Source of the DNA: an uncultured Candidatus Peribacteria bacterium
GTDB lineage: Bacteria; Patescibacteriota; Gracilibacteria; UBA1369; UBA12473
Assembly: GCA_964491515.1 (NCBI GenBank)
Contig: CAZBGQ010000004.1
Span: 18,326-82,325 of the forward strand
Direction of reading: 5' to 3'
DNA length: 64,000 nucleotides
Shown: piece after piece, positions 1-64,000 of the stretch
How positions within the stretch are numbered: position 1 is the stretch's first letter
Layout of the letters: each line of letters begins with the position of its first letter
The notes under the pieces: generated by a model
What the model saw: the letters and a program-made list of their open reading frames with translations, nothing else
Database searches by the model: none
What the model was told of the DNA's origin: nothing
Program-made: the position numbers and the translations under genes

Positions 1-333
1 GAGTAGTCGTTCACAAGTCGCGGCTCCATATTCAGCACGTGTTATGTCTTCTATCCGTGTCCAGATGTCATCCCATTCTTCGGCTTTCAGATCGGTCACA
101 ACTCGTCGAGTTGTAGTGTTTAGTTTTGAATCCAAAAACACCAAATATGAGAAAAATTGTCGACCTCGCACTCCTGGCGTGAATCCATATCCTGGGTCCC
201 CACGAGATAGATCTACAACTTTTTCTTCACCCACATTCTCTCGGGCTATTCCTTGTAAAATTCGGAAAATCCTAAATGGATTATTCTCTGCAATGGAAAA
301 TCCCCATTGATTGTCAGTGAGTCGAAGGGTCAT
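1..333 (-). CDS. N-terminal 111 aa of a CDS that continues past the window start; possibly a PLP-dependent aminotransferase-like protein
   Basis: Absent from the supplied ORF track because it has no stop in the window. Reverse-strand ATG at 333-331, followed by 111 sense codons with no stop down to position 1 (checked codon by codon). Translation: MTLRLTDNQWGFSIAENNPF...VDLSRGDPGYGFTPGVRGRQFFSYLVFL. The RGDPGY..P...FF stretch resembles the N-terminal segment of class I/II (AsdA-like) aminotransferases. The product call is weak. Confidence 0.4.
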   Translation of the reverse strand, partial: MTLRLTDNQWGFSIAENNPFRIFRILQGIARENVGEEKVVDLSRGDPGYGFTPGVRGRQFFSYLVFLDSKLNTTTRRVVTDLKAEEWDDIWTRIEDITRAEYGAATCERLL

Positions 334-413
334 GTTGAGTGGGTCAAAAATAAGCGTCGTCACTATAACGAGGCTCTGGTATCCCCGCAAAGTAATTTGT
401 CACAATAAAGGTC

Positions 414-959
414 TTAGGCCCTTAGTTTCCACCACTTTTTCTTCTTAGGCGCCTCAAGTAGCTTAATCTGATCTTCGAGCGTTAGAATACGTTTCTGGAA
501 AATTTCAAGCAATTCAAACAAACGCTTTTTATCATCACGATGTTGTTGGATAAGTTGTGTCATCACCGACTGAAAATGAGCATCTAGTTTTTCGCTCTGA
601 GCGGGTGGAGGTTTAGGAGTTGCATTAATTTCTTGACGGTACTGATTGATTTTAAACGCTGGTTGCTGAGAGGGGGGCGCTTCACGGCCGACTGAGCTTT
701 CTGGTTTAACTTCTTTTACAATGGGATCAAATTCTTCCACTAGTTCTGCTTCTTCCGCTTCCTCTGTTGCATCGTCATTTTTTTCGCTCCCGAAATAATT
801 CATCAAACTATTTTTCTCAACCAAATAAGTGAAACCTTGTGGCGTCTTATATTTACGGTATCGAAGCTTGCTACCCTTCACCAACCGACGAATTGTTTGC
901 GGCGATTTATCGGCTAAAAGCGCGGCATCTTGCAGGCTGACATATTGATTATTCCCCAT
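414..959 (-). CDS. Excisionase/MerR-type helix-turn-helix DNA-binding protein with acidic linker and coiled-coil, Lys-rich tail
   Basis: The N-terminus VSLQDAALLADKSPQTIRRLVKGSKLRYRK fits the excisionase-family HTH pattern. The C-terminal half is low-complexity and helical (LFELLEIFQKRILTLEDQIKLLEAPKKKKWW). Confidence 0.6.
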   Translation of the reverse strand: MGNNQYVSLQDAALLADKSPQTIRRLVKGSKLRYRKYKTPQGFTYLVEKNSLMNYFGSEKNDDATEEAEEAELVEEFDPIVKEVKPESSVGREAPPSQQPAFKINQYRQEINATPKPPPAQSEKLDAHFQSVMTQLIQQHRDDKKRLFELLEIFQKRILTLEDQIKLLEAPKKKKWWKLRA

Positions 960-979
960 TCAAATCTGTTATGACTAGG

Positions 980-1044
980 CGCCGACTAATCAAGAAAATG
1001 ATTAGGTAACACGATTTATAGCGCATGATCGCCGACTAATCAAG
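980..1044. promoter_or_regulatory. Two identical 15-bp direct repeats (CGCCGACTAATCAAG) exactly 50 bp apart, in the promoter region of the HTH gene; candidate operator
   Basis: Copies at 980-994 and 1030-1044 were read directly from the sequence. They lie 21-85 nt upstream of the minus-strand start at 959. Confidence 0.4.
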
Positions 1045-1166
1045 CTCGAGTTTTCCGCTTCGTAAGAACGAAAGTAGCTAATCGTGGCTTGATGCAAGCA
1101 AAGAGGAGCTTATAAGGAGCACGCCTACGCCAAACAGGCGCACAGACGATATGTCTATGATTTTAG

Positions 1167-1241
1167 TGGTGGGTCAGGTGGGATTTGAACCCACGGCTGT
1201 CGGCTTAAAAGGCCGCCGCTCTACCCCTGAGCTACTGACCC
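1167..1241 (-). tRNA. tRNA-Lys (anticodon UUU), CCA encoded
   Basis: The reverse complement folds as a cloverleaf. Acceptor GGGTCAG/CTGACCC, D-arm GCTC-AGGGGTA-GAGC, anticodon loop CTTTTAA, T-arm GTGGG-TTCAAAT-CCCAC, discriminator A plus CCA. Confidence 0.9.
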
Positions 1242-1247
1242 ACCGGC

Positions 1248-1275
1248 ATTATACAGATCAGGGCTGAAACGCCAA
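1248..1275 (-). promoter_or_regulatory. Sigma70-like promoter for tRNA-Lys
   Basis: On the minus strand: TTGGCG, a 16-nt spacer, then a perfect TATAAT ending 6 nt before the tRNA 5' end. Confidence 0.45.
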
Positions 1276-1498
1276 GAGAATTTTTTTTACCCACATTTTC
1301 ATTCGTGGCCTATTCATCGGCCGTTCATTAAATGTTCATGATCTCATGATTGAACCTTGGAGTTTTGAACAGTAGAATTCATTTGACATGACCTCGAAAT
1401 CGAACCTGGAAATATGGTCTCCCAAATTTGCAATTCTACAGTTAAAAAAACGCGACCACAAAAACATTGACGCACGGCACAAACCTCCCTCCTTCTCT

Positions 1499-2053
1499 TT
1501 ACTCCTCCTGTCCTTCCAGAAAGCTCACCACTACAAATGCGATTGCCGGCAATGAGAACCATAAACTGTGGTTTTCAATCATAAGTTGAACCAGTATTGA
1601 CTCACTTCCTAAGGTTGCCGCCGTTTGGAGGCCATCTGCAGCAATCAGGGATAGTCCGGATACATACAATAGTAGAGTGCTTACAATCAGACCTGCATTT
1701 AGCACCCCAAACAAGAATGTGATCAAAAATCGCACCATCATTTTCTGCTCATTGAGAATAGACACAACAAATCCACCTCGTACTGAAATGATTACGATCA
1801 CGGTGATAAAAATCAAAATCTTCATCATGATGAAAAACTCATCCGAATTTGGCCCATCGAGGAATTTCAAGATTGGCTGAGGCCCCCCTAAGTATTTTTC
1901 TACTAAATTCGCTAAACCATCAGCGGTAAGCGCTGCAATGTAACTTCCGATAATGATCTTGAGAGTCTGGTTGCGCCCCACAATAAAGCTGTAAGCAATA
2001 ATGATGGAGAAAAACACAACAATGAACAGGTCCCAGGAGAGTTGAACATTCAT
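1499..2053 (-). CDS. Integral membrane protein, CvpA-like (colicin V production family), putative
   Basis: 184 aa with 4-5 hydrophobic helices. The N-terminal DLFIVVFFSIIIAYSFIVGRNQTL pattern resembles the CvpA family. No search was run. Confidence 0.5.
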   Translation of the reverse strand: MNVQLSWDLFIVVFFSIIIAYSFIVGRNQTLKIIIGSYIAALTADGLANLVEKYLGGPQPILKFLDGPNSDEFFIMMKILIFITVIVIISVRGGFVVSILNEQKMMVRFLITFLFGVLNAGLIVSTLLLYVSGLSLIAADGLQTAATLGSESILVQLMIENHSLWFSLPAIAFVVVSFLEGQEE

Positions 2054-2068
2054 ATCCCTATGGTAGCC

Positions 2069-3187
2069 TTACCTAATCAACTTTTCAAGAAAACCGCCTT
2101 CACCTTTTATATCTAGCCCGGATTCTTTGACTAAGTCTGCGTAAAGCTCTTTCTCGCGTTTTGATAGTTTCTTGGGAATTTCAACACTTACCTTTACATA
2201 GTGATCCCCGTTTCCGTTTCCACGCATGTGTGGAATTCCTTTTCCTTTTACCTTGAAGACTTGATCAGACTGTGTGCCAGCAGGAATTTTGAGAGTCACA
2301 CCTCCATGTAGCGTTTCAATAGTAACCTCATCCCCCAGGACACTTTGTAGTAGGTGTAGATTTTGAGCCGAGTGCACATCGTATCCACGTCGTTCAAATT
2401 GAGCGTGTGGACGAATCTGAATATGTAGATAAAGGTCTCCATAGTTTCCTCCACGTATGCCGGCCTCTCCTTTTCCCTGGAGTCGTATGGTGGCTCCATT
2501 CTCAATCCCCGCAGGAATTTTTACGGTGACCAGGCTTTTTTGGCGTGTTCGCATTTGGCCATGGCAGCTTTTACATTTCTTTTCGGGGATTTTCCCCTGA
2601 CCTTGGCAACGTGTACAAGTACGCATGGTTTGAATCTGACCTAGGATGGTTTGACGCACTGAGCGTACTTGTCCCGTTCCTTGGCACTCTTCACACGTTA
2701 TAATGGAACTTCCTTTTTCGGCGCCAACTCCTTCACAGGGAGTACAGATATCAGCCTTGGTGAGTTCTAGTTGTTTTTCGGAGCCAAAGGCAGCCTCCTC
2801 AAATGAAAGAGTTAGAAGACTTTCTATATCATTGCCTGGCTGTGGCCCATTGGGCTTGGGGCGTGAGCTACGTCCTCCCCTCCCTCCAAAGAAAGTTTCA
2901 AATACATCTGAAAAGTCTCCACTAAAACTAGAAGGATCAAATCCAGAAAAACCACCGCCACCCCCACCGTTACCAGTAGATCCGAATTGATCATATTGTC
3001 GCCGTTTCTTATTATCTGACAATACCTCGTAAGCAAGATTTACTTCTTTGAATTTAGTTTCAGCCTCAGGTTTGTCCGCATTCACATCTGGGTGATACTT
3101 CTGGGCCAGCTTGCGGTATGATCGTTTGATGTCTGCATCAGAGGCATCTTTGGAGACACCTAAAACATCGTAAAGATTTTTTTCCAT
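2069..3187 (-). CDS. dnaJ: Molecular chaperone DnaJ
   Basis: J-domain with YDVLGV...HPD, a Gly-rich linker, and four CxxCxGxG zinc motifs ([31 protein letters not shown]). I chose the start at [11 protein letters not shown] (3187). A TTTACA-16-TATAAT promoter lies inside the longer ORF-track extension to 3280. Confidence 0.95.
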
Positions 3188-3232
3188 AGTGGACACAGTG
3201 TAGCAAAAAGATCGGAAAAGCCAACAGGTTGG

Positions 3233-3260
3233 ATTATAAAACATACAAAAGGATTGTAAA
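3233..3260 (-). promoter_or_regulatory. Sigma70-like promoter for dnaJ
   Basis: On the minus strand: TTTACA (3260-3255), a 16-nt spacer, then a perfect TATAAT (3238-3233), about 46 nt upstream of the chosen dnaJ start. Confidence 0.5.
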
Positions 3261-3392
3261 GGGGAATTAATAAATAACACAAAACCGATTTTTTGCTCAT
3301 CTGTAAGACCAGGACAGGTTGTTGGGGTATCAATAATGAGTGCATAGGGTCACTGGTGCTTGGATATGTCCTCAAAGGGATGATCCCGGGGC

Positions 3393-3738
3393 TTTGACTA
3401 GTCAAAGGGGCGTGTTGATTAACTACTAAATTTGATTCCTCTCGAAAAGTGAAAGTATATTAGGAAACATTTAGGGTTGATTAGTCAAAGAGGCAAATGG
3501 TGAATAGGCGAGAAATCCCTTCTGTTAAATAGAAATAGGGATTGGCACTAGTATGACTAGTCGGAATTAGTGACTACTACTTGTTTGAAGAATGTGCATA
3601 AGTTGTGGAAAAGATGTTGATAAGTCGAAGCCCATTTTTTTGTGAACTTTTTTGTAATTTAAAATGGCGATAATCGTTTACAAATAAACAAAAAGGTGGA
3701 CCTGAGTAGTCGACAAGTCTGACATGTTGGGTAGTCAA
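3393..3738. repeat. Cluster of TAGTC-core inverted-repeat sites in a ~590-bp non-coding region
   Basis: Perfect 14-bp palindrome TTTGACTAGTCAAA at 3393-3406. Near-copy TTGATTAGTCAAAG at 3477-3490. GACTAGTC at 3555-3562. TAGTCGA at 3707-3713. TAGTCAA at 3732-3738. Confidence 0.5.
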
Positions 3739-3875
3739 CGGGTCGATAGAAAACGTTTCGAGGTTCTATTTAGGGCTTGCGCAAGCGAAAAAGGCCTTGC
3801 TCTGGGTTTCAGGATACAGTAAGGTTCGAAAGGTAATATTTTCTCCAGGGGGCCTCAGGCAGAAGCCAAAAACAG

Positions 3876-3951
3876 GGTCCCATCGTCTAGTGGCCTAGGA
3901 CACCACCCTCTCACGGTGGAGACACGGGTTCGACTCCCGTTGGGACTACCA
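3876..3951 (+). tRNA. tRNA-Glu (anticodon CUC), CCA encoded
   Basis: Very close to the canonical bacterial tRNA-Glu layout. Acceptor GGTCCCA/TGGGACT, D-region GTCTAGTGGCCTAGGAC, anticodon stem-loop CCACC-CTCTCAC-GGTGG, T-arm ACGGG-TTCGACT-CCCGT, then A-CCA. Confidence 0.9.
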
Positions 3952-4331
3952 AGTAGTGAAGGCCAATGAAAGGCTCCCCAGAAGAGGAAATTAAAAACAT
4001 AAAAACAAATCATGTCACCAGAATGAGAGTAACGATTGTAACGGCTCCAGAGTTATCTATACACGTACGATTGAAGGATAAGACCGCACCTTGAAAACTA
4101 GTGAAAAAAGAGACCGATGAACCTGAAAAGTTCGTCCCGAATATTATGTGAATGATTGAGTTAGTTCTCATGTCTGACCTTATTGCATAGGTCAAAGTTT
4201 AATTTCAAATTACGATTCCTCTTTATGAGGCGACGCCCCCTTACCTATATATAGGCGGCGGTCCCACTAGATTGGATTCCTTATTTTTCTTAGTTAGTTT
4301 CATTATTTATTTTTTTAATACTCTCCACATT

Positions 4332-7300
4332 ATGGAAAAGTTACGCAAATTCATTGCGGGCTTGAGTGTGACTGCGCTTCTCGCATCCGTTATCGGATTC
4401 GGGGCCATCGCCTCAGCTGCTACTTTCACCGATGTTGACAGTGACCATTGGGCTTATAGCTCTGTGGAGGATCTCGCCAGCCAAGGCGTAGTCGAAGGAT
4501 TCAGCGATGGATCATTCGGTTGTGCTGCTACGGCTAACCGTGCGGAATTCTCAAAGATGGTTGCTCTCGCATTCGGTTTCGACGCTAGTACGGATTACGA
4601 TGCCGGCTTCAGCGATGTATCAAGCGATGCTTGGTATGCTGGGTACGTAAACGTGCTTGCACAAAATGGTGTCGTTGGTGGTTACACTGACGCGGACGGC
4701 GATGCTACCGGACTATTTGGTCCTGGTGACACTGTCACTCGCGCAGCTGCTGCCAAGATGCTTGTTGCTGCCGCTGGTCTTGAGACCATGTCAGGTGGTA
4801 ACTATTTCTCAGATGTCTCATCTGGAGCTTGGTACTACGATGCTGTTGAAACTCTTTACGCTAATAGCGTAGTAGACGGATACGGTGACGGACGATTTGG
4901 CCCTGGTGACGACCTACAACGTTGTGCTCTAGCCAAAATGGTTGTTGGAGCTCAGAACCCTGTCCTTCGAGACATGGGTGACGACGACGTTACTGGTGAC
5001 GACGACGAAGTTGTTGATCCAGAAGAAGAAGTTGTAGTATCTACTGGTGCTTTGTCTGTCGCTATGGGAGACACTGTTACTGGTGCCGCTGTACCTAAAG
5101 GTGCAACCGGTGTTGAAATGCTCAACGTTGAAGTCAGTGCTGCTTCCGACGCCGTTCGTTTGAACGAGTTGGTGTTTCACAGACATGGAGTTGGTGCAAG
5201 CACCGATTTCTCTAATGTTTACCTTTACGAAGGAGCTGATCGTCTCACAACTGGTCGAACAATCAGTTCAGAGACTAATAACGTTACCTTCAGTGGTTTA
5301 CGTCTAGATCTTGATGCCGGAGAAACTCGAACACTTACTGTTGTTGGTGATTTCGCTACTGGCGCTAGTGCTTCTAATACAGACGGATTTGAATTGTTGA
5401 GTGCGGATGGAGTTAGCCACAATGGCGCTTCAACCGGAGGGACTTTCCCACTCGTCGGTCCTGCCTTCTCTGTTAGTGGAGCATCTGCTGGATCTGTTAC
5501 TATTACTAAACAAGGAAGCCTTTCCAACGTAACTGTTGGTGACGAAGGCGCTCAGGTTGCTAAATTCAGACTCTCCGCTTCAGGAGAAGATGTTTGGCTA
5601 CACAATGTTGCTCTTCGATTACGTGGAAGCGTCAGTTCTTCTCTCGTATCAAACTTCACACTCTGGCAAGGTACTACCGAGCTAGCTACTGTTGATGCTT
5701 TGAACAGTCAAGACTTGATGGTCTTCGTGTTAGCTGATCCACTTGAGATCGACAACGGAAGTGATACTAACTTCACAGTGACTGCCGATATCGGCGCTGC
5801 TGATGCCAATGACACGATTCTCATCGACCTTGATGAAGATACTGACTTGGTAGCGGTTGGAGCTGTTTATGGTTACGGAGCTCAAGTTGATTCTGATGAC
5901 TCAAATGGTTATGACGGAAATACAACAAGTGCTGTAACTTCTAGTTGTTCTGGTTGGACAGATGCATCTTGTGTGACTGTGGAAGGTGGACAATTCACCA
6001 TTTCATTCAACGGTCCTTCAACATCTGATATTCCTACCAATGGTAACGACGTTGTTTTTGGTCGCTACACACTCACTTCTGAAGTGGATGTTGAAGTTCG
6101 ACAACTACAAGTTACTTTTGCAATGACAACTGTCGATGCAGCTGGAGGTCTTTATAATACAACAGCGTCTACTCCTAACTTCACCAACATTAAACTTGTT
6201 GACGAAGATACAGGAGACGTTCTTGGGTCACCTCAAGATCTTGATTCAAGTAGCGATACAAGCCAAACTTTGGATTACACAGACATCTTCTACATTGATG
6301 CAGGAGAATCTAGAAATCTTAAAGTAACAGCTGATGTTGCTAATAACTCTTCATTGGACGGACAAATCATCACAGCTACACTAGAAGAAATTAGTACTAG
6401 TGAAGGTGTTCGTGATCTATCTACTGGTGAATATGTTACGGATATTGTTCCAGCTAGCGCTGTTGCAGGTAATCCAATGACCGTTCAAACACCTACTCTA
6501 TCTGTAGCCTTGGCTTCTCCAAGTACTTCAGACACGATTGTAAAAGGAACTAACGACTTCGATGCAGGCTTCTTTGCCTTCACCGCTGGCGATGCCAGTG
6601 ACATTACTGTCACAGACATGACTGTTTCTTGTTACTTCGATGAGGATGCTGATTCAACTGCTGCAAAGGGATCTGAGAATTCTCAGCTCTGTTCTGACGT
6701 TGTAACTTCAATCACTCTATTCGATGGTGATGGTGCTCAAGTATCTACCTCAAGCAAAACCTTCTCTTCTGCAGGTGAAGCTACTTTCACTGGTATGACT
6801 TGGACTATCCCTGCTGGACAGACAGAACGTCTTGTCCCAGTTGTAAACATCGGACGAAGTGGTGTACCTACTGCAGGTACTAGCGATATCTTCGCAATTG
6901 ATTTCACTACTTTAAGTACTGATGTCACTGCTCAAGATGTGGATGGGAATAGTGTCACTTTGAGTGGAACTACTCCAAATGGAGGAACAACTCCAACACG
7001 TGAGATCACGGTTCAAACCGCCGGTCTTATCACTGTTGCTGCCTCTAACGATCCTATCCGAGATGACAAAGTTCTTGCTAACGATAACTCTGCCAACCCA
7101 ACGTTGGTAAGTCGTTTCAAGATCTATGGTCAAGACGAAGACTTCCAAGTCACTGAGCTAGCATTCGAAAACGATGCTACTGGTGCAACCCTCCTTGAAA
7201 ATGACGGAGCGGTTATGAGTGTCTACCTACAATACCCAACTTCACTTAGTGCTCCAGACGTACTTGATGGATCAGCTTCTACTATTCTAAATAGTAGCGG

Positions 7301-8135
7301 TCAAGCACTATTCACTGGTCTTGATATGATGGTTCCTGAATCAGAAACCAGTGAGAATGCTGTGAACGTTGAAGTATATGTCACTACTAATGCAGTAGGA
7401 CAAGGTAGTGTTAGTGGTGATCTAGTCGTAATGGACTTCAATGAAGGCCTAGGATTTAAAGCTGTTGGGCAAGGTTCTGGAACCACGGTAACTCATGGTT
7501 CAGCTGCTACGCTCTTCGGTACCACCTCTGATATTGCTGGAAATGCAATCGCTATCTATAAGAGTTTGCCAACCTTCGCTAAAGATACGTCAAGCACAGC
7601 CCCATGTCCTGCTTCAGGATTGGTTGCTGGTTCTGACTCAGCAGTTTACTGTTTCTCAGTCACTGCAAGCTCTGGAGGAGACGTTGCTCTTTATCAGTTG
7701 ACCTTTGATGCAACTCAAAACCTACTTAACACAGGTACATTGGGTGGAACTGCCGGATTCACGCTCTTCAAGTATGAAAGCGATGGAGGCATCATTCAAA
7801 GCTCACTCGGAAGTGGAACATGGGCTAGCAATCAAGTTGCTATCTCCTTCACCTCTGAGGAATTGGTCAGTAAGTCAGCAACTAACTACTACGTGCTTAA
7901 GGCACCGGTTACTTACACTGACAGTACTGATACATCAAGTTTGAGTGTTCGTTTGGCAGCTGAGACCGTAACGGAGCACACTGCTAACGTAGCTGCAGCC
8001 GCTGCTGCTGCTGCCGGACTACAAGCTTGGTCTGATATCTCAGCTACTACTCACTCTGTGACTAGTACTGATTGGACCAATGCTTACAAGCTTGAGAACC
8101 TACCTAGTGGATACCTACAGCTCTCTGAGTCGTAG
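4332..8135 (+). CDS. SLH-domain surface-layer (S-layer-type) protein, 1267 aa, with signal peptide
   Basis: Signal peptide MEKLRKFIAGLSVTALLASVIGFGAIASA. Three SLH repeats (FTDVDSDHWAY..., FSDVSSDAWYAGYV..., FSDVSSGAWYYDAV...GYGDGRFGPGD). An acidic linker, then degenerate Thr/Ser/Asp-rich modules of about 110-130 aa, and a C-terminal poly-Ala. Start taken at the ATG at 4332 rather than the TTG at 4272. Confidence 0.85.
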   Translation: MEKLRKFIAGLSVTALLASVIGFGAIASAATFTDVDSDHWAYSSVEDLASQGVVEGFSDGSFGCAATANRAEFSKMVALAFGFDASTDYDAGFSDVSSDAWYAGYVNVLAQNGVVGGYTDADGDATGLFGPGDTVTRAAAAKMLVAAAGLETMSGGNYFSDVSSGAWYYDAVETLYANSVVDGYGDGRFGPGDDLQRCALAKMVVGAQNPVLRDMGDDDVTGDDDEVVDPEEEVVVSTGALSVAMGDTVTGAAVPKGATGVEMLNVEVSAASDAVRLNELVFHRHGVGASTDFSNVYLYEGADRLTTGRTISSETNNVTFSGLRLDLDAGETRTLTVVGDFATGASASNTDGFELLSADGVSHNGASTGGTFPLVGPAFSVSGASAGSVTITKQGSLSNVTVGDEGAQVAKFRLSASGEDVWLHNVALRLRGSVSSSLVSNFTLWQGTTELATVDALNSQDLMVFVLADPLEIDNGSDTNFTVTADIGAADANDTILIDLDEDTDLVAVGAVYGYGAQVDSDDSNGYDGNTTSAVTSSCSGWTDASCVTVEGGQFTISFNGPSTSDIPTNGNDVVFGRYTLTSEVDVEVRQLQVTFAMTTVDAAGGLYNTTASTPNFTNIKLVDEDTGDVLGSPQDLDSSSDTSQTLDYTDIFYIDAGESRNLKVTADVANNSSLDGQIITATLEEISTSEGVRDLSTGEYVTDIVPASAVAGNPMTVQTPTLSVALASPSTSDTIVKGTNDFDAGFFAFTAGDASDITVTDMTVSCYFDEDADSTAAKGSENSQLCSDVVTSITLFDGDGAQVSTSSKTFSSAGEATFTGMTWTIPAGQTERLVPVVNIGRSGVPTAGTSDIFAIDFTTLSTDVTAQDVDGNSVTLSGTTPNGGTTPTREITVQTAGLITVAASNDPIRDDKVLANDNSANPTLVSRFKIYGQDEDFQVTELAFENDATGATLLENDGAVMSVYLQYPTSLSAPDVLDGSASTILNSSGQALFTGLDMMVPESETSENAVNVEVYVTTNAVGQGSVSGDLVVMDFNEGLGFKAVGQGSGTTVTHGSAATLFGTTSDIAGNAIAIYKSLPTFAKDTSSTAPCPASGLVAGSDSAVYCFSVTASSGGDVALYQLTFDATQNLLNTGTLGGTAGFTLFKYESDGGIIQSSLGSGTWASNQVAISFTSEELVSKSATNYYVLKAPVTYTDSTDTSSLSVRLAAETVTEHTANVAAAAAAAAGLQAWSDISATTHSVTSTDWTNAYKLENLPSGYLQLSES

Positions 8136-8178
8136 ACTAGAAACGAAGTAAGTCTCTTAGCTACTAGCTAACATTTAA

Positions 8179-8206
8179 GGGTCCCCCGAAAGGGGGGCCC
8201 TTTTTG
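8179..8206 (+). terminator. Rho-independent terminator after the S-layer gene
   Basis: GGGTCCCCC-GAAA-GGGGGGCCC hairpin (9 bp, including one G-T pair), followed by TTTTT. Confidence 0.8.
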
Positions 8207-8253
8207 TGTATAAAGAACACGCCGAAAAAGGTTTATCTGCTTAGGGACTGAGA

Positions 8254-8262
8254 TGTTATAAT
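8254..8262 (+). promoter_or_regulatory. Extended -10 promoter element (TGTTATAAT) ahead of the glycan gene block
   Basis: TGnTATAAT at 8254-8262, 30 nt upstream of the ATG at 8292. The -35 is weak. Confidence 0.4.
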
Positions 8263-8291
8263 AAAAAAGATTAATTTTTCTTTTGCTAATA

Positions 8292-9218
8292 ATGAAATAC
8301 ATAGTCACTGGAGGGGCAGGATTTATAGGAAGTCATCTTTGTACAGCACTTTTAGCTGATGGGCATAGTGTTCTATGTGTGGATGATTTCTCGACGGGAA
8401 CCAAAGAGAATATTATTGAATTGAAAGAGAGTAATGATTTTAAGTGCGTCGAGCATGATATTACAGAGCCATTGGGTGACTTAGTGGAAGAAGTAGATGG
8501 TATTTACCACTTGGCTTGTCCAGCTTCCCCTGTGGATTATGCAGCATTTCCTATAAAAACTTTATTGACCTCTTCACTGGGAACTAAAAATGTCTTAGAT
8601 TATGCCGTAAAGAAAAAAGCTCGGGTACTATTTACCTCAACTTCCGAGGTTTATGGGTCTCCCCTTGAGCATCCACAGGTGGAAACTTACTGGGGGAACG
8701 TGAATAGCGTAGGCCCGCGGTCATGCTACGATGAAGGAAAACGTTATGCAGAAAGCTTGGTTACTAATTATGGAGGGGAGCTCGGATTGGATGCAAGGAT
8801 AATTCGCATTTTTAACACGTATGGGCCGCGCATGAGAGCTTATGACGGGCGGGTGATTCCTAATTTCATAAGGCAAGCTTTAGAGGGCAAGGAAATAACT
8901 ATTTATGGAGACGGAAAGCAAACACGTTCTTTTTGTTATGTAGATGACATGGTGAAAGGGTTACGCGGGATTATGGAAGCCGACCATGTTGCTGGGCCTG
9001 TTAATTGGGGAAATCCTGAAGAGGTGACAATGTTAGAACTTGCAAACTTAATATTAGAGCTAACTAAAAGTAAGAGTAGTATTATAAAAAAGAAATTGCC
9101 GATCGACGATCCTACTCGTCGTTGCCCTGATATTTCAAAGGGAAAGGCGTTACTCGGATTTGAGCCGACAGTGTCACTAGAGGTTGGCTTGGGTCGAATG
9201 CTTGAGTCGTGGGTATAG
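8292..9218 (+). CDS. UDP-glucuronate decarboxylase (UDP-xylose synthase), SDR family
   Basis: TGGAGFIGSH Rossmann motif, YDEGKRYAESL catalytic YxxxK context, and RIFNTYGPRM...DGRVIPNFIRQAL...GDGKQTRSFCYVDD, all typical of UXS enzymes. Confidence 0.85.
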   Translation: MKYIVTGGAGFIGSHLCTALLADGHSVLCVDDFSTGTKENIIELKESNDFKCVEHDITEPLGDLVEEVDGIYHLACPASPVDYAAFPIKTLLTSSLGTKNVLDYAVKKKARVLFTSTSEVYGSPLEHPQVETYWGNVNSVGPRSCYDEGKRYAESLVTNYGGELGLDARIIRIFNTYGPRMRAYDGRVIPNFIRQALEGKEITIYGDGKQTRSFCYVDDMVKGLRGIMEADHVAGPVNWGNPEEVTMLELANLILELTKSKSSIIKKKLPIDDPTRRCPDISKGKALLGFEPTVSLEVGLGRMLESWV

Positions 9219-9240
9219 AATAAGAATAAATTAAAAGTTT

Positions 9241-10581
9241 ATGAAAATTTGTATTGTAGGTACCGGATATGTTGGTTTGGTCACAGGCGCTTGCTTGGCA
9301 GACTGGGGGAACACCGTAGTTTGTGTTGATATTAATAAGGAAAAAATTGAGCGATTGAATCAAGGGATTTTGCCGATTTACGAACCGGAGCTTGGGGCGG
9401 TTGTTGATCGGAATAAAAGGAATGGAAATTTGAGTTTTTCGATGGACATAGCATCTGCGATCAGCTCCTCAGCGGTGGTTGTTAATGCCGTAGGCACTCC
9501 ACTAGGTAAAGATGGGGAAGCGGATTTAGGTGCCGTGGAAAGTGTAGCGAGAGATTTTGGAAGATACGCCAAGGGCTACGCGCTTTTTGTCAATAAGTCG
9601 ACCATCCCCATGGGGAAAAGTGAGTATTTGAAATCTCTCATTCAAGACGAATATGATCAGAGGGAACTATCTCTACGGGAGGGGTTAGTATTTGATGTAG
9701 TCAATAATCCCGAATTCTTAAGAGAAGGAAGTGCTGTGAAAGATTTCACAGATCCTGATCGTGTAATTGTAGGAGTGGAGTCTGATCAGGCCGGGGAGAT
9801 AATGAGAAAGCTATATGAGCCCTTAATTGAGAGGGGAATTTCATACATGGAAACGTCATGTAGTAATGCGGAAGCGATTAAGTACGCATCTAATGCTTTT
9901 TTGGCTACGAAGATTTCATTTGTTAATGAGATGGCTATGCTCTGCGAAAAATACGGAGCAAATATTGAGGAGGTTGCATTGGGGATGGGGATGGATCCTA
10001 GGATTGCTCCGGCTTTTTTAAAGGCAGGAATCGGTTATGGAGGAAGTTGTTTGCCGAAGGATGTAGCTCAACTCATCGTCTCCGGTCAGAGTCAGGGGGT
10101 TGATATGCTTTTGTTAAAAGCGGTAAATGAAATAAATCAGGCTCAATCGGATCGGTTTATTGATCGGCTTAAAGAAGTTTACCCGGATCTAAGCGGGTTA
10201 ACCGTGGCGGTATGGGGTTTGACGTTTAAGCCAGAGACAGATGATATTCGCGAGGCGGCCGCTTTTCGAATTATCCCCAAATTATTAAAGAAGGGGGTCA
10301 CTGTTCAGGTTTTTGACCCGGAGGGTATGGAAAATGCTAAAGCTCAGCTTGGGGAAAGTGTGGTTTACGCAAAGACACCCTATAAGGCGTTAGAGGCTGC
10401 GGATGGATTACTCATTTTAACGGAATGGGATGTTTTTAGGAATGCAGATCTGGTGGAGGTCAAAAAACATTTAAAAAAAGCGGTAGTCATTGATGGACGA
10501 AACCTTTATGATCTGAATGAAATGGAATCAATGGAGTTTATTTACAGGAGTATTGGGCGCACACTAAAATCAATTAATTAG
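9241..10581 (+). CDS. ugd: UDP-glucose 6-dehydrogenase
   Basis: MKICIVGTGYVGLVTGACLA N-terminus, GGSCLPKD catalytic-cysteine motif, and typical length (446 aa). Confidence 0.9.
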   Translation: MKICIVGTGYVGLVTGACLADWGNTVVCVDINKEKIERLNQGILPIYEPELGAVVDRNKRNGNLSFSMDIASAISSSAVVVNAVGTPLGKDGEADLGAVESVARDFGRYAKGYALFVNKSTIPMGKSEYLKSLIQDEYDQRELSLREGLVFDVVNNPEFLREGSAVKDFTDPDRVIVGVESDQAGEIMRKLYEPLIERGISYMETSCSNAEAIKYASNAFLATKISFVNEMAMLCEKYGANIEEVALGMGMDPRIAPAFLKAGIGYGGSCLPKDVAQLIVSGQSQGVDMLLLKAVNEINQAQSDRFIDRLKEVYPDLSGLTVAVWGLTFKPETDDIREAAAFRIIPKLLKKGVTVQVFDPEGMENAKAQLGESVVYAKTPYKALEAADGLLILTEWDVFRNADLVEVKKHLKKAVVIDGRNLYDLNEMESMEFIYRSIGRTLKSIN

Positions 10582-10586
10582 TCATT

Positions 10587-11534
10587 ATGAAGTATATTAT
10601 TACCGGTGGAGCGGGATTCATTGGCTCTCATATTGTCGAAGCATTAGTCAGAGGAGGCGATAGCGTAGTGGTTGTTGATGACTTTTCAACAGGAAAGCAT
10701 GAAAATTTAGCTCCATGGAAAAATGAAATTGAAATTGTCGAGGGAAGTATCGAAAACTTAGAGCTTCTTTCTCGTGCTTTTAAAGGGGCAGATTATGTGC
10801 TTCATCAAGCGGCCCTGCCCTCGGTTCCTAGATCCATAAAGCTGCCACTTGCAACGCATAATATTAATATGACCGGAACTTTAAATGTGTTATTAGCAGC
10901 AAGAGACAATGGTGTTAAAAGGGTTGTTTGTGCAAGTTCCTCCTCTGTATATGGAAATCAAAAAGAGGATCAAGCGAAGATAGAATCTATGCGTACGCAG
11001 GCGTTATCCCCTTATGCTTTGACTAAGTTGGGAGGAGAGGAATACGCGCGTATTTTTTATGAAATGTACGGATTGGAAACGGTAAGCCTTAGATATTTTA
11101 ATGTATTTGGGCCACGCCAGGATCCTGCGTCTGCTTATGCAGCAGTGATTCCTAAGTTTATTCATGCGGCGCTTACGAATTCTCCAGCTACTATTCATGG
11201 GGATGGGATGCAAAGTCGAGATTTTACCTACGTGACCAATAATGTGTCAGCGAATTTGCTAGCATGTACTGCGCCCGCAGAAAAAGTAGCGGGAAAAGTA
11301 TTCAATATTGCCGCGGGTGATAACATCACTCTTTTGGATTTGCTCAGTGGGATAGAAAAAAATATGGGAGTTTCTATCGAGAAAGTTTTTGAAAACCCAC
11401 GGGAGGGAGATATCCATTTTTCTCAGGCCGATATTACGAAAGCCACCAAAGCACTGAATTACAAGGTCGATGTAGCTTTTGAGGAGGGGCTTATGCGGAC
11501 AATTGAGTGGTTTGAAATGGATAAAGATAAATAG
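10587..11534 (+). CDS. UDP-GlcNAc / UDP-GlcNAcA 4-epimerase, WbpP/TviC family
   Basis: TGGAGFIGSH, SSSSVYG, SPYALTK, and LRYFNVFGPRQDPASAYAAVIPKF...HGDGMQSRDFTYVTNNVSANLLA. This closely follows the WbpP/TviC pattern. Confidence 0.8.
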   Translation: MKYIITGGAGFIGSHIVEALVRGGDSVVVVDDFSTGKHENLAPWKNEIEIVEGSIENLELLSRAFKGADYVLHQAALPSVPRSIKLPLATHNINMTGTLNVLLAARDNGVKRVVCASSSSVYGNQKEDQAKIESMRTQALSPYALTKLGGEEYARIFYEMYGLETVSLRYFNVFGPRQDPASAYAAVIPKFIHAALTNSPATIHGDGMQSRDFTYVTNNVSANLLACTAPAEKVAGKVFNIAAGDNITLLDLLSGIEKNMGVSIEKVFENPREGDIHFSQADITKATKALNYKVDVAFEEGLMRTIEWFEMDKDK

Positions 11535-11538
11535 AATT

Positions 11539-14082
11539 ATGAAATTTTTAAGACAAGCCATTCTCATTTTGGTTCTGAGTAATTTATGGAATGGGGTGGG
11601 TCACGTATTGGCAAGTGAAATGGAAACGGTTACCTCTCCTCTGGGGGTATATTTAGAGGCCAAGGATTATAGAGTTGAAACTTTTCCCTGTGAAAATTTA
11701 ATCCCTTTAGATACATCTCTTGATGAGGATGAGGAGACAGGTCCTACTTGCCTGATTGAGGGAAATAGCGACGTTAATGAGGAGAGTTTTTATTTGTTTG
11801 AGAAAAGTTTCCAGGAGGGGCAAGACATGTTGATTTCAGGGCAACGGGAAGTATTAGACTTTTTTGGAGTTGATTTCTATGAAGATGATATAAAAAAGGG
11901 GGTTCAAATTGTTTCGGATAAAACAAGTGTGATATTTGTTGATGATTCTGTGGGTAAAAAAGAGTTCAGTCAGTGTATTAGTCAGGAGCTTATTTATACT
12001 AATGAAGAAGTTGGCCCGATGGCGGCACAATGGCTTTGCCTTCAAGGTGAAAGCGATAATTTGCAAAAAATCACATTCATGAGCCCCGATGTGATGTTGC
12101 TTTTAGATGCACAAAGAGATGGTATTTTTGAGGAGATTCGGCGGTCAGGGGGGAGCATAGAAGAAGGTGAATATATAGCTGAAGTATTAGGCGAAAATAA
12201 TTCCTGGGGTAAGGTGATTACGATTGTGGGCGGTGCCATTTGTTTATTTTGGATTGTTTTTATTATTCAAAAATTGATTGAGGTTAAAAAAAGAAAACCA
12301 GAAGTATTAGTTAAAATTTTTAGCTGGATATTGTTGATATGCACATTAAACATGGTGACACTTTATATGTTGGGAGTTTTACCAAGCGGGGCGTTTAGTA
12401 TCTATATTGTGATTTACATATTGGCCAGCATGGCATTAGTTAGGGGGTGGAGAATGATTTCCACTGGATCAATTTTGGGGAAATGGTTGCATGGAAGCGA
12501 TAAAGAGTTTTTGCTAAGAAAGTGGGCCTTTCGCTTATTGAGTATCTGCGGCGTAGTTTGGTTGTATACATTTTTCTTATGGCCAGAACAACAATCGATT
12601 CCAGTAATGGGTTTTTTGATTGCAGTCACTGTGCTTGTAATTACAGAGGGAGAGATTAGGGAGGATAATGAAAATTATAGAAAATTTATTCTTTCAGCTT
12701 TTAAGTGGCTTCCCGTTATTTTTATAGTTTTTGCAATGTGGAATAACTTTAATGTGAAGAACGAGCAAACTTGGAGGGCGGAGGATGTAGGCTTGAAACA
12801 AGGTGTGGAACTATCAAATATGTCTGAGGGCTCATTAGACGGACGGAGTAGTAATAATGGAATAATTCTAAGTGAGCCAACACTTATTACGGTTAAAAAT
12901 CCTAGCAGGATAATAGGGAAAAGCTTTGAGCATGCAACTATTTATGCCAAGGTCCAAAGTAATCAGGTGTTGAACTTGATAGATGATAATGGGAAAGCTT
13001 TTCAGGAAGACTCAGTTTTTACTATTCCAGATCAGGAAGAGTACAGTTTGATTGCAAGGCATAAGGTCAGTGGATTAGCATTTTACAGAGAAAAATCATC
13101 ACCACTTATTAAGATCTCACAGGAGGAAACAATACAGGAAATTTTAGATAATAAATTTGAGGAAAATAATGTTTTGAGTGATCTGTCCCAATCGGCTGGG
13201 GGGAGTAATCTCAAGAAAACTTTTGGTTTTATTGAACCGGAAGTCGAACCGGAAACGGAAGACGAAGAGAGCATTGATGAACCTATTGTAACGACAGGAA
13301 GTGTTTGGGATATCCCATTAAAGGGCGGAAAAGGTTATAGTTTTTTTATTGAAGCAGGAAAAGATCCGCTGAGTCTAGATTTAGATCTAACTAAATTTGA
13401 AAGCAATACAATTGAAGATGAATTTATCGAGATTAGTATCTTTAATGATAAAGGTGTAAATGAAAAATTTTATAATATAAAAATAGATCAAGCCCAATTA
13501 CAGGAGATTCATATTGAAGATTTATTGAGGCCAGGTATCTATCGGGTTCAAATTAATGGTATATCGGATTCACCGATTGATGATCAGAAGTACGTAAGAA
13601 CTAATCATAGGATTGATAGAATCGAAAGCAATAGTCCTATCCTGATTTTTCATGTTAAGGATATGGAAATGTTGGGAGCAGGGGACATTACCTTCTATGA
13701 TGTAGGTGATCAAACTGTTATTAAGAAAGATGGTACAGAGAGGAGGAATTATAGTAAAAAAACACTTGAGACGGTTAGTTTCCCTGAGGAGGGAGGTAGA
13801 ATTCATTCGGACTCACCATTGTTGATTGCTTCTTCTCCTGAAAGGTGGCGTTCGCCTTTTTCTGTGAATAAAATTAGAAATATAAGAAACACTACACAAT
13901 ATATCTTAGTGAAGGATGGTGCTTTGGGGACTATTACACAAAGTGAAGAAGGGCTAGTTTTCGAGAAAACATTCGAAATCCCTAGGAGTTTTGGGAATCT
14001 TCGTTGGAAGTTGATGATTGGTGATGGGCAGGAAGGGGCTGGGTTTTATGAAATCAAAGAAATTAAGATAAAATTTTCATAA
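11539..14082 (+). CDS. Large membrane protein of unknown function (signal peptide, ~210-aa acidic ectodomain, ~6 TM helices, ~430-aa C-terminal domain)
   Basis: Long ORF. Start taken at MKFLRQAILILVLSNLW (ATG 11539), just after the upstream stop. No recognisable catalytic motif. Confidence 0.7.
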   Translation: MKFLRQAILILVLSNLWNGVGHVLASEMETVTSPLGVYLEAKDYRVETFPCENLIPLDTSLDEDEETGPTCLIEGNSDVNEESFYLFEKSFQEGQDMLISGQREVLDFFGVDFYEDDIKKGVQIVSDKTSVIFVDDSVGKKEFSQCISQELIYTNEEVGPMAAQWLCLQGESDNLQKITFMSPDVMLLLDAQRDGIFEEIRRSGGSIEEGEYIAEVLGENNSWGKVITIVGGAICLFWIVFIIQKLIEVKKRKPEVLVKIFSWILLICTLNMVTLYMLGVLPSGAFSIYIVIYILASMALVRGWRMISTGSILGKWLHGSDKEFLLRKWAFRLLSICGVVWLYTFFLWPEQQSIPVMGFLIAVTVLVITEGEIREDNENYRKFILSAFKWLPVIFIVFAMWNNFNVKNEQTWRAEDVGLKQGVELSNMSEGSLDGRSSNNGIILSEPTLITVKNPSRIIGKSFEHATIYAKVQSNQVLNLIDDNGKAFQEDSVFTIPDQEEYSLIARHKVSGLAFYREKSSPLIKISQEETIQEILDNKFEENNVLSDLSQSAGGSNLKKTFGFIEPEVEPETEDEESIDEPIVTTGSVWDIPLKGGKGYSFFIEAGKDPLSLDLDLTKFESNTIEDEFIEISIFNDKGVNEKFYNIKIDQAQLQEIHIEDLLRPGIYRVQINGISDSPIDDQKYVRTNHRIDRIESNSPILIFHVKDMEMLGAGDITFYDVGDQTVIKKDGTERRNYSKKTLETVSFPEEGGRIHSDSPLLIASSPERWRSPFSVNKIRNIRNTTQYILVKDGALGTITQSEEGLVFEKTFEIPRSFGNLRWKLMIGDGQEGAGFYEIKEIKIKFS

Positions 14083-14083
14083 T

Positions 14084-14455
14084 ATGAAATCATTTTTTAG
14101 TGAATATATAGAGCGAGGGGCCTACAGTCTTCTGTTAACATCATTGATCGCATTTTTAATGCAATCAATGGCACCTTCTTTGGGTTGGGCTATCTTAGTA
14201 GGGATCGCAGCCACTGTTGGCAATGGAGTGGTATTTAAAGAAGGTTTAAGGAAGTTAAAGTTTCCTTATTTAGAAGGTTTAGCCCTTAATGATAGGTATT
14301 TACTATGGCTAGGGGGCTTGTCAATCGTGACAGGGGGGATTATGGTAAAGGTATTTATGTATCTCACAAAAGTTGAGTATGCAATCTTGTTGGGGCTACT
14401 AAGTGGGATCGCTTCATTTTTATGTTTGATTATTTTATATTATGAAAAAGATTGA
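14084..14455 (+). CDS. Small 4-TM membrane protein, unknown function
   Basis: 123 aa with four hydrophobic segments. Starts 2 nt after the upstream stop and overlaps the next gene by 14 nt. Confidence 0.6.
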   Translation: MKSFFSEYIERGAYSLLLTSLIAFLMQSMAPSLGWAILVGIAATVGNGVVFKEGLRKLKFPYLEGLALNDRYLLWLGGLSIVTGGIMVKVFMYLTKVEYAILLGLLSGIASFLCLIILYYEKD

Positions 14456-14810
14456 TTGGAAATCAGCGAATAAGAAAATAGCAATTCCAATAGGGTTGGC
14501 CTTGGTTGCATTGCTAGTAGCAACATTATTGAAATTTGATTATATTTTAGTATTGAAAGGGGCGATTGGTATCCCACTCCTTGCTATTTTGCCAGGGTGG
14601 ATATGGATTGGCATTCTTTCCCCCAAAACGACAGGAATTATTGAGAAGTTGGCACTGAGTTGGATGTTATCAATAGTATTGGTTGGTTGGTCAGTTTATG
14701 GATTGCGGTATTTAGTTTTTGAAAAAATAACAAATGTGACTATTATTATGGCGCTTACTTTGGTTGTGGGGTTAGGGTTAGTTTTACAATTTATCAAAAA
14801 AAAGAAATGA
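14442..14810 (+). CDS. Small 4-TM membrane protein, unknown function
   Basis: 122 aa with four hydrophobic segments and a KKKK tail. ATGA overlap with the downstream dehydrogenase gene. Confidence 0.6.
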   Translation: MKKIDWKSANKKIAIPIGLALVALLVATLLKFDYILVLKGAIGIPLLAILPGWIWIGILSPKTTGIIEKLALSWMLSIVLVGWSVYGLRYLVFEKITNVTIIMALTLVVGLGLVLQFIKKKK

Positions 14811-16099
14811 ACAATAAGCAACAAGTGATTTGTGTTGTAGGGCTTGGATATGTAGGAATGCCTTTGGCCGTGGCTTTCGGGCGTACGGAGCATCCGACAT
14901 ATGGGTACGATATTTCTACGGAGAAAGTGAATTCATTGAAAAACGACATAGATCTTAATAATGAAATAACTGAAGAAGAGCTAAAGAGTACAACGGTTAA
15001 TTATAGTGATGAGCCGGAGGTAATTGGACTTGCAGATGTAGTAATAGCGGCCGTCCCAACACCTATCGATAGCGAAAGAAACCCAGATTTAACACCCGTT
15101 GAAAGCGCGTCACGAACAATTGGTAAGCATATGAAAAAAGGCGTGACAGTCGTCTATGAGTCAACCGTTTATCCTGGCCTAACGGAGGAAATTTGTGTTC
15201 CTATCTTAGAAGAAGAGTCTGGGCTTAAGTTCGGGGAGGATTTTGAAATCGGGTATTCACCGGAAAGAATTAATCCTGGAGATAAAGAACACACCTTGGA
15301 ACGAATTAAAAAAATTGTAGCTGGAAGTACTCCAGAAACATTGGAAATGTTAAGTGCGCTTTATGGAGAAGTAGTCCTTGCAGGCATCCACGAAGCTCCA
15401 AGTATCAAGGTAGCAGAAGCAGCAAAGGTCATTGAAAACGTACAACGTGATTTGAATATTGCGTTGGTGAATGAACTGTCACTTATTTTTAAAAAACTAG
15501 GGATCAATACTATTGATGTGCTGAAGGCTGCAGAGACAAAATGGAATTTCCATAGTTATCGTCCAGGGTTGGTAGGTGGACATTGTATTGGCGTGGATCC
15601 TTATTATTTGACCTATAAAGCTCAAAAATCGGGATACGATCCGCAGGTTATATTGGCTGGAAGGAAGATCAACGATAATATGGCAAGTTGGGTGGTGGAC
15701 TATTTAGCAAAGGAACTGGGAAAAATGGACCGTCCGCTTGAATCAGCGAAGATATTGATGTTGGGGGTTACATTTAAGGAGAATGTGGCAGATTTAAGGA
15801 ATTCAAGAGCCAAGGATATTATTAAAATTTTAAAGGAGAGAGGGGCAGAGGTGTTTGGCTACGACCCATTATTAAGTAAGGAATCTATTGAAAGCAATTT
15901 CAGTGTGCCTGTCTTCGAAAACGTAGAGGAGCGTGAAGTATTTGATGGAATGATCTTATTTTCTCCTCATGACGAAATCGTTGATAACGTAGAAGATTTA
16001 ATCAGATGGGGGAAATCCCCTGTAGCTTTTGTTGATGTGAAATCTAAGGTGCGAGATAAATTAGAAAAAAAAGAAGCTATTTTTTATGAAACATTATAA
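14807..16099 (+). CDS. UDP-N-acetylhexosamine 6-dehydrogenase, WbpO/TviB family
   Basis: ICVVGLGYVGMPLAVAFG, the NDIDLNNEITEEEL segment, and the GGHCIGVDPYYL catalytic-cysteine motif. Confidence 0.8.
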   Translation: MNNKQQVICVVGLGYVGMPLAVAFGRTEHPTYGYDISTEKVNSLKNDIDLNNEITEEELKSTTVNYSDEPEVIGLADVVIAAVPTPIDSERNPDLTPVESASRTIGKHMKKGVTVVYESTVYPGLTEEICVPILEEESGLKFGEDFEIGYSPERINPGDKEHTLERIKKIVAGSTPETLEMLSALYGEVVLAGIHEAPSIKVAEAAKVIENVQRDLNIALVNELSLIFKKLGINTIDVLKAAETKWNFHSYRPGLVGGHCIGVDPYYLTYKAQKSGYDPQVILAGRKINDNMASWVVDYLAKELGKMDRPLESAKILMLGVTFKENVADLRNSRAKDIIKILKERGAEVFGYDPLLSKESIESNFSVPVFENVEEREVFDGMILFSPHDEIVDNVEDLIRWGKSPVAFVDVKSKVRDKLEKKEAIFYETL

Positions 16100-17014
16100 T
16101 TAGACTAATCGTTGGGCAATTTTTGTAGCAAGGTGAAAAGGCCAGCGGCCCAGGTAGGAGGTAAAAATAAGGCCATAGGTCTTTAGGCTTGGGGCATTTT
16201 GGGTCGCAAGCTTTAAGGCTTTGCGGCCTTCTACTTTGTTTCCAGAAAGAAAATATAAGTGAGCCATAACACATAGATAGTGTGCATATAATTTGGGGTT
16301 CACCCGTCTCATGTCTGTCCCAAAGGCATCTAAAAATTTCTTATAAGAACGAGCTCTTGGTTCTGCCCACTCCGGTTTCATGAGTTGGCGTGTTTGGCGG
16401 TTATTATTATCAGCTTCATAAATTCGGACCACCGTATTGTGAATCAATATTTTGTATTTCTGAAAGAGCTTAAGCCAAAAATATTTTTCAAAAGCAACCA
16501 TGTCTTCGGGAAACATTTCATCGGCAAACACTTTTCTTCGAACCATTGCTAGGAATTCTCCTTTCAAGGTTAACTCCCCCACCCATTCATCATAGGATAC
16601 AATGCCTTTTTTTTTATGGAAATGTGATTTCATTTTCCCGCTAGCTCGATCTTTTGTCCCGTAAAAGATTAGTGCAACGTCTTCACTTAATTCCGAAATA
16701 TCCCTTTTCATTACCTCAAAGGCATTTTCAGTGAGCTTATCGTCACTGTCTAATAATACAAGCCATTCTCCAGTGGCCATCTCTATGGCACGGTTTCGAG
16801 AAAAGTTAACCCCCCTATTTTTTGGGTCTCGACCTATTTTAATCCTTTTGTCTCCGATTGAGCGTACGACATCAGCCGTACCATCGGTGCTCCCATCGTC
16901 AAAAACAATAATCTCAAAATTCGATTCCTTTTGTCTTAATGCACTACGTATTGAATCTTTTATGCAATACGCACGATTGAAGGCCGGCATTATTACGCTA
17001 AATAAGGGAGGCAT
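16100..17014 (-). CDS. Family 2 glycosyltransferase
   Basis: FSVIMPAFNRAYCI...FEIIVFDDGSTDGT...LLDSDD (GT-A DxD). Confidence 0.85.
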   Translation of the reverse strand: MPPLFSVIMPAFNRAYCIKDSIRSALRQKESNFEIIVFDDGSTDGTADVVRSIGDKRIKIGRDPKNRGVNFSRNRAIEMATGEWLVLLDSDDKLTENAFEVMKRDISELSEDVALIFYGTKDRASGKMKSHFHKKKGIVSYDEWVGELTLKGEFLAMVRRKVFADEMFPEDMVAFEKYFWLKLFQKYKILIHNTVVRIYEADNNNRQTRQLMKPEWAEPRARSYKKFLDAFGTDMRRVNPKLYAHYLCVMAHLYFLSGNKVEGRKALKLATQNAPSLKTYGLIFTSYLGRWPFHLATKIAQRLV

Positions 17015-17170
17015 AGAATATGATTATAATTCTTAATTTATTTTAAGCTAAGGCGAAAGGAAGTGGAATAGCTTCTTTATAGTACATGGTATTGATGGAA
17101 TTCGAAATTTGCAGGAGTGGCACCTTCCGAGTATGATTTGTATTATACTAAATAAATATTACAATTTCTT

Positions 17171-18613
17171 GTGAAATCAGTATTCCGCACCATTGTTCAT
17201 AATAGTTTTTTCCGTACCCTTATTGAGGGGACAAAGGCAATAAGCGGAATTATTCTAGTGGTATTTCTCGCGCGAACTATTGGTCCTGAGCAGTATGGAC
17301 GACTTGCTTTTGCTTTTGCGATAACCGGTCTTGCTTCTATTGTTATGAATCTTGGATTTCCTCTTACTTTTGTAAGAGATGGTGCACGAGATATAAATTT
17401 TTTACGCAAGAATCTTGCCACTGCACTTCTATTTCAACTAATTGCCGCTTTCCTATTATTCATTACGCTGAGTGGAGCTTTGATGGTTTCTCCTCTGTTG
17501 CGCCAAGATACGTTTCTGCTGGTTGTGGCTCTTTTTTATACAATGTTTGGTATTATTACAAATTTTCTCTATAGCTCTTTTCAGGCCACTCATAGAATGC
17601 ATCTAGAGGCTATTGCTGTAGGCGCTCAGCACCTTTCGCTGATTGTTTTTGTGCTCTTCTTTATTTTTTCCATTGGGACAACGGAGGCTATTATGGTGGG
17701 GTATCTGGGGTCAAGTCTTTTGGGATTCGTGATCACACTCTTCTTGGTAAGGAGATATCTTTTTTCCTGGGTATGGAAAATTAATTGGAGTACGGGAAGG
17801 GCATTACTTGCTAAGTCGTGGCCACTTATGGCGGGTAGCGCCCTGAGTACTATTTATTTCTCCCTTGACTCTGTTATGTTGCAATTTTTTGAGGGAAGTG
17901 AAGCGGTGGGAATCTATAGTGCTATGTATAAAATCATTTTTGCATTCTATTTATTCGCCACGCTCTATGGGACTAGTATTTTCCCTGTCCTCTCCCAGCT
18001 TTTTACGCAAGCACGCTCTCAGTTCATGAATCTCTATTGTCGGTCAGTGCAGATGATGGCAAGTTTGGGTTTGCTGATTGGGCTGTTGATTACACTATTT
18101 GCTAAGCCTATCATTCAGCTGTTTTTTGGTAAGGAGTACCTGGCGGGTACTTTGACCTTACAAATTTCTATTTGGTCAATCATGATTTTCTTGGTTGGGC
18201 TGATTTTATATGACACATTGATAGTGGCTGGAAAGCAAAAAGAGCTGCTTTGGAGTGTATTAGCTAGCACGCTACTAAATGCGATTTTTAATATAATTCT
18301 TATTCCCGTCTGGGGGATGGTCGGAGCGGCTATAGCAACGGTAATTGCCCAGGCTGTGCAGTTGTTATTTAATGCGTATCTCTTAAGAAAAATCATATCT
18401 TCAAATTTCTTCCAGATTGTCGCAAAGCCATTACTAATTGCAATTAGCTGTATCTTCTTGTTTTTCTTGCTATCTATGCCCTTTGGCTTATTGGGGGCTA
18501 CCTCCTTATCTGTATTAGTATATATTATACTGTTATTTCTTAGCGGGATTGTACGTAAACAGGAAATTCATCATATGGTGCAAATTTTAATGAAAAGGAC
18601 GAAATTGATTTAA
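17171..18613 (+). CDS. wzx: Wzx-type oligosaccharide flippase (MOP/PST family)
   Basis: 480 aa with about 12-14 TM helices and a typical polysaccharide-biosynthesis-protein layout. GTG start. Confidence 0.75.
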   Translation: MKSVFRTIVHNSFFRTLIEGTKAISGIILVVFLARTIGPEQYGRLAFAFAITGLASIVMNLGFPLTFVRDGARDINFLRKNLATALLFQLIAAFLLFITLSGALMVSPLLRQDTFLLVVALFYTMFGIITNFLYSSFQATHRMHLEAIAVGAQHLSLIVFVLFFIFSIGTTEAIMVGYLGSSLLGFVITLFLVRRYLFSWVWKINWSTGRALLAKSWPLMAGSALSTIYFSLDSVMLQFFEGSEAVGIYSAMYKIIFAFYLFATLYGTSIFPVLSQLFTQARSQFMNLYCRSVQMMASLGLLIGLLITLFAKPIIQLFFGKEYLAGTLTLQISIWSIMIFLVGLILYDTLIVAGKQKELLWSVLASTLLNAIFNIILIPVWGMVGAAIATVIAQAVQLLFNAYLLRKIISSNFFQIVAKPLLIAISCIFLFFLLSMPFGLLGATSLSVLVYIILLFLSGIVRKQEIHHMVQILMKRTKLI

Positions 18614-18730
18614 TATGGTAATGGTGATTTCGTGGCAATGATTCTCTTCACCCTGGAGCAAGAACTTGCTATACTTTTAAGGAAAAATTTAGAAAGCTAG
18701 TGTCTCTTAATATTTAGAATAAACAACATT

Positions 18731-19507
18731 ATGAAAGTAGTAATACTCTGTGGTGGATTAGGGACGCGACTTAAAGAGGAAACTGAATATCGCCCAAAAC
18801 CAATGGTTCATATCGGACCTTGGCCAATATTGTGGCATATAATGAAGCTTTACGCTCACTTTGGATACAACGAATTTATCCTAGCATTGGGGTATAAGGG
18901 TGATTTTATTAAAGAGTATTTTAATAATTATGAGCTCATGAATAACGATGTAACGCTCGAGCTTGGGAGGCCTGACAATTTGGTTGTCCATCAGAAGCAT
19001 AATGATGTTGGATGGAAAATTACATTGGTGAATACCGGGGAGTCCACGCTTAAGGGTGGACGCTTAAAGCGTGTTGAGAAATATATTGATGGGGATGATT
19101 TCATGGTGACTTATGGCGATAGTGTGGCAAATGTGGATATAGGTAAGCTTGTTAAATTTCACCATGAGCACGGGAAATTGGCGACTGTGACAGCAGTAAC
19201 GCCGGCTTCACGGTTTGGGGAGTTAACGATTAAGGATAATTTAATAGAGAGTTTTGTGGAAAAGCCAAAGGTGGGTTCCGTATTAACTAATGGAGGTTAT
19301 TTTGTGTTTAAGAAGGGAATCCTTAGTCATCTCTCTGAGAAGGAAGATTGCGATTTGGAATATGGAGTTTTGGAGAAAATTGCTGGTGACTCACAGCTAA
19401 TGGCATATAAGCATGATGGTTTTTGGGAGTGTATGGATACATTTCGCGACATGGAGTATCTGAATAAGCTTTGGAATGAAGGTAAGGCTGAGTGGAAAAT
19501 TTGGTAA
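18731..19507 (+). CDS. rfbF: Glucose-1-phosphate cytidylyltransferase
   Basis: MKVVILCGGLGTRLKEETEYRPKPMVHIGPWPILWHIMKLY is near-canonical RfbF/DdhA. Confidence 0.9.
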   Translation: MKVVILCGGLGTRLKEETEYRPKPMVHIGPWPILWHIMKLYAHFGYNEFILALGYKGDFIKEYFNNYELMNNDVTLELGRPDNLVVHQKHNDVGWKITLVNTGESTLKGGRLKRVEKYIDGDDFMVTYGDSVANVDIGKLVKFHHEHGKLATVTAVTPASRFGELTIKDNLIESFVEKPKVGSVLTNGGYFVFKKGILSHLSEKEDCDLEYGVLEKIAGDSQLMAYKHDGFWECMDTFRDMEYLNKLWNEGKAEWKIW

Positions 19508-19522
19508 TGTGACGTATCCTTT

Positions 19523-20596
19523 ATGTTTAATAATATTTATAGTGGAAAGAAAATCCTTATAACCGGGCATACCGGTTTTAAGGGGGGATGGCTTGCATTA
19601 TGGCTCCATAGTTTAGGTGCGGATGTTTTAGGGTATAGCTTGGCGCCGCCGACCACTCCTAATTTATTTACAGTTGCTGGTGTTCAAGAAAAGGTAGATT
19701 CCGTAATTGCTGACGTCAGAGACAAGGAGGCGTTGTTAAAAGCCTTTCAACAGCATAAGCCAGAGATCGTTTTCCATTTGGCCGCACAGGCGCTTGTAAG
19801 GCCTTCATACGCTGATCCAGTGGGAACGTACGAAACAAACATAATGGGCACGGTGAATTTGCTTGAGGCGTGTCGTTTGACTCCTTCTGTACGTGCGGTG
19901 GTTAATGTTACAAGTGATAAATGTTATGAAAATACGGGGAAAGCAGGGGGGTATGTGGAGGATGATAAAATGGGAGGTGGGGATCCTTATAGTGCAAGTA
20001 AGGGATGTTCTGAGCTTGTAATGCAGTCTTATTTAAAGTCTTTTTTTAATCCCGATGATTATTCTGAGCATGGTGTCGCGCTCGCATCGGGAAGGGCTGG
20101 GAATGTTATTGGCGGTGGCGATTGGGCGGTCGATCGCTTGATCCCGGATTGTATCCGGGCTTTTGAGGGGAAGAAAGAAATCATTATTCGTTATCCCAAT
20201 GCAACTCGCCCATGGCAATACGTTCTGGAGCCTCTTTATGGGTACCTGCTGCTTGCTCAGTATCTTTACGAAGGCGGGGCACGTTATACGGGGGGATGGA
20301 ATTTTGGGTCAAACAATGAAAATTCAAAGCCGGTCCATTGGCTTGCTGATAAAATGGTTGAATTGTGGGGTGGAGATTCATCGTGGGCCACGGATGGAGG
20401 GCGACTGCTCGCAGAGGCGAATTCGCTTACACTTAATTGTTCAAAGGCAATCAAGCAGCTTGGATGGGAGCCCAAATATGACCTGGGAAGTACGTTGGAA
20501 AATACAATTGAATGGTACAAAGCCTTTGGAAATAAGCAGGAAATGATTAAGTATACTATTGAACAAATTCATTCCTATGAAAAAAATATTAACTAA
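19523..20596 (+). CDS. rfbG: CDP-glucose 4,6-dehydratase
   Basis: ILITGHTGFKGGWLALWL, the YSASKGCSEL YxxxK motif, and the right length (357 aa). Confidence 0.9.
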   Translation: MFNNIYSGKKILITGHTGFKGGWLALWLHSLGADVLGYSLAPPTTPNLFTVAGVQEKVDSVIADVRDKEALLKAFQQHKPEIVFHLAAQALVRPSYADPVGTYETNIMGTVNLLEACRLTPSVRAVVNVTSDKCYENTGKAGGYVEDDKMGGGDPYSASKGCSELVMQSYLKSFFNPDDYSEHGVALASGRAGNVIGGGDWAVDRLIPDCIRAFEGKKEIIIRYPNATRPWQYVLEPLYGYLLLAQYLYEGGARYTGGWNFGSNNENSKPVHWLADKMVELWGGDSSWATDGGRLLAEANSLTLNCSKAIKQLGWEPKYDLGSTLENTIEWYKAFGNKQEMIKYTIEQIHSYEKNIN

Positions 20597-20605
20597 ATTT
20601 TTACT

Positions 20606-21817
20606 ATGAACTGTCGTGCTTGTACCACTGAACTTATTCCATTTTTCTCTTTGGGGGAAATGCCACTCGTTAATAATTTCTTACGAGAAGAAGAGATCGC
20701 TAATGAGGAAAAATATAACTTAGCGGTCGGATTCTGTCCTAAGTGTTATTTAGTGCAACTTTTGGAGACAGTATCTCCTTCGGAATTATTTGTAGATTAT
20801 ATTTATCGTTCATCAACTTCTTCATCTTTCCTTGCGCATTGTAAGGAATTAGCTGCTTATTTTGCAGAGAGGTTTGATCTTGGATCGGATAGCCTAGTAC
20901 TTGAAATTGCTAGTAACGATGGATCTTTTTTGGAACAAATAAAGGCGTTAGATATTCAAATAGTGGGGGTTGACCCTGCTAAAAATATTGCCGAAATAGC
21001 GAATAAAAAGGGGATAAGAACCATGCCGGAGTTTTTTAGTTATTCATTTGCTGAAAAATTAAAAAGTCAGGAGAGTATTCAAGCCGATCTAATTTATGGG
21101 GCAAATGTTCTTGCACATGTGCCCGAAATTATTGATTTTGTAAAAGGGGTTAAAACTATCTTAAAGAATGGCGGAACCGCTATTTTTGAGTTTCCGTACA
21201 TTGCGGGATTAATGGAGAACAAATTTGATACGATATACGATGAGCATGTTTTTTACTATTCTCTTATTGCTTTGCAGAATCTTTTCCGAGAAGCGGGGTT
21301 GGAAATTTACGACGTAGAGCTGACTCCTATGCAGGGAGGCTCTTTGATGATATTTGCTGCTCACCCCGGTCAATTCTCCGTGACTGAGAATATGAAAGAG
21401 CTTAAAGAAAAAGAGATAAGCGAAGGATTCGATCGGATTGAGACTTATCGAGAAATTGAAAGGAATGTTGGTGAATTAAAAAAAGAACTTCTCAGTTTGT
21501 TGAAAAAAATAAAAGATGAGGGCAAAAAAATTGCGGCCTACAGCGCCTCTGCAAAGGGCAATGTCTTACTGAATTATTTTGGGATTGGATCTGATATCCT
21601 TGATTTCATAGTGGATAAAGCTGAATTTAAACAGGGACTCTATACGCCGGGAACTCATTTAATGGTTTATCCGCCGGGGAAAATACAAGAAGAAAAACCG
21701 GATTACCTTTTGGTTTTGTGCTGGAATATTTCGGGAGAAATTGTGAAACAATTAAGCGATTACCATGGTGCTGGCGGGAAATTTATTATTCCGATTCCTA
21801 ATATAAGAGTTTTATGA
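20606..21817 (+). CDS. NDP-hexose C-methyltransferase family protein (Zn-ribbon + class I SAM MTase + C-terminal domain)
   Basis: N-terminal CRAC...CPKC zinc ribbon, LEIASNDG SAM motif, and a ~400-aa three-domain layout like TylCIII-type sugar C-methyltransferases. Confidence 0.7.
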   Translation: MNCRACTTELIPFFSLGEMPLVNNFLREEEIANEEKYNLAVGFCPKCYLVQLLETVSPSELFVDYIYRSSTSSSFLAHCKELAAYFAERFDLGSDSLVLEIASNDGSFLEQIKALDIQIVGVDPAKNIAEIANKKGIRTMPEFFSYSFAEKLKSQESIQADLIYGANVLAHVPEIIDFVKGVKTILKNGGTAIFEFPYIAGLMENKFDTIYDEHVFYYSLIALQNLFREAGLEIYDVELTPMQGGSLMIFAAHPGQFSVTENMKELKEKEISEGFDRIETYREIERNVGELKKELLSLLKKIKDEGKKIAAYSASAKGNVLLNYFGIGSDILDFIVDKAEFKQGLYTPGTHLMVYPPGKIQEEKPDYLLVLCWNISGEIVKQLSDYHGAGGKFIIPIPNIRVL

Positions 21818-22356
21818 TTTTTCAAGAGACTAAATTAAAGGGTGTGTATGTTATTGAGCCTGAGCCATTGGTGGATGGGAGAGGTTATTTCAGTCGTGTC
21901 TTTTGTGAAAATGAATTCAGGGAAAGAGGGATGGAATTTAGTATCAAGCAAGTTAACCGTTCGGTTACAGAAAAAAAGGGTGTAATTAGGGGCATGCATC
22001 TGCAGTCTAAGCCGGTAGAGGAGGCAAAAGTGATTCAATGCACAAAGGGAGCTATCTATGATGTTGCCGTCGATCTAAGGGCAGAGTCGCCCACGTTTAA
22101 GCAGTGGGTAGCTGTTGAGCTTACCGCGGAAAATAAAAAAATGCTTTTCATCCCTGAGGGATTAGCGCATGGGTGCCAAACTCTTGTGGATGAGTGTGAA
22201 GTACTTTATTTCATGTCAGAGTTTTATGAGCCAAAATATTCAAAAGGCGTTTTATGGAATGATCCGCTTTTTGAGATAAATTGGCCAATAGATGATCCAA
22301 CCCTTTCGGATAAGGATAAAATTTGGCCATCATTTAAACCCAATGCAAATGATTAG
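21814..22356 (+). CDS. NDP-4-keto-6-deoxyhexose 3,5- (or 3-/5-) epimerase, RmlC cupin family
   Basis: GVYVIEPEPLVDGRGYFSRVF...IRGMHLQ...KVIQCTKGAIYDVAVDLR...LFIPEGLAHG. Confidence 0.8.
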   Translation: MIFQETKLKGVYVIEPEPLVDGRGYFSRVFCENEFRERGMEFSIKQVNRSVTEKKGVIRGMHLQSKPVEEAKVIQCTKGAIYDVAVDLRAESPTFKQWVAVELTAENKKMLFIPEGLAHGCQTLVDECEVLYFMSEFYEPKYSKGVLWNDPLFEINWPIDDPTLSDKDKIWPSFKPNAND

Positions 22357-23449
22357 GATTCCTATTACGGGACCATCGATTACTAACTTAGAAGTTGAGT
22401 GGATCACAAAAGCAGCGCAGGATGGGTGGGATGAAAATGCCACAAAATATGTAAACCTATTTGAGGGAGCATTTGCGAAATATGTTGGGAGGAAATATGC
22501 ATTGGCGACTTCTTCTTGTACGGGGGCCTTGCATTTGGCTTATTTAGGCTTGGGCTTGAAGCCTGAGGATGAGGTGATTGCTCCCAATGCTACCTGGATT
22601 GCAAGTGTCGAGCCGCTTTACTGGATAGGGGCAAAGGTGGTTTATGCTGATATTGATCCTAAGACTTGGTGCATTGATCCAGCGGACATTGAGAGAAAAA
22701 TCACTCCTAAGACAAAGGCGATTTTGGTTGTTAATTTGTACGGGCATGTAGCGGAAATGGATGAGATTTTGAGAATTGCGAAAAAGCATAATTTGAAAAT
22801 CATAGAGGATGCTGCTGAGTCGGTGGGGTCGGAATATAAGGGTAAAATGGCAGGGAGTTTTGGTGATGCTTCCTGTTTCAGTTTTCATGGATCAAAAACA
22901 CTCACCACGGGAGAAGGAGGCATGATTCTAACGGATGACGAAGAAGTAATCAGAAAAGCTCGTTATTACAATGATCATTGTAAGGACACGGGGAAATTTT
23001 TTTGGAATTTGGAAATTGGATATAAATACAAGATGTCCAATTTTCAAGCCGCCTGCGGGATAGCACAGCTTTCTCGTGTCGAAGAGTTAATTGCTAAGAA
23101 GAGGGAAATATTTAAATGGTATAAAGAACGGCTTGAAGGTGTTGAAGGTGTACAATTGAACACTGAGGCTCCGGAGACAAAAAACACCTTTTGGATGGTG
23201 ACCGTTGTGTTTGATAAGGGAAATGATTTTGATAAGTCGAAATTAATAAACAGTTTTGATGAATTCGGGATTCAGACACGTCCTTTTTTCTATCCGGTTT
23301 CAAGTTTGCCGGCAATAAATATTCCAGCGGAGACACCTGTTGCATTCGATATTTCGCAACGCGCTATCAATCTTCCCTGCTCTCAAAATATTACCGAGAA
23401 TCAAGTAGATTATATTTGTAAAAGCTTAGTTAAAATCTTAGAAACATGA
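22343..23449 (+). CDS. DegT/DnrJ/EryC1-family PLP-dependent sugar aminotransferase
   Basis: ATSSCTGALHLA, and FSFHGSKTLTTGEGGM with the catalytic Lys retained. This argues for a true aminotransferase rather than a dehydratase. Start taken at the ATG at 22343 (or 22349), overlapping the upstream stop. Confidence 0.85.
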   Translation: MQMIRIPITGPSITNLEVEWITKAAQDGWDENATKYVNLFEGAFAKYVGRKYALATSSCTGALHLAYLGLGLKPEDEVIAPNATWIASVEPLYWIGAKVVYADIDPKTWCIDPADIERKITPKTKAILVVNLYGHVAEMDEILRIAKKHNLKIIEDAAESVGSEYKGKMAGSFGDASCFSFHGSKTLTTGEGGMILTDDEEVIRKARYYNDHCKDTGKFFWNLEIGYKYKMSNFQAACGIAQLSRVEELIAKKREIFKWYKERLEGVEGVQLNTEAPETKNTFWMVTVVFDKGNDFDKSKLINSFDEFGIQTRPFFYPVSSLPAINIPAETPVAFDISQRAINLPCSQNITENQVDYICKSLVKILET

Positions 23450-24480
23450 AGAAAAATATTCTTATCGCCGGTATAGGGGGGGCTTCCTTGGGTACAGAGA
23501 TTTTCAAGAATCTCACAATGGCTGGATATGAAAATATTTATGGAGCGGACATCTCTCCGTACGCTTTTGGATTGTATCAATCGGGTTTTTTGGGGACCTA
23601 CGTCATTAATAGAGAAAAATATATCCAAGATCTTCTTGAGATTTGTGAAAAGATGAAAATTGAAATCATTATCCCCGGGGGAGAAGGCCCTCAAAGTTTA
23701 TTAAACGAAAACAGGAAATTATTTGAAGAAAATAATATCTTATTGGCAATGAATTCTCCGGAGGTAATTAAGCTTTGTACTGACAAAATAAAGACTTTTG
23801 ATTATTTGAGTGAGAGAGGTGTTTCGGTCCCAGTGACAAAAATAATAGATACGCTTGATGACATCGAGGGTTTTTCTTACCCGTGTATTATTAAACCCAC
23901 TAAAGATAGTGGAGGAAGTGCTTTTGTGAGTCTGGCGAATGACAAAGAAGATGCGCATATTTTCTCAGAGCAAATAATGAAAAGCGGGAGAACTCCCCTA
24001 TTTCAAGAGTATATTCCCTTAGCGGAAGGAGAATATTCATTCAGTGTGTTATCTGCTCCAGATGGAGAGATTTTTGGTGGAATTGGCATTAAAAAGAATT
24101 TTGACACAAAGCTAACATATACATTTAAGTCTGACCAAGGCATCATCTCTGGAGGTTATAGTCAGGGCTTGATTAGTGATTTTCCTGAAATATTTAGTCA
24201 AGTTTGCGAAATCTCAAAAGTTCTAAAAAGCCGTGGTCCTCTAAATATAGAAGGCAGAGTTGTAAACGGTAAGTTTTTGCCGTTCGAAGTTAACCCACGA
24301 TTTAGCGCATCGACTTATCTTTGGGCTAAGGCAGGGTTTAATGATGTAGATAATTTCATCAGATTAATGGACGACACGTCATTTGATAAAAAACCTTTGA
24401 TCACGGAAGGGTTTTGCTTGAGGTCCTTTAGTGAAATATTTATCTCTAAGGATCAGATTAAGGGGGCGCGTAATATTTAA
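23446..24480 (+). CDS. ATP-grasp ligase (amide-bond forming), substrate unknown
   Basis: Pre-ATP-grasp N-domain, then DKIKTFDYLSERGVSVP...YPCIIKPTKDSGGSAFV...FQEYI...LNIEGRV...FEVNPRFS. ATGA overlap with the aminotransferase gene. Confidence 0.7.
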   Translation: MKKNILIAGIGGASLGTEIFKNLTMAGYENIYGADISPYAFGLYQSGFLGTYVINREKYIQDLLEICEKMKIEIIIPGGEGPQSLLNENRKLFEENNILLAMNSPEVIKLCTDKIKTFDYLSERGVSVPVTKIIDTLDDIEGFSYPCIIKPTKDSGGSAFVSLANDKEDAHIFSEQIMKSGRTPLFQEYIPLAEGEYSFSVLSAPDGEIFGGIGIKKNFDTKLTYTFKSDQGIISGGYSQGLISDFPEIFSQVCEISKVLKSRGPLNIEGRVVNGKFLPFEVNPRFSASTYLWAKAGFNDVDNFIRLMDDTSFDKKPLITEGFCLRSFSEIFISKDQIKGARNI

Positions 24481-24497
24481 AATAATAGTATAAACTT

Positions 24498-25751
24498 ATG
24501 TCACATAGTAAAAGTCATAAAATTTGGGACGAACAAGGCGGATATATTCTCCCTGCAACTAAGTTTATTGAGCCAGTACTTCAGAGAGGAGAGGGTTCTT
24601 ATGTGTGGGATGTTGATGGGAATAAATATCTTGATTTAAATGGTGGGCAATTTTGTTTGTGTTTTGGGCATGCCTATCCAGCACTTACTGAGGCAGTTAT
24701 CAAGCAAATGGGAAATATTATCCATACAAATACCAATACCATCTCGAGTATTGTTTTTGACGCACTTCAGGAACTTATTGAAATTAATAACGAGGTATTT
24801 AAGGCGGGGATTTTACTATCAACTGGAGCTGAAGCGGTTGAGTTCGCGTTACGCTTTTCTAAGTCAATTAAGAAAAGTAACAAGATGATTTATTTGAATG
24901 AGGGCTACCACGGGTCGTCTCTTGGGGCTCAGAGCGTTTCTTCTTATGGGAAATGGGCTTTCCCCACGGTCGATGAAACATTCGGTGTTTCTGTCCCAAG
25001 AACAACGAGCGAGATTGGTCCTTGTGTAGAAAAAATAGAACAAATTTTCAGAGAAAATCCTAAGGAAATTGCTGCTCTAATAATGGAGCCGATTTTGGGG
25101 GCGGGCGGAATGATTTTCCCTTCTGCGGATTTCTTGAAAAAAGTTAGAGAGCTCTGCGATAAGTACAAGGCGATTTTAATTTTCGATGAATGTCAGACAG
25201 GCTTTGGTAGAACGGGGAGTTGGTTTTGTTATCAAAAGTACAATGTTTCCCCAGATATTCTTGTCTTTGCTAAGGCGGGGGGGGCAGGCATGCCTGTCTC
25301 GGGAGTATTATTTGTTGAAAATCTTGCCGAAGAGATGAGGAGTGGAAATCTCACTCATTTTGCTTCACATCAGAACGATCCTTTGTCGGCAGCTATTACC
25401 CTATTTGTTATTGAGGAAATTAAGAAGAAAAATATACTGGAGAAAGTTGGAAATTCCGGGGAAATTTTCTTAGATAAGATAACTGAAATTTCCACTCAAA
25501 GTGATGTGATAGTTAATCCTCGGGGTGTAGGTTTAATGATAGCTTTCGATATAAATGAAGACCTTTTTGATCGTGAAAAAAATCCAGGCCATGAATTGAT
25601 GAACAAATTACTCTCTCGGGGGATAATTATTCAATGTATTAATCGAGGAAGAACTTTTAGGATAATACCAAATTTTTTAATTTCCACTGAGGAAATTGAT
25701 TTTTTCATTGAGAAACTAAACGAATCTCTTAACGAATTTTTAAATGAATAA
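24498..25751 (+). CDS. Class III (omega) aminotransferase
   Basis: LDLNGGQFCLCFGHAYP, DECQTGFGRTGSWF, and FAKAGGAGMPVSG (Schiff-base Lys). Confidence 0.85.
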   Translation: MSHSKSHKIWDEQGGYILPATKFIEPVLQRGEGSYVWDVDGNKYLDLNGGQFCLCFGHAYPALTEAVIKQMGNIIHTNTNTISSIVFDALQELIEINNEVFKAGILLSTGAEAVEFALRFSKSIKKSNKMIYLNEGYHGSSLGAQSVSSYGKWAFPTVDETFGVSVPRTTSEIGPCVEKIEQIFRENPKEIAALIMEPILGAGGMIFPSADFLKKVRELCDKYKAILIFDECQTGFGRTGSWFCYQKYNVSPDILVFAKAGGAGMPVSGVLFVENLAEEMRSGNLTHFASHQNDPLSAAITLFVIEEIKKKNILEKVGNSGEIFLDKITEISTQSDVIVNPRGVGLMIAFDINEDLFDREKNPGHELMNKLLSRGIIIQCINRGRTFRIIPNFLISTEEIDFFIEKLNESLNEFLNE

Positions 25752-26901
25752 TTTTGTTTTTCACAACCCCACTAGAATTGTTTTTGGGAAAGGAACTATT
25801 GCTAGACTTTCTGAATTTATTCCTCAAGGAGCCAGGGTTTTATTGTTGTCTGGTAAAGGGTCAATGCATAAAAATGGTGTATATGAGCAAGTTATCTCGG
25901 CAATTGGGGATAAAATTGTGGTCGAATATGAGGGGATTTTACCTAATCCCACTCACGAACAATGTAGTAGCGTACAAAAAAAGATAGAGGGGGTTGGAGT
26001 GAATTTCATTCTGGCTGTGGGAGGCGGATCCGTAATTGATGCAGCAAAATATATTGCAGTCGGCTCTCAGTTGCCCCCTTCTGAGTCCTGTTGGGACTTT
26101 ATTGAGAAGAGGGTACCGATTAGTAAGGCTTTGCCAGTTGGAGTAATTTTAACAGCACCGGCTTCTGGCTCTGAGATGAATTCTAATGCTGTTATATTGA
26201 ATGTGGAGAAAAAGTCAAAACGCTCACTGAAGAGCGAAAAAGTATTTCCGTCATTTTCAATTTTAGATCCAGAAGTAACAAAAACACTCTCTCCCAGACA
26301 AATTAGAAATGGTATTATTGATTCTTATTCTCATGTGATTGAACAATATTTGACCTTCCCGTCAGATTCTCGAATTCAAGATAGGTTTTCGGAGAGTATT
26401 TTGTCGACCTTGCTTGAAATAGGACCACTTCTCATTGCAAATCCTTATGATTATGATTTGATGGCAAATTTTATGTGGGCATCTACGTGCGCTTTAAACG
26501 GATTTATTTGTTGCGGGGTTCCACAAGATTGGAGTACTCATATGATTGGGCACGAACTCACTGCTGAATATGGGCTTGTTCACGCAGAATCAATTGGGAT
26601 TGTTTTGCCCGGGGTAATGAATTACATGAAGCAGGAAAAAAGGGAAAAGCTTATTCAATACGGAAGAAGAGTTTTTGGATTGGGTGAAATGACTGATGAC
26701 GAAATTGTCCAGGAAGCTATTGATAAGACTGAAGAGTTTTTTGTGTCACTTGGTCAATCTGTCCGGTTTTCCGATTTTGGACTGACTGAAGAAGTTGCTG
26801 ATAATATTTCAAAGAAGATTGGGAGTTACCCGGTAAAAATTGGAGAGAGGAAAAATATAGGGGAGAAAGAGGTACGGGAAATTTTGCTAATGAGAGTTTA
26901 G
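25744..26901 (+). CDS. Iron-containing (group III) alcohol dehydrogenase, YqhD/BdhA-like
   Basis: FHNPTRIVFGKG...AVGGGSVIDAAKYIA...STHMIGHELTAEYGLVHAES. Confidence 0.85.
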   Translation: MNNFVFHNPTRIVFGKGTIARLSEFIPQGARVLLLSGKGSMHKNGVYEQVISAIGDKIVVEYEGILPNPTHEQCSSVQKKIEGVGVNFILAVGGGSVIDAAKYIAVGSQLPPSESCWDFIEKRVPISKALPVGVILTAPASGSEMNSNAVILNVEKKSKRSLKSEKVFPSFSILDPEVTKTLSPRQIRNGIIDSYSHVIEQYLTFPSDSRIQDRFSESILSTLLEIGPLLIANPYDYDLMANFMWASTCALNGFICCGVPQDWSTHMIGHELTAEYGLVHAESIGIVLPGVMNYMKQEKREKLIQYGRRVFGLGEMTDDEIVQEAIDKTEEFFVSLGQSVRFSDFGLTEEVADNISKKIGSYPVKIGERKNIGEKEVREILLMRV

Positions 26902-26996
26902 GGATATTCATTCCTACGAAGAATCATTAACATTGATATTAGGGTAAGTTTAAGGCATTATTATATTAAAAATAATTATCTATAAATAAGTGCCTT

Positions 26997-27734
26997 ATGG
27001 ATCCAATCGAACAGTTCAAATCACAAGTTCAGGAAAATATTTCCCTGCAAGGTAAGGATGAGGGTTTAAGTAATTTGGGCATGCAATTTATGACAAATTC
27101 CATGGCTAATAATTACTCTTACAACTTTACTTGGATGGGGCGGCCGATCATACAATTCCCTCAAGATCTGGTGGCTATGCAAGAAATCATATGGGAGGTG
27201 AAGCCTGATCTTATCATTGAGATGGGGATCGCACATGGTGGATCACTCATATTTTATGCCTCCATGTTGGAACTTTTGGGAGAAGACGGTCGTGTAGTAG
27301 CGGTTGATATTGATATTCGCGAGCATAATCGGGTTGAAATTGAAAAGCACCCCATGGCTAAGCGAATTACCATGATAGAAGGATCTGCCATTGATGAACA
27401 AATCGCAGAAAAGGTTCGCGGATTTGTTAAAGAAGGCATGAAGGTGCTTGTCGTACTCGATTCTTTTCACACGCACGATCATGTATTAAAAGAGTTAGAG
27501 CTTTATTCTCCACTTGTTACAAAAGATAGTTATTTGGTCGTATTTGACACGGTAGTGGAAGACCTACCAGAAGATTCTTATCCGGATCGTCCCTGGGGGA
27601 AAGGAAATAATCCGAAAACAGCCGCGTGGGAATTTCTCAAGCACAACGATCGATTCGTGATTGATGAAAAAATTCAAAATAAGCTGGTCATGACGGTGGC
27701 CCCAGATGGGTATCTGAAATGCATTAAAGATTAA
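26997..27734 (+). CDS. CmcI (cephalosporin hydroxylase)-family SAM-dependent methyltransferase
   Basis: YNFTWMGRPIIQFPQDLVAMQEIIWEVKPDLIIEMGIAHGGSLIFYA is characteristic of the CmcI fold found in sugar O-methylation loci. Confidence 0.75.
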   Translation: MDPIEQFKSQVQENISLQGKDEGLSNLGMQFMTNSMANNYSYNFTWMGRPIIQFPQDLVAMQEIIWEVKPDLIIEMGIAHGGSLIFYASMLELLGEDGRVVAVDIDIREHNRVEIEKHPMAKRITMIEGSAIDEQIAEKVRGFVKEGMKVLVVLDSFHTHDHVLKELELYSPLVTKDSYLVVFDTVVEDLPEDSYPDRPWGKGNNPKTAAWEFLKHNDRFVIDEKIQNKLVMTVAPDGYLKCIKD

Positions 27735-27741
27735 CACTTCA

Positions 27742-28698
27742 ATGAGTAGTCCTCCCCCTCTGATTAGTATCGGCTTGCCAACCTATAATCGGGCTTCTCT
27801 TCTTTGTGACGCCCTTGATTCTTTATTGGGGCAGACATACAAAAATATTGAATTAATCATCTCTGACAATGCGTCCATGGACGGCACGCAGGAGATTTGC
27901 AGGAAATATGCTGAAAAAGATAAGCGAATAAAGTACACAAGACAAAAGAAAAATATCGGAGCCACCGATAATTTCAATTTTGTTTTAAAGCAAGGAATCG
28001 GTGATTATTTTATGTGGGCTGCGGATGATGATTTGTGGGAGCCAGATTTTGTCAGTGAATTGGTGGAGCTTCATGTTAGAAATAAGGAGGCTGCCGTAAC
28101 ATTTTGCGCCTACGATAACATCACCTTTTCAGGGGAAGTGATCAAGACTGATCCGGTTTTATTTGAGGAAGGCGAGAATCTTAGTAAATACAAACGATTT
28201 AAGCGTTTTCTCTTGGATCGAGGCGGAAAATGTAATTATGTTTATGGGCTGGTTAATAGAGAGTATTTAATTGATGTGAAGGGTTTTAGGGAATTCAAGG
28301 GGATTCCGGATTGTTGTAGCTCTGCAGATACTTTTTTTGCACTTGAAATGTTAGTGAAGGGCTCATTTATAGCAACAGATAAATTGCTTTATCATAAGCG
28401 ATGCAATAGAGATGACTTTATGGCGGAGGAAAAAGTTCAAAATCTAAGCATATTTAGTAAAAAAGCAGTATTCTTAAAGGGCCTTATTGGTTTTGTGAAA
28501 ACACCTTATTATCATTTTTTCCATTACCGAATCATTAACGATATCATAAAAAAATCATTTACTTCTTTCTATGATCGGATTCGACTTTATTTTTTCAATA
28601 CGTATCATTTTTTAGGGTCTGTATTTAGAATAATGCCATGGGCAATGAAACTATTTTTAAGCTTTATAATAGGAATTAAAAGAAAATTAACATCATGA
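27742..28698 (+). CDS. Family 2 glycosyltransferase
   Basis: ISIGLPTYNRASLL...IELIISDNASMDGT...WAADDD. Confidence 0.85.
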   Translation: MSSPPPLISIGLPTYNRASLLCDALDSLLGQTYKNIELIISDNASMDGTQEICRKYAEKDKRIKYTRQKKNIGATDNFNFVLKQGIGDYFMWAADDDLWEPDFVSELVELHVRNKEAAVTFCAYDNITFSGEVIKTDPVLFEEGENLSKYKRFKRFLLDRGGKCNYVYGLVNREYLIDVKGFREFKGIPDCCSSADTFFALEMLVKGSFIATDKLLYHKRCNRDDFMAEEKVQNLSIFSKKAVFLKGLIGFVKTPYYHFFHYRIINDIIKKSFTSFYDRIRLYFFNTYHFLGSVFRIMPWAMKLFLSFIIGIKRKLTS

Positions 28699-29873
28699 AT
28701 AAAAAAATCTACTACTATACCGCTCGTCAGATGCACAACATTCACAAGCAGGAGGCAAAGTGCTCTCCTGAAGGATTTGAATATGTGGCATCCAATCCAG
28801 CCCTATTTCAGACCATTGGGGTAAATAAGCGAAAGGGTAAGTCCCTGTTGGGGACGATTAGTGGTTGGATTTATGCAAAAGTTGTAAAATTTTTAATTAA
28901 GTTAGCAGTTCCTAAGGTGGAATACGCTCGAAATCTGCCAGCGGGTATTGATATGATCCATAGTGGACATTTCCCCCTTCTTAATAGAAAGATTCCATGG
29001 ATGATGGAAATGGAGCAAGTCACTCAACTGACTTGGTACAATCGAAGCGCATTTGATAAGAAGCGTAATCAGCGATATTTTGAGCGGATGTTTAAGCGTA
29101 GTTCATGTCGTGGGATTTTGGCATGGACCGAGGCTGCAAAGCGTAGTGTATTAAGCGGGCTTAATTGCAAGGGGTTTGAGGACAAAATTCATGTCGTGCC
29201 GCTCACTATGGAGGCACGAAAAAATCAAATTAAACGAGATTTTAAGAAGAATCGTGTAAACCTGCTTTTCCTTTCTACTGTTTTTGATCACAAAGGGGGG
29301 ATGGAAGTCTTATTAGCTACTGAGCTTCTTGCAAAATCATATGATGTACATTTAGCGATGGCTTCCAAGGTTCCAGTCGATATTGCAAAGAGGTTTGAGG
29401 ACAATCCTAATATCCATATCAAGGAGCCATCCTCTCGGGATGAATTGATTCAAATGTACGAAGAGGCGGATATTTTTGTGATGCCTGGGCATTTTGAAGC
29501 GTACGGATTTGTTTATTTGGAGGCATTTTCTTTTGGTCTCCCATGTATTGCCGCCGGTGGCTATGCAGCTGAGGATATTATTGAGGATGGGGTACGAGGA
29601 AAAGTTATCCCCAATTATCTATCCCTGTTTGATGAAAATTACATTTCAACGCTAAAAAGTGATCAGCATAGAGAAGAATTGACAAGGAAAACTTTGTCAC
29701 CCCCAGTGGACTATGTGCAAAGATTAGCCAAGGCAATAGAAGAGCTAATCATAAATCCTAAGCTCCGAGAAGAAATGAGCTACAATGCGTATGAAAGTAT
29801 ACAGTCCGGCAAATTCTCTCAAGCACATCGTAGAAAACTTTTAAAAGAGATTTATAATAAAGCACTTAGCTAA
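28695..29873 (+). CDS. GT-B (family 4-like) glycosyltransferase
   Basis: C-terminal EAYGFVYLEAFSFGLPCIA (E-x7-E region). ATGA overlap with the upstream gene. Confidence 0.75.
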   Translation: MNKKIYYYTARQMHNIHKQEAKCSPEGFEYVASNPALFQTIGVNKRKGKSLLGTISGWIYAKVVKFLIKLAVPKVEYARNLPAGIDMIHSGHFPLLNRKIPWMMEMEQVTQLTWYNRSAFDKKRNQRYFERMFKRSSCRGILAWTEAAKRSVLSGLNCKGFEDKIHVVPLTMEARKNQIKRDFKKNRVNLLFLSTVFDHKGGMEVLLATELLAKSYDVHLAMASKVPVDIAKRFEDNPNIHIKEPSSRDELIQMYEEADIFVMPGHFEAYGFVYLEAFSFGLPCIAAGGYAAEDIIEDGVRGKVIPNYLSLFDENYISTLKSDQHREELTRKTLSPPVDYVQRLAKAIEELIINPKLREEMSYNAYESIQSGKFSQAHRRKLLKEIYNKALS

Positions 29874-29884
29874 TAACCATCCGG

Positions 29885-30553
29885 ATGATTAAGATACTTG
29901 CCCATCGTGGCTATTGGAAGGAGGAATCAGAGCAGAACACGCTTAAGTCCTTTGAGGATGCATTGGACCGGGGAGTCGGGCTAGAAACCGATTTCAGGGA
30001 CTATAACGGGCGCTTGGTGATTTCCCATGACATGCCCACTGCCAGCTCACCCTTAGCTGCTGATATATTTGAGGCACTACAAGTACATCCTAATTTTTTA
30101 AAAGTCACTTACGCGATTAATATAAAATCGGATGGGACTCAATCACTCGTTAAACAGTTCATTGATCAATTCAACTTACATGATAATAGTTTTGTTTTTG
30201 ATATGTCTGGCCCCTCTCATTTAGGGTTTACCAAAGTGATCCCTTCCAAGAATATTGGGACTCGAATCAGTGACATTGAGTATCCCCCGCTGCTTCTCGA
30301 TAAGAGTCAATGGATATGGGTGGATCAGTTTGAGGATTTCATTTTTGAACCGGAAGAACTCAGCGCATTTCAGGAACAAGGGAAAATATTAGCCTTTGTT
30401 TCTTCGGAGCTTCATAAGCGTTTACACGCATCCCTATGGGATTTCATAGAAGAACACTTTGCAACAAGTTTAATCTATTTATGCACTGACCTTGTGGATG
30501 AAGCAAAGAGCCGCTTTAATAGTGGTAACAATAATCCAATTAAATGTGATTAA
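29885..30553 (+). CDS. Glycerophosphodiester phosphodiesterase (GDPD)-like protein
   Basis: ILAHRGYW...NTLKSFEDALDRGVGLETDFRD...LVISHD matches the HRG / E.D / HD signature of the GDPD and PI-PLC-like fold. Confidence 0.6.
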   Translation: MIKILAHRGYWKEESEQNTLKSFEDALDRGVGLETDFRDYNGRLVISHDMPTASSPLAADIFEALQVHPNFLKVTYAINIKSDGTQSLVKQFIDQFNLHDNSFVFDMSGPSHLGFTKVIPSKNIGTRISDIEYPPLLLDKSQWIWVDQFEDFIFEPEELSAFQEQGKILAFVSSELHKRLHASLWDFIEEHFATSLIYLCTDLVDEAKSRFNSGNNNPIKCD

Positions 30554-31160
30554 AGCAGTTCTTTTCGACCTTGATGGAGTACTCGTGGATGCCACTGAAT
30601 GGCATTACGAGGCGCTCAACAAGGCGCTGGGTTTATTTGGTTACACGATAGACAGGCAGAGACATCTTGGGTTTTATAATGGATTACCAACTCGCGTGAA
30701 GTTGAGTCATCTAACGGAAGAGTTCGAGATGCCAGAGTCATTGCATGATTTTATATATGATATGAAACAACAGTATACGATTGATTTCATTTATAAATTG
30801 TGTCGTCCAGATTTCCAGAAGCAGCTCATGTTCAAGCACCTTAAGAAAAAGGGATTTAAGGTTGGCGTATGTTCAAACTCAATCAGTGAAACCTTGGAGA
30901 TGATGCTAAGGAAAAGCGATTTATTTAATGATTGTGATGTGGTAATTTCTAACCAGGATGTTAAGAAAAGTAAACCTGATCCGGAAATGTATTTGAAGGG
31001 GATGGAGGCGCTGGGTGTCTCTCCGGAAGAAACGATCATTGTGGAAGATTCTCCACATGGAATCGAGGCGGCAGAGGCAAGTGGCGGCCACGTATGTGTG
31101 GTAAAGGGTGTCCAAGACGTTCACCTTGGTTTGATTGAAGGCTATATATCTAAATTGTAA
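30546..31160 (+). CDS. HAD-superfamily phosphatase / phosphomutase-like hydrolase
   Basis: AVLFDLDGVLVD (DxDG motif I), CSNS (motif II), and K...EDSPHGIEAA (motifs III/IV). Start placed at the GTG at 30546 (8-nt overlap). An ATG at 30492 is an alternative. Confidence 0.75.
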   Translation: MIKAVLFDLDGVLVDATEWHYEALNKALGLFGYTIDRQRHLGFYNGLPTRVKLSHLTEEFEMPESLHDFIYDMKQQYTIDFIYKLCRPDFQKQLMFKHLKKKGFKVGVCSNSISETLEMMLRKSDLFNDCDVVISNQDVKKSKPDPEMYLKGMEALGVSPEETIIVEDSPHGIEAAEASGGHVCVVKGVQDVHLGLIEGYISKL

Positions 31161-31177
31161 ATTTTAACCCTAATAGC

Positions 31178-31915
31178 ATGCTGAATATTGTTATTCCAAT
31201 GGCGGGGAAAGGCACTCGTTTTGCAGAAAAAGGCTACACGTTCCCTAAGCCATTGATTGAAGTAAATGGGAAGCCAATGATTCAAGTGGTAATTGAGAAT
31301 CTGAGACCTAATACAGAGCACAGTTTTACTTTTATTTGCCAAAAAGAGCATTACGATAAGTATTCACTCCATGAACTACTTAATTTAGTGGCTCCCAATT
31401 GTAATATTGTGAAGTTGGAGAAATTTACAGAGGGGGCGGCCTGTACAATGCTTCTTGCCAAAGAATATATGAATAATGATGATGAGCTTTTGATCGCAAA
31501 TTCCGATCAATTTGTGGAGATGAAGATTGATGAATTCCTGAAAGACGCACGAGATGCGAATGCAGATGGCTCAATCTTGACGTTTCATGCCACTCATCCA
31601 AAATGGTCATTCGCAAAAGTAAATGAGAATGGGCGAGTGATTGAGGTCGCAGAAAAAAAACCCATAAGTAACAATGCTACTGTTGGGATTTATTATTATA
31701 AAAAGGGACGCGATTTCGTTCAAGGAGCAGAAGATATGATTAGAAAGGATATCCGCATGAATAATGAGTTTTATGTTTGTCCTGTATACAATGAGATGTT
31801 ACTAAAGGATCGTGATATTAAAATCTTTGAGATAAGCCCCGATGAAATGCATGGCATGGGAACTCCTGAGGATTTAGTAGAGTTCGAAAAAACAGAAGTA
31901 TTTAAGCGAATCTAA
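31178..31915 (+). CDS. Sugar- or alcohol-phosphate nucleotidyltransferase
   Basis: IVIPMAGKGTRF...PKPLIEVNGKPMI N-terminal signature of the NTP-transferase fold. 245 aa. Confidence 0.7.
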   Translation: MLNIVIPMAGKGTRFAEKGYTFPKPLIEVNGKPMIQVVIENLRPNTEHSFTFICQKEHYDKYSLHELLNLVAPNCNIVKLEKFTEGAACTMLLAKEYMNNDDELLIANSDQFVEMKIDEFLKDARDANADGSILTFHATHPKWSFAKVNENGRVIEVAEKKPISNNATVGIYYYKKGRDFVQGAEDMIRKDIRMNNEFYVCPVYNEMLLKDRDIKIFEISPDEMHGMGTPEDLVEFEKTEVFKRI

Positions 31916-31922
31916 GACTTTT

Positions 31923-34442
31923 ATGAGTTTTGATTTTATAAAGAAAAGTTCATGGAGCAGTTCAGTCTTTATGCTTCAACTTATTTTGGGATTAGAGTTT
32001 GTATATATTCTTTTATGGATAGCTCAGAGTTCCTTGCTCTTTATACCTGGGCTTATTCTTATCGTCTTATTAGGAGCTGGGCTTAGGAAGGCGCTTTTTA
32101 TAAGAGCTGAAGATAAGTATGAGGTTCCATGGTTTTTAATTTTTATTGTGAATTGTGCACTAGGTGTAATGGGAATTGTTTGTCTTGCGGTTCTTTTATC
32201 TCTGACATACTTCTTTAATGAAATTATTCTAAAATTAAGTTTTCTGGGGATTACATTGGGACTGTCATTGATCCCTGTCCTGAGGAGCAGGAATTTGGAA
32301 GGGAAAGGAAAATCAAAAAATAATCAAATCCTACGCGTTATCCCGTCTTTATCGGTGAAATGGACAAATATATTGGCTATTATGTCTGTTGTTTTGGCGA
32401 CTTCAATAATGGTGTATTTACGCAGCTCAGCGCCATTTCCAACGTTTGGAGGCCTTGATCATTTTCATTATATGACTAAGGTTTTTAAATTATTCGAGGA
32501 GGGGGGTCTCACGAATCTTTTTCTATCGGGCAGTAGCAGTATTATGGGAATAATTGAGCAACCTCTTAGCTATTATTCATTAATTGGTGCGTTTTTGATA
32601 TTATTGGATGTTCATTTTCTTAGTCTGTTCTTTTGGGGGCCATTTTTTGTTCTGCCGCTTTATGCGATTCTTATCTTTACCCTTGGATTGAAAATATTTA
32701 AAAATGAATGGCTTGCTTTCTTCGCCGTATTTATGGGGCTAACGATTACGGGGCAAGGTCATTTTTATGGGGCTCATGATATTTATGCTACGTCCATTTC
32801 GCAGATGCTATTTATTATAATGTGGTTCTATTTTTATCTTATTCGTGACAAATTAGGGGTAAAGGAGTTTATATTTATGGGGATGCTTTCTGGTTTATTG
32901 TTTTTGATTTATCCATTTACTTTGATCATAAATATTCCTTTGGTGGCATTTTATGTAAGGGACAAGAAAAAGCAAAAATATCTATTCTCAGCTCTCGTGA
33001 TAATGATTATTTTGGGTGTAATTTATGCTCAAGGCATTTTCCCTGAAAATTGGTCACATTCATATCAGGTTGACCGTCGTTGGAAGCTCCTTAATATTTC
33101 ATATTCATGGATACACATGGGCTTGGGAATTATTGGAATAATTCTTTTGGCTCTTAAGTCCGTGAGGGCTAAAATTAGTAGCTCCTTCCTTGTACCGGCT
33201 CTGGCATATTCTGCTTTATTAATTGGTTTTTATTGGAGCGGCCTGCCTCAGTATACGATACGATTTGAATGGTATTGGAGGATATTTTTCACATTGGCAA
33301 TTGCGATTCCCTTTTTAGGAATAACTCAGATAAAAAAGGCTCAGGTGAGAAAGTATACAATGATAGCAGTAGTTCTGTTTCTTTTCATTTGTGAGGGAAT
33401 GGGGTTTAGCCAAAAGGGATTAATGTCTCCGTGGTTGGTTTCCCGGCCGATATACGACTCACACAATGCTCAAAAATTTATGGGAGGGGCTATCTCTCAG
33501 GAGGAATTTTCAGCAATGAAGTGGCTTGAAAAAAATACAACACCTAGCGACTATATTGTGACGGATCCCTACATGGGTGATATTTTAAGAGGAACAATTA
33601 ATCGCCAGACATCATCTGCCTTAACGCTTTCCTCCGGAGAGTCCCCAAGTGTTAGTTCTCCTCGCTATTCAACTCTTAGAATTCTGAATTTTGAATTTCT
33701 GAATTTCTTTAGAGCTAAAGGGGATTATCTAAATCATACTATCGGGAAATCGGTAGAATCTAATCTTCCAGAAAATGAAGAATATTCCTTGAATAAGGGG
33801 AATGGAGCAGAAAACTTAGTAGATGGGAAGAACGGGACATCGGCCTATCCCGGATCGAAGGTTCTAGATTATACCGTGGATCTTGGGGCATATTTGCCCA
33901 TCGATCTTATAAAAATTACGTGGGGTGAATATGGCTTTCCATCAGAGGATGGAAGTTCCTATATTTCTGAATGGAAAGTCTCAGGAAAAACAGAAGAGGG
34001 ATGGAAGGATCTTGCTTTTGGGCTTATCCCGAATAAATCCTCATACGAGGGCGAGATACAACGTCAATTTGTGAGTATGTTGAGATTGTATGCATCCGGT
34101 GAGAATTGGAATGGAGTATATGAATTCTCAGGGGAGGAGCGTGTAGATAACCTTAATTTAGCTCAAGTCAAAGAGGAAATGGAAGAAGAGCTTGAGAGGA
34201 TTGAATTAAAGATAACCCCTAAGCCAAAATACCTTCTAATTACACCTAGGATGAGTTACTGGTTACAGTATAACCAACTTAAAAAGGAGGATGGCACACC
34301 AAATAAAGCATTAGGGAAATTAGCAAACTGGCCTATTGTTTCTACAGAAGTTAATACATGGGATTATGAAAAGATGGCGGAGAAGTTGAAGTGGGCGATT
34401 AGCTATCAAACAGAAAATATTTTCATTGTAGAAATACCATGA
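31923..34442 (+). CDS. Polytopic membrane protein (GT-C-like, putative) with C-terminal F5/8 type C (discoidin) carbohydrate-binding domain
   Basis: About 12 or more TM helices over about 500 aa, then a soluble region. It contains NLVDGKNGTSAYPGSKVLDYTVDLGAYLPIDLIKITWGEYG...YISEWKVSGKTEEGW...LRLYASGENWNGVYEF, which fits the discoidin pattern. Confidence 0.6.
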   Translation: MSFDFIKKSSWSSSVFMLQLILGLEFVYILLWIAQSSLLFIPGLILIVLLGAGLRKALFIRAEDKYEVPWFLIFIVNCALGVMGIVCLAVLLSLTYFFNEIILKLSFLGITLGLSLIPVLRSRNLEGKGKSKNNQILRVIPSLSVKWTNILAIMSVVLATSIMVYLRSSAPFPTFGGLDHFHYMTKVFKLFEEGGLTNLFLSGSSSIMGIIEQPLSYYSLIGAFLILLDVHFLSLFFWGPFFVLPLYAILIFTLGLKIFKNEWLAFFAVFMGLTITGQGHFYGAHDIYATSISQMLFIIMWFYFYLIRDKLGVKEFIFMGMLSGLLFLIYPFTLIINIPLVAFYVRDKKKQKYLFSALVIMIILGVIYAQGIFPENWSHSYQVDRRWKLLNISYSWIHMGLGIIGIILLALKSVRAKISSSFLVPALAYSALLIGFYWSGLPQYTIRFEWYWRIFFTLAIAIPFLGITQIKKAQVRKYTMIAVVLFLFICEGMGFSQKGLMSPWLVSRPIYDSHNAQKFMGGAISQEEFSAMKWLEKNTTPSDYIVTDPYMGDILRGTINRQTSSALTLSSGESPSVSSPRYSTLRILNFEFLNFFRAKGDYLNHTIGKSVESNLPENEEYSLNKGNGAENLVDGKNGTSAYPGSKVLDYTVDLGAYLPIDLIKITWGEYGFPSEDGSSYISEWKVSGKTEEGWKDLAFGLIPNKSSYEGEIQRQFVSMLRLYASGENWNGVYEFSGEERVDNLNLAQVKEEMEEELERIELKITPKPKYLLITPRMSYWLQYNQLKKEDGTPNKALGKLANWPIVSTEVNTWDYEKMAEKLKWAISYQTENIFIVEIP

Positions 34443-34470
34443 TAGTTTTTTATAGGTTGGATGAGTGTGG

Positions 34471-36051
34471 CTACGGATTGTATTGGTAGATCTGAGTTTC
34501 CCCATTGTCATAAATAATCTCAAACAAGGCGCTAGTCGAAAATTTCCCCTCCCCTACGAAATCATAGTCTTTGGCACGCATGATAACCCGAGAATCATGC
34601 GTTTTAGGTTTTTCACTTTCAGCGAAACGAGCAATGGCCTCTCTAGTACGAGGAGATATAATTACAAAAAGTTTATCGGCTTTAAATATTTGTTGAGATT
34701 CGGTTAAGAAATCAATGGATTCTGTGGAGAAGAAAGGGTCTGAAAAAATGCTATATATAGTCTTCATTTGGGGTGACCTAAGGTTGAGGTAGCTATGAAG
34801 GCTGGCTTCTTCGTCAGACCAATTTTTTGGCGCTTTATTTTGAAAATAGTTGGAATTGAGTGTGTTGACATGAAACATAGAAGTGAAAATAGTAGCATAA
34901 TCAGAAATGAGGAGATCATTAGATACATCTTGTTTTTCAATCCACTCAAAAGCACTTACCTCACTTGGGATCATGGTTGGAATCACTGCGATATCAGTTG
35001 CATAGGTATACCCTGCTCTGTAAAAAGCAAAAATAAAGTAGCACACCAAGAGGAAGGGCAGAGACTTTTTAAGAAGACTATTTTTAATAGTGGCGTTTGA
35101 ATAATCGTAGCCAATTCCAATCAATAAGAAGCAGGAAAGAAAGAATAGAAAAAACATACGTGTATGTATATGGGTTCCTAATATGATATAAAAGAAAAAT
35201 GAGGTAAAAAGAAGAGAAATAGCTATGCGAATAGAAGATTTAAAATGAGAATGAGAAAACTTGGGATAAAGAATAATTAGCCCAGCAAGTGCAGGTAAAT
35301 AAATGTAAAAATAGCTCCATAGAGTCGCAAGATAATCAGGAGTGTTAGAACTTGAAAAGTTGGAGACTAATAGAAAGAAGTGCGATAAATCTAGGAATGG
35401 CTGAAAGGTGAGCATTAACTTAAGAAGTACAAAGGCACCGATTGAGAGTATTAAGTGCTTTAGGGATAATGGATTAAAATAGTAAATTAGAATAAAAGCG
35501 ATTAACGGAAGAATACCCCACCAAAATAAGAGAGTACAAAGGAGTAAAACCATGAAAACTCTATTACGGTTTCTCCCTAAAAGGAGGGGGATAATGAGGA
35601 GAAGGGATAGGCTTAGGAAATGAGATGGAACCATGTAGGCCTGTCCCGGGAAAAACTGTGGAGAAAGTGAAAATCCAATTAAGATGGCCACAATCAATCC
35701 AGTAGTTTTGCTAAAGCGCTGACCTAATCGATATCCCAGGAAAATCAAAAGAAACAAAACAAATCCATGCATTAGAAGCGTTAAAGTTTCTAAGGGGATA
35801 TTGGTCAAGCTATGTACAATGCCAAGCCAATAAGAATATAATAATGGGCTTCCCTGGAAAGGGGTTAGAATAGCTTCTTTGTTTTCAAAAATAACCATAC
35901 GCCGAGCAATGCCCATATAAGCATATTCGTCGGTTCCATTAGGCAACCAAAAATTCTGGAGATTATTTGCCAAAAAGCTCATAAGCCAAACCACGCTTAA
36001 AAGAGCATAGGACAAAATTTTGCGCGAAGAAGAGGAAATGTGATTAATCAT
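34471..36051 (-). CDS. GT-C-fold glycosyltransferase, ArnT/PMT_2-like (putative)
   Basis: 526 aa, polytopic. The first external loop NGTDEYAYMGIARRMV...TPFQGSPLLYSYW matches the DE..Y...P...PL.YW pattern of GT39/GT83 enzymes. Confidence 0.6.
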   Translation of the reverse strand: MINHISSSSRKILSYALLSVVWLMSFLANNLQNFWLPNGTDEYAYMGIARRMVIFENKEAILTPFQGSPLLYSYWLGIVHSLTNIPLETLTLLMHGFVLFLLIFLGYRLGQRFSKTTGLIVAILIGFSLSPQFFPGQAYMVPSHFLSLSLLLIIPLLLGRNRNRVFMVLLLCTLLFWWGILPLIAFILIYYFNPLSLKHLILSIGAFVLLKLMLTFQPFLDLSHFFLLVSNFSSSNTPDYLATLWSYFYIYLPALAGLIILYPKFSHSHFKSSIRIAISLLFTSFFFYIILGTHIHTRMFFLFFLSCFLLIGIGYDYSNATIKNSLLKKSLPFLLVCYFIFAFYRAGYTYATDIAVIPTMIPSEVSAFEWIEKQDVSNDLLISDYATIFTSMFHVNTLNSNYFQNKAPKNWSDEEASLHSYLNLRSPQMKTIYSIFSDPFFSTESIDFLTESQQIFKADKLFVIISPRTREAIARFAESEKPKTHDSRVIMRAKDYDFVGEGKFSTSALFEIIYDNGETQIYQYNP

Positions 36052-36066
36052 GATTATATCCTAACA

Positions 36067-36780
36067 CTATGCAATCTCGTGAGAAAGGCCCATTGCTTCT
36101 AGGCATGCAACATACTTAGAGCTCTGGCACAGACGGAGGCGTAGGGGGTTCAGGAGGCGCTCTATTCGCTCAGGAGAGCCTACGGGGATCTTACATTCAA
36201 GTATGATTAAGTGGGGGAGATGATGAGCATATTTAAGACGGGGTCTGCGCGCCTGTAGTTGATTGTAATAACCAATATTATAATCAAGAGTGAGACGAAT
36301 TTTACTGTGAGGATCACGGAAATATTCTCGCTGATACTCATTGATTAGAACCGGATCGGATCGGAATAAAAATCGCTCGTATTGTTCTAGTGAAAGATGT
36401 TGGCGGAGTTGGGCTTTTAGTTCTCTGTAGGTGAGTTGATAGATTGGAGTAGTAAGTTGGATTTCGACTCGATCTTTTGAAGAGAAAATATTGGAGCGCT
36501 CTTTGAATTCGAAAAAAATGGTTTTATCTGATGAGTCATACCAGCGAATCCGTGATTTCCAACGACGAGAAATACCAGATTTGTTTTCATCATAGGAAGA
36601 AAAAGAAATATCATCAAAATAGAGTGTCCGATTGGTCGAGACTCGTTTGTGGTGAATAATCGGAAGACAGTTGGAGTTAAGAATTCTGCGTATATAGCTT
36701 AAGTCTCCTCCAATGATCTGAAATTTACGTTCAGCTCGATGGAATGTGACTTGATCCGCTTGGGTGGTGGCTTTAATCAT
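36067..36780 (-). CDS. VTC-domain protein (polyphosphate polymerase-like, CYTH/triphosphate-tunnel fold)
   Basis: FHRAERKFQI, TLYFDD, RRWKSRIRWY and FFEFKER are the basic tunnel-strand motifs of bacterial VTC-domain proteins. No TM helix. Confidence 0.8.
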   Translation of the reverse strand: MIKATTQADQVTFHRAERKFQIIGGDLSYIRRILNSNCLPIIHHKRVSTNRTLYFDDISFSSYDENKSGISRRWKSRIRWYDSSDKTIFFEFKERSNIFSSKDRVEIQLTTPIYQLTYRELKAQLRQHLSLEQYERFLFRSDPVLINEYQREYFRDPHSKIRLTLDYNIGYYNQLQARRPRLKYAHHLPHLIILECKIPVGSPERIERLLNPLRLRLCQSSKYVACLEAMGLSHEIA

Positions 36781-39479
36781 TATAGGTTGGGATTGGTTTC
36801 AACCATTTCAGCAAACACGTCATGTGAGGCGTTGCGATTAGGAGGGAGGAGTACGTCATTCAAATAAACAGTAGATCCTTCATGTACCACCATCTGATCT
36901 GTTGAAATAGTTTTATCCGTTGTGAGAGAGAGTGACGAAGCTCCAAATTCAGATTTTTTTGTATAAGCCGCCAAGTCAAAATAAGTGTTAGCGAGATTTA
37001 CGTCAGAAGCGGTAAGAGATGAAAGATCTTTACTGGTCAGGCCGATAAATGCATCAACAATAGTAGCGCCCGTAAGCGTGACGGTGCTTCCTTCTCCGGC
37101 GCTAACGCCTTTATCTCCAGTTCCTCTTACTAAGAGGTCATTGATCTCTATAACCGTTCCACTGACATCAATACTGTCGTTCCCAATATCTAAAAAGGTT
37201 ATGTCTTCGATGGTACCTTTTGAGAAATCCCCGTCAAAGGCATCTGAAAAAGTTCGAGCTAGGGTCACAGATTTTAGCGCAAATTCAGATTCGACAATAT
37301 TTAAGCCATCTTCTCCGTGCATATCTTGGATAGTTACATTGTCCATATTTACGTTGCTTCGAAAAAATGTAACGCCTCCTGTTAAATTATACGTATCATT
37401 AACTTGTTGTGAGCCACCTGAGAACTGCACATGTTCTAGGGTAGAAGGTGAGTCACCATTTAATACAATGAAAACACCCCAGGGCTCTTCTGGGTTGAGT
37501 GCCTCAATTATTATGGGAGAAGATTCAGTGCCTATAAACTCGAGTGGGGCATAGGAATAGATAGAAACAGAGGGGGCGAGCCGAAGGCGAGCGCCAGGTT
37601 CTGCTTTGAGTGTGTAGCCCGAGGGAATAATTAAGTCATCATTCAAATCCCAGCTCCCAGAGGAGATAGTTACAGTTTTAGAACGTGTATCCTTTATTAT
37701 GAATGGAAAGGATTCTATGTTGGCATTAGACTCCAAGACACGATTTTTTGGGAATGAGGGGGTTAGGGGTGTCCCAGCTACAGTCTCTTGGAAATCCGTT
37801 CCCGAAATACTAAAGTGAACCTCAACATTATGAGGGGTGTCTGTGGACGCTATGTCTAGGCAAATTGATTGATAGTTTGGTGGGGCCAGGTAAAGCGTAG
37901 GCGAAAGCTGGAACTCGTCAAAATAATTAGTGGTTCCACATTGTTGAAGTTCTCTCATTGGAAATAATTTCTCATCGACTTCAACGGAATGAATAGTAAG
38001 CGCAAGGGGAACAAAGTTACCCAGCTGAATTTCAAGGTGATCTAACCCTTCTTCAAGAGATCGAGCCTCGAAACGTGCGTGCAGAAATTGGGGAGGATTG
38101 AATAGTGATCGGATACTATATGCATTAGAGTCAATAGTGTGTCGAATATCTTTGATATTTGTGAAAGGGAATTCTCTCCATAAAAATCCCTGTAAGTGTC
38201 TAAGCTGAGGCTCATAGTGAGACCATAAAGTTTCAACATAATTTTCTTGGCTGACACGCCATAGTTCACTCTGGTAAAGAGGGGAGAATCTTTCATCTTG
38301 CAGGGCGTAGTAAATCAGCCCACGAAAATCAACGATCCCAAGGAGGACTCCTGTTGAACGCTGAACAGCATAATTATCAAAGCTAATAGGCTCAAAATGA
38401 GAAGTAATGGGATTGTAGTAAAAGCGCTCATTATGCCAAAAGTTTCCATGTTCCGCCCCAAATAGTGTTTGAAGTGAAAAATAACGTGCGTACTGTTCAC
38501 AATCAAAAACATCACAAAAGCTCATATTTTCTTGGTCGAACTCTTCTAATAGTGCATAGGCTGATTGTAGCCATTGTGCCTTTTGGGGATCTTCTTGTAT
38601 GTCGTTGAGCTCAAAGGGTTCAAGAGTGGCTGGATTGTGGAGTATGTCATCATGCCCAAAGAGAAGGGTGCTTGCAACAGTTTCTTTCTCGAGGACATTC
38701 ATGTGTGTGGCTCGATCATCCCAGAGAAAGTCTTCATTGTATTTAAAGATTATTGAATCTCGTCGTCCCATACTTTCGACAAGCTCTTTTGTGAAGAATT
38801 CAGAGGTGGCCATTACTCCGATTGATTTCCCATTGAGAATCGCATCAATAAATTCATAGCGTGGCGCAAGTATATTTTCATCTCGTAGTGCTTTGAATAG
38901 AAGCCATTCCCCAAGAAAGTTACGAGTTTTGGGGCTTTGCATTGAGAAGGTTGAAAGACCATTCCATGATTTTGAGTTGCGTATTTTTACGCGAAGAGAG
39001 GGTTTGTCTAAATCTAAGTGGTCGAGCCAGTCCCCCTTTAATCTAATTTTGGTTTTATACTCCCCTCCTTTAGAGGAGCTAATGGTAGCTTTTACATAAT
39101 CATCACTTGAGGAGATTAGAATCCCGACTTGAAGCGCCTCTTGTGCTTTCGCTTCTACTTTTTGCCAATTTTCAAAAGGAACATCTATGTAAATTGTTTC
39201 AAGCTCTTCATTGAAAAGAGGATGTATATAGGATGAAGCATAATGAATGGGGAGAAGTGCGGAATTTTGAAATTGACGAACAAAACGATCTACAAGATAA
39301 GGAAGCGCGTAGCCATACGTCGAATATACAAGGTAGCCAAAGGTTGAGAGAAGAACGAAAAAGAGGCTCAACGCTACTAATATTAGGCGCTTAAATAACC
39401 GACCACGATGACACTGTTTTAAAACAGAAAGAGCTCGGGACCACCAAGTAAAAGTAGATTCGGGGGGGGTAAGTCTCAC
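36780..39479 (-). CDS. CotH kinase-family protein with N-terminal membrane anchor and C-terminal parallel beta-helix-like repeats
   Basis: GTG start 2 nt after the upstream stop. TM anchor LILVALSLFFVLLSTFGYLVY. CotH-like core KIRLKGDWLDHL..KPSLRVKIRNS..FLGEWLLFKALRDENILAPRYEFIDAILNGKSIGVMATSEFF...HGNFWHNERFYYNP. C-terminal repeats NVTIQDMHGEDGLNIV, GNDSIDVSGTVIEINDLLV and GDKGVSAGEGSTVTLTG. Confidence 0.8.
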   Translation of the reverse strand: MRLTPPESTFTWWSRALSVLKQCHRGRLFKRLILVALSLFFVLLSTFGYLVYSTYGYALPYLVDRFVRQFQNSALLPIHYASSYIHPLFNEELETIYIDVPFENWQKVEAKAQEALQVGILISSSDDYVKATISSSKGGEYKTKIRLKGDWLDHLDLDKPSLRVKIRNSKSWNGLSTFSMQSPKTRNFLGEWLLFKALRDENILAPRYEFIDAILNGKSIGVMATSEFFTKELVESMGRRDSIIFKYNEDFLWDDRATHMNVLEKETVASTLLFGHDDILHNPATLEPFELNDIQEDPQKAQWLQSAYALLEEFDQENMSFCDVFDCEQYARYFSLQTLFGAEHGNFWHNERFYYNPITSHFEPISFDNYAVQRSTGVLLGIVDFRGLIYYALQDERFSPLYQSELWRVSQENYVETLWSHYEPQLRHLQGFLWREFPFTNIKDIRHTIDSNAYSIRSLFNPPQFLHARFEARSLEEGLDHLEIQLGNFVPLALTIHSVEVDEKLFPMRELQQCGTTNYFDEFQLSPTLYLAPPNYQSICLDIASTDTPHNVEVHFSISGTDFQETVAGTPLTPSFPKNRVLESNANIESFPFIIKDTRSKTVTISSGSWDLNDDLIIPSGYTLKAEPGARLRLAPSVSIYSYAPLEFIGTESSPIIIEALNPEEPWGVFIVLNGDSPSTLEHVQFSGGSQQVNDTYNLTGGVTFFRSNVNMDNVTIQDMHGEDGLNIVESEFALKSVTLARTFSDAFDGDFSKGTIEDITFLDIGNDSIDVSGTVIEINDLLVRGTGDKGVSAGEGSTVTLTGATIVDAFIGLTSKDLSSLTASDVNLANTYFDLAAYTKKSEFGASSLSLTTDKTISTDQMVVHEGSTVYLNDVLLPPNRNASHDVFAEMVETNPNL

Positions 39480-39481
39480 GT

Positions 39482-40162
39482 TTAGAGAAGATTATCCATA
39501 TCAACAAAAGAGATCAGCGAAGCAGGGAACTCCTTTTTAAGCAGAACGACAAGGTTAAGTAATGACTTTGAATCCTTGGCCTTAATGAGTACACGAGATT
39601 GAAGAACGTCTCCTTCGACATCAATCCGACGCAAATCTGCCACTTTTGTATGCTGATTGATCAAATCTAAGAATTTAGATTCTCCTTTTAAGATGAAATC
39701 CTTGTCTTCCCCTTCAAAAGTAATCATGAAATTATGAGAACTCCTTTTGGTTATAAATCGGTCTCGTACCGTAAGCATAACTGCGATGAATAATACGGCG
39801 ACAATCGTCGGCCAGCGCTGATCTGCTCCTAGGGAGAGTCCAACCGCGAGCGCAAGGAAAAGATAGATCAGTTCTTCCGGCTCCTTAATGGCAGAGCGAA
39901 AACGCACGATAGAAAGCGCTCCAACTAATCCCAGGGAAAGGGCTAGAGAAGATTTAACGACGGAAATGATTAAAATCGTAATTAAAGTAAGAAGCGGGAA
40001 AATGTTAGCTAGGCTCTCTTTATTTGAAAGCGTGTGAGAATAACGCAAGTAAAGCCATCGAACGACAAAGGCCAACGCGGTTCCCAGAATCAGGTTGATT
40101 AGCAAGCTCTCAATTGAGAGGTGAGCAGGTGTTGTGAGGTCTAATTGGAGTAAATCATTCAT
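39482..40162 (-). CDS. DUF4956-family membrane protein
   Basis: About 4 TM helices with SLALSLGLVGALSIVRFRSAIKEPEELIYLFLALAVGLSLGA, the hallmark DUF4956 segment. A C-terminal soluble domain of about 90 aa. Confidence 0.8.
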   Translation of the reverse strand: MNDLLQLDLTTPAHLSIESLLINLILGTALAFVVRWLYLRYSHTLSNKESLANIFPLLTLITILIISVVKSSLALSLGLVGALSIVRFRSAIKEPEELIYLFLALAVGLSLGADQRWPTIVAVLFIAVMLTVRDRFITKRSSHNFMITFEGEDKDFILKGESKFLDLINQHTKVADLRRIDVEGDVLQSRVLIKAKDSKSLLNLVVLLKKEFPASLISFVDMDNLL

Positions 40163-40180
40163 CTGAAAAAATATAGAGTT

Positions 40181-41302
40181 TTAAGGTCTATTTGTAAAGG
40201 AGGATTTCAAAAAATCGTCTAGTAAATTAATCGAATATTGAATGTCAAAAGACTCCGCAGCTTTGAGGGCATTTAGGTGCAACGTTTCTTGAAGAGATTT
40301 ATCCTGAAGAACTGTAAGTATTGCCCTTGCAAAGGCTTCCGGTTCTCTTGGGGGCGCAAGGTAGGCTTCTTTCAAATGAGTTAAGATAGCTGTGTTGCCA
40401 GGCACAGAGGTGGTAACAATAGGAGTGCCTGCCGCAAGTGATTCTAGAATGGTAGTGGACATGCCTTCTAATCGGGTGGACATAACCATGAGGTCGAGGA
40501 TACCTAATAATTCGGGGATGTCATTTCGATTACCAAGGAATAAAACTGAATCTTCCAATTTTAAGTTTTGTGCCATTTCTTGGAGAATGGATTTATCGGG
40601 GCCATCTCCGATCAGAAGGAGCCTGGCATTGGGGAATTTCGCTCTAACCATTTTGAAAGCTTTTAACAAATCATCCTGTCCTTTTTCATGCATGCGTAAT
40701 TTCGCCACACATCCGAGGATAGGGGAGTGACCAGTTAAGTTAAGAGATTTTAATTTCGCTACTTTATCTACAGGTCTTTGGAATTTTGTTATTTCTATCC
40801 CATTGGGGACCACGAGAATTCGATCTGGCTTGAAATGGTACATTTTCAAATAGCTCTCTTTAATAACGGGAGAAACCGAAAAAAATGTAGGCACCAAAAA
40901 GGAAGTTAATCGATTTGAGAAATATTGAAGCCAATACAAGCGACGGAACTTTTTATCAGGAACTGAGTGAAGATATCCATAGATTTTTTTGATTCCAAAA
41001 AGTCGTCCAAAAACCCGCCCAAATAAATCTGCATGTGGAAGATGCGTGATCATGGATTGAGGTTTGTGATGTTTAATTAATGTACGAAATTTTCTAATCG
41101 CACCTATGGATAGTACGTGCTTGGCATCTAAATAGTGGACTGGTACTCCTCGGGATTCCAGTTCTTTCCCGAGTTCTCCTCGTTCACGTAAACACACCAC
41201 ATGAGGTGTGTGTTGTGTCATTTTGGGAAGCATTTTCACTAATAAAACCTCGCAGCCTCCAATTTCTAACCCCGTTACAAAATGAAAAACAATAGGCTTC
41301 AT
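40181..41302 (-). CDS. GT-B (family 4) glycosyltransferase
   Basis: GGCEVLLV N-terminal region, and STRLEGMSTTILESLAAGTPIV E-x7-E motif. Confidence 0.85.
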   Translation of the reverse strand: MKPIVFHFVTGLEIGGCEVLLVKMLPKMTQHTPHVVCLRERGELGKELESRGVPVHYLDAKHVLSIGAIRKFRTLIKHHKPQSMITHLPHADLFGRVFGRLFGIKKIYGYLHSVPDKKFRRLYWLQYFSNRLTSFLVPTFFSVSPVIKESYLKMYHFKPDRILVVPNGIEITKFQRPVDKVAKLKSLNLTGHSPILGCVAKLRMHEKGQDDLLKAFKMVRAKFPNARLLLIGDGPDKSILQEMAQNLKLEDSVLFLGNRNDIPELLGILDLMVMSTRLEGMSTTILESLAAGTPIVTTSVPGNTAILTHLKEAYLAPPREPEAFARAILTVLQDKSLQETLHLNALKAAESFDIQYSINLLDDFLKSSFTNRP

Positions 41303-41319
41303 GATGAGAGAATATCAGA

Positions 41320-43149
41320 TTAGAACGTCTGAAGCCATTGTTCCAACATCAAGAGTGTCCACAGCCGCTGACTGTGATCCAAGTCTGTATTCAGATGCTC
41401 ATATACGAGTTTTTCGGTTTGAGCGCGATCGTAATAATCATGGAGTTTTGCGTTGGGAGACAACAGCGCATCTCGAAGGAATTCTTTCATTGGTCCACGG
41501 AACCATTCTCCGATGGGTATTTCAAATCCGCGTTTTCCTTTAAATACTCCTTCTGGGAGTTTGTTTTTAAATACTGATTTAAGGATTCGCTTCCCATTTT
41601 TATAATCTGCTGGCAATTGTGCTAAAAATTCCATCAATTGATGATCCAAGAATGGAGAGCGTCCCTCCAAGCTATAAGCCATCGTAGCCACATCCACCTT
41701 TACTAATAAATCATCTGTTAAGCGGTGGGAAATGTCCACCCACATCAATTGATCCATGGGGTCGTCCCCCTTGAATCCTGCAAATTTCGCTTCCATTAAT
41801 TCTGTTCCATTGAATTGATTTCCTGCAATCTCATCAGGAGAAAAATGAGAAGTGTATGACAAGTATCGTTCAGGTGAAGGTTTGTGAGAAGATTGAAGAA
41901 ACCGTTTCAATCGGAAAGTGAATAAGGACGGTTTAATTCCCAAAAACGGCGAAGCTGAACCTGCTAATAAGCGTTGGAGTGGTTTGGGAATAATCCCATA
42001 TTTCAATGAAAACTGAAAGTATTTGTACATACGGTACCCTAACAAGCTTTCATCTCCTCCATCACCGTTTAAGGCTACGGTCACATGTTTCCGTGTCATT
42101 TGAGCCAAGTAAAAGGAAGGGATTGCGGAGGAGTCGGCATAGGGTTCTTCGTAATGGTCTATGAGCTGAGGGAGAATCTTGAGAGCGTGAGGTTCCACAA
42201 TAAATTCTTGATGATTGGTGTTGAATGTTTGGGCTACTTGACGAGCTAGGGGCAATTCATTGAATTTTTCTTCTTTAAATCCAATGGAAAACGTATTGAT
42301 GGGCTGATCCGAAATCTGACTCATCACTGCAGTCACAGCACTTGAGTCCATTCCTCCACTTAAGAAAACTCCTAGTGGTACATCGCTTATCATGCGTAAG
42401 CGGACGGCCTCTGTGAATTTTGCAAGAAATTGCTCGCCGGCCTCCTCAAAAGAAAGAGTGGATTTTGGAGAGTAGTGAAGTTCCCAATATCGTTCCATGC
42501 GGATGTTACCTTTTTCAAACACTAGAAAATGAGCAGGTGGAAGTTTTTGGATCCCCTTAAATCCTGTGAGTGGGTGAGGGACAAACCCAAAATGCAAATA
42601 CGCCTCGATTGCTTCAGGATCAATTTCCCTCTTCACAGAGTCATCCTTAAGAATCGAACGAATGCAGGATCCAAAAACTAATTTAGTGCCATCATAAAAA
42701 TATTTAAGTGGCTTTTGGCCCACGCGATCGCGTATTAAAATCAATTTCTGTTTAGGTCGGTCCCAAATTGCAATCGCAAACATTCCACGTAAATACTCCA
42801 TGCAGCGTTCTCCATATTTTTCATATAAATAGATAATGACTTCCGTGTCGGATTCAGATTTAAATGAATATCCTTCTTTTTCCATCTCCTTACGAATTTC
42901 ACGATAATTATAAATTTCTCCATTTAGCATCACAGTCACATCGCCATCTTGGCTCTGCATTGGTTGGTGGCCTTTTTCTGACAAATCAATGATCGCCAAT
43001 CTTTTAAATGCAAACCCTGCCGGTCCATCTTTAAAAAGGCCTTCATCGTCGGGCCCCCTGTGAGTCATGGCTGTTGCCATATTCTTTAACAATTCAGAAG
43101 AAACCTCCTTGTTGTAATCGGTAAAAACTTTACCGGCAATTCCACACAT
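41320..43149 (-). CDS. asnB: Glutamine-hydrolysing asparagine synthetase-family amidotransferase (AsnB/WbpS-like)
   Basis: MCGIAG Ntn cysteine start, and SGGMDSS PP-loop. 609 aa. Confidence 0.9.
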   Translation of the reverse strand: MCGIAGKVFTDYNKEVSSELLKNMATAMTHRGPDDEGLFKDGPAGFAFKRLAIIDLSEKGHQPMQSQDGDVTVMLNGEIYNYREIRKEMEKEGYSFKSESDTEVIIYLYEKYGERCMEYLRGMFAIAIWDRPKQKLILIRDRVGQKPLKYFYDGTKLVFGSCIRSILKDDSVKREIDPEAIEAYLHFGFVPHPLTGFKGIQKLPPAHFLVFEKGNIRMERYWELHYSPKSTLSFEEAGEQFLAKFTEAVRLRMISDVPLGVFLSGGMDSSAVTAVMSQISDQPINTFSIGFKEEKFNELPLARQVAQTFNTNHQEFIVEPHALKILPQLIDHYEEPYADSSAIPSFYLAQMTRKHVTVALNGDGGDESLLGYRMYKYFQFSLKYGIIPKPLQRLLAGSASPFLGIKPSLFTFRLKRFLQSSHKPSPERYLSYTSHFSPDEIAGNQFNGTELMEAKFAGFKGDDPMDQLMWVDISHRLTDDLLVKVDVATMAYSLEGRSPFLDHQLMEFLAQLPADYKNGKRILKSVFKNKLPEGVFKGKRGFEIPIGEWFRGPMKEFLRDALLSPNAKLHDYYDRAQTEKLVYEHLNTDLDHSQRLWTLLMLEQWLQTF

Positions 43150-43152
43150 AAA

Positions 43153-43485
43153 TTACTTGTCATCAATATCTTTAAGCGCCAATGCGCGAACCAATTTTTC
43201 GACACGGTTTTGCATACGTTTCACTACTAAATAATTGTGTAGTAGGAGAAGAAAGCCAAATAGAAATGCAATCACCACCACAAAGTCCATGAGTCGAGCA
43301 AATCCCATATGTCTTACATAAGGGCTAACGAATTGAGGGAATAATGATACAAATAAAAATCCAACCCATAAAAGTAACCAGAAAAACAGTTCACGCCCGG
43401 AAAAATCTTTGCGACGATAGTTTGTATAAGAAAAAAAGATGGCCACAAGAGCGAACGCAACGGAGATGATTTGAATGCCGATCAT
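43153..43485 (-). CDS. DUF2304-family small membrane protein
   Basis: 110 aa with 3 TM helices. The YRRKDFSGRELFFWLLLW pattern is typical, and it shows the usual 4-nt-overlap pairing with a polyprenyl-phosphate GT2. Confidence 0.7.
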   Translation of the reverse strand: MIGIQIISVAFALVAIFFSYTNYRRKDFSGRELFFWLLLWVGFLFVSLFPQFVSPYVRHMGFARLMDFVVVIAFLFGFLLLLHNYLVVKRMQNRVEKLVRALALKDIDDK

Positions 43486-44141
43486 AAGCTAAAGCGCCAG
43501 AGAAAAATTTGAAAAAGTAACTTGAGTCCATCCACGACCGTCATGCCTTTGAAGTCATCATGATAGATCGTATCAATATCAATTTGTCTATATTTTAGAT
43601 GATACTTCCCCGTCCGTACAGTCATTTCTGCGTCCGCATGATAACCCTGCGAGCTCCATTTTAGTTTATCGTAGACATCGGAACGAAAGGCTCGATAACC
43701 AGATTGAATATCTTTGATTGTGATGCCAAATAAAACGTGTACCGCAACTTCGAGCGACCGATTGCCTAAGCTACGAACAAAGGGCATTTTGTGGCCGCCC
43801 TTCCGCCCGCCGATAACAATTTGAATGCCCTCATTTTCTATGGGCTTAATAAATCGGGGCATATCCTTGGGAAGATGTTGTCCGTCGCTGTCCATAAAAA
43901 TTATAATGTCAGCCTTGAGCTTGATGGCTGCCTCGGCTCCAGTCTTGAGTGCAGCTGCTTTGCCAAGGTTCACCCGATGACGTAACGCAATAGCACCGGC
44001 TTTTTTAGCAATATTGTGGCTGTCATCACGTGAGCCATCGTCCACCGTGATCACCATGTCGACATAAGCCTTAGCTTCTTGAATTAGTTTCGCTAAATAG
44101 CGAGATTCATTATAAACCGGGAGGACGAGTGCAGTGGTCAT
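43482..44141 (-). CDS. Polyprenyl-phosphate glycosyltransferase (GT2, DPM1/GtrB-like)
   Basis: LVLPVYNESRYL...ITVDDGSRDDS...NLGKAAALKTG...FMDSDGQH. Confidence 0.8.
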   Translation of the reverse strand: MTTALVLPVYNESRYLAKLIQEAKAYVDMVITVDDGSRDDSHNIAKKAGAIALRHRVNLGKAAALKTGAEAAIKLKADIIIFMDSDGQHLPKDMPRFIKPIENEGIQIVIGGRKGGHKMPFVRSLGNRSLEVAVHVLFGITIKDIQSGYRAFRSDVYDKLKWSSQGYHADAEMTVRTGKYHLKYRQIDIDTIYHDDFKGMTVVDGLKLLFQIFLWRFSL

Positions 44142-45079
44142 GCCTTATAAGATTCAAGGGTTTTCCTAAGTCCGTCGATGAGCTTGTGCTGAGGTCTGAA
44201 ATTAAGCAATCGTTGGATTTTACTTACATCTGGGAAACGGTGCTTAATGTCATTGCGAACATCATCCATGAATTCTGGTTTGATAGAATCTTCTTTACCA
44301 GTAAGTTGAATGATGTCTTCGGCCAAATCTAGGATTGTCATAGGACGTCCGGTTCCAACATTGATAACTTCTCCTGCTGTCTTGGGAGACTCCATGGTAA
44401 GAATAGCCGCTTCAATGTTGTCATCAATGAACACAAAATCACGTGTTTGTGTCCCATCTCCAAAAATAGTAGGAGCTTTGCCTTCCAGTATTTGTCGAAT
44501 GAAAATCCCAACCACAAATCCGTAGGCGCTGCTTTCTTGTCCAGGGCCATATACATTGAAGAAACGAAGAGAAGTAGTATCGAGTCCGTGCATTTGGTGA
44601 TAAGCCTCAAGTAGTTTCTCTCCAATAAGTTTAACCACCGCATAGGGAAGTTTGGCATTCACATGGCCATCTTCAACTTCGGGAATTTCTACCGGTTCTC
44701 CGTAGACTTCTGAGCTGGACGCATAAATAACTTTTTTCACATCATTCCGTCGAGAAAGTTCTAATATATTTTGAATTCCTTTTACATCATCTAAAACTGA
44801 GATAGGATCTTCCAATGTGCGTTTTACTCCTACGACCGCCGCATAGTGAAAAACAGTATCAATAGGATGGGCTTCAAACACAGCTTCTAACTGCTCCATC
44901 TTATTGCAGTTTCCTTCTACGAAAGCAATTTGGTCGGCGACATCTTTGAGATTATTTAAATTACCTGTGCTCAAGTCATCAAAACAAATAACCTCATGGC
45001 CGTCTTTTAATAGACGACGACAAAGGTGGCTTCCGATGAAACCCGCACCTCCAGTGACAAGAACGACTCTTTTATTCAT
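44138..45079 (-). CDS. NAD-dependent nucleotide-sugar epimerase (GalE-like SDR)
   Basis: VTGGAGFIGSH, SSSEVYG, YAVVKLIGEKL, and FFNVYGPGQ...GDGTQTRDFVFIDD. Start at MNKRVVLVTGG (45079), 7 nt after the upstream gene end. Confidence 0.8.
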   Translation of the reverse strand: MNKRVVLVTGGAGFIGSHLCRRLLKDGHEVICFDDLSTGNLNNLKDVADQIAFVEGNCNKMEQLEAVFEAHPIDTVFHYAAVVGVKRTLEDPISVLDDVKGIQNILELSRRNDVKKVIYASSSEVYGEPVEIPEVEDGHVNAKLPYAVVKLIGEKLLEAYHQMHGLDTTSLRFFNVYGPGQESSAYGFVVGIFIRQILEGKAPTIFGDGTQTRDFVFIDDNIEAAILTMESPKTAGEVINVGTGRPMTILDLAEDIIQLTGKEDSIKPEFMDDVRNDIKHRFPDVSKIQRLLNFRPQHKLIDGLRKTLESYKA

Positions 45080-45086
45080 GGCGACA

Positions 45087-46253
45087 TCATTGCACAACTT
45101 CATGGAAGAGATCAACGTAAGATCGAAGGATTGTGTGCCATGAGAAATCAGTATCCACCCGTTTGCGTGCAGCATTCCCTAGTTGATCGCATAAATCGCC
45201 ATTCTCCAAAAGACGGTGGAGATATCCCTCCATATCCTGTTTTTGATCAGGTTGGAAAATAAGACCACTTTTTTCATGGGAAATGATTTCAATCGTGCCT
45301 CCTACATCGCTGGCCACAATAGGAAGTCCAGCGGCTGCCGCTTCGAGAATGGAACGTGGTAATCCTTCTGAATGAGAAGGATTGATGAAGAAATCTGACA
45401 ATTGCATGCATTCAATAACTTCAGGCCCGGAGAGCAGTCCTAAGAAACGTACATGCTTGCTAAGTCCGGCTTGCTTGATTTCCGATTCTAGGGTCTCGCG
45501 ATAAACACCTTCGCCTACAATTCCAAGAACTAGATTTGGCTCTTTTTTAATCAATCCCGGCAAATAGGGAAGTACATCTTGAACTCCCTTGGCAAAAACC
45601 AGCCGACCTACAAATAGAAGAATTTTGTCGCTAGAGGAAAAACCCCATTTTTTACGGCGAGAAATCCGCCCTGAGGCAGAAAGCGTTGGAGGAAGGGCTA
45701 CACCATTAGGGATAAAACGAACATTTCGTCCATGTAGATGCTTGATAAATTCACATGCGGCCTGGGACACTCCCACATTTCGTTTAGCTCGACGCACCAC
45801 AAACCATCCCATTGTATGATCAATGAAGCGACTGGCAAGATCTACAAAGCGACTTTGCACTACACTGTGGTAGGCGCCTCGTTCGGTATGGACTAGCGGC
45901 TTGAATCGAACTGTTGCATAGAGAGCGCCCAAAAGAGAGGTTACAAAAAAGCGTGTTTGTGTACTGACCACGTCTACCTTGAGCCGCATAAGTTTGAACA
46001 ACATCCAAAGTGCTTTGGGAGTTGGTGCTACAACAGGATAAGTTCCGCCCAAAAGGTGCCAACCCGGAAGTCTTGTTACATGAACACCGTCGATGATCTC
46101 ATCGGAAGGAGCTTTGGAAACATTATTGGTCACAATCCGTACTGTATGGCCCTCTTTTACCAGTGACTTAGATAGACCATGGAGGCTTTCAACATATCCC
46201 CCACGGTAAGGTAGGTAGTATCCGGCAAAAATAAGAATGGAGAGGGGTTTCAT
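45087..46253 (-). CDS. GT-B (family 4) glycosyltransferase
   Basis: NPSHSEGLPRSILEAAAAGLPIVASDVGG. The start ATG overlaps the ahcY stop by 1 nt (TAATG). Confidence 0.85.
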   Translation of the reverse strand: MKPLSILIFAGYYLPYRGGYVESLHGLSKSLVKEGHTVRIVTNNVSKAPSDEIIDGVHVTRLPGWHLLGGTYPVVAPTPKALWMLFKLMRLKVDVVSTQTRFFVTSLLGALYATVRFKPLVHTERGAYHSVVQSRFVDLASRFIDHTMGWFVVRRAKRNVGVSQAACEFIKHLHGRNVRFIPNGVALPPTLSASGRISRRKKWGFSSSDKILLFVGRLVFAKGVQDVLPYLPGLIKKEPNLVLGIVGEGVYRETLESEIKQAGLSKHVRFLGLLSGPEVIECMQLSDFFINPSHSEGLPRSILEAAAAGLPIVASDVGGTIEIISHEKSGLIFQPDQKQDMEGYLHRLLENGDLCDQLGNAARKRVDTDFSWHTILRSYVDLFHEVVQ

Positions 46254-47557
46254 TAGTAGCGATAATGATCCGGCTTATATGGCCCGTCAACCGGGATTCC
46301 TAAGTAGTCTGCTTGTTCTTGGGAGAGTTTCTCGAGGCGAACTCCAATTTTTTCAAGATGGAGTCGTGCTACTTCTTCGTCTAATTTTTTAGGTAAAACA
46401 AACACGCCAACTTCATAGTCGTCCGGCTTGGTGAAAAGTTCGATTTGAGCCAAAACTTGATTGGTGAAAGAGTTACTCATAACAAAGGAAGGATGACCGG
46501 TGGCACATCCAAGATTGACCAAACGGCCTTGAGCTAAGAGTACAATTTCTTTCCCATCAGGGAATACATATTGATCGACTTGAGGTTTGATATTGATCAG
46601 TTTCATTCGTCCAGTTTCGGCTTCGGTATTGAGCCAATTTACATCGATTTCAAGGTCAAAGTGTCCAATGTTGCACACGATGGCTTGATCCGGCATAGAT
46701 TGAAAGTGCTCTGCTCTGATGATGTCACGACAACCGGTTGTGGTCACAAAAATATTACCTTCTTTAGCGGCATCATCCATGGGCATGACTTCAAATCCTT
46801 CCATGGCTGCTTGTAGGGCAATGATGGGATCGATTTCAGTAATAATGACACGAGCACCAAATCCGCGCATAGAGTGAGCACATCCTTTCCCAACGTCTCC
46901 ATAGCCAGCTACCACTACCACCTTTCCAGCAATCATGACGTCGGTGGCACGCTTGAGCCCATCAGCTAACGATTCTCGGCATCCATACAAATTGTCGAAC
47001 TTACTTTTTGTTACCGAGTCATTGATGTTGATGGCAGGAACTTTGAGCTCACCTTTTTCCATCATTTGGTAAAGGCGATGAACACCTGTTGTGGTTTCTT
47101 CAGTGATGCCTTTTACATCTTTGAGAAGTTCTGGGTATTTTTCATGCATCATGACAGTGAGGTCTCCCCCGTCGTCGAGGATCATGTTGGGAACCCATCC
47201 ATCCGGTCCTTTAATCGTTTGTTCGACACACCAGTTATACTCTTCTTCAGTTTCTCCTTTCCATGCAAAGACAGGAACTCCAATCACCGCAATCGCTGCA
47301 GCTGCGTGATCTTGTGTGGAGTAAATATTACAGCTAGACCAACGAACTTCCGCGCCTAATGCGGTCAAGGTTTCAATCAAAACGGCGGTCTGGATAGTCA
47401 TGTGGATACATCCAGCAATACGGGCTCCAGTTAAGGGCTTCGAATCGCCATAGCGTTCACGTAATGCCATGAGCCCCGGCATTTCTTTTTCAGCAATAGA
47501 AATTTCTTTGCGGCCGAATTCAGCCAAGGCAATGTCAGCAACTTTATAATCAGTCAT
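46253..47557 (-). CDS. ahcY: S-adenosyl-L-homocysteine hydrolase
   Basis: [37 protein letters not shown]..., and the [13 protein letters not shown] motif. Start taken at M16 of the ORF-track product. Confidence 0.95.
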
Positions 47558-47689
47558 TTTTAGGAGGATTAATTTAGGAATAAAGTGCGGATAAAATAAC
47601 ACAGATTATGGGTTGGAGCTACGTGGAATGTATTTGACATTGGCGCCTCCTGTGATAGGTTTTGTTACTAAATATATGCACTTATCGAA

Positions 47690-48370
47690 ATGCAGCCCCC
47701 ACCACTCAGCACGGAAGGATCGTTAGAACGAGCAGACGATGACTTGTTGATGCTTGCAGGTGAAAGTTACGAAGAATTATTACGAATGCGCATTCGTGCA
47801 GAAACTTTACTCAAAGATGAAAGGTTGATACCCACAAGCATTGCTAATATTCGTGCTTATTTTAGGCGATTGGCTTTGGGAGTTGAGTTCATGAGAAAGC
47901 AGGTAGGGGCGGCTAATATCCCCCGAAATTTTGTTGTATGGGGTGTCACGCCAGGGTTGAGTAGCCCCGTGAATCCTGAAATACCACAATTTTTACCAAG
48001 TTCTACTTATGACACGTTGGGAATTAGTCCCGCTGTATTGGTTAAATGTAATGTCGATTTTTATGCGCACGGGAATCATCCGAGGAGAATGCGAGCACAA
48101 TCAATGACAATCCCCGATCGGCTATGTTTAGCTTATGAATATAGAAGTTATTTGCCAGTGCAACAGGTTATGGATGAGTGTCATAGACTAGCTTTACATC
48201 GAGGGGCTACATTGCCTTCCCCTGAGAGCTTAAAAGCTAGTCTTGTCCAAGAATGGGGACTACATGGCTACGTTTTTAGAGGGAAAATAGGAGAGTCAGG
48301 AGGATTAGAGAAAGTTGAGCTCAATCCCGATGAATTCGCAGCTCATTATTTAAGAGATGAGATAAATTAA
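47690..48370 (+). CDS. Hypothetical protein, 226 aa, no recognisable domain
   Basis: Clean ORF between the divergent ahcY and the convergent metK. Arg-rich, soluble, no TM helix. I recognise no motif. Confidence 0.55.
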   Translation: MQPPPLSTEGSLERADDDLLMLAGESYEELLRMRIRAETLLKDERLIPTSIANIRAYFRRLALGVEFMRKQVGAANIPRNFVVWGVTPGLSSPVNPEIPQFLPSSTYDTLGISPAVLVKCNVDFYAHGNHPRRMRAQSMTIPDRLCLAYEYRSYLPVQQVMDECHRLALHRGATLPSPESLKASLVQEWGLHGYVFRGKIGESGGLEKVELNPDEFAAHYLRDEIN

Positions 48371-48391
48371 AAGACCCGTTAAGGGCCTTTT
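48369..48391. terminator. Possible bidirectional terminator hairpin between the hypothetical gene and metK
   Basis: AAAAGACCC-GTTAA-GGGCCTTTT, an imperfect stem flanked by A and T runs on both sides. Confidence 0.4.
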
Positions 48392-48413
48392 AATAGTGAT
48401 GATTTATTTATAC

Positions 48414-49556
48414 TTACGCGAGGCCTGCTGCTTTATTCAAAGCGTCCGCTTTATCAGTTCGTTCCCAAGAGAATGTATCTTCCTCTCGTCCGAAGTGTCC
48501 ATAGGCGGCGGTTTTTTTGTAGATAGGTCGGCGAAGGTCAAGCGTTTTAATGATGCCTTTGGGTGTGAGATCGAAATGGTCACGAACCAAAGTTTCAAGG
48601 GCGGTGTCTTCTATTTTTCCGGTGCCAAACGTATCGACATGAATGGAAACCGGTTCTACCACTCCAATGGCATAGGCAAGCTGAACTTCACATTTGTCAG
48701 CCAATCCTGCAGCCACAATGTTCTTGGCCACATAACGAGCCGCGTAGGCACCAGACCGATCGACCTTAGAAGGGTCTTTCCCGGAGAAACAACCACCACC
48801 ATGTCTTCCCATCCCACCATATGTGTCGACAATGATTTTTCGTCCAGTCAGACCACAATCCCCAGGAGGCCCCCCAATGATGAATTGTCCAGTCGGATTG
48901 ATGTGATAAATGGTGTCATCGTTTAGGTAGTCGCCACAAATAGGTTTGATCACTTGCTCGATCATGTCTTGGCGAATTTGATCCTGATCCGCTTCGGGCC
49001 CATGTTGAGTCGAAATAACCACGGTGTGAACGCGTTTTGGTTTTCCGTCTTCGTATTCCACTGTGACCTGACTTTTACCGTCGGGACGCAAATAGGGAAC
49101 GGTGCCGTCTTTTCGCACGTCAGCCAAACGTTTGACCAATTTGTGAGACAAGCTAATAGGAAGTGGCATGAGCTCAGGCGTTTCGTTGATGGCAAAACCG
49201 AACATCATTCCTTGATCTCCCGCGCCTTCACGATCCACACCCATGGCAATGTCGGGGCTTTGTTCGTCAATGGCGGTGAGAACGGAACAGGCTTTGTGGT
49301 CAAATCCATACGTTCCATCGTTGTAACCAATTTTTTCGATGGTGCCTCTGACCAATTTAGGGATATCCACATAGGCACTTGTGGTGATTTCTCCGGAGAC
49401 AAGCACAAGTCCCGTGGTGATCATAGTTTCGCACGCAACACGTGCCTTGGGATCTTGTTCGAAAATCGCATCTAAAATGGAATCAGAAATTTGATCTGCC
49501 ATTTTATCAGGATGACCTTCGGTCACTGATTCAGAGGTAAAAAGTTGTGTGGACAT
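48414..49556 (-). CDS. metK: S-adenosylmethionine synthetase
   Basis: [33 protein letters not shown], and [16 protein letters not shown]. Confidence 0.95.
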
Positions 49557-49572
49557 AAGTAGAAAAGTAAGA

Positions 49573-49713
49573 AAATAAAAAAAATCTTTCCGAGGAAAGA
49601 TTAAGGTTTTAGATTATCTTTCCCCTTTCGGGGCGGAATGAGCACCTTGCACCCGTTAGGGGCTGGTTGCTGTGGAATCATAGGGCCGTATCCCTCCTCC
49701 ACTCTTGATAATG
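49573..49713 (-). promoter_or_regulatory. SAM-I (S-box) riboswitch with intrinsic terminator in the metK leader
   Basis: The minus strand reads TTATCAAGAGTGGAGGAGGGATACGGCCCTATGATTCCACAGCAACC...GGTGCTCATTCCGCCCCGAAAGGGGAAAGATAA. The P1 arms TTATC/GATAA, the GGAGGGA..GGCCC.ATGA core and the GCAACC/GGTGC junction motifs all match the S-box consensus. A hairpin ATCTTTC-CGAG-GAAAGAT plus a T8 run follows (49573-49601). Confidence 0.9.
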
Positions 49714-49924
49714 TCGAATTGTGAAAAGACTAAGTCGATGATACGGGGATAAAAAAACAAGGTCAAGTTCTATTTTTCAGATAAAGTCCTAACATAAAAC
49801 GCCTCTAAGGAGGGACGTGATAAAAAGAAAAGAATTGTGACTTTATCAGATACCTTGGTAGAATTCTGTCACAAGAATCTAAATCTCACAGAGTATTAAA
49901 AAGCGCATCAAATACGATAAATGG

Positions 49925-51283
49925 ATGGGGGTAATTATTTTAATAGCCTTATTGAAGGGTTTGGTGTGGACCTCTGTTTTTCCATTATTTCAATCCCCTG
50001 ATGAAGAGGCTCATTTTTCCTATGTTCAATATTGGGTAGAGAATGGGGAAAGTCCTTGGTTAAGATTAAAAGAAAAAGAGAGGGAACTATCTCAAGGATT
50101 TGAAAATACCCTGAAGTATTTGGAGTTTCGTGAAGTAAGGTTTAACCAGCTTTATCATCAATCATTCCTGGATAATTCAATGGACGGGAATAATGAGTCG
50201 ATGCTTGTTGGAAATCACTGGGATTCTCGGCCCACTCATTATTATCAGGGATATAGTTACCCTCCTTTGCCGCATCTGTTAAATATTCCCGCTTACCTTT
50301 TATTTCAGGGGAGCATTTTGAGTCAGGCAATGGCTATGAGAATAACCTCCGTGTTGTTATCGATAATAACGATGGTGTTGTTTTACATTGGGGCTAAGGA
50401 AGTATTTAAAGATAAAAAATTGGCTATTGGGACAACCTTGCTGATTTTGTTTCACCCAATGTTTTCATATCTTTCTGCCGTTATTAATAATGATGTTTTA
50501 TTGAATTTGGCGTACGCAGGGTTTTTTATGACAGCTATTAAACTCCTTAAAAAGAAGTCACAGCTTACTTTGAAAGAATCGGGGAAATTATTTTTATGGG
50601 TTGCATTAGGAATTGCTTCAAAAACACAAGGGTATGCTTTACTTGGTTTATTCGGAATTTTTCTTTTGATGAAAATTAAGATCCCGATTAGGAATCGACT
50701 CAAAAAATATGTATCAGCAATGGTCGGAGGAATATTGCTTGTATTGATGGGGGTCCGTTTTTTTGCGAAAAATAAGATGGAGCTCTATAGGGATTTCCTT
50801 GGGAATCATTCTCTGGGCGATATTATAACTAGCATCGGTTTGTATTTCAGGGCGATATTTGAAAGTTTTTGGGGAAATTTTGGATGGATGGATACCTTGA
50901 TTCCAAGGAGTATATTTGCAGTGATTTCCTTAATCATCATTTTGAGTCTATTCGGATTCCTTTATTATTTATGGAAAAACCGAAAGGCACTGGATGAAAC
51001 CGTAGTATTCTTGGCCCTTTGTAGTGTGACAATAACTACTCTCTATCTTTTGTATTATCTAGATGGCTACCTCACGACAGAAATTTTAAGAAATGGGCGA
51101 GCCACACAAGGAAGGTATTATTTCATTATTATCTTCCCGTTGTTTGTTTTAGGGGTTAAGGGCTTAGTAAGTTTTGTAAAAAAAGAGACAAGACCGGTAT
51201 TAATGTTTGGTTTATGTATGCTCATGATTTTAGCTCATTTTATGGTTTTATTTAGTGTCATCATCCCTCGTTACTATGTCTAA
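49925..51283 (+). CDS. DUF2142 / GT-C-like polytopic membrane protein (putative glycosyltransferase)
   Basis: N-terminal VFPLFQSPDEEAHFSYV (PDE..H loop-1 motif). About 10 TM helices. Confidence 0.65.
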   Translation: MGVIILIALLKGLVWTSVFPLFQSPDEEAHFSYVQYWVENGESPWLRLKEKERELSQGFENTLKYLEFREVRFNQLYHQSFLDNSMDGNNESMLVGNHWDSRPTHYYQGYSYPPLPHLLNIPAYLLFQGSILSQAMAMRITSVLLSIITMVLFYIGAKEVFKDKKLAIGTTLLILFHPMFSYLSAVINNDVLLNLAYAGFFMTAIKLLKKKSQLTLKESGKLFLWVALGIASKTQGYALLGLFGIFLLMKIKIPIRNRLKKYVSAMVGGILLVLMGVRFFAKNKMELYRDFLGNHSLGDIITSIGLYFRAIFESFWGNFGWMDTLIPRSIFAVISLIIILSLFGFLYYLWKNRKALDETVVFLALCSVTITTLYLLYYLDGYLTTEILRNGRATQGRYYFIIIFPLFVLGVKGLVSFVKKETRPVLMFGLCMLMILAHFMVLFSVIIPRYYV

Positions 51284-51959
51284 GTTTCAAAAAAATAGTG
51301 TGATTATCCTGAGCGTGAGCATCTTAGCCTTAACGATTCTGGGGTTATGGGGGAGTAAGGATTTTTTATACAGTAATGGTCTCCCTATGGAGCATCGAAG
51401 CGTTGTACTAAACCAGGGCCAAACCATAGGACAAGTATTTAAAGCGACATCGAATAATTTGAAGAAAGTAGAGGTTTTGATGGAGTCTGTTGCTGCGAAG
51501 ACAAAAGGAAGCTTTACCGTGGAAGATCTGGAAGGAACAACGATTAGGGAGGGTCATTTTGTAGTTGGGAAAAATCAAAATATTATAAAATTTGAGTTTG
51601 AACCCATTGGGGAATCTGACAATGAACTATTTTATATACATTCTAAGATAGACCCGCAATATTCAGGAGCAATACGATTTTTTGTGGCGAGTGAGCCGAT
51701 GGAAGGTCATATAAAGAATAATCATAAGGAGGAAGAGGGTGATTTGGTGATGCGCTTAGGATATAAGCTAGACTTATCTTCCGGTGAATTTTTATCAATT
51801 CTTAGCCAGCGAATGAGTCAGTATAAGCCGGCATGGGTAAAAGCTCCTTATCTTTATGTTTACTGGATATCATTTATAATGAGTGTTGTATGGGTGATAG
51901 TGCTTATGGCTGAAGAGTTCTTAGGGCTTAAATCATCTAATCCATCCTTGAAAAAATAA
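51276..51959 (+). CDS. Bitopic membrane protein of unknown function (N- and C-terminal TM helices, ~150-aa ectodomain)
   Basis: The ATG at 51276 overlaps the upstream stop by 8 nt. The ectodomain LNQGQTIGQVFKATSNNLKKVEVLM...FEFEPIGESDNELFYI resembles accessory domains often fused to GT-C enzymes. This is my recollection, not a search result. Confidence 0.55.
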   Translation: MSKFQKNSVIILSVSILALTILGLWGSKDFLYSNGLPMEHRSVVLNQGQTIGQVFKATSNNLKKVEVLMESVAAKTKGSFTVEDLEGTTIREGHFVVGKNQNIIKFEFEPIGESDNELFYIHSKIDPQYSGAIRFFVASEPMEGHIKNNHKEEEGDLVMRLGYKLDLSSGEFLSILSQRMSQYKPAWVKAPYLYVYWISFIMSVVWVIVLMAEEFLGLKSSNPSLKK

Positions 51960-51963
51960 GTAC

Positions 51964-52410
51964 ATGAAACCTTTCATTGAATTAGATCCTCAGAAAATCC
52001 AAGGCTATTTTATATTTCTTGATATTGATGGAACCTTGACTCACGATAAATTGTCCTCTGTGGAGGAAGGCATCATTAAGCAAATTTCGGAACTTAAGAA
52101 GCACAACGACATTGTGCTTTGTTCCAATAGGAATGACCATAACCGTAATGGACAGGTGGCTGGATTGACGAAGGTTCCGTACCTTCACACTAATTTAAGA
52201 AAGCCAAGCAAACGAATTCTTCAGCTTATCAAAAATCAGGATAAAAAACCTCTCATGGTGATTGGCGATAAATTTCTCACTGATGGTCTGTTTGCTAGAG
52301 GTATTAAGGCTAAATTCATTAAGGTTAAGCGATTGACTTCTCATAGGGATGGGCTTTTGACTCAGTTGGTCTATGGATTAGACAATCTCGCATTTAAACT
52401 GTTTACATGA
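51964..52410 (+). CDS. HAD-IIIA (YqeG-like) phosphatase
   Basis: FLDIDGTLTHD (motif I), LCSNRN (motif II), and K...VIGDKFLTDG (motifs III/IV). 148 aa. Confidence 0.65.
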   Translation: MKPFIELDPQKIQGYFIFLDIDGTLTHDKLSSVEEGIIKQISELKKHNDIVLCSNRNDHNRNGQVAGLTKVPYLHTNLRKPSKRILQLIKNQDKKPLMVIGDKFLTDGLFARGIKAKFIKVKRLTSHRDGLLTQLVYGLDNLAFKLFT

Positions 52411-53462
52411 CATCTGTAAAACCGGTGCTTTCGATTATTCTCATTGGCTACAATAGTAAAAAATTCCTCAAGTATTGCTTGGGTGGCGTTATGGCACAAA
52501 CTGCCCAAAATATTGAAACGATTTTTATCGACAACGATTCGCACGATGATTCTGTCGCATTTGTGAAGAAAAAGTATCCCCGTGTTAAGGTCATTGCTAA
52601 CAAAGAGAATACTGGTTATGTGGGGGCTGCCAATCAAGGAATCAAGCTGAGTCATGCAAAGTATGTGATGATTCTGAATCCGGATCTCATCATGACTAAA
52701 GATTATTTGAAGCACGCGATTGCTCGCATGGAAAAAGACAAAAAGATAGGTGTTATCACGGGGAAAGTGCTCAAATATGACTTCGAAAAAGATCAGCCTA
52801 CAGATAAAGTCGACACCACCGGTCTCTATTGTTATCGAAATCGTCGTGTGATTGATCGAGGGCAAGGGCTCAAAGACGAAGGTCAGTACGATAAACCAGA
52901 AGAAGTGTTTGGCGTGTCAGGAGCGGTTCCTATCTATCGACGGGAGGCTTTGGAGGATACGAAATTACCTACATTTAGAAAGGGGGGGCCACTTGAGGAT
53001 CTTTATGAATATTTGGATGAAGATTTCTTCATGTACAAGGAAGACATAGATTTGTCATGGAGACTTCGCTTGAGGGGATGGAAATGTTTTTATGACCCTG
53101 CAGCACTCGCTCATCACGGCCGCGGAACCGGTGTTCTTAAAAGGTTTACCCATTGGGAAGTATATAAAGGTCGAAAAGGTCTGAGCCGATTTGCTAAGTT
53201 TTACGCTTACAAAAATCAAAGGCTCATGCAGATAAAAAACGAACAGTGGTCCAACGTGCTTAGAGATATTTTTTCTATCGCGATGAAGGAAATTCTCATT
53301 TCAGGGTATATACTGATTCGGGAACCTCATTTAATAAAAGCTCAGTGGGCTTTTATTCGGCAGCTTCCACGCGCATTGAAAAAGCGTCGACTCATTCAGC
53401 ATCGCGCCAAAGTGTCAGCAAAAAAGATGCATAAATGGATTGATGGCAGCGCAAGAGCATAA
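52407..53462 (+). CDS. Family 2 glycosyltransferase (WbbL/RfbF-like rhamnosyltransferase type)
   Basis: LSIILIGYNSKKFL...IFIDNDSHDDS...NTGYVGAANQG...NPD...YKEDIDLSWRLRLRGW. Confidence 0.85.
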   Translation: MTSVKPVLSIILIGYNSKKFLKYCLGGVMAQTAQNIETIFIDNDSHDDSVAFVKKKYPRVKVIANKENTGYVGAANQGIKLSHAKYVMILNPDLIMTKDYLKHAIARMEKDKKIGVITGKVLKYDFEKDQPTDKVDTTGLYCYRNRRVIDRGQGLKDEGQYDKPEEVFGVSGAVPIYRREALEDTKLPTFRKGGPLEDLYEYLDEDFFMYKEDIDLSWRLRLRGWKCFYDPAALAHHGRGTGVLKRFTHWEVYKGRKGLSRFAKFYAYKNQRLMQIKNEQWSNVLRDIFSIAMKEILISGYILIREPHLIKAQWAFIRQLPRALKKRRLIQHRAKVSAKKMHKWIDGSARA

Positions 53463-53489
53463 ATCTATCCTCCCGACACCCAGTTGCTT

Positions 53490-54866
53490 ATGAAATCTTA
53501 TCTGAAAATTCTGGATCAAAACAACCTCTCTCTATTCCTTCTTGTTTTGTCTGACTTGTTTTGGGGCGGATCCGCTTTCATTGTGGCGTATTACATCAGG
53601 AATAATCTTCTCGGAGCTAGTATCCAGCCTTTTCCAGAATACCTTCAAGCAATGCCGGTAGTGGCGATTATTTTAGTGGGAACTTTTTATTCCTTTGGTC
53701 TTTATGAGCGGCGGCAAAGAACCACTCAAATCAGTGAACTCTACAACCTATTTAGAGCGATAACATTTGTCTGGTTATTCATTATGGCCGCCTCGTTTCT
53801 TTATAAGTACGATTACTCTCGAATATTTGTAGTGATGTTTTATGCGCTTGGCATTGTTTTTATTAATTTCGGACGATACATAATTCGAAGTATTTATCGT
53901 GGTCTTCATAAAAGAGGAGTTAGTGTGACCAGGGTACTTATTATAGGTGCAGGGAAACCTGGAAAGCAGGTGGCAGAAAAACTAAAAGATTATGACGAAT
54001 TTGGTTATAGAGTCCTTGGTTTTGTTGATGATCATGCAAAGGGGAAGGGGAGCACGCAGATCCTGGGGAAATTGGACGATCTCATTGCTTTGATTAAACG
54101 CCATAACATCCAGGAAATTTTTGTAACCGATCCCAGTATTTCTCATGAGCGGATTTTAGAATTAATTCATCACTGTGAGCAGTCCAATGTGAAGTTTAAG
54201 GTGGTGTCTGATTTATTTGAAATAGTGGCTGGAGATATTGATCTCAATGAACTGGAGGGGCTGCCAAGTTTGGATTTACGCAAACATGAAACGCGGATTT
54301 TTTATCACGTGTTTAAGCGTTGTGCCGATATGGGTTTTTCTATTGTGATACTTATATTATTTTCTCCATTTTGGCTGTTGATCGTTCTAGCCATTCGTCT
54401 CGAATCTCCGGGGAAAGCTTTGTTTAGCCAGGATCGTGTGGGGAAGAATGGGAAGGTGTTTACCATCTATAAATTCAGAACCATGCGTCATGAGGTGAAT
54501 CCAAATGATTTCGCTCCCACAGATAAAAAGGACACCCGGATCACGAGAATTGGGAGATTCCTGCGAAAGACCAGTCTCGATGAATTCCCTCAGTTTTGGA
54601 ATGTAATAAAGGGAAATATGTCAGTCGTGGGGCCACGCCCGGAAATGCCATTTATTGTAGAAACATATAAAGAATGGCAGCGAAGACGACTTGATGCTAA
54701 GCCGGGAATAACTGGATTGTGGCAAATTTTAGGGAGGAAAGACCTCCCGCTTCATGAAAATATCGAGTATGATTTCTACTACATTAAGAATCAATCACTT
54801 CTTTTGGATCTTGTTATCTTAATTAAAACAGTTGCCGCGGTTTTCCGAGGTAAAGGTGCCTACTAA
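53490..54866 (+). CDS. Initiating polyprenyl-phosphate hexose-1-phosphate transferase (WbaP/bacterial sugar transferase family)
   Basis: N-terminal TM helices plus a Rossmann-like linker (VLIIGAGKPG), then KRCADMGFSIVILILFSPFWLLI...GKVFTIYKFRTM...DEFPQFWNVIKGNMSVVGPRPE. Confidence 0.9.
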   Translation: MKSYLKILDQNNLSLFLLVLSDLFWGGSAFIVAYYIRNNLLGASIQPFPEYLQAMPVVAIILVGTFYSFGLYERRQRTTQISELYNLFRAITFVWLFIMAASFLYKYDYSRIFVVMFYALGIVFINFGRYIIRSIYRGLHKRGVSVTRVLIIGAGKPGKQVAEKLKDYDEFGYRVLGFVDDHAKGKGSTQILGKLDDLIALIKRHNIQEIFVTDPSISHERILELIHHCEQSNVKFKVVSDLFEIVAGDIDLNELEGLPSLDLRKHETRIFYHVFKRCADMGFSIVILILFSPFWLLIVLAIRLESPGKALFSQDRVGKNGKVFTIYKFRTMRHEVNPNDFAPTDKKDTRITRIGRFLRKTSLDEFPQFWNVIKGNMSVVGPRPEMPFIVETYKEWQRRRLDAKPGITGLWQILGRKDLPLHENIEYDFYYIKNQSLLLDLVILIKTVAAVFRGKGAY

Positions 54867-54867
54867 T

Positions 54868-56949
54868 ATGAAATCAAAAATATCCATTCAGGATCTTATT
54901 CGCTGGTGTATCTATGCATTGGTGGTGTTCGTGCCCGCGGTCTATCACACAGGGTTTGATTCCGCATTCACGCTTCCCAAGCTCACACTTATTCGTGTTG
55001 TGACCTTGATAATTATTGGGTTGTGGGGCGTTCAGATTTTTGCGCAGGGTCATGTTCGAGTGCGGCGATCTCCTCTTAATAAATGGCTGATTGGGTATGG
55101 TCTCGTCTCGGCGCTTACAACGCTATTTTCTACTTATTTCTGGGTGAGTTTTTTTGGGGATCAGGGGCGATTTATTGGGTTGATGACATGGGTGAACCTA
55201 TTGTTTTTGATCTTTGTAGTCATCACCTTTTTCCAAAATAAGCGGGATATTCAGACTTACCTTAGATTATCTGTGTGGACAGCAATTATTTTATCTATTT
55301 ATGGGTTGCTTCAGTTTAAAGGGATTGTGGGAGCAGAAGGGTGGGATCACGATCCTACATTGCGCATATTTGGGACACTGGGACACAGTAACCATTTTGG
55401 TGCATATATTACCTTTCACATAATGTTGCTTGTGGGGATGTGGTTCAATGCCAGGACCGTTAGTAGGAAGTGGCTTTATGGCATTGCCGTGTTGCCTATG
55501 GTTACAACCATTTTTGCCACTGCTAGTAGGGGTGCCTTTTTCTCATTGGTAGCCGCAGTTTTTGTTTTTACTTGTGCGATTGCCTTTCAACACCGGAAAT
55601 GGATTCATAAGAAGCGGAAACAGTGGATAACCGTTTTTGTGATTGCCATAGTTGCGATCGGGATATTTAACAAGCCGCTCATTAATCGGTTTGAGAATTT
55701 AAGTTTAACTCAGCGAACAGTCTCCACGATGCAGTTCATTAAAGAAGGGAATGTTCCGGATCGTGTGAGTTGGTGGTACAGCGCATTGGCCATGACACGG
55801 GATAATCCGGTTTTTGGGCATGGCCTTTCAACCTTTCGAGATGTTTACAATTCATATCGGCGTACTGATTATCGCGTTCCCGGAGATATACAAGACACGT
55901 TTTCTCCCGAAACCGCACACATGGAATATCTGCACATTGCAGCCACGCAAGGATTGGCTGGTCTCTTTTTCTATCTAGGATTGATTTTTTGTTGGGCTTC
56001 ATTTCTGTTTAAGGTAATGCGTGATCCTGATGTGGGAGGGGCTAAAAAAATAACCGCTCTTTCATTATTTTCTGCCGGCATTGTTTATTTGGTTCAAGTC
56101 CTAATGAGTTTTGGTGTGATTGGAACCTTACTCCCGTTTGTCTTAATGATCGGTGTTTCTGCAAGTTTATATCACATGGAATCGGATCCACTTCCTCAAT
56201 CTAAGCAGTTTAAGACACTCCACTTAGTTCGTGGTAGGAAGGCGGCTTTTGTATTGGTAGTGCTTACATTTGTGGCATTTAGTGCTTGGTTTACATTACG
56301 TCAGGCTAAGGCTGAGTTTCAATTGAGGCAAGGTGACATTGCAAAAAGCCAAGGAGAAGTAGCGTTGATGTTGGATCATTACAAAGAAGCCACACACACC
56401 ATGCCTTGGATGTATGAGTACTGGCAAAGATTAGGGGAAGGAGCTTTCTATTTTGGAACATACGACAATGATGATCTTGATATTCTAGAAATCCTGATTG
56501 AAACATCTGTTGATGCGTATGAACAGGCATATAAACGCATGAGAACCATGCCTTCTATTCAAGGAAATTTGGCGCTTTCGATTACTGTATATGCGGATAT
56601 TTTGGAGGCAAAAGGCCAAACAGTGGGGTTGGAAGAACTTAGGGAGCGTAGCCTCGAACTTTATCGTGAAGCCATTGATGTGGCGGTTAATAACCCTATT
56701 TTCCCTTATACCTATGGGAAGTTGCTCCGCTCGCACAATCGCCTCGATGAGGCGCGTAATACATTTCTCTATGTGCTTGAGTTGCGCGACCCTTACCAAG
56801 ACACGTACACACAGTTGGCGACCATCGAAACTGATCAAAAGAATTACGAACAAGCCCGCACGTACATCCAGCAAGGTCTTCGTGTGACCCCGGGTGATGA
56901 GAATTTGAAAGCAATTCAGCAACGAGTGAATGGGGAATCAAGCTCATAA
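54868..56949 (+). CDS. O-antigen ligase/polymerase-like (Wzy_C) membrane protein with C-terminal TPR repeats
   Basis: About 11 TM helices, with GTLGHSNHFGAY, TASRGAFFS and TAHMEYLHIAATQGLAGL (Wzy_C loop). C-terminal TPR-like helices of about 230 aa (YEQARTYIQQGLRVTPGDENL). Confidence 0.8.
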   Translation: MKSKISIQDLIRWCIYALVVFVPAVYHTGFDSAFTLPKLTLIRVVTLIIIGLWGVQIFAQGHVRVRRSPLNKWLIGYGLVSALTTLFSTYFWVSFFGDQGRFIGLMTWVNLLFLIFVVITFFQNKRDIQTYLRLSVWTAIILSIYGLLQFKGIVGAEGWDHDPTLRIFGTLGHSNHFGAYITFHIMLLVGMWFNARTVSRKWLYGIAVLPMVTTIFATASRGAFFSLVAAVFVFTCAIAFQHRKWIHKKRKQWITVFVIAIVAIGIFNKPLINRFENLSLTQRTVSTMQFIKEGNVPDRVSWWYSALAMTRDNPVFGHGLSTFRDVYNSYRRTDYRVPGDIQDTFSPETAHMEYLHIAATQGLAGLFFYLGLIFCWASFLFKVMRDPDVGGAKKITALSLFSAGIVYLVQVLMSFGVIGTLLPFVLMIGVSASLYHMESDPLPQSKQFKTLHLVRGRKAAFVLVVLTFVAFSAWFTLRQAKAEFQLRQGDIAKSQGEVALMLDHYKEATHTMPWMYEYWQRLGEGAFYFGTYDNDDLDILEILIETSVDAYEQAYKRMRTMPSIQGNLALSITVYADILEAKGQTVGLEELRERSLELYREAIDVAVNNPIFPYTYGKLLRSHNRLDEARNTFLYVLELRDPYQDTYTQLATIETDQKNYEQARTYIQQGLRVTPGDENLKAIQQRVNGESSS

Positions 56950-57732
56950 TTCCTTTGCGCGATCGTAGTTCGCCTTCATTGCATCCTTGAATATTGTTTT
57001 TAAGTCAGCTTTATCAAACGTTTGGATGGCTCGTTCGGTGGTTCCGCCTTTGGAGGTGACATTCGCCCGAAGTTGCTTTAACTCGTCGAGAGAATGAACT
57101 CCTTGTGCCATCGCGGCTCCCCCCATCACTGTTTGAATGGCAAGGATGAGTGCTTGTTGTCCATCCAGTCCTAACGCTTCCCCCCCTTCGATTAAGGCTT
57201 CTAAAAAATAGAAAACATAAGCCGGTCCACTGCCTGAAAGTGGAGTCACTTTATCAATGGTTTCTTCGTCAGCAACTTCTATTTCCATGCCGAATGAAGA
57301 AAACATGGCGCTCATAAGATCCCGTTGTTTTTTGCTCACGGATTCAGAGGCAAACCAAGCGGACACCCCTTCCCCAACAGTAATGGGAGTATTGGGCATG
57401 ACGCGTACGACCGAGTCACAGTCAGCGCCTTTTTGTAGGCGTTCGACCGAAACACCGGCTGCAATAGAAACAAGCAATGAGCCTTTGACCATGCGTCCAT
57501 ATAAGGCTGCCAAGACAGGATTAAGGTCTTGAGGTTTTACAGCGACAAGCACAACTGTTTCTTCATCAATGAATCCTTCTTCTATAGAATCCACTAGAGT
57601 AACTCCTTCTAATTCATGGGATTTTTCGCTGGATCGATCATACACTTCAATATCATCAAAAAGGGCATCGCTCGATAATGCATTAACAATCGCTGAGCCC
57701 ATATTTCCGCACCCGATGAGAAAAAGTTTCAT
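56944..57732 (-). CDS. proC: Pyrroline-5-carboxylate reductase
   Basis: MKLFLIGCGNMGSAI, VRVMPNTP, and SGSGPAYVFYFLEAL...VTSKGGTT. Confidence 0.9.
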   Translation of the reverse strand: MKLFLIGCGNMGSAIVNALSSDALFDDIEVYDRSSEKSHELEGVTLVDSIEEGFIDEETVVLVAVKPQDLNPVLAALYGRMVKGSLLVSIAAGVSVERLQKGADCDSVVRVMPNTPITVGEGVSAWFASESVSKKQRDLMSAMFSSFGMEIEVADEETIDKVTPLSGSGPAYVFYFLEALIEGGEALGLDGQQALILAIQTVMGGAAMAQGVHSLDELKQLRANVTSKGGTTERAIQTFDKADLKTIFKDAMKANYDRAKEL

Positions 57733-57750
57733 GATTCTATGGTCGTCATT

Positions 57751-58725
57751 TTACTTCACGCCTTCAGCTTTTAATGCGGCTTCTAGTGCTGCAATGGCTA
57801 CCTCTTCCATGTCGTCGTCTGGTTTTTTGGTGGTGATTTTTTGAAGCCATAATCCAGGCACAGTGACCCAATGCATCCACCATTTAGTTTCATATTTTGC
57901 GCTTATTTTAAGCACCTCATAGGAAAGTCCGGCAATTAAGGGAAGCGCCGCAACGCGTTCAAGTAGTTTAATTTCAAATGAAGCATGGCTCGGCAGAAAG
58001 GTGTAAATAATCACACTTAGCAGTAGCACTAAAACAATAAAACTAGTTCCACAACGTGGATGTTCGGGGTGTTCTTTTTGTGCATTCTTAACGGTAAGTG
58101 CTTTCCCTTTCTCATATGCCCAGATGGCTTGGTGCTCCGCCCCATGATAGGCAAAAACCCGTTTGATATCTGGCAAGAGTGAGATCAAAAATATATAAGT
58201 TAAAAACACAACCACTTTTGTCATTCCATCAATTAGATTAAATAAAATGTAGTGGTCAGAAACCAGCGGAGACCATTGTTCTATTTGGGATGCCATGAAA
58301 AGCGGAACAAATTTAAACAAGAAAATCGCAAAGGCAAATATAAACACAAAGTAAGCCGCCATGCCTACTCCTTTAAAAATTGTTTTCCAGAGCGGATCTT
58401 TGAGAGTTTTCTCTTTCTTCTTTTTCTTGTCACCCTTTTTTTCTGTTTCCTCCCGATCAATGTCCTCCATCATAATTTTGTTGGAAAACATAAGCGCATT
58501 CATTCCGAGTAGGAGAGATTCGTACAAGACGGCAATTCCACGCAATAAAGGCCATTTCCAAAACCATGTTCGCTGCGTTAGGCTAATATATTTTCGTGAT
58601 TCTACTTCAATCTTTTTGTTTGAGCGTCGTACCGCCATTGAGTAATAGCGTGGAGATCGCATCATCACGCCTTCAATAATGGCTTGGCCACCAATTCCTA
58701 TTTTTTTGGGAGTTTTTTTAGGCAT
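57751..58725 (-). CDS. DUF1385 (YqhQ-like) membrane protein
   Basis: IGGQAIIEGVMMRSP...AYHGAEHQAI...HPRCGTSF are the conserved DUF1385 motifs. Confidence 0.8.
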   Translation of the reverse strand: MPKKTPKKIGIGGQAIIEGVMMRSPRYYSMAVRRSNKKIEVESRKYISLTQRTWFWKWPLLRGIAVLYESLLLGMNALMFSNKIMMEDIDREETEKKGDKKKKKEKTLKDPLWKTIFKGVGMAAYFVFIFAFAIFLFKFVPLFMASQIEQWSPLVSDHYILFNLIDGMTKVVVFLTYIFLISLLPDIKRVFAYHGAEHQAIWAYEKGKALTVKNAQKEHPEHPRCGTSFIVLVLLLSVIIYTFLPSHASFEIKLLERVAALPLIAGLSYEVLKISAKYETKWWMHWVTVPGLWLQKITTKKPDDDMEEVAIAALEAALKAEGVK

Positions 58726-58849
58726 CGCATACTACATTACACCAATCCAATCACACTTCCAAACCGACCTGCGCCTGGATTATTGACGCGTTATTTTATG
58801 CTTCCGGGGTTAGCTCTTTTGCCAGCCTTGATAGAGGGGTAATCACTAT

Positions 58850-59707
58850 TTAGCCTAGCAATTCTTGAATGGTGTAAGGGAGCCGATGCGCTAAATCAGT
58901 GGCATTGAATGCGTGTGCTTTTTGGAGGGCAAGTTCATCTCCTGCCGTTCCTACAATAAAAGCACCTAGGCGAGCACCGTCATACGGAGATAAGCCGCCA
59001 GCCAGGAGGCGACCAATCAATCCTGCTAAGACATCTCCGGTACCTCCGGACGTCAGCCCCGCATTGCCAGTTTGATTGATGCAGTAATCCCCGTTTTTGG
59101 GAGCAGCAATCACATCAGTCGGCCCTTTAAGTGAAATCGCGACATTGAACTCTCGTGCTAATTTTTTCACCATATTCACGCGTTCAATCAGTAAAATGGG
59201 TAGGCGTTTATTGAAGATAGTAAAAAATTCTTCTGCATGAGGCGTGATCACAATTTGGGAATTGTCCCGCAAAGACTGTGACGAAATAACCTGCGCTATT
59301 GCAGTATCAAGAACCATTGGAGAGTGAATTTTTTTAATCAATGCGTTCACCGCTTCTAATGTGGCGGCGGCGGTTCCCATGCCCGGGCCCATGATGACGC
59401 AGTCCTGTTCAATGGCCGTAGCGGTAACTATTTCAACGCCACGTGCATCCAATCGTTCTCCCGGAAATGATTTCACAATAAAGTCCGGATAGTAACTTCG
59501 GCTTACCTCGAAATTGCATTCCGGAACCATTAAGGTCACTAAATCCGCCCCCCCAAAGAGCGCTCCCATGGCTGTCAAAATTGGCGCACCATAATAGTCA
59601 ATGCTCCCGCCCACAATCAACACGCGCCCATTGTCACCCTTGTGAGAATCCTTATCAGGAACAGGATACAACTCACGCACCTCCGATTTTTTAACTTCGG
59701 TGAGCAT
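58850..59707 (-). CDS. nnrD: ADP-dependent NAD(P)H-hydrate dehydratase (YjeF C-terminal domain type)
   Basis: DSHKGDNGRVLIVGGS..YYGAPILTAMGA...GNAGLTSGGTGDVLAG. Start taken at MLTEVKK. Confidence 0.85.
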   Translation of the reverse strand: MLTEVKKSEVRELYPVPDKDSHKGDNGRVLIVGGSIDYYGAPILTAMGALFGGADLVTLMVPECNFEVSRSYYPDFIVKSFPGERLDARGVEIVTATAIEQDCVIMGPGMGTAAATLEAVNALIKKIHSPMVLDTAIAQVISSQSLRDNSQIVITPHAEEFFTIFNKRLPILLIERVNMVKKLAREFNVAISLKGPTDVIAAPKNGDYCINQTGNAGLTSGGTGDVLAGLIGRLLAGGLSPYDGARLGAFIVGTAGDELALQKAHAFNATDLAHRLPYTIQELLG

Positions 59708-59832
59708 GATGAAACATGTTAGGAACCCTCTGATGATCCTAATTATACACCTTTTGGGGCTCATTTGGGAATGAGCTAATCCAAATTTTTGGGGTCGTCC
59801 TGTATTCAGGAGTGATTAAACCTTGTTAAGGG

Positions 59833-59861
59833 TTGACAAAAACAGGTATAAATGTTAAATT
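59833..59861 (+). promoter_or_regulatory. Sigma70-like promoter ahead of the orphan gene, followed by a GGAGG ribosome-binding site
   Basis: TTGACA (59833-59838), a 16-17-nt spacer, then TTAAAT/TAAATT (59855-59861). GGAGG lies at 59880-59884, 3 nt before the ATG at 59888. Confidence 0.5.
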
Positions 59862-59887
59862 AATCGCCTTTCTTTAATCCGGAGGCA

Positions 59888-61120
59888 ATGCTCTCTCATT
59901 TCGAAACCGGTGGTGCTTTAGCTGCACAAGTCAGCACCCCTCTCTCCGAGGTAGCTCTGCTCAAGCGAATGCTCGAAGGAGGAGGATTAGGAATAGAGCC
60001 TATATCTGACTCTCCTATCCCAGGGTTAGTCTGTCATCAAATAAAAAATGGAGGCGGAGAACCGTTTCCGAGAATTGAACTGGCCACTATGCTCGATCGA
60101 GTTGTGGGCGCATTGTGTCGGTTCGATGAAACACGTCATTTATTTGTGCTTCGAGATCCTAAAACTGATTCAGGAGGAGTGGCCGATGCCATTCGCACGC
60201 TCCATAAAGGGCGACATGCACTAGAATTAAATAATGGTGGAGTGGAATGGGTTCAAAGTGAAGTACGTCAGCGCTTAAGGACACTCACAGAAACCACCCC
60301 GGCCCTCCAGGCCGGCCCCTCAGAACCACCTATATTCACCGTTGGGCAATGGAGTAACGAACGTATTCAAACTTTGGCCAGCCAAGATGACTCTTATGAA
60401 AAAGCAATTTGGCGCAGTCGAGGACAACGTTTAGGCTGGACTATTTTCCCGAATGGACGAGCCTCCATCCCTGACGACGAAGGATTGGTCATGATGTTTC
60501 CTGGAGATATTTCCGATGCGAAGGCACCTGTCAAAGAGTTTCTTTCATGGTCGGAACTGGGATTCATCGCACCTGATGATTTTATTTTTCTTGAGAAAAA
60601 TCCTAGAGTGCGGGGTCGTTTAGCTCGAAATTCTCTGTACAGTGATATTCCGATTGTAGGGAGAACCTTTGGGCAAACTGGTTATAAGACAGGTAAAAAG
60701 CCTAGTACACGTGTTATTTCTGAAGCTCGAAATAAAGGCCGGGCTTATTCCGTACTTAGCTTTGATCCAAATAATAATTTGTCGCGAAGTTTCATCGATG
60801 AAATTGGGTGGGTTCTAAGGTATGGAAAGATTGGAAAGGAGGCATGGGTTGGTGTGAATTTTTCAGCCGATCGGGTCGATGTGAAGAAAATCCCTCTTTA
60901 CGAAGAAATGGCTGGGGGAAGCTTAGCTGAAATGTTTCATGGAAATATAGACGCATTGCGTGAAGCAGCGATTCGAAACGTCATTCCTTCAGTGATTCCT
61001 GCGGGAATGGGTGAGGTTTCTCAGCACACTCTATCCGGAAGTTATCAGGGAAATAGTGGCAATACGCGCATGTTTTACGCCATGCATCATTTAACAAGTA
61101 ATCCATATAAATGGAGGTAA
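59888..61120 (+). CDS. Hypothetical protein, 410 aa, no recognisable domain
   Basis: Clean ORF with its own promoter and SD. The stop region overlaps the start of the downstream helicase gene by 10 nt. Confidence 0.65.
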   Translation: MLSHFETGGALAAQVSTPLSEVALLKRMLEGGGLGIEPISDSPIPGLVCHQIKNGGGEPFPRIELATMLDRVVGALCRFDETRHLFVLRDPKTDSGGVADAIRTLHKGRHALELNNGGVEWVQSEVRQRLRTLTETTPALQAGPSEPPIFTVGQWSNERIQTLASQDDSYEKAIWRSRGQRLGWTIFPNGRASIPDDEGLVMMFPGDISDAKAPVKEFLSWSELGFIAPDDFIFLEKNPRVRGRLARNSLYSDIPIVGRTFGQTGYKTGKKPSTRVISEARNKGRAYSVLSFDPNNNLSRSFIDEIGWVLRYGKIGKEAWVGVNFSADRVDVKKIPLYEEMAGGSLAEMFHGNIDALREAAIRNVIPSVIPAGMGEVSQHTLSGSYQGNSGNTRMFYAMHHLTSNPYKWR

Positions 61121-64000
61121 ATTTTACATCAGCTGCGCAAGTGCCTCCGTCGTCTATCCTGGTTCACCTGGATGAGTTGTTGAGTCGCACGAGTATAGAT
61201 ATAGAACTTATCTCGGAATTTTATCAAACGCTTCAAAGCGTGCCTGATGAAATGGCCGAAGGATTGGAAGACCGTCGTTATCAGATCCGTGCAAAGAAAA
61301 AAATCATTGAGGCTTTTTTGGAAGGTCGTCGTCGTGGTCAGCTCATCATGGGAACTGGCGGAGGGAAAACCGCGGTGGCTATGAGTATTATTGCGCAAAC
61401 AAAAGGTCGAACGCTGTGGCTTGCACCTTCTAAAATTGCGGTCAATCGTGGGATTTCAGAAGCGGAAAAATTTGCTCCTCACAAAACCTGGCATCGCCCG
61501 AAGGGAAAAGATTTTCAGGATTTTGATGACACAAAAGATATTACCTTTGGGACGTCTAGTATGTTTATTTACGGGGAAAAAGGTGCCAATGGCGGAGGAG
61601 ATGAGGAGCACGCTCGAAACGACGAAGAACTCACATCACAAGAAGAAGCAGCCATTGTACGCCGATTCAAACAATTCCCCCCTGATTATTTCGACATAAT
61701 TGTGCTTGATGAAGCACACCATTTTATGGGGAAAGTGATCAAAGAAATCGCCGAACATTTTACCGGTGCCTGTCAGCTCTACATGACCGCAACGCCAGCC
61801 AATGCAAAAAGTCATGTGGATGATATTGTCCCAGATCACTTTGATGACACCTGTAGCTCAGACTATCTCATCGATAAAGAGGGTTACCCTTCCGTTGTTT
61901 ATTATCCTATGGTGGCCGAGGGAGAACATCTCGAAAAAGCCACAGTCAACAATCGAATTCAGATTAAAGATGGGCAAGAAGGAGAGGTGCTCAATATGCC
62001 TTTCCGTTATCAAGCAACCCTTCAAGCCTTTGAAACGGCCATTGAAAAGGGTGAGAAAATTCTGGGTTTTTTGCCCTCAGTGAATTCTTCCTACAACTTC
62101 ATTCATAATGCGGCTCTTAAGGCGCATCCTGACTGGGCGGGAAAAATTGCTCATGTGGATGGAAGCATGAACGCCAAGGAAATTGAGGACATTGAGAGAA
62201 AATTTCGTAGTGGAGAAATTCTTGGTGTGACCTGTAATGCGCTCTGGGAAGAAAGTTTAGATGTGCCGGATATTCAACACATTGTATTAGCTAATCCAAC
62301 CACGTCTCCTCGCCGTATTGAGCAGGCCATTGGTCGTGGACGTCGTCCCGCTGAAGGGAAGACACATTTATACCTTTGGGATGTGGTCTCATCGTTGGCC
62401 AATCTAACCCCTGAACAGTTAGGAAACACACGAACGCCGGTGAGCATTCCGGAGCTACTCGGGTTTGAAGAAGTGGGCTATGGACAAGTTCTCGAAGGTC
62501 CAAACCGTGGTAAAAAATTGGTCACCACCGCTCCTGCAAAAAGGGGAGCTGATGTTCCTGATTTGGTCTATGCCGACTTTAAACGAGGAGAGCTTCAGTA
62601 CCTTGAATATAATGAGAGGATCAGAAACATGGCCTTCCTTCGTGATGGGAAAGTAGCCGCAAATCTTTATCGCTGTTTTGCGGAGAATGTGTTTGATACA
62701 CATCCGCTTAACCTGATTCTCTCGCCTGACTTGTTCATGGATCGCGACGAGAAGGTCCAAGTCCAAGACGAAAATACCGGTCTGGAATTCATGATCACAT
62801 TCAAAGATGCCTTTCATGCTGCCAAGTTGTACCGTGCTCTAGACAATATTCAAGAAGAAATCCTTCAGGATGTGGACGTGCTTTGTGATCAAGTTCATGA
62901 ACGTGTTGTCGACGTGTTGGCAGAAGAATTAAAATTCGAAAAGTATCGACAATCTGAAGAAGAATATTATGGATGGTTTATAGCCTTACTTGAAAATTAC
63001 TATGATGGATTGTTGGAAACACAAGGCCGAGATGAATTTGAAGATTATTTACACACCACTCAGTGGATGGATGTAGCTATGGGTATGTTGACAGAGGTAG
63101 ACAAACTAAGGCCGCATGAAATGGAAGAAGGGATGGTAACTGAACTGGCACTATGGATGGCTGGTGACTCGAGTGAATGTGCAAAGGCAAAACAAGCTTT
63201 TATACGTGCCTCACGTACTACCTTAAGATTAAAAACAAAGCCCGGGTTGCCGCCTATTCCAATGTGGCAACCAGATTATGAGGGAGCTCAAGAAGCCATC
63301 CAAGACGGACGAATTGGAGCCAGGCTGGAAGGCTACAGGCAGGCAATAGTTTTCGAAAAATACCGTTGTTCAGTAGAAGACTATGCACATTGGATAGAAG
63401 ATTTTCTTTTGTATTGTCATTGTAAGGATGAACTATTTGCACTTTTGAGAGTTGAAATTTTCGCACAGGTAGCAACTAGCATCCGAGAGGAAGAAGGAGG
63501 ATACATCACTGAAGTGAAAGATGAGGCTTTTATAGCAGGCCTTACTACTTGGTTAATGAAAGACAATAAGGAAAGAGCCAAGGCAAATGAGGCGCTTCGA
63601 GGATGTATCAAAAATATTATTTTATATGGAGATCGAGAGGCTAGATCCGCTCTTCCTAGCGAGATCAGGGGTGACGATTTTTACGTGGGAGCTGCAACTC
63701 AAGAAGAACTCAAGAAGGTTCTGGAACATGTTCATATTATCGTAAATCATCATGAGTCATCCTCGGTTACTTCATCTCCTGAAACGCTCGAATTCGAAGC
63801 TTTTCGTCCAAATCAAGAGACTTATGAAACCGCCATCTGGGAGGATGGATTTAGGGGAAATGGGATCCCCGACTATGCTCCCCCAGGATTTGATGGATGG
63901 TTAAGAAATGATCTGTTTATGATGGCAGCCATGCACGCCTATTCGGAATGGGAAAATGAGGAATTTTTAGCTGGCTTTGCTCGTTGGCTGATGTCCCAAC
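61111..64000 (+). CDS. Large SF2 DEAH-box helicase (ResIII/COG1061-like core) with long C-terminal extension; 3' end beyond the window
   Basis: Absent from the ORF track (no stop in the window). ATG at 61111 directly follows an in-frame TAA, and I read this frame through to 64000 without noticing a stop (not re-checked codon by codon). Motifs: RRYQ, I MGTGGGKT, Ia LWLAPSK, II VLDEAHH, III YMTATPA, V EESLDVPD, VI RIEQAIGRGRR. More than 500 aa follow with no motif I recognise. Confidence 0.85.
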   Translation, partial: MEVNFTSAAQVPPSSILVHLDELLSRTSIDIELISEFYQTLQSVPDEMAEGLEDRRYQIRAKKKIIEAFLEGRRRGQLIMGTGGGKTAVAMSIIAQTKGRTLWLAPSKIAVNRGISEAEKFAPHKTWHRPKGKDFQDFDDTKDITFGTSSMFIYGEKGANGGGDEEHARNDEELTSQEEAAIVRRFKQFPPDYFDIIVLDEAHHFMGKVIKEIAEHFTGACQLYMTATPANAKSHVDDIVPDHFDDTCSSDYLIDKEGYPSVVYYPMVAEGEHLEKATVNNRIQIKDGQEGEVLNMPFRYQATLQAFETAIEKGEKILGFLPSVNSSYNFIHNAALKAHPDWAGKIAHVDGSMNAKEIEDIERKFRSGEILGVTCNALWEESLDVPDIQHIVLANPTTSPRRIEQAIGRGRRPAEGKTHLYLWDVVSSLANLTPEQLGNTRTPVSIPELLGFEEVGYGQVLEGPNRGKKLVTTAPAKRGADVPDLVYADFKRGELQYLEYNERIRNMAFLRDGKVAANLYRCFAENVFDTHPLNLILSPDLFMDRDEKVQVQDENTGLEFMITFKDAFHAAKLYRALDNIQEEILQDVDVLCDQVHERVVDVLAEELKFEKYRQSEEEYYGWFIALLENYYDGLLETQGRDEFEDYLHTTQWMDVAMGMLTEVDKLRPHEMEEGMVTELALWMAGDSSECAKAKQAFIRASRTTLRLKTKPGLPPIPMWQPDYEGAQEAIQDGRIGARLEGYRQAIVFEKYRCSVEDYAHWIEDFLLYCHCKDELFALLRVEIFAQVATSIREEEGGYITEVKDEAFIAGLTTWLMKDNKERAKANEALRGCIKNIILYGDREARSALPSEIRGDDFYVGAATQEELKKVLEHVHIIVNHHESSSVTSSPETLEFEAFRPNQETYETAIWEDGFRGNGIPDYAPPGFDGWLRNDLFMMAAMHAYSEWENEEFLAGFARWLMSQ

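What the first reader, a model, noticed from the sequence alone, without database searches (positions are those of the whole stretch)
18731..23449. CDP-glucose pathway extended by C-methyltransferase, epimerase and aminotransferase: predicted CDP-linked branched 4-amino-4,6-dideoxyhexose
Seen: five contiguous genes, most of them overlapping. They are RfbF, RfbG, a Zn-ribbon/TylCIII-type C-methyltransferase, a RmlC-like epimerase, and a DegT enzyme that keeps its catalytic Lys (HGSKTL). Established: RfbF and RfbG make CDP-4-keto-6-deoxyglucose. The characterised sugar C-methyltransferases of this family that I can recall act on NDP-4-keto-6-deoxyhexoses carried on TDP. Known CDP-sugar branches lead mostly to 3,6-dideoxyhexoses through an E1 dehydratase that lacks the Lys. 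Inference: the gene set predicts a C-methylated, epimerised 4-amino-4,6-dideoxyhexose on a CDP carrier. Add the CmcI-type methyltransferase (26997) and an amide ligase (23446), and the chemistry would resemble N-acyl-kansosamine-type sugars (3-C-methyl, 2-O-methyl, 4-N-acyl) known from Mycobacterium kansasii lipooligosaccharide. A CDP-based route to such a sugar would be new.
Basis: partly seen in the sequence, partly recalled or inferred. Interest (0 to 1): 0.65.

Follow-up and report, generated by a model that had tools for sequence, protein, structure and literature searches.

The report
CDP-linked branched amino-sugar operon
An uncultured marine bacterium, probably from the Candidate Phyla Radiation, carries an operon predicted to build a C-methylated, O-methylated, N-acylated 4-amino-6-deoxy sugar on a CDP carrier; the enzymes are of known types, but this combination has not been characterised and turns out to be common in related metagenomic genomes.

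Summary
The five genes are real and are correctly identified. They are glucose-1-phosphate cytidylyltransferase, CDP-glucose 4,6-dehydratase, a Zn-ribbon NDP-hexose C-methyltransferase, an RmlC-type epimerase, and a DegT aminotransferase that keeps its Lys.

They form the front of a longer operon: an ATP-grasp ligase, a class-III aminotransferase, a YqhD-like reductase, a CmcI-type methyltransferase and a GT2 glycosyltransferase.

- In relatives, the order cytidylyltransferase-dehydratase-C-MT-epimerase-DegT-[X]-CmcI-GT2 is conserved.
- X varies: the ATP-grasp trio, an N-formyltransferase, acetyltransferases or a methyltransferase. That pattern fits tailoring of a sugar amine.
- In one Saccharibacteria locus, an RmlD-type 4-ketoreductase sits where DegT sits here.

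The novelty claim is overstated. CDP-based C-methylated sugars are already known (CDP-cereose and CDP-cillose in Bacillus cereus). The cassette is also not unique to this window; it occurs widely in metagenomes, and the named hits are mostly Candidate Phyla Radiation. What I could not find described is the 4-amino branch on CDP and an ATP-grasp N-acylation arm.

Still unresolved are which carbon is methylated, the stereochemistry, the acyl group and the actual nucleotide preference.

Verdict: a new variant of a known kind, of moderate interest.

The parts
17171..18613 (+). Wzx-type flippase directly upstream (context)
   Evidence: PF01943 119.6 bits, plus MatE. Conserved next to the module in L017 (71% identity) and in L018/L025 (66-67%).
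18731..19507 (+). Glucose-1-phosphate cytidylyltransferase (RfbF/DdhA type)
   Evidence: TIGR02623 equivalog, 330.1 bits against a cutoff of 300.25. The matching gene in L019-L024 hits only this family at E<=1e-25.
19523..20596 (+). CDP-glucose 4,6-dehydratase (RfbG/DdhB type)
   Evidence: TIGR02622 equivalog, 478.1 bits against a cutoff of 278.45. G15xxGxxG and Y156xxxK160 are present.
20606..21817 (+). NDP-hexose C-methyltransferase (TylC3/TcaB9/MtmC family)
   Evidence: PF08421 66.9 bits, PF13489, and PF08484 182 bits. PDB matches: MtmC 4rv9 2e-80, 5t64 2e-74, TcaB9 1e-73. 38% identity to MtmC over 404 columns. Cys3/6/44/47 and Y211-D-E-H214 are present.
21814..22356 (+). RmlC-type NDP-4-keto-6-deoxyhexose epimerase
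   Evidence: PF00908 214.5 bits; TIGR01221 183.5 bits against a cutoff of 155.75. Best PDB matches are true RmlC 3,5-epimerases at 2e-44; WbcA (CDP 3-epimerase) scores 6e-27 and EvaD 4e-19. GMH62LQ, K72 and S-D-K-D168 are present. It overlaps the C-methyltransferase stop by ATGA.
22343..23449 (+). DegT-family PLP aminotransferase, predicted C-4. An alternative start is 22349; the longest ORF starts at 22292.
   Evidence: PF01041 389 bits. Best PDB matches are GDP-perosamine synthases 3dr7 and 3bn1, E 3e-84. Lys184 lies in HGSKTL. RfbH/E1 model scores 181 bits against a cutoff of 423.
23446..24480 (+). ATP-grasp ligase, predicted to N-acylate the sugar 4-amine
   Evidence: PF21360 plus PF02655; NF009402 268 bits against a cutoff of 218. 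AF2 pLDDT 95.1 with a full ATP-grasp fold. It overlaps the DegT stop by ATGA. It occupies the position held by N-formyl-, acetyl- or methyltransferases in L020-L024.
24498..25751 (+). Class-III (omega) aminotransferase, predicted to help make the acyl group
   Evidence: PF00202 276 bits. PDB matches: acetylornithine AT 9e-54, GABA-AT 4e-47. Always found with the ATP-grasp in L017, L018 and L025.
25744..26901 (+). YqhD-like Fe-dependent aldehyde reductase, predicted to help make the acyl group
   Evidence: PF00465 plus PF25137. PDB YqhD 1oj7/4qgs, E 2e-105. Overlaps the class-III aminotransferase by 8 nt.
26997..27734 (+). CmcI/rhamnosyl-O-methyltransferase family methyltransferase, predicted sugar O-methylation
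   Evidence: PF04989 313.7 bits. Present after the variable position in L017, L018, L020-L024 and L004, at 57-81% identity.
27742..28698 (+). GT2 glycosyltransferase, the likely transferase for this sugar
   Evidence: PF00535 105.6 bits. A GT2 follows CmcI, directly or after one intervening gene, in L017, L018, L020, L022, L023, L024 and L004. In L019 the C-methyltransferase is fused to a GT2.
28695..29873 (+). GT1/GT4-type glycosyltransferase (context, same operon)
   Evidence: PF00534 73.5 bits. 82% identical in L017, 38% in L025.
53484..54866 (+). Polyprenyl-phosphate glycosylphosphotransferase, the initiating enzyme (context)
   Evidence: TIGR03025 448.6 bits; PF02397.
54832..56949 (+). 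Wzy_C/O-antigen-ligase-like membrane protein with TPR repeats (context)
   Evidence: PF04932 65.2 bits plus TPR. A similar Wzy_C+TPR gene flanks the cassette in L020 and L021.
4272..8135 (+). 1287-aa protein with three SLH domains, a possible S-layer protein and glycan acceptor (context)
   Evidence: PF00395 SLH, three stretches, 101 bits.

Best explanation
Genes 18731-28698 form one operon. It is predicted to make and transfer a CDP-activated, branched, N-acylated amino sugar for a cell-surface glycan.

Predicted steps:
1. RfbF makes CDP-glucose from CTP and glucose-1-phosphate.
2. RfbG makes CDP-4-keto-6-deoxy-D-glucose.
3. The TylC3/TcaB9-type enzyme adds a methyl group to a carbon next to the 4-keto group, most likely C-3.
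4. The RmlC homologue inverts the remaining enolisable centre. After 3-C-methylation that is C-5, which gives an L-series sugar.
5. The DegT enzyme, which is perosamine-synthase-like and keeps its Lys, transaminates C-4. The product is CDP-4-amino-4,6-dideoxy-3-C-methyl-hexose.
6. The ATP-grasp ligase acylates the new amine with a short carboxylic acid. The class-III aminotransferase and the YqhD-like reductase make or finish that acid. My best guess is an omega-amino acid converted to an aldehyde and then to an omega-hydroxy acid, for example a 4-hydroxybutanoyl or 3-hydroxypropanoyl type group.
7. The CmcI-type enzyme O-methylates a hydroxyl, plausibly O-2.
8. The adjacent GT2 transfers the sugar to a polyprenyl-linked oligosaccharide. 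The neighbouring Wzx and Wzy_C proteins then export and attach it, possibly to the SLH protein or a wall polymer.

What is shown here: the enzyme families, intact catalytic motifs, operon structure, and conservation of the core with a swappable position after DegT.

What is inferred: the order of steps, C-3 regiochemistry, stereochemistry, acyl identity, timing of O-methylation, the carrier nucleotide in vivo, and the acceptor.
For: Family assignments:
- RfbF, RfbG and RmlC score above curated equivalog cutoffs.
- The C-methyltransferase aligns end to end with three solved sugar 3-C-methyltransferases and keeps the four Zn-binding Cys and the Y-x-E-H motif.
- DegT's nearest solved relatives are C-4 aminotransferases (perosamine synthases, E 3e-84). 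The PLP Lys is present. The E1/RfbH model falls below its cutoff.

Operon structure:
- Gene junctions are either 4-14-nt overlaps or gaps of at most 18 nt, except for a 95-nt gap before CmcI.

Conservation:
- The whole module is kept at 70-87% identity in L017 (GT2_16100 is lower, at 55%), and at 48-79% in L018/L025.
- Five further lineages keep cytidylyltransferase-dehydratase-C-MT-RmlC-DegT-[X]-CmcI with a GT2 after it, directly or after one gene. X is an N-formyltransferase with FolD nearby (L020), a SAM methyltransferase (L021), a NUDIX-GNAT fusion (L022, L024) or an LbH acetyltransferase (L023).
- L004 has an RmlD 4-ketoreductase where DegT sits.
- Every nucleotidyltransferase in these loci matches only the cytidylyltransferase model.
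- No RmlD-type reductase is among the ORFs of the window that I scanned.

Supporting enzymes:
- The ATP-grasp is a well-folded, complete ATP-grasp enzyme (pLDDT 95.1).
- YqhD-like reductase, E 2e-105; class-III aminotransferase resembling acetylornithine and GABA aminotransferases.

Precedent:
- CDP-cereose and CDP-cillose show that CDP-4-keto-6-deoxyglucose is a natural C-methyltransferase substrate (PMC7725333).
Against: - There is no biochemical or glycan data. The organism is uncultured, and no RNA runs were found.
- I could not test regiochemistry (C-3 against C-5). The family, from my own knowledge, also contains 5-C-methyltransferases such as NovU, and I had no such sequences for a phylogeny.
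- RmlC homologues cannot be sorted into 3-, 5- or 3,5-epimerases by sequence alone.
- The ATP-grasp has no characterised close relative. Its nearest PDB entry, 2pn1, is a structural-genomics protein. Its structural neighbours include enzymes that use formate or bicarbonate (PurT, PurK, CPS, biotin carboxylase), so the acyl donor is open.
- The direction of the aminotransferase/reductase pair is also open. A class-III aminotransferase paired with an Fe-ADH works from alcohol to amine in daptide biosynthesis; both proteins give weak hits to those models.
- Three of the relatives' cytidylyltransferases score below the TIGR02623 cutoff (254-276 against 300).
Confidence: 0.6

Rival explanations
1. 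The enzyme families are the same but the regiochemistry differs. The C-methyltransferase methylates C-5 (as in noviose biosynthesis) and the RmlC homologue epimerises C-3. Alternatively, the epimerase acts first as a full 3,5-epimerase. Either way the product would be a different branched 4-amino sugar, not a 3-C-methyl, kansosamine-like one.
For: Both carbons next to the 4-keto group can be enolised. From my own knowledge, the PF08484 family includes 5-C-methyltransferases (NovU, CloU, CouU). The RmlC homologue resembles true 3,5-epimerases most closely (2e-44), more than the mono-epimerases EvaD (4e-19), ChmJ (2e-23) or WbcA (6e-27).
Against: All solved relatives with high scores are 3-C-methyltransferases. 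The known CDP-linked C-methyl sugars (cereose and cillose, PMC7725333; vinelose, from my own knowledge) are 3-C-methyl. In L004 the gene set of cytidylyltransferase, dehydratase, C-MT, RmlC, RmlD and CmcI matches exactly what 6-deoxy-3-C-methyl-2-O-methyl-L-talose (vinelose) would need.
Confidence: 0.15
2. The ATP-grasp, class-III aminotransferase and Fe-ADH trio does not modify the sugar 4-amine. Instead the reductase and aminotransferase make an amine from an alcohol via an aldehyde. The ATP-grasp then amidates a carboxylate elsewhere in the glycan, such as a uronic acid. From my own knowledge, this is how ATP-grasp amidoligases of Campylobacter capsules work. The 4-amine would stay free or be modified by another enzyme.
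For: The locus also encodes two nucleotide-sugar 6-dehydrogenases and a TviC-like epimerase, so uronic acids are probably present. Both proteins give weak hits to the daptide aminotransferase and dehydrogenase models, a pair that works from alcohol to amine. The ATP-grasp's substrate cannot be read from its sequence or fold.
Against: The trio sits exactly between DegT and CmcI, joined to DegT by an ATGA overlap. In five other lineages that same position holds enzymes whose only sensible substrate is a sugar amine: an N-formyltransferase with the sugar-type C-terminal domain, GNAT and LbH acetyltransferases, and a SAM methyltransferase. In all three lineages where I saw the trio, it accompanies the DegT cassette. 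A separate AsnB-like amidotransferase is available for amidating uronic acids.
Confidence: 0.2
3. The carrier nucleotide in vivo is not CDP. The RfbF-like enzyme might use another NTP, which would make this an ordinary dTDP- or GDP-type amino-sugar pathway.
For: Nucleotide preference was not measured. DegT's nearest solved relatives use GDP-sugars and the C-methyltransferase's use dTDP-sugars. Several relatives' nucleotidyltransferases score below the TIGR02623 cutoff, and their dehydratases vary.
Against: The window's two enzymes pass curated equivalog cutoffs for the CDP enzymes, while the dTDP models score far below theirs: rmlA_long 52 bits against a cutoff of 320, and dTDP-glucose dehydratase 98 against 365. 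All homologous loci carry the cytidylyltransferase type. B. cereus uses CDP for the same first three steps (PMC7725333).
Confidence: 0.07

Closest known systems
Bacillus cereus CDP-cereose / CDP-cillose operon (BC3358-61; Li et al. 2017, cited in PMC7725333 and PMC6976573)
   Same: The first three steps match: glucose-1-phosphate cytidylyltransferase, CDP-glucose 4,6-dehydratase, and a SAM-dependent C-methyltransferase acting on the CDP-4-keto sugar. Both products decorate a cell surface.
   Different: From my own knowledge of that paper, the B. cereus pathway ends with a 4-ketoreductase and gives neutral D-sugars. Here there is an RmlC epimerase and a 4-aminotransferase instead of a reductase, plus N-acylation and O-methylation arms. 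I could not obtain the B. cereus sequences, so I made no direct comparison.
CDP-vinelose (CDP-6-deoxy-3-C-methyl-2-O-methyl-L-talose) of Azotobacter vinelandii (own knowledge; no paper found in the library)
   Same: It has a CDP carrier, a 6-deoxy sugar, a 3-C-methyl group, an O-methyl group and an L configuration. The gene set in the relative L004 (cytidylyltransferase, dehydratase, C-MT, RmlC, RmlD, CmcI) is what that sugar would need. The window shares everything except RmlD.
   Different: The window has DegT in place of the 4-ketoreductase, so C-4 would carry an acylated amine rather than a hydroxyl. As far as I know, the vinelose genes have never been assigned experimentally.
N-acyl-kansosamine of Mycobacterium kansasii lipooligosaccharide (PMC4403928 for its occurrence; the structure is from my own knowledge)
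   Same: The predicted constitution matches: 4-amino-4,6-dideoxy, 3-C-methyl, O-methyl, N-acyl, L-series.
   Different: Stereochemistry, acyl group and carrier nucleotide are unknown on both sides. The organisms are unrelated. No kansosamine biosynthetic genes have been defined, so nothing could be compared.
GDP-perosamine synthase (Per; PDB 3dr7, 3bn1)
   Same: It is the closest solved relative of the DegT protein (E 3e-84, aligned over nearly the whole length, with the catalytic Lys aligned). It is a C-4 aminotransferase acting on a 4-keto-6-deoxyhexose.
   Different: Its nucleotide is GDP and its substrate is unbranched 4-keto-6-deoxymannose.
TDP-sugar 3-C-methyltransferases MtmC, TcaB9 and 5t64 (antibiotic deoxysugar pathways)
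   Same: Same three-domain architecture, Zn site and Y-x-E-H motif. 38% identity to MtmC.
   Different: Those enzymes use dTDP-linked substrates, mostly 2,6-dideoxy or 3-amino sugars, in actinomycete secondary metabolism. This one sits behind CDP-glucose enzymes in a surface-glycan locus.
WbcA of Yersinia enterocolitica (PDB 5buv), an RmlC-fold epimerase acting on CDP-6-deoxy-D-xylo-4-hexulose (PMC9095892, Table 1)
   Same: It shows that RmlC-fold enzymes can work on CDP-4-keto-6-deoxy sugars.
   Different: It is only a distant match (6e-27, against 2e-44 for true RmlC enzymes).

Membership tests
CDP-glucose pathway entry enzymes (RfbF/DdhA and RfbG/DdhB) | The protein scores above the curated equivalog cutoff for glucose-1-phosphate cytidylyltransferase | tested here: met
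   TIGR02623, 330.1 bits against 300.25. The next best family scores 90 bits.
CDP-glucose pathway entry enzymes (RfbF/DdhA and RfbG/DdhB) | The protein scores above the curated equivalog cutoff for CDP-glucose 4,6-dehydratase and has the SDR motifs | tested here: met
   TIGR02622, 478.1 bits against 278.45. GxxGxxG at residue 15 and YxxxK at residue 156.
CDP-glucose pathway entry enzymes (RfbF/DdhA and RfbG/DdhB) | Kinetic preference for CTP and for CDP-glucose | not testable with these tools
   Needs an enzyme assay.
NDP-hexose C-methyltransferases (TylC3/TcaB9/MtmC/KijD1) | N-terminal four-Cys Zn domain, a class-I SAM domain and the Methyltransf_14 C-terminal domain | tested here: met
   PF08421 66.9 bits, PF13489 49 bits, PF08484 182.1 bits. 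CxxC at residues 3 and 44.
NDP-hexose C-methyltransferases (TylC3/TcaB9/MtmC/KijD1) | Full-length similarity to solved members, with the active-site Y-x-E-H motif conserved | tested here: met
   E 2e-80 to 1e-73 over residues 3-402. Y211-D-E213-H214 aligns with YHEH of MtmC. The catalytic role of this motif is from my own knowledge of TcaB9.
NDP-hexose C-methyltransferases (TylC3/TcaB9/MtmC/KijD1) | Methylation at C-3 rather than C-5 | not testable with these tools
   No 5-C-methyltransferase sequences were available for a phylogeny. Needs NMR of the product.
RmlC-type 4-keto-6-deoxyhexose epimerases | Score above the equivalog cutoff, with the catalytic His, Lys, Tyr and Asp present | tested here: met
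   TIGR01221, 183.5 bits against 155.75. H62, K72, Y128/Y131 and D168 align with RmlC 9j9u. The catalytic roles of these residues are from my own knowledge.
RmlC-type 4-keto-6-deoxyhexose epimerases | Double (3,5) rather than single epimerisation | not testable with these tools
   Sequence does not separate mono- from di-epimerases. After 3-C-methylation, only C-5 can be inverted (inference).
DegT/DnrJ/EryC1/StrS sugar aminotransferases | The fold-type-I DegT domain with the PLP-binding Lys | tested here: met
   PF01041, 389.4 bits. Lys184 in HGSKTL aligns with the Lys of perosamine synthase.
DegT/DnrJ/EryC1/StrS sugar aminotransferases | C-4 regiospecificity | tested here: inconclusive
   The best solved matches are C-4 aminotransferases (perosamine synthases, 3e-84), ahead of C-3 aminotransferases such as WbpE (8e-48) and QdtB (3e-44). 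No NCBIfam equivalog cutoff is reached.
E1/RfbH-type or ColD-type PMP-dependent sugar 3-dehydratases | His in place of the PLP Lys, and a score above the RfbH cutoff | tested here: not met
   Lys is present. NF011936 scores 181 bits against a cutoff of 423. E1 structures match only residues 23-227, at 6e-45.
B. cereus CDP-cereose/cillose four-gene pathway | Cytidylyltransferase, dehydratase and C-methyltransferase encoded together | tested here: met
B. cereus CDP-cereose/cillose four-gene pathway | A terminal NADPH-dependent 4-ketoreductase giving a neutral 6-deoxy-3-C-methylhexose | tested here: not met
   No SDR or RmlD-type reductase lies between 18731 and 28698, and none is among the ORFs of the window that I scanned. 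DegT occupies that step. RmlD is present in the relative L004.
ATP-grasp carboxylate-amine ligases | A complete three-domain ATP-grasp fold | tested here: met
   AF2 pLDDT 95.1 and pTM 0.92. Foldseek probability 1.00 to biotin carboxylase, CPS, PurT, PurK, PylC and L-amino-acid ligase, with TM 0.6-0.7. NF009402 scores 268 bits against a cutoff of 218.
ATP-grasp carboxylate-amine ligases | Identity of the carboxylate and amine substrates | not testable with these tools
   There is no characterised close relative. Only gene position argues for the sugar 4-amine.
Kansosamine-type sugars (4-acylamido-4,6-dideoxy-3-C-methyl-2-O-methyl-L-hexose) | The chemical structure of the product | not testable with these tools
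   Only the set of enzyme activities matches. Needs MS and NMR.

The most novel reading that the evidence does not exclude
Candidate Phyla Radiation bacteria, with this marine lineage among them, commonly carry a previously unrecognised family of CDP-activated, kansosamine-like branched 4-amino sugars. The amine would be diversified by a swappable tailoring position: formyl, acetyl, methyl, or an ATP-grasp-installed hydroxyacyl group. On this reading, the ATP-grasp/aminotransferase/reductase trio would be the first ATP-dependent, CoA-independent N-acylation system for a nucleotide-linked amino sugar.
Probability: 0.35. Interest if true: 0.65.

Novelty: new variant of a known kind. Interest (0 to 1): 0.5.

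Why it matters
If the prediction holds, it would add a new class of nucleotide sugar: CDP-linked, C-branched and 4-amino. CDP-hexose chemistry is otherwise known mainly for 3,6-dideoxyhexoses and a few neutral C-methyl sugars.

It would also supply candidate genes for kansosamine-type and vinelose-type sugars, whose biosynthesis has never been assigned to genes.

It points to an ATP-grasp route for N-acylating an amino sugar that needs no acyl-CoA. That would suit organisms with very reduced metabolism.

The cassette is frequent in Candidate Phyla Radiation genomes, which are small and mostly uncultured. This window gives about 48 kb to surface-glycan genes. The sugar may therefore be a common and variable surface feature of these episymbionts, relevant to how they attach to hosts and to phage recognition.

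All the enzymes are small and soluble and could be tested in E. coli.

Tried and rejected
- Firmicute S-layer glycosylation locus. I assumed this at first because of the SLH protein, about 40% GC and strong GC skew. I rejected it because the nearest named relatives of the AdoHcy hydrolase are Peregrinibacteria and Gracilibacteria MAGs (85% and 79%), the runs are seawater metagenomes, and cassette relatives are mostly Candidate Phyla Radiation. The genes read correctly with TGA as a stop codon, so this is not a code-25 lineage.
- E1-type dehydratase reading of DegT. Rejected.
- Direct comparison with the B. cereus C-methyltransferase and with NovU, TylC3 and EvaC. Not possible.
- Literature searches. 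The terms 'CDP-4-amino', 'vinelose', 3-C-methyl-4-amino sugar names, ATP-grasp with amino-sugar N-acylation, and StrQ with CDP returned nothing relevant. A search for '3-C-methyltransferase' with CDP showed only that Sinorhizobium meliloti also has ddhA-ddhB-C-methyltransferase.
- A metagenome scan with the ATP-grasp. It returned only one locus, which is the same lineage as L018.
- A PADLOC scan of the ATP-grasp: no hit, and not informative.
- An RNA-run search for expression: none listed.
- Structure of the ATP-grasp. The model is confident, but its structural neighbours are generic and do not reveal the substrate.

Full report
**Observation.** The window has a run of same-strand ORFs from 17171 to 34442.
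- 18731-19507 passes the curated equivalog cutoff for glucose-1-phosphate cytidylyltransferase (TIGR02623, 330 bits against 300).
- 19523-20596 passes the cutoff for CDP-glucose 4,6-dehydratase (TIGR02622, 478 against 278).
- 21814-22356 passes the cutoff for RmlC (TIGR01221, 183.5 against 155.75).
- 20606-21817 has the Zn-binding N-domain, a class-I SAM domain and the C-methyltransferase C-domain. It aligns end to end with the solved sugar 3-C-methyltransferases MtmC, 5t64 and TcaB9 (E 2e-80 to 1e-73), with 38% identity to MtmC. It keeps four Cys (residues 3, 6, 44, 47) and a Y-D-E-H motif at 211-214.
- The DegT ORF (PF01041, 389 bits) carries the HGSKTL Lys.

Catalytic motifs of the SDR dehydratase and of RmlC are also intact.

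Two details need correcting. Only two of the four internal junctions overlap. The DegT start is probably 22343 or 22349, not 22292.

**What DegT is.** Its best solved relatives are GDP-perosamine synthases, which are C-4 aminotransferases of 4-keto-6-deoxyhexoses (3dr7 and 3bn1, E 3e-84, nearly full length). C-3 aminotransferases and the E1 and ColD dehydratases score much lower, from 8e-48 to 1e-32. The RfbH/E1 model scores 181 bits against a cutoff of 423. The reading that DegT is a dehydratase is therefore rejected. C-4 specificity is likely but not proven.

**The operon is longer than the finding.** The genes directly downstream are tightly spaced or overlapping.
- An ATP-grasp ligase (23446-24480), which overlaps the DegT stop by ATGA.
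- A class-III aminotransferase (24498-25751).
- A YqhD-like Fe-dependent reductase (25744-26901; E 2e-105 to YqhD).
- A CmcI/rhamnosyl-O-methyltransferase family enzyme (26997-27734; PF04989, 314 bits).
- A GT2 (27742-28698) and a GT1 (28695-29873).

Upstream is a Wzx flippase.

The wider window is one large surface-glycan locus. It holds:
- an SLH-domain protein of 1287 aa;
- nucleotide-sugar dehydrogenases and epimerases;
- further glycosyltransferases;
- an AsnB-like amidotransferase;
- a WcaJ-like initiating phosphotransferase;
- a Wzy_C+TPR protein;
- SAM synthetase and AdoHcy hydrolase.

None of the ORFs I scanned in the window is an RmlD-type 4-ketoreductase.

**Source organism.** The sequence occurs in seawater metagenomes. 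It was not found among the GTDB species representatives. The AdoHcy hydrolase is 85% identical to a Candidatus Peregrinibacteria MAG protein and 79% to a Gracilibacteria MAG protein. Most relatives of the cassette are also Candidate Phyla Radiation (Patescibacteria). I therefore think the window comes from a marine Candidate Phyla Radiation bacterium that uses the standard genetic code. This rests on one marker gene, so confidence is moderate.

**Comparative genomics is the main new evidence.**
- Both the C-methyltransferase and DegT have more than 100 homologues at 60-84% identity. Twenty pairs share exactly the same longest-contig length. I confirmed the pairing directly in L018 and L021.
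- L017 keeps the whole 16-gene module at 70-87% identity, apart from one GT2 at 55%. L018/L025 keep it at 48-79%, with small rearrangements.
- Five more lineages keep cytidylyltransferase-dehydratase-C-MT-RmlC-DegT-[X]-CmcI, with a GT2 following directly or after one gene. X differs between them:
  - a sugar N-formyltransferase (PF00551 plus PF18216) with FolD nearby in L020;
  - a class-I SAM methyltransferase in L021;
  - a NUDIX-GNAT fusion in L022 and L024;
  - an LbH acetyltransferase in L023.
- In the window, L017 and L018, X is the ATP-grasp/aminotransferase/reductase trio. A position that alternates between N-formyl-, N-acetyl- and N-methyl-transferases is what one expects for tailoring of a sugar amine. 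This supports two conclusions: DegT makes an amine, and the ATP-grasp acylates it.
- In the Saccharibacteria locus L004, the order is RfbF-RfbG-C-MT-RmlC-RmlD-methyltransferase-CmcI-GT2. A 4-ketoreductase sits where DegT does here.
- L019 lacks RmlC and fuses the C-methyltransferase to a GT2.
- Every nucleotidyltransferase in these loci matches only the cytidylyltransferase model, at 254-439 bits. The CDP context is therefore consistent, though the dehydratases vary more.

**Most likely mechanism.**
1. CTP and glucose-1-phosphate give CDP-glucose.
2. Dehydration gives CDP-4-keto-6-deoxyglucose.
3. C-methylation follows, most likely at C-3.
4. Epimerisation follows. Only C-5 can be inverted once C-3 is quaternary.
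5. C-4 transamination gives the amino sugar.
6. The ATP-grasp N-acylates the amine.
7. CmcI O-methylates a hydroxyl.
8. The adjacent GT2 transfers the sugar.

The order of steps, C-3 regiochemistry, stereochemistry and the site of O-methylation are inferred by analogy. The analogies, from my own knowledge, are the dTDP-mycarose and epivancosamine pathways (C-methyltransferase, then 5-epimerase) and the known CDP-linked 3-C-methyl sugars.

The acyl group is the weakest part of the model. The class-III aminotransferase resembles acetylornithine and GABA aminotransferases. The reductase resembles YqhD, which from my own knowledge is an NADPH-dependent aldehyde reductase. That suggests an omega-amino acid converted via an aldehyde to an omega-hydroxy acid. 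The opposite direction, or modification after ligation, is also possible.

The ATP-grasp folds confidently (pLDDT 95.1), but its neighbours are generic ATP-grasp enzymes, including ones that use formate or bicarbonate. Its nearest PDB sequence relative is uncharacterised (2pn1). The family is small, with 119 representatives at E<=1e-30 among 1.84 billion proteins.

**Comparison with what is known.**
- CDP-based C-methylation is not new. CDP-cereose and CDP-cillose are listed as established CDP pathways (PMC7725333), made by B. cereus BC3358-61 (PMC6976573, citing Li et al. 2017).
- Sinorhizobium meliloti carries ddhA-ddhB followed by an NDP-hexose 3-C-methyltransferase (PMC4053727).
- An RmlC-fold epimerase acting on a CDP-4-keto sugar is known (WbcA; PMC9095892).
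- From my own knowledge, CDP-vinelose (6-deoxy-3-C-methyl-2-O-methyl-L-talose) was isolated from Azotobacter vinelandii decades ago. The L004-type gene set matches what it would need.
- The window's pathway is therefore the amino version of a vinelose-like or cereose-like route.
- Its predicted constitution matches N-acyl-kansosamine (PMC4403928 for occurrence). The L021 variant would resemble sibirosamine (own knowledge).
- I found no description of a CDP-linked 4-amino-4,6-dideoxyhexose, or of an ATP-grasp N-acylating a nucleotide amino sugar. The library is incomplete, however. From my own knowledge, a CDP-linked hexosamine route has been proposed, but not proven, for the N-methyl-L-glucosamine of streptomycin.

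**Verdict.** The chemical inference is supported and is strengthened by synteny. The novelty claim is only partly right. This is a new variant of a known kind. It is uncharacterised, widespread in Candidate Phyla Radiation genomes, and easy to test in vitro. Interest is moderate, at 0.5. Nothing here has been shown biochemically.

Noticed in passing
window 46253-47602 (-) and 48414-49556 (-): AdoHcy hydrolase and SAM synthetase lie inside the glycan locus, next to at least two sugar methyltransferases. This may be a local SAM-cycle supply for a sugar pathway that uses a lot of methylation.
   Followed up: partly
window 10587-11534, 14807-16099 (+) and 41320-43149 (-): There is a TviC-like 4-epimerase (248 bits), a TviB-like UDP-GlcNAc 6-dehydrogenase (417 bits) and an AsnB-like glutamine amidotransferase. 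Together they suggest that a GalNAcA-type sugar, or its amide, is also made for the same glycan.
   Followed up: no
window 29885-31915 (+): An ORF with no family hit (29885-30553), a beta-phosphoglucomutase-family HAD hydrolase (30492-31160) and a second sugar-1-phosphate nucleotidyltransferase (31178-31915) travel with the module in L017. The HAD and the nucleotidyltransferase also occur near it in L025. Their function is unknown.
   Followed up: partly
window 36067-40162 (-): A VTC-domain protein, an 899-aa CotH-kinase-domain protein and a DUF4956 protein form a three-gene block inside the glycan locus.
   Followed up: no
window 11479-14082 (+), 31923-34442 (+), 34471-36051 (-): Three large ORFs (867, 839 and 526 aa) have no Pfam hit; the first two also have no NCBIfam hit. 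They may be novel membrane or polymerase components of the glycan machinery.
   Followed up: no
window 4272-8135 (+): A 1287-aa protein with three SLH domains sits just upstream of the glycan locus. It is a candidate S-layer protein in what appears to be a Candidate Phyla Radiation genome.
   Followed up: partly
L019 7822-10017: In a 2.78-Mb genome, the C-methyltransferase is fused to a GT2 glycosyltransferase (731 aa). It lies between RfbG and DegT, and there is no RmlC gene.
   Followed up: no
L017 1-5709: Genes resembling LarE, LarB and LarC (nickel-pincer cofactor synthesis), together with DUF362 and CapK_C genes, lie directly upstream of the same sugar module.
   Followed up: no
L020 11110-14653: In the Staskawiczbacteria variant, a sugar N-formyltransferase follows DegT and a FolD gene lies close by. 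This predicts a 4-formamido version of the same branched sugar.
   Followed up: partly

Follow-up and report, generated by a model that had tools for sequence, protein, structure and literature searches.

In Vibrio cholerae O1, the tetronate route relies on an acyl carrier protein together with an AMP-forming ligase and an acyltransferase, and one of the tetronate gene products is an iron-type alcohol dehydrogenase. The tetronate genes (VC0248-VC0252) lead to perosamine that is acylated with 2,4-dihydroxybutanoate, and one of these genes, wbeL, is phase-variable through a homopolymer (PMC3441752). In Neisseria meningitidis, PglB2 has an ATP-grasp domain fused to a phosphoglycosyltransferase and makes a glyceramido-acetamido-trideoxyhexose (PMC11130364, citing Chamot-Rooke 2007). 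In the HS:2 capsule of Campylobacter jejuni, glucuronate is amidated with serinol or ethanolamine by a pathway involving Cj1438, with Cj1435-1437 (PMC11800379, PMC11800397). Finally, N-(4-hydroxybutanoyl)-Qui3N occurs in the O-antigen of Idiomarina abyssalis (PMC8707391, citing its ref. 6).

The window (the whole 64,000-nt stretch of DNA that was analysed, from an uncultured Candidatus Peribacteria bacterium) contains the following features:

9241-10581: Ugd
14807-16099: second UDP-sugar dehydrogenase (WbpO-like)
18731..19507, + strand: glucose-1-phosphate cytidylyltransferase, start of the CDP-sugar cassette (TIGR02623, 330 bits, above the cut-off of 300)
19523..20596, + strand: CDP-glucose 4,6-dehydratase (TIGR02622, 478 bits, above the cut-off of 278)
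20606..21817, + strand: sugar C-methyltransferase with Zn-ribbon, SAM, and C-terminal domains (PF08421, PF13489, PF08484)
21814..22356, + strand: RmlC-like epimerase (PF00908, 214 bits; TIGR01221, 183 bits)
22292..23449, + strand: DegT-family sugar aminotransferase, predicted 4-aminotransferase (PF01041, 389 bits)
23446..24480, + strand: ATP-grasp ligase of a variant clade, 344 aa, predicted to be an N-acylating amide ligase for the sugar 4-amino group (NF009402)
23476..23482, + strand: G7 homopolymer, codons 11-13 of the ATP-grasp gene
24498..25751, + strand: class-III fold PLP enzyme, 417 aa, predicted to convert an amino (acid) terminus to an aldehyde (PF00202, 276 bits)
25277..25284, + strand: G8 homopolymer within the PLP-enzyme gene, directly 3' of the Schiff-base lysine codon
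25744..26901, + strand: YqhD-like group-III (Fe/Zn) NADP(H) aldehyde reductase, 385 aa, of a dedicated subclade (PF00465 and PF25137)
26997..27734, + strand: CmcI-type O-methyltransferase, a core member of the cassette, with a predicted role in sugar O-methylation (PF04989, 314 bits)

An earlier note had described three co-directional genes at 23446-26901. All three ORFs are on the + strand, and the families it named (ATP-grasp, aminotransferase, and Fe-alcohol dehydrogenase) are upheld at the domain level by profile matches. The overlaps that it reported are also as described: the ATG of the ATP-grasp gene (23446-23448) overlaps the TGA of the DegT gene (23447-23449) within ATGA, and the reductase's ATG at 25744 lies 8 nt inside the class-III gene, which ends with TAA at 25749-25751. 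The spacer between the ATP-grasp gene and the class-III gene is 17 nt. The true start of the DegT gene is probably some codons downstream of 22292, as the first 65 nt of the listed ORF lie within the RmlC-like gene.

We propose that the three genes are an acyl side-chain module of a CDP-linked sugar pathway, and we put the chance that this whole reading is right at about even. Such a module would be like PglB2 in function (an ATP-grasp enzyme attaches a small hydroxy acid to the 4-amino group of a DegT-made 6-deoxy amino sugar), but PglB2 acts on a UDP-sugar and has a fused transferase domain, and no PLP enzyme or reductase has been described with it. It would also be like the tetronate set of V. 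cholerae O1, where dedicated genes prepare an omega-hydroxy acyl group that goes onto the 4-amino group of a 4-amino-4,6-dideoxyhexose; the tetronate route, however, includes neither an ATP-grasp enzyme nor a class-III PLP enzyme, and the window has both. As in C. jejuni HS:2, an amide-forming step for a surface polysaccharide would be backed by PLP enzymology that prepares the small partner. In C. jejuni, though, the carboxylate comes from the sugar and the amine from the small molecule, whereas in the window we propose that the sugar carries the amine.

Seven core genes of the cassette lie together at 18731-27734 (cytidylyltransferase, 4,6-dehydratase, C-methyltransferase, RmlC-like, DegT, ATP-grasp, and CmcI), with the class-III enzyme and the Fe-alcohol dehydrogenase between the last two. 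We surveyed 160 loci from many phyla (80 from genomes and 80 from metagenomes) that encode relatives of the ATP-grasp ligase (34-76% identical to the window's). DegT accompanied the ligase in 124/160 loci (73/80 genome loci and 51/80 metagenome loci), and a cytidylyltransferase was nearby in 53/80 genome loci and 24/80 metagenome loci. The C-methyltransferase was present in 55/80 genome loci, while CmcI was found in 52/80 and 39/80 of the related loci (44-67% identical, and usually about 2 kb past the end of the ATP-grasp gene). Where a locus extends far enough, the ligase is in most cases accompanied by the cytidylyltransferase, dehydratase, C-methyltransferase, RmlC-like protein, and CmcI. 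As the LOS region of the Mycobacterium kansasii complex is among the loci that hold the cassette, the canonical cassette is probably the route to N-acylkansosamine. (This is our own assignment and not a published one; it draws on the genes listed in PMC4403928 for the LOS cluster of M. kansasii, together with loci from species of the M. kansasii complex.) In the window, the product of the cassette would be a 4-amino-4,6-dideoxy-3-C-methyl hexose that is probably O-methylated and goes into a cell-surface glycan.

From this gene neighbourhood, we infer that the ligase forms its amide at the 4-amino group of the sugar. The 4-amino sugar of the preceding module was one of two targets that the earlier note had offered, and it fits the survey. 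The other was the uronic acids made by Ugd and a WbpO-like enzyme: an amino alcohol, produced by the PLP enzyme and the reductase out of a diamine or keto precursor, would be joined to the uronic acid by the ATP-grasp enzyme, as in the HS:2 capsule of C. jejuni. Both UDP-sugar dehydrogenase genes are indeed in the window, 8-14 kb upstream, and in engineered strains a class-III transaminase and YqhD together convert putrescine to 4-aminobutanol. Nevertheless, we consider this explanation very unlikely. Only 5/160 related loci have a Ugd/WbpO-like gene within 10 kb of the ligase, and these include neither L082 nor L083 (the two loci with the window's gene order, below), whereas the Cj1438 system is tied to uronic acid synthesis, with PLP enzymes and a HAD phosphatase supplying the amine partner. 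The start of the ligase gene overlaps the DegT stop codon, and across phyla the ligase family goes with the 4-amino sugar cassette. Also, a domain search found no other N-acyltransferase among the genes from 18.7 to 31.9 kb, so the 4-amino group would be left without an acylating enzyme. The amino-alcohol product falls with the uronic acid, as it would require a carboxylate from the sugar.

What distinguishes the window is the slot after the ligase. In 130/160 loci, the ligase is followed directly by a fusion of a PTP-like domain with an extended SDR (CX5R is kept in 113/113 of the PTP-like domains), and in the loci examined a further methyltransferase lies downstream of the fusion. In the window, this slot contains neither the fusion nor a second methyltransferase, but instead the class-III enzyme, whose active site resembles dialkylglycine decarboxylase (DGD), and the YqhD-like reductase. 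The rest of the canonical cassette is shared: the sugar-core genes are in nearly the same order and are 40-75% identical to the window's, the same ATP-grasp family lies directly after DegT or near it, and CmcI closes the block. The ligases themselves differ. Canonical ligases have R/Q/R at three positions where the window's ligase has K/E/W, and the window's ligase belongs to a separate clade.

The same replacement is seen in L082 and L083, the two loci of this kind that we read directly, where the order is DegT, ATP-grasp, class-III enzyme, Fe-alcohol dehydrogenase, and CmcI, as in the window. For all three proteins, the best matches are on contigs of the same sizes (37416, 39300, 19434, 15783, 24772, 11669, 29797, 341796, 10462, and 5913), so about ten further contigs appear, by their equal sizes, to carry all three genes. 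Beyond those contigs, identity drops to 51% for the class-III enzyme and the Fe-alcohol dehydrogenase, and the ligase signature turns to R/Q/R. The Fe-alcohol dehydrogenase subclade (62-82% identical) is on the same contigs as the ATP-grasp and class-III genes, with the next matches at 51%; the class-III and Fe-alcohol dehydrogenase subclades both lie on contigs with the variant ligase as far down as about 55-62% identity, a Hydrogenedentales MAG among them. These patterns support the view that the three genes, in dedicated subclades, form one conserved functional unit. In some of the loci with the fusion, DegT and the C-methyltransferase are 66-70% identical to the window's while the ligases are merely 50-54% identical. 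The locus shows that this widespread, unstudied CDP-sugar pathway is built of modules: its sugar core stays, while the ligase and two tailoring partners are exchanged as a set.

The ligase matches NCBIfam NF009402 (PRK12767.1-1, "carbamoyl phosphate synthase-like protein") at 268.4 bits, with a cut-off of 218, and its ATP-grasp_3 (PF02655) and PylC-like_N (PF21360) domains are also above their cut-offs. Its AF2 model (pLDDT 91) has a three-domain ATP-grasp fold (probability 1.00 for its matches to pyruvate and biotin carboxylase, PurT, PurK, CPS, and PylC); PurD is also among the closest solved folds. The nucleotide and metal residues (Lys, Glu-x-Asn-x-Arg) are retained, and K150, Q187, E281, N283, and R285 are kept in at least 97% of 126 aligned family members and are invariant among 34. 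The 14 variant ligases form a single clade (SH-aLRT of 100) with K217/E269/W293, versus R/Q/R in 218 others. As position 269 probably corresponds to one of the metal-ligand positions in ATP-grasp enzymes, the change from Q to E may say nothing about the acid.

The closest solved folds of the ligase (PurT, PurD, PylC, and CPS) span many chemistries, so the ligase could have another job, such as extending an acyl or amino-acid chain that is already present; or the PLP enzyme could act on a keto group of the ring to give a diamino sugar. We think that this is quite unlikely. No other acyltransferase gene in the cassette region could add the first acyl group, the cassette already has one DegT gene, and the nucleotide-sugar ring transaminases that we know of are DegT-type, not class III.

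The class-III enzyme matches Aminotran_3 (PF00202) at 276 bits (cut-off 30.5) and keeps equivalents of K268 (the Schiff base), D239, and Q242. The earlier note had called it an omega-aminotransferase. The class-III family stands, but in place of a generic omega type the enzyme is, judged by its motifs, of the dialkylglycine decarboxylase type in its active site, and not of the GABA or ornithine transaminase type. It lacks the arginine that binds the distal carboxylate (R141 of GabT; S or L is found there) and the Glu211 gate (A at 211), and it has SSHQNDP where GABA, acetylornithine, and ornithine transaminases have the T(Y/F)(A/G)GNP motif. When aligned to DGD of Burkholderia cepacia (phmmer to 1dka, MAFFT), it shares Q52, K272, R406, and small residues at 215 and 245, and the metal-site motif (S/T)H..DP is SHQNDP in our enzyme and THVSDP in DGD. 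In the alkyl pocket, our enzyme has Tyr for Trp138 and Ser or Leu for Met141, and the overall identity is 26-27%. DGD is also the best Foldseek match of the AF2 model (pLDDT 90; TM of 0.90; DGD structures are PDB 1dka, 1d7r, and 1z3z), with plain amine:pyruvate transaminases nearly as close. DGD has a catabolic role, with free dialkyl amino acids as its substrates; the shared motifs are no proof of decarboxylation by our enzyme, which is only predicted.

Could the PLP enzyme and the reductase belong to general metabolism (GABA, ornithine, polyamines, or aldehyde detoxification), with the ATP-grasp enzyme alone being glycan-related? Both families are mostly metabolic, and the best NCBIfam names are acetylornithine and GABA transaminases for the one and YqhD for the other. 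However, the class-III enzyme reaches no NCBIfam equivalog cut-off and the reductase misses that for YqhD. The genome's own argC-argD-argB operon sits on another contig, and its ArgD is only 25% identical to the class-III enzyme, which was not found in 60 relatives or in 400 genomes of the phylum. The missing R141 equivalent, the discrete subclades that share contigs with the variant ligase, and the 8-nt and 4-nt overlaps that tie the reductase gene to the class-III gene and the ligase gene to DegT argue against it as well. The earlier note had named loss of synteny in related loci, or a clear placement in ornithine or GABA pathways, as signs against a shared role; we see instead synteny in L082 and L083 and no such placement. 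The synteny largely refutes this explanation, and we regard it as extremely improbable. Nor does the module have an obvious source of free GABA or beta-alanine, as neither a GadB-type decarboxylase nor a PanD gene was found in the genome (98% complete).

The reductase is 46% identical to E. coli YqhD and keeps the ligands D194, H198, H267, and H281 and the GGGS motif. It matches YqhD (PDB 1oj7) at 356 bits, and it scores 406 bits against the YqhD equivalog NF011717, below the cut-off of 645; it falls in a subclade of its own, set apart from generic YqhD-like proteins by five fixed differences. YqhD-type enzymes with an NADP(H) glycine-rich site work as aldehyde reductases. They are promiscuous, and the in vivo direction of this one is assigned by analogy.

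The module and its target could be the same but with the direction reversed: the ligase would add a hydroxy acid (such as glycerate, the acid that PglB2 attaches, or 3-hydroxypropionate), the Fe-alcohol dehydrogenase would oxidise the primary alcohol to an aldehyde, and the class-III enzyme would aminate it, to give an amino-terminated acyl group and a positively charged glycan. Amine transaminases are among the closest folds of the class-III enzyme and the synteny fits equally well. Also, 6'-amination of aminoglycosides follows the same logic, from alcohol to aldehyde to amine, which makes this route more plausible. But the YqhD-like reductase has a glycine-rich site of the NADP(H) type, the ligase could simply take ready-made amino acids, and the DGD-type motifs point to removal of an amino group and not to its addition. 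Overall, we consider the reversed route unlikely.

In the direction that we prefer, the ATP-grasp enzyme would activate a small carboxylic acid as an acyl phosphate and join it to the 4-amino group of the sugar as an amide. The DGD-like PLP enzyme would then take the amino group off the acyl unit, possibly with loss of CO2, to leave an aldehyde, and the YqhD-like reductase would use NADPH to convert the aldehyde to a primary alcohol. The end product would be a 4-N-(hydroxyacyl) sugar. Candidate acyl groups are glycolyl, from glycyl, and 3-hydroxypropanoyl or 4-hydroxybutanoyl. The latter two could arise from beta-aspartyl or gamma-glutamyl, through decarboxylative transamination, or else from beta-alanyl or 4-aminobutanoyl. 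We slightly prefer that the amino-bearing acid is ligated first and tailored on the nucleotide sugar, over prior synthesis of a free hydroxy acid. A more specific version, which we hold only tentatively and think doubtful, is that a decarboxylation-dependent transaminase of the DGD type was recruited to glycan synthesis: the ligase would add L-glutamate or L-aspartate to the CDP-4-amino sugar via the side-chain carboxylate, the PLP enzyme would strip CO2 and the amino group in one step to give an aldehyde, and the reductase would yield the 4-hydroxybutanoyl or 3-hydroxypropanoyl amide.

N-acyl groups on rare amino sugars are main antigenic determinants and phage-receptor features of bacterial surfaces, and to our knowledge the making of most of these groups is not known. 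Comparing the R/Q/R with the K/E/W signature offers a direct way to look for what determines acid specificity in this ATP-grasp family, and the locus places a large clade of DGD-like class-III enzymes in a first biosynthetic context. If the DGD-type reading is true, this would be the first DGD-like enzyme to act on an amino acid bound to a nucleotide sugar, and the PLP enzyme and reductase would be a new two-enzyme route from an amino acid to a hydroxyacyl decoration. Finally, at the G8 tract the orthologues in L082 and L083 use mixed codons (encoding FAKAGGAG and FAKAVGAG). If the G8 and G7 tracts slip, then the side chain could switch on and off, as with wbeL in V. cholerae O1.

The three co-directional genes described in the earlier note have the same coordinates in our annotation, and the overlaps are also as it described: ATGA joins the DegT stop codon to the ligase start codon, and the last two genes share 8 nt.

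23446-24480, + strand: ATP-grasp ligase (PF02655 and PF21360; NCBIfam NF009402, 268 bits against a cut-off of 218)
24498-25751, + strand: class-III aminotransferase-fold protein, a PLP enzyme (PF00202, 276 bits)
25744-26901, + strand: iron-type alcohol dehydrogenase (profile search)

The third protein shares 46% identity with E. coli YqhD, and both the four metal ligands and the GGGS motif are conserved in it. Directly 5' of the trio are genes for a glucose-1-phosphate cytidylyltransferase, a CDP-glucose 4,6-dehydratase, a three-domain sugar C-methyltransferase, an RmlC-like epimerase, and a DegT aminotransferase; directly 3' are a CmcI-type O-methyltransferase and then two glycosyltransferases. 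The wider window is a surface-glycan region, with an SLH-domain protein, a Wzx-like flippase, more glycosyltransferases, and two UDP-sugar dehydrogenases. The genome is 1.43 Mb and 98% complete. The window DNA is present in runs labelled seawater metagenome (several are possibly the source sample), and no RNA run was among the sequencing runs that contain the window DNA. The DegT reading frame begins 65 nt before the RmlC-like gene ends (22292-22356), its Pfam match begins at residue 30, and the orthologue in L083, a metagenome locus that also carries the trio, is 15 residues shorter; the true DegT start is probably further downstream. In the window stretch 29885-31915, a HAD phosphatase and a nucleotidyltransferase are separate genes; in L083 they are one fused gene (18642-20024). 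Neither Pfam nor NCBIfam gives a match for the 222-aa protein that precedes them in the window (29885-30553).

With the ligase alignment we retrieved 160 loci of ATP-grasp relatives, 80 from species-representative genomes and 80 from metagenomes. The ligase gene lies beside the same CDP-sugar genes in Chloroflexota, Acidobacteriota, Pseudomonadota, Cyanobacteriota, Verrucomicrobiota, Planctomycetota, and Actinomycetota, and also in methanogens and one thaumarchaeon. DegT is near the ligase in 73 of 80 genome loci and 51 of 80 metagenome loci, and the cytidylyltransferase, dehydratase, C-methyltransferase, RmlC-like, and CmcI genes are near it in most loci of sufficient length. The earlier note had offered uronic acids made by Ugd and a WbpO-like enzyme as one target for the amide. 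This target was not borne out, as a Ugd or WbpO-like gene accompanies the ligase in only 5 of 160 loci. The same lack of association makes it very unlikely that the trio produces an amino alcohol for uronic-acid amidation, as in the C. jejuni HS:2 capsule. A basal branch of ligases that are 34-39% identical (Arcobacter, Methanoregula, Methanoperedens, and Solirubrobacterales; L072, L078, L080, L081, L077, and L079) occurs with DegT plus genes for a UDP-sugar dehydrogenase or epimerase, and not with the CDP-sugar cassette; the target sugar is therefore not uniform across the family.

In 130 of the 160 loci, the gene after the ligase encodes a protein of about 410 aa with an N-terminal CX5R-loop domain and a C-terminal extended SDR. 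(The loop reads CD[YHF]G[IMVL]SR in most of the 113 fusions examined.) Next to the fusion, the loci examined have a gene for a roughly 260-aa SAM methyltransferase, and CmcI comes after that. Examples of the fusion are L044:11017-12273, L046:11014-12273, and L002:11011-12228, with about 110 more loci; its N-terminal domain is about 125 aa, with a loop of the protein-tyrosine-phosphatase type and weak Pfam matches (DSPc, E of about 0.001-0.008). The phosphatase-type domain of the usual partner hints at attachment of a phosphorylated acid by the canonical ligase, with dephosphorylation afterwards.

Neither a class-III enzyme nor an iron-type alcohol dehydrogenase occupies the slot after the ligase in any of the 80 genome loci. 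In two metagenome loci, L082 and L083, the order is DegT, ligase, class-III enzyme, alcohol dehydrogenase, CmcI, as in the window, with 70-79% identity. The best matches of all three proteins also fall on contigs of equal size (37416, 39300, 19434, 15783, 24772, 11669, 29797, 341796, 10462, and 5913), and by the same criterion contigs of 6077, 10899, and 5030 carry two of the three genes each. The trio is thus syntenic in L082 and L083, where gene order was read directly, and appears to co-occur on about ten further contigs, as judged from identical sizes across the three match lists. Identity on the equal-sized contigs goes down to 54-62% (one is a Hydrogenedentales MAG); beyond them the class-III and alcohol dehydrogenase match lists fall sharply to 51%. 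A tree of 136 ligases places the 14 from the trio context in one clade (SH-aLRT 100) nested among the rest. K217/E269/W293 occurs in 13 ligases, exactly those matched to a class-III partner, and R/Q/R occurs at these positions in 218 others. (Ligase P0114 and class-III protein P0143 share a contig size of 1827 bases, but were not counted as a trio because the ligase has the canonical R/Q/R.) Finally, in several canonical loci DegT and the C-methyltransferase are 66-70% identical to those of the window, while the ligase is only 50-54% identical. Because of the slot contents, the ligase clade and signature, and this identity gap, we conclude from sequence comparison that the sugar core was retained and that the ligase was replaced together with its two partners, as one unit. 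It is barely credible that the PLP enzyme and the reductase are unrelated metabolic neighbours of the ligase.

We considered E269 as a binder of the substrate's ammonium group and dropped this idea, as its spacing to the E-x-N motif probably places it at a metal-ligand position of carbamoyl-phosphate synthetase. Also, the window's RmlC-like epimerase (21814-22356) is only 48% identical to those of L082 and L083, whereas its neighbours are 63-79% identical, and its identity to the epimerases of some canonical loci is higher (55-61%). Loci that otherwise match may therefore make sugars of different stereochemistry.

In the PLP enzyme, the Schiff-base lysine is conserved, as are the PLP-binding aspartate and glutamine and the alpha-carboxylate-binding arginine (R398 of the GABA transaminase GabT). 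The enzyme does not have the distal-carboxylate arginine of GABA and acetylornithine enzymes (S or L at GabT 141) or the Glu211 gate. Relative to GabT, it has Gln at Ile50, Ala at Glu211, and Cys at Val241. The T(Y/F)(A/G)GNP of ordinary family members is replaced by SSHQNDP. The corresponding residues of 2,2-dialkylglycine decarboxylase (DGD) in a phmmer alignment are Q52, S215, A245, TTHVSDP, K272, and R406. GabT mutants I50Q, E211S, and V241A are present in the PDB and were reportedly made to mimic DGD. DGD is also the best structural match of the predicted model (TM 0.90; pLDDT 90). Because of these alignments and this match, the active site is predicted to be of the DGD type. Such a site is compatible with joint loss of CO2 and the amino group, but it is no proof of this, since the fold of amine:pyruvate transaminases is almost as similar. 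We place the trio outside central metabolism. A different contig of the genome carries argC-argD-argB, and the ArgD encoded there is 25% identical to the class-III enzyme. Given this and the active-site alignment, we rejected ArgD and GabT identities; neither the ornithine or GABA assignment nor the lack of synteny that would have undercut the earlier note was seen. No ligase or close class-III relative was found among 60 relatives or 400 sampled genomes of the phylum. It seems quite unlikely that the ligase has a different role or that the PLP enzyme aminates the sugar ring.

What might the sugar be? Kansosamine is a 4-amino-4,6-dideoxy-3-C-methyl-2-O-methyl hexose with a 2-methoxypropanoyl amide. 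The canonical cassette occurs in four Mycobacterium loci (L046, L053, L055, and L061), including that of M. attenuatum, which belongs to the M. kansasii complex; near the M. attenuatum cassette, a large gene on the opposite strand encodes a protein of 2096 aa, probably a polyketide synthase. N-acylkansosamine has been named as the sugar unique to M. kansasii, and in the published gene table for the LOS cluster of this species, consecutive entries are a cytidylyltransferase, an epimerase/dehydratase, a rhamnose epimerase, and a methyltransferase (PMC4403928). From these loci, the gene table, and the structure, we infer that the shared cassette is a kansosamine-type pathway whose amide is made by the ATP-grasp enzyme. 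The mycobacterial cassette probably encodes N-acylkansosamine synthesis; we found no published gene assignment for it.

We propose that the ligase of the trio would convert a small acid to an acyl phosphate and pass the acyl group to the CDP-sugar's 4-amino group. PurT, which is close in structure, performs the same chemistry with formate and an amino-ribotide. An amino terminus on the acyl unit would then be converted to an aldehyde by the PLP enzyme and reduced by the YqhD-like enzyme, which gives a hydroxyacyl amide. The acyl unit might go from glycyl via glyoxylyl to glycolyl. Alternatively, gamma-glutamyl or beta-aspartyl could become 4-hydroxybutanoyl or 3-hydroxypropanoyl by decarboxylative transamination; that a DGD-type decarboxylating transaminase acts on a sugar-bound amino acid is a tentative suggestion of rather low probability. 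Third, 4-aminobutanoyl or beta-alanyl could lead to the same two products. Neither a GadB-type decarboxylase nor PanD was found in the genome, and thus free GABA or beta-alanine has no obvious supply. Operation in reverse, from alcohol to amine, is unlikely because the reductase is of the NADPH type and the PLP enzyme has DGD-type motifs.

Three considerations, each of them weak, make us prefer tailoring after ligation. First, the canonical partner includes an extended SDR, which usually binds nucleotide sugars and suggests on-sugar tailoring in the sister system. Second, the PLP enzyme has no distal-carboxylate site. Third, the clade whose partner has the phosphatase-like domain shows two invariant arginines, and the variant ligase has lost both. 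The slot has no second methyltransferase, which suggests that the new hydroxyl would stay free.

The PLP-enzyme gene contains a G8 tract (25277-25284) and the ligase gene a G7 tract (23476-23482), in a genome of 40% G+C; further G homopolymers lie at 39462-39469 and 52982-52988. The G8 stretch is made of mixed codons in the L082 and L083 orthologues. By analogy with Vibrio cholerae O1, where an A8 tract in the tetronate gene wbeL gives slipped-strand switching (PMC3441752), the G8 and G7 tracts could allow switching of the sugar side chain.

No description of the trio combination was found in the literature searched. N-(4-hydroxybutanoyl) amino sugars occur naturally in Idiomarina abyssalis (cited in PMC8707391), and for Neisseria PglB2 it has been established genetically that an ATP-grasp enzyme N-acylates a 4-amino sugar with glycerate (PMC11130364). 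An Acidovorax flagellin glycosylation island has a "carbamoylphosphate synthase" gene beside a sugar transaminase and a methyltransferase (PMC4622738). The component families of the trio are known, and systems for the N-acyl tailoring of amino sugars have been described before.

What the first reader, a model, noticed from the sequence alone, without database searches (positions are those of the whole stretch)
36067..40162. DUF4956 / CotH-kinase-beta-helix / VTC (polyP-polymerase-like) trio embedded in a glycosylation operon
Seen in the sequence: three minus-strand genes are packed with a 2-nt gap and a 1-nt overlap.
1. A 226-aa protein with about 4 TM helices and the DUF4956 hallmark SLGLVGALSIVRFRSAIKEPEEL.
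2. An 899-aa protein with a single N-terminal membrane anchor and a CotH-like core (KIRLKGDWLDHL, KPSLRVKIRNS, ILNGKSIGVMATSEFF, HGNFWHNERFYYNP). Its last ~300 aa are short repeats that look like a right-handed parallel beta-helix.
3. A soluble 237-aa VTC/CYTH tunnel domain (ERKF, YFDD, RWKSRIRWY, FFEFKER).

Established knowledge: CotH is an atypical protein kinase of the Bacillus spore coat. The VTC tunnel domain is the catalytic polyphosphate polymerase of yeast Vtc4, which couples synthesis to translocation through a membrane subunit.

Inference: these three families recur as neighbours in genome annotations, but I know of no experimental account of what the bacterial module does. The predicted topology is a cytoplasmic tunnel enzyme, a polytopic membrane partner, and a surface-exposed kinase carrying a glycan-binding-type beta-helix. 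That suggests a system that makes and exports a tri- or polyphosphate donor. The donor would then be used outside the membrane to phosphorylate the S-layer protein or the glycan built by the flanking genes.
Basis: partly seen in the sequence, partly recalled or inferred. Interest (0 to 1): 0.85.

Follow-up and report, generated by a model that had tools for sequence, protein, structure and literature searches.

The report
Putative bacterial polyphosphate export module
Three tightly packed genes encode a yeast-Vtc4-like polyphosphate polymerase, its membrane partner and an outward-facing kinase-like enzyme, a widespread but biochemically uncharacterised bacterial module that may make a phosphate polymer inside the cell and use it on the cell surface.

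Summary
Three minus-strand genes encode DUF4956 (39482-40162), CotH plus beta-helix (36780-39479) and VTC (36067-36780), with a 2-nt gap and a TAATG overlap. All three pass their Pfam thresholds.

The VTC protein keeps every Vtc4 residue shown to be needed for polyphosphate synthesis, including the lysine that marks active Vtc4. DUF4956 and VTC are the conserved core. VTC lies within 5 kb in 52 of 59 DUF4956-anchored loci from many phyla, and natural DUF4956-VTC fusion proteins exist. A CotH-family gene joins them in about 80% of loci.

The CotH body is predicted to face outward. Its canonical catalytic Asp is replaced by a family-conserved His, while both metal ligands are kept. The glycosylation context is not conserved.

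The trio has been described beside Gram-positive pel operons, and a deletion study exists, but no mechanism is known.

Best reading, inferred and at about 0.4 confidence: polyphosphate is made at the membrane, handed outward through DUF4956, and used or attached by the CotH/beta-helix enzyme. This would be a new variant of the VTC principle. Interest is about 0.7.

The parts
39482..40162 (-). DUF4956 membrane protein (226 aa). It has 4-5 TM helices plus a C-terminal soluble domain of about 90 aa that looks ACT-like. The invariant motif is VVKSSLALSLGLVGALSIVRFRxxIKEPEEL...GADQR, with invariant R87, R89 and K93 and nearly invariant K70 and R116.
   Evidence: Pfam PF16316 E=4.8e-17, with a weak MgtC match at E=0.005. 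Hydropathy. Alignment A3. The model of the homologous fusion P0254 shows 5 helices followed by a beta-alpha-beta-beta-alpha-beta domain, but the TM part has only pLDDT 50-80.
36780..39479 (-). CotH-like / beta-helix protein (899 aa, GTG start), a type II membrane-anchored multidomain enzyme.
39321..39389 (-). N-terminal signal-anchor helix of the CotH protein (residues about 31-53). There are 5 K/R in the 15 residues before it and 1 in the 15 after it.
   Evidence: Hydropathy and positive-inside count. 39 of 46 homologues carry an N-terminal anchor or a lipoprotein-type signal.
38100..39197 (-). CotH kinase-like domain (residues about 95-460).
   Evidence: Family profile against PDB: B. cereus CotH 5jd9, E=1.4e-8. 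hhalign probability 96.5%. Foldseek 5jda, E=1.8e-12, TM 0.68.
38376..38450 (-). Catalytic-loop region H344-G-N-F-W-H-N350 ... D368. His replaces the canonical catalytic Asp. The metal-binding Asn and Asp are retained.
   Evidence: Three alignment methods all pair H344 with B. cereus D224, which corresponds to B. subtilis D228. Among 37 beta-helix-type CotH ORFs, H344 is present in 32, N350 in 30 and D368 in 31. D228Q and D251A inactivate B. subtilis CotH (PMC7821199).
37767..38084 (-). Beta-sandwich linker domain (residues about 466-571).
   Evidence: AlphaFold2 secondary structure. No Pfam match.
36840..37700 (-). Right-handed parallel beta-helix (residues about 594-880). Invariant or nearly invariant acidic and basic residues recur about every 22 residues: D724, D746/D749/D751, D768/D771, D789/K790/E796, K817/D818, K841/K842. 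This is a conserved groove, so an enzyme or polymer-binding site.
   Evidence: Foldseek matches include a GH87 glucanase, alginate lyases, the AlgG epimerase, NosD and pectate lyases. PF13229 is present in homologues.
36067..36780 (-). Stand-alone VTC / triphosphate-tunnel protein (237 aa), soluble. It carries R15, E17, K19, R77, R79, K93, Y149, R151, R162, E195, S221 and K222.
   Evidence: Pfam E=1.4e-26. The family profile hits Vtc4 3g3q at E=5.8e-16 and gives a residue-by-residue mapping. The invariant columns come from 70 homologues.
40181..47602 (-). Context only. This is the upstream co-directional array: ahcY, GT4, epimerase, GT2, DUF2304, an AsnB-like amidotransferase and GT4.
   Evidence: Pfam lists. 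An 18-nt gap separates it from DUF4956.
34471..36051 (-). Context only. A 526-aa polytopic membrane protein lies 15 nt downstream of VTC. It has no Pfam family and no homologue next to the trio elsewhere.

Best explanation
The trio is an envelope module built on the VTC principle.

Step 1 (homology-based inference): the soluble Vtc4-like tunnel enzyme makes inorganic polyphosphate, or a short oligophosphate, from a nucleoside triphosphate on the cytoplasmic face of the membrane.

Step 2 (a functional and probably physical partnership is supported by gene adjacency and natural fusions; translocation is inferred): the enzyme works docked on the MgtC-like membrane protein DUF4956. DUF4956, probably as an oligomer, passes the nascent chain across the membrane along its invariant Arg/Lys residues.

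Step 3 (location supported; chemistry inferred): the membrane-anchored, outward-facing CotH-like domain has no access to ATP. It receives this phosphate polymer and either transfers phosphate from it to a cell-surface polymer or attaches it there. That polymer would be held in the conserved groove of the fused beta-helix.

In this genome the acceptor is plausibly the glycan made by the surrounding cluster, or the SLH S-layer protein. The module itself is portable and does not depend on that cluster.

The conserved His in place of the catalytic Asp suggests altered chemistry, such as a different general base or a phospho-His intermediate, rather than ordinary ATP-dependent Ser/Thr phosphorylation.
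For: VTC:
- It is full length above the Pfam threshold.
- The family profile matches Vtc4 at E=5.8e-16.
- All nine Vtc4 residues shown by mutagenesis to be needed for polyP synthesis have invariant or nearly invariant counterparts: K200, R264, R266, K281, Y359, R361, E426, S457 and K458 (10.1101/2023.01.27.525886). K458 distinguishes active Vtc4 from inactive Vtc2/3.
- The VTC domain of a 38%-identical homologue is structurally closer to Vtc4 (E=4e-11) than to the triphosphatases YgiF (6.5e-7) or SaTTM (7e-6).

Coupling of DUF4956 and VTC:
- Of 59 DUF4956-anchored loci with at least 5 kb downstream, 52 have VTC within 5 kb. There were 0 hits in 284 kb of DNA more than 7 kb from the anchor.
- In 42 loci with 6 kb on both sides, 37 have VTC, 33 have a CotH, 28 have both and 0 have neither.
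- Gene order varies while the association persists.
- P0254 and P0263 are natural DUF4956-VTC fusions.
- Some lineages have two DUF4956 paralogues flanking VTC, which recalls the paralogous TM subunits of yeast VTC.
- The stop and start codons overlap in the window.

Extracytoplasmic CotH:
- It has a positive-inside signal anchor.
- 39 of 46 homologues have an anchor or a lipoprotein signal.
- Its active-site residues are conserved at family level.

Precedent and genetics:
- In yeast, polyP synthesis is mechanistically coupled to membrane translocation (PMC9911596).
- Deleting the DUF4956 or the CotH homologue in S. intermedius changes Pel level and aggregation (PMC12345266).
Against: - No biochemical data exist for any bacterial member.
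- DUF4956 is not related to the Vtc1-type channel. It resembles MgtC, which is a regulator and not a known transporter.
- The model of its TM domain is low confidence and monomeric, so no pore could be examined.
- The VTC family keeps a CYTH-like Glu (E17) where Vtc4 has Thr, so a hydrolase activity is not excluded.
- The CotH catalytic Asp is missing.
- 9 of 42 loci have DUF4956+VTC without any CotH, so the pair must work without an outside enzyme.
- Some CotH/beta-helix genes stand without VTC or without both partners.
- The S. intermedius VTC-homologue deletion was not reported among the mutants with reduced aggregation, and the other two phenotypes were partial.
Confidence: 0.4

Rival explanations
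1. Intracellular phosphate or polyphosphate homeostasis module. VTC makes, or turns over, polyP in the cytoplasm. DUF4956 is an MgtC-like membrane anchor and regulator whose ACT-like domain senses a metabolite. It is not a channel. The outward-facing CotH/beta-helix protein is a co-regulated but chemically independent envelope enzyme or sensor.
For: - DUF4956 gives weak but repeated MgtC matches.
- It has an MgtC-type layout of TM helices plus an ACT-like domain (PMC12345266).
- MgtC acts on phosphate metabolism without transporting anything (cited).
- 9 of 42 loci lack any CotH.
- Histidine kinases and a Metallophos phosphoesterase recur nearby.
Against: - It does not explain why a cytoplasmic polymerase is linked in about 80% of loci to an exported kinase-like enzyme, across more than 10 phyla and with shuffled gene order.
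- The invariant Arg/Lys cluster beside the TM helices of DUF4956, and the yeast precedent of obligatory coupling, fit translocation better.
Confidence: 0.25
2. The CotH-like domain is a pseudokinase, acting as a nucleotide-binding, polyP-binding or scaffold module. The real activity of the 899-aa protein would be glycan processing by the beta-helix (lyase, hydrolase or epimerase). VTC and DUF4956 would then only supply or regulate something else.
For: - The canonical catalytic Asp is absent.
- The beta-helix carries a periodic set of invariant Asp, Lys and Glu residues typical of an active-site groove.
- It matches lyases, epimerases and glycosidases by fold.
- A clearly degenerate CotH paralogue exists in Anaerolineae loci.
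Against: - H344, N350, D368, K148, D150 and E191 are each conserved in at least 30 of 37 members. A decayed pseudokinase would not be expected to keep them.
- The metal ligands are intact.
- Asp-type canonical CotH proteins occur in the same kind of locus, so phosphotransfer is the common theme.
- The Foldseek beta-helix matches are generic (E of 1e-3 to 1e-2, apart from one GH87 glucanase at 4e-6).
Confidence: 0.15
3. The VTC protein is a CYTH-type tri- or polyphosphatase, or another NTP-processing tunnel enzyme, and not a polymerase. The module would then degrade or sense phosphate polymers.
For: - The family retains the second Glu of the CYTH ExExK motif (R15-x-E17-x-K19, where Vtc4 has R-x-T-x-K).
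- Tunnel enzymes are functionally diverse, and YgiF and SaTTM are also structural matches.
- A phosphoesterase gene follows VTC in six loci.
Against: - It is a Pfam VTC member, not a CYTH member.
- The best sequence and fold matches are all Vtc4, Vtc2 and Vtc3.
- The first CYTH Glu is Arg, as in Vtc4.
- The Vtc4-specific Lys458 equivalent is invariant.
Confidence: 0.12
4. Chance juxtaposition or annotation artefact.
For: None found.
Against: - The same trio is called on independent contigs.
- The association is conserved across many phyla, with none of these families found in 284 kb of more distant flanking DNA.
- Natural fusions exist.
Confidence: 0.01

Closest known systems
Eukaryotic VTC complex (yeast Vtc4/Vtc3/Vtc1 polyphosphate polymerase-translocase)
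   Same: - It has the same tunnel-domain family, with every polymerase residue conserved.
- The enzyme is tied to a membrane protein, in some bacteria by gene fusion, just as Vtc4 fuses its tunnel domain to TM helices.
- Some lineages have paralogous membrane subunits.
   Different: - There is no SPX regulatory domain.
- The membrane partner is DUF4956 (MgtC-like helices plus an ACT-like domain), not the 3-TM Vtc1-type domain.
- In the fusions the order is membrane domain then tunnel domain, the reverse of Vtc4.
- The target compartment is the cell exterior or envelope rather than a vacuole.
- A third, extracytoplasmic CotH-family enzyme has no counterpart in VTC.
Bacillus CotH spore-coat protein kinase (PDB 5JD9/5JDA)
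   Same: - It is in the same Pfam family and has the same fold.
- The catalytic-loop Asn and the DFG-like Asp are conserved, with the same 18-residue spacing.
   Different: - The catalytic Asp (B. subtilis D228) is replaced by a conserved His, with a one-residue insertion in the loop.
- Extra conserved basic residues are present: R146, K148, R163, R186 and R352.
- The protein is membrane-anchored and exported, and is fused to a beta-sandwich and a beta-helix.
- The organism has no cotB/cotG context.
cotH / polyP-polymerase / DUF4956 accessory genes of Gram-positive pel loci (Whitfield 2020, PMC7112168; S. intermedius SIR_1592-1594, PMC12345266) and C. perfringens NELoc-2 (PMC2879425)
   Same: The same three families are contiguous and lie beside exopolysaccharide genes. 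The function is likewise unknown.
   Different: - There is no pel operon here.
- The CotH partner carries a beta-helix instead of FN3 and has His instead of Asp. The catalytic residue of the Streptococcus protein was not examined here.
- The mBio paper reports not finding the syntenic trio outside pel loci. Here it is found in many phyla and in non-glycan contexts.
MgtC / YhiD family
   Same: It has about five TM helices followed by a cytoplasmic ACT-like domain, and gives weak Pfam MgtC matches.
   Different: The scores are below the Pfam threshold. The DUF4956 signature motif is its own. MgtC is not linked to VTC or CotH genes.
Fam20-type secretory-pathway kinases (Fam20C protein kinase, Fam20B xylose kinase)
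   Same: From established knowledge and PMC7821199: CotH is distantly related to Fam20. These are kinase-fold enzymes that work outside the cytosol, and one of them phosphorylates a glycan.
   Different: Fam20 enzymes use ATP imported into the Golgi. No such supply exists outside a bacterial membrane. No direct sequence match was tested here.

Membership tests
VTC / Vtc4-type polyphosphate polymerase | Match to Pfam VTC (PF09359) above the gathering score, over the full length. | tested here: met
   93.9 bits against a cutoff of 23. Residues 15-230 match profile positions 2-234 of 235.
VTC / Vtc4-type polyphosphate polymerase | Triphosphate and Mn ligands required for polyP synthesis: K200, R264, R266, K281, Y359, R361, E426, S457 and K458. 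| tested here: met
   K19, R77, R79, K93, Y149, R151, E195, S221 and K222 are invariant or nearly invariant in 70 homologues, and they align to those Vtc4 residues.
VTC / Vtc4-type polyphosphate polymerase | Eight-stranded tunnel fold closest to Vtc4. | tested here: inconclusive
   This was shown for the VTC domain of the fusion homologue P0254, which is 38% identical (pLDDT above 90; Foldseek Vtc4 E=4e-11). The window protein itself was not modelled.
VTC / Vtc4-type polyphosphate polymerase | SPX domain and Vtc1-type transmembrane channel subunits. | tested here: not met
   The 237-aa protein has no other domain. The only membrane partner is DUF4956.
VTC / Vtc4-type polyphosphate polymerase | Synthesis of polyP from NTP. 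| not testable with these tools
   This needs biochemistry.
CotH protein kinase | Pfam CotH above the gathering score, and a CotH fold. | tested here: met
   29.9 bits against 23.8. Profile against 5jd9, E=1.4e-8. Foldseek 5jda, E=1.8e-12.
CotH protein kinase | Catalytic Asp (B. subtilis D228; the D228Q mutant is inactive). | tested here: not met
   This position is H344, and it is His in 32 of 37 subfamily members (PMC7821199).
CotH protein kinase | Metal-binding Asn of the catalytic loop and the DFG-like Asp (B. subtilis D251). | tested here: met
   N350 and D368 align with B. cereus N229 and D247 and are conserved.
CotH protein kinase | ATP-dependent Ser/Thr phosphorylation of a protein substrate. 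| not testable with these tools
   This needs biochemistry.
DUF4956 | Pfam PF16316 above the gathering score, plus the signature motif. | tested here: met
   62.6 bits against 30.6. The motif columns are invariant in alignment A3.
MgtC family | Pfam MgtC (PF02308) above the gathering score. | tested here: not met
   17.6 bits against 31.4, E=0.005. The resemblance is in architecture only.
Right-handed parallel beta-helix (PF13229 / CASH) | Beta-helix repeats. | tested here: met
   The window protein's own Pfam score is sub-threshold (15.5 against 25.9). The AlphaFold2 model shows stacked rungs at pLDDT above 90, Foldseek hits beta-helix enzymes, and homologues carry PF13229.
Gram-positive pel accessory set (cotH, polyP polymerase, DUF4956, DUF4832) | Contiguity with a pelDEADAFG operon. 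| tested here: not met
   The Pfam lists for the neighbouring genes show GT2, GT4, an epimerase, AsnB and DUF2304. They show no Pel families and no DUF4832.

The most novel reading that the evidence does not exclude
Bacteria in many phyla possess a third, Vtc4-type route to polyphosphate that is built for export. The DUF4956-VTC pair would synthesise polyP and thread it across the cytoplasmic membrane. His-type and Asp-type CotH enzymes outside the cell would then use this polymer instead of ATP as the phosphoryl or polyphosphoryl donor, to modify surface glycans or proteins. This would be an ATP-independent extracytoplasmic phosphorylation system.
Probability: 0.3. Interest if true: 0.9.

Novelty: new variant of a known kind. 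Interest (0 to 1): 0.7.

Why it matters
- **Bacterial polyP synthesis.** From established knowledge, bacterial polyphosphate synthesis is attributed to PPK1 and PPK2. An active Vtc4-type polymerase family in bacteria would be an unrecognised route. The family has 2,721 cluster representatives at E<=1e-3. It would also bear on the origin of the eukaryotic VTC complex.
- **The donor problem.** An export-coupled version would explain how polyP reaches the cell surface. It would also explain how exported kinase-fold enzymes such as CotH obtain a phosphoryl donor where there is no ATP. That question applies equally to cellulosomal, Bacteroidota and fungal surface CotH proteins.
- **Biofilms and virulence.** The module sits in pathogen loci tied to biofilm and virulence: streptococcal pel and C. 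perfringens NELoc-2.
- **Testability.** The His-for-Asp catalytic loop gives a defined residue to test. Cultured carriers exist: Aquimarina sp. AU58 has the full trio, and Stieleria marina K23_9 has the DUF4956-VTC pair.

Tried and rejected
- Single-sequence phmmer of the three proteins against PDB gave nothing useful. The apparent primase hits for CotH are noise. Family profiles were needed.
- NCBIfam has no model for any of the three proteins.
- PADLOC gave no hits, so a defence-system reading was dropped.
- The word-indexed homologue search found only 6 VTC relatives. The exhaustive search was needed.
- The search for related loci with the VTC alignment failed because it has no conserved 7-10-mer. 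Loci were therefore anchored on DUF4956, so the statistics are conditional on DUF4956 and on the 80 closest of at least 600 matches.
- My first CotH HMM missed canonical Asp-type CotH genes. They surfaced only through clustering of the flanking ORFs, and the counts were corrected.
- I searched for a fourth conserved gene. The 526-aa and 839-aa membrane proteins next to the trio have no homologues in other loci.
- The Nguyen 2016 CotH paper is not held. The B. subtilis to B. cereus residue mapping therefore rests on the unique Asp pair spaced 23 residues apart.
- Promoter and terminator scans were no better than shuffled sequence.
- The organism could not be identified. The nearest named DUF4956 relatives are Patescibacteria and Chloroflexota MAGs.
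I could not check whether the extra Arg/Lys residues line the CotH pocket, or whether DUF4956 forms a pore.

Full report
**1.

The six-frame ORF list shows three adjacent minus-strand ORFs:
- 39482-40162, 226 aa
- 36780-39479, 899 aa, GTG start
- 36067-36780, 237 aa

Two nucleotides separate the first stop from the second start. The second stop overlaps the third start as TAATG. Gene calls on three independent public contigs that carry the identical 899-aa protein give the same three products.

Pfam places the proteins above the curated thresholds in DUF4956 (E=4.8e-17), CotH (E=5.3e-7, residues 145-370) and VTC (E=1.4e-26, full length). NCBIfam and PADLOC have nothing for them.

**2. The VTC protein**

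It is soluble, with no hydrophobic segment. An exhaustive HMMER search found 2,721 cluster representatives at E<=1e-3, nearly all stand-alone proteins of 220-260 aa.

An alignment of 70 of them has these invariant columns: R15, E17, K19, Y54, D56, R73, K75, R77, R79, W80, E91, K93, K102, R151, R162, T164, D166, E195, S221 and K222.

A profile of this alignment hits the yeast Vtc4 catalytic domain (3g3q) at E=5.8e-16. The printed alignment gives this mapping:

| Window VTC | Yeast Vtc4 |
|---|---|
| K19 | K200 |
| R77 / R79 | R264 / R266 |
| K93 | K281 |
| Y149 / R151 | Y359 / R361 |
| R162 | R373 |
| E195 | E426 |
| S221 / K222 | S457 / K458 |

According to the VTC cryo-EM study, K200, R264, R266, K281, R361, K458, S457 and Y359 hold the triphosphate and E426 holds Mn2+. 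Mutating the eight triphosphate-binding residues lowers polyP. K458 is the one residue that differs in the inactive Vtc2 and Vtc3 (10.1101/2023.01.27.525886).

So the bacterial family carries the complete polymerase set, including the 'active subunit' lysine. One difference points the other way: the family keeps a Glu (E17) where Vtc4 has Thr. That residue is CYTH-like, so hydrolytic activity cannot be excluded.

The modelled VTC domain of a 38%-identical family member is closer in fold to Vtc4 (E=4e-11) than to the triphosphatases YgiF (6.5e-7) and SaTTM (7e-6).

**3. DUF4956 and its link to VTC**

DUF4956 is strongly conserved.

Hydropathy shows four to five hydrophobic segments followed by a soluble tail of about 90 residues. 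The invariant core is VVKSSLALSLGLVGALSIVRFRxxIKEPEEL...GADQR, with invariant R87, R89 and K93.

Two representatives from the VTC search, P0254 (504 aa) and P0263 (398 aa), are natural fusions of a complete DUF4956 to a complete VTC domain. The AlphaFold2 model of P0254 shows:
- five helices,
- a beta-alpha-beta-beta-alpha-beta (ACT-like) domain,
- a disordered linker,
- a confident tunnel domain.

The helical part has only pLDDT 50-80, so no pore can be judged.

Weak MgtC matches recur. Authors working on the streptococcal homologue also describe it as an MgtC-type membrane domain plus an ACT domain (PMC12345266).

**4. Neighbourhood statistics**

I fetched 80 DUF4956-anchored loci from species-representative genomes. 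They come from Chloroflexota, Planctomycetota, Acidobacteriota, Myxococcota, Omnitrophota, Proteobacteria, Bacteroidota, Elusimicrobiota, CPR and others. I scanned all their ORFs with HMMs built from my alignments.

| Locus set | n | VTC nearby | A1-type CotH | Beta-helix | Any CotH | VTC + CotH | VTC only | CotH only | Neither |
|---|---|---|---|---|---|---|---|---|---|
| At least 5 kb downstream | 59 | 52 | 35 | 30 | not counted | 31 | 21 | 4 | 3 |
| At least 6 kb on both sides, second CotH type included | 42 | 37 | 24 | not counted | 33 | 28 | 9 | 5 | 0 |

None of these families appears in 284 kb of flanking DNA more than 7 kb from the anchor.

Clustering the remaining flanking ORFs revealed a second, canonical type of CotH that my first HMM had missed. 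It carries the motif DWPxHN...WDxD and the CHB_HEX_C and Fn3_assoc domains. The second row of the table includes it.

The arrangements vary:
- DUF4956-CotH/beta-helix-VTC, as in the window and the commonest form
- CotH/beta-helix-DUF4956-VTC
- CotH and beta-helix as separate genes around DUF4956, in a Patescibacteria contig
- DUF4956-degenerate CotH-VTC-CotH/beta-helix, in Anaerolineae
- DUF4956-VTC alone, in Planctomycetota including Stieleria marina
- VTC flanked by two DUF4956 paralogues, in Marinacidobacterales

Starting instead from CotH/beta-helix homologues:
- two of the four homologues checked have the full trio (P0002 and Aquimarina sp. AU58),
- one has only DUF4956,
- one, which lacks an N-terminal anchor, has neither.

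The conserved core is therefore the DUF4956-VTC pair. A CotH-family enzyme is a frequent but dispensable third member.

**5. The 899-aa protein**

A profile of 46 homologues hits B. cereus CotH at E=1.4e-8, and hhalign gives 96.5% probability. The AlphaFold2 model (mean pLDDT 88.5) matches 5JDA at E=1.8e-12 with TM 0.68.

Three alignment methods place invariant H344 opposite B. cereus D224. D224 and D247 are the only Asp pair 23 residues apart in that sequence. They therefore correspond to B. subtilis D228 and D251, whose mutation inactivates the kinase (PMC7821199).

N350 and D368 align with the catalytic-loop Asn and the DFG-like Asp, with the same 18-residue spacing. Among 37 CotH/beta-helix ORFs, H344 is present in 32, N350 in 30, D368 in 31, K148 in 32 and D150 in 33.

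This is not a decayed pseudokinase. It is a conserved variant with His in the catalytic-base position.

**6. Topology and the beta-helix**

The single hydrophobic helix (about residues 31-53) is preceded by 5 Lys/Arg in the 15 residues before it and followed by 1. In the family, 39 of 46 members have such an anchor. Several Bacteroidota members instead have a lipoprotein-type signal with a Cys. The body of the protein is therefore predicted to be extracytoplasmic.

After a beta-sandwich (about residues 466-571), residues 594-880 form a confident right-handed beta-helix. Its Foldseek matches are polysaccharide-active beta-helix enzymes and NosD. All the matches are weak and generic.

The helix carries invariant Asp, Lys and Glu residues that recur about every 22 residues: D724, D746/749/751, D768, D789/K790/E796, K817/D818 and K842. 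They would stack along one face, as in an active-site or polymer-binding groove.

**7. Context**

In the window the trio sits inside a surface-glycan island of about 50 kb. The island contains:
- nucleotide-sugar enzymes,
- many GT2 and GT4 glycosyltransferases,
- an initiating Bac_transf transferase,
- a Wzy_C ligase,
- GT-C-like membrane proteins,
- a 1,287-aa SLH protein at 4272-8135.

This context is not conserved:
- The closest trio (CotH 48%, DUF4956 76%, VTC 66% identity) lies between sod/uvrB and unrelated genes.
- A Patescibacteria trio lies beside ribosomal genes.
- Others, including the Aquimarina locus, are again in glycan clusters.
- Across the 83 distinct loci examined, glycan-gene clusters recur in only a minority: a GT2 cluster in 8 loci, a GT4 cluster in 5 and an epimerase cluster in 6.

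**8. What is already known**

- Whitfield et al. listed cotH, a poly-phosphate polymerase, DUF4956 and DUF4832 as accessory genes of pel loci in streptococci, clostridia and bifidobacteria. They proposed a regulatory kinase role (PMC7112168).
- C. perfringens NELoc-2 contains VTC-domain genes, each paired with a cytoplasmic-membrane gene annotated as tubulin/FtsZ GTPase, plus a CotH gene (PMC2879425).
- In S. intermedius, deleting the DUF4956 or the CotH homologue reduced aggregation by more than 50% in one medium and changed Pel levels. The VTC deletion is not listed among the mutants with reduced aggregation. The authors state that the mechanism remains to be determined, and that they did not find the syntenic trio outside pel loci (PMC12345266).
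- I found no paper on the biochemistry of a bacterial VTC protein or of DUF4956.

**9. Interpretation**

Shown here:
- family membership,
- a complete Vtc4 catalytic set,
- DUF4956-VTC coupling through adjacency and fusion,
- the predicted outward location of the CotH body,
- the His-for-Asp substitution,
- a portable module.

Inferred:
- VTC polymerises phosphate.
- DUF4956 conducts the product outward.
- The CotH/beta-helix enzyme uses or attaches it on a surface polymer.

The yeast precedent makes the first two steps plausible, because there synthesis is mechanistically coupled to translocation (PMC9911596). Against this, DUF4956 is unrelated to the Vtc1 channel and resembles MgtC, which is a regulator.

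I put about 0.4 on the full chain and about 0.6 on the narrower claim that DUF4956-VTC is a membrane-bound polyP-synthesising pair.

The rivals are:
- an intracellular phosphate-homeostasis module with an independent outside enzyme (0.25),
- a pseudokinase or glycan-processing role for the 899-aa protein (0.15),
- a phosphatase rather than polymerase role for VTC (0.12).

**10. Verdict**

The association is already in the literature, but it is functionally unsolved.

This analysis adds:
- the fusions and the core-pair structure,
- the intact polymerase residues,
- the conserved catalytic-loop His,
- the module's wide distribution outside pel and glycan loci.

The module is best classed as a new variant of the VTC principle. 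Interest is about 0.7.

Noticed in passing
window 49611-49714 (-), 48414-49556 (-), 46253-47602 (-): A SAM-I riboswitch (74.8 bits) sits upstream of metK. The AdoHcy hydrolase gene (ahcY) then heads the minus-strand glycosyltransferase array that runs into the trio. SAM-cycle genes are therefore physically tied to the glycan cluster, which also contains methyltransferases.
   Followed up: partly
window 4272-8135 (+): A 1,287-aa protein with three SLH domains (E=3e-29) is the likely S-layer or cell-wall-anchored surface protein of this organism. It lies at the edge of the glycan island.
   Followed up: partly
window 11479-14082 (+), 31923-34442 (+), 34471-36051 (-): Three large polytopic membrane proteins (867, 839 and 526 aa) have no Pfam family. 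They are probably GT-C-like transferases or polymerases. The 526-aa one lies 15 nt downstream of VTC. The 526-aa, 839-aa and 867-aa proteins were all queried against the related loci and none has a homologue next to the trio elsewhere.
   Followed up: partly
window 12000-36000: G+C drops to 0.37-0.40, against 0.43-0.47 in the flanks, and GC skew is strongly positive (up to +0.31). The central part of the glycan island is therefore compositionally distinct.
   Followed up: no
L014, L026, L040, L052, L068, L073 (e.g. L068:3877-4974): In six loci with the window-type architecture, an ORF from one homologous cluster lies within 6 kb of the module. Its one scanned example, L068:3877-4974, starts at the end of the VTC gene and is a calcineurin-like phosphoesterase (Metallophos). 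It could be a polyphosphate- or phosphoester-processing partner.
   Followed up: partly
L013, L023, L045, L046, L048, L049, L070: Anaerolineae loci carry two CotH paralogues. One, between DUF4956 and VTC, has lost H344, N350 and D368 and is degenerate. The other is an intact CotH/beta-helix gene after VTC.
   Followed up: partly
L019, L028, L035, L042, L047, L059, L061: In Marinacidobacterales genomes, VTC is accompanied by two DUF4956 paralogues. This suggests a hetero-oligomeric membrane partner.
   Followed up: no
L007, L009, L010, L021, L028, L030, L039 and others: Canonical Asp-type CotH proteins (motif DWPxHN...WDxD, with CHB_HEX_C_1 and Fn3_assoc domains) lie next to DUF4956 in more than 20 loci. 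The stop-to-stop ORF in L028 also gives an arylsulfotransferase match, which may be read-through into a neighbouring gene.
   Followed up: partly
L006 (Patescibacteria contig, 6397-11318): Here the CotH domain (530 aa) and the beta-helix protein (643 aa) are separate genes on either side of DUF4956, followed by VTC. The whole module sits beside the ribosomal-protein and rpoA operon.
   Followed up: partly
window 29885-30553 and 30492-31160 (+): Two 222-aa ORFs overlap by 62 nt. The second has a TTG start and is a HAD hydrolase. Its real start is probably a downstream codon: other gene calls give 220 aa.
   Followed up: no
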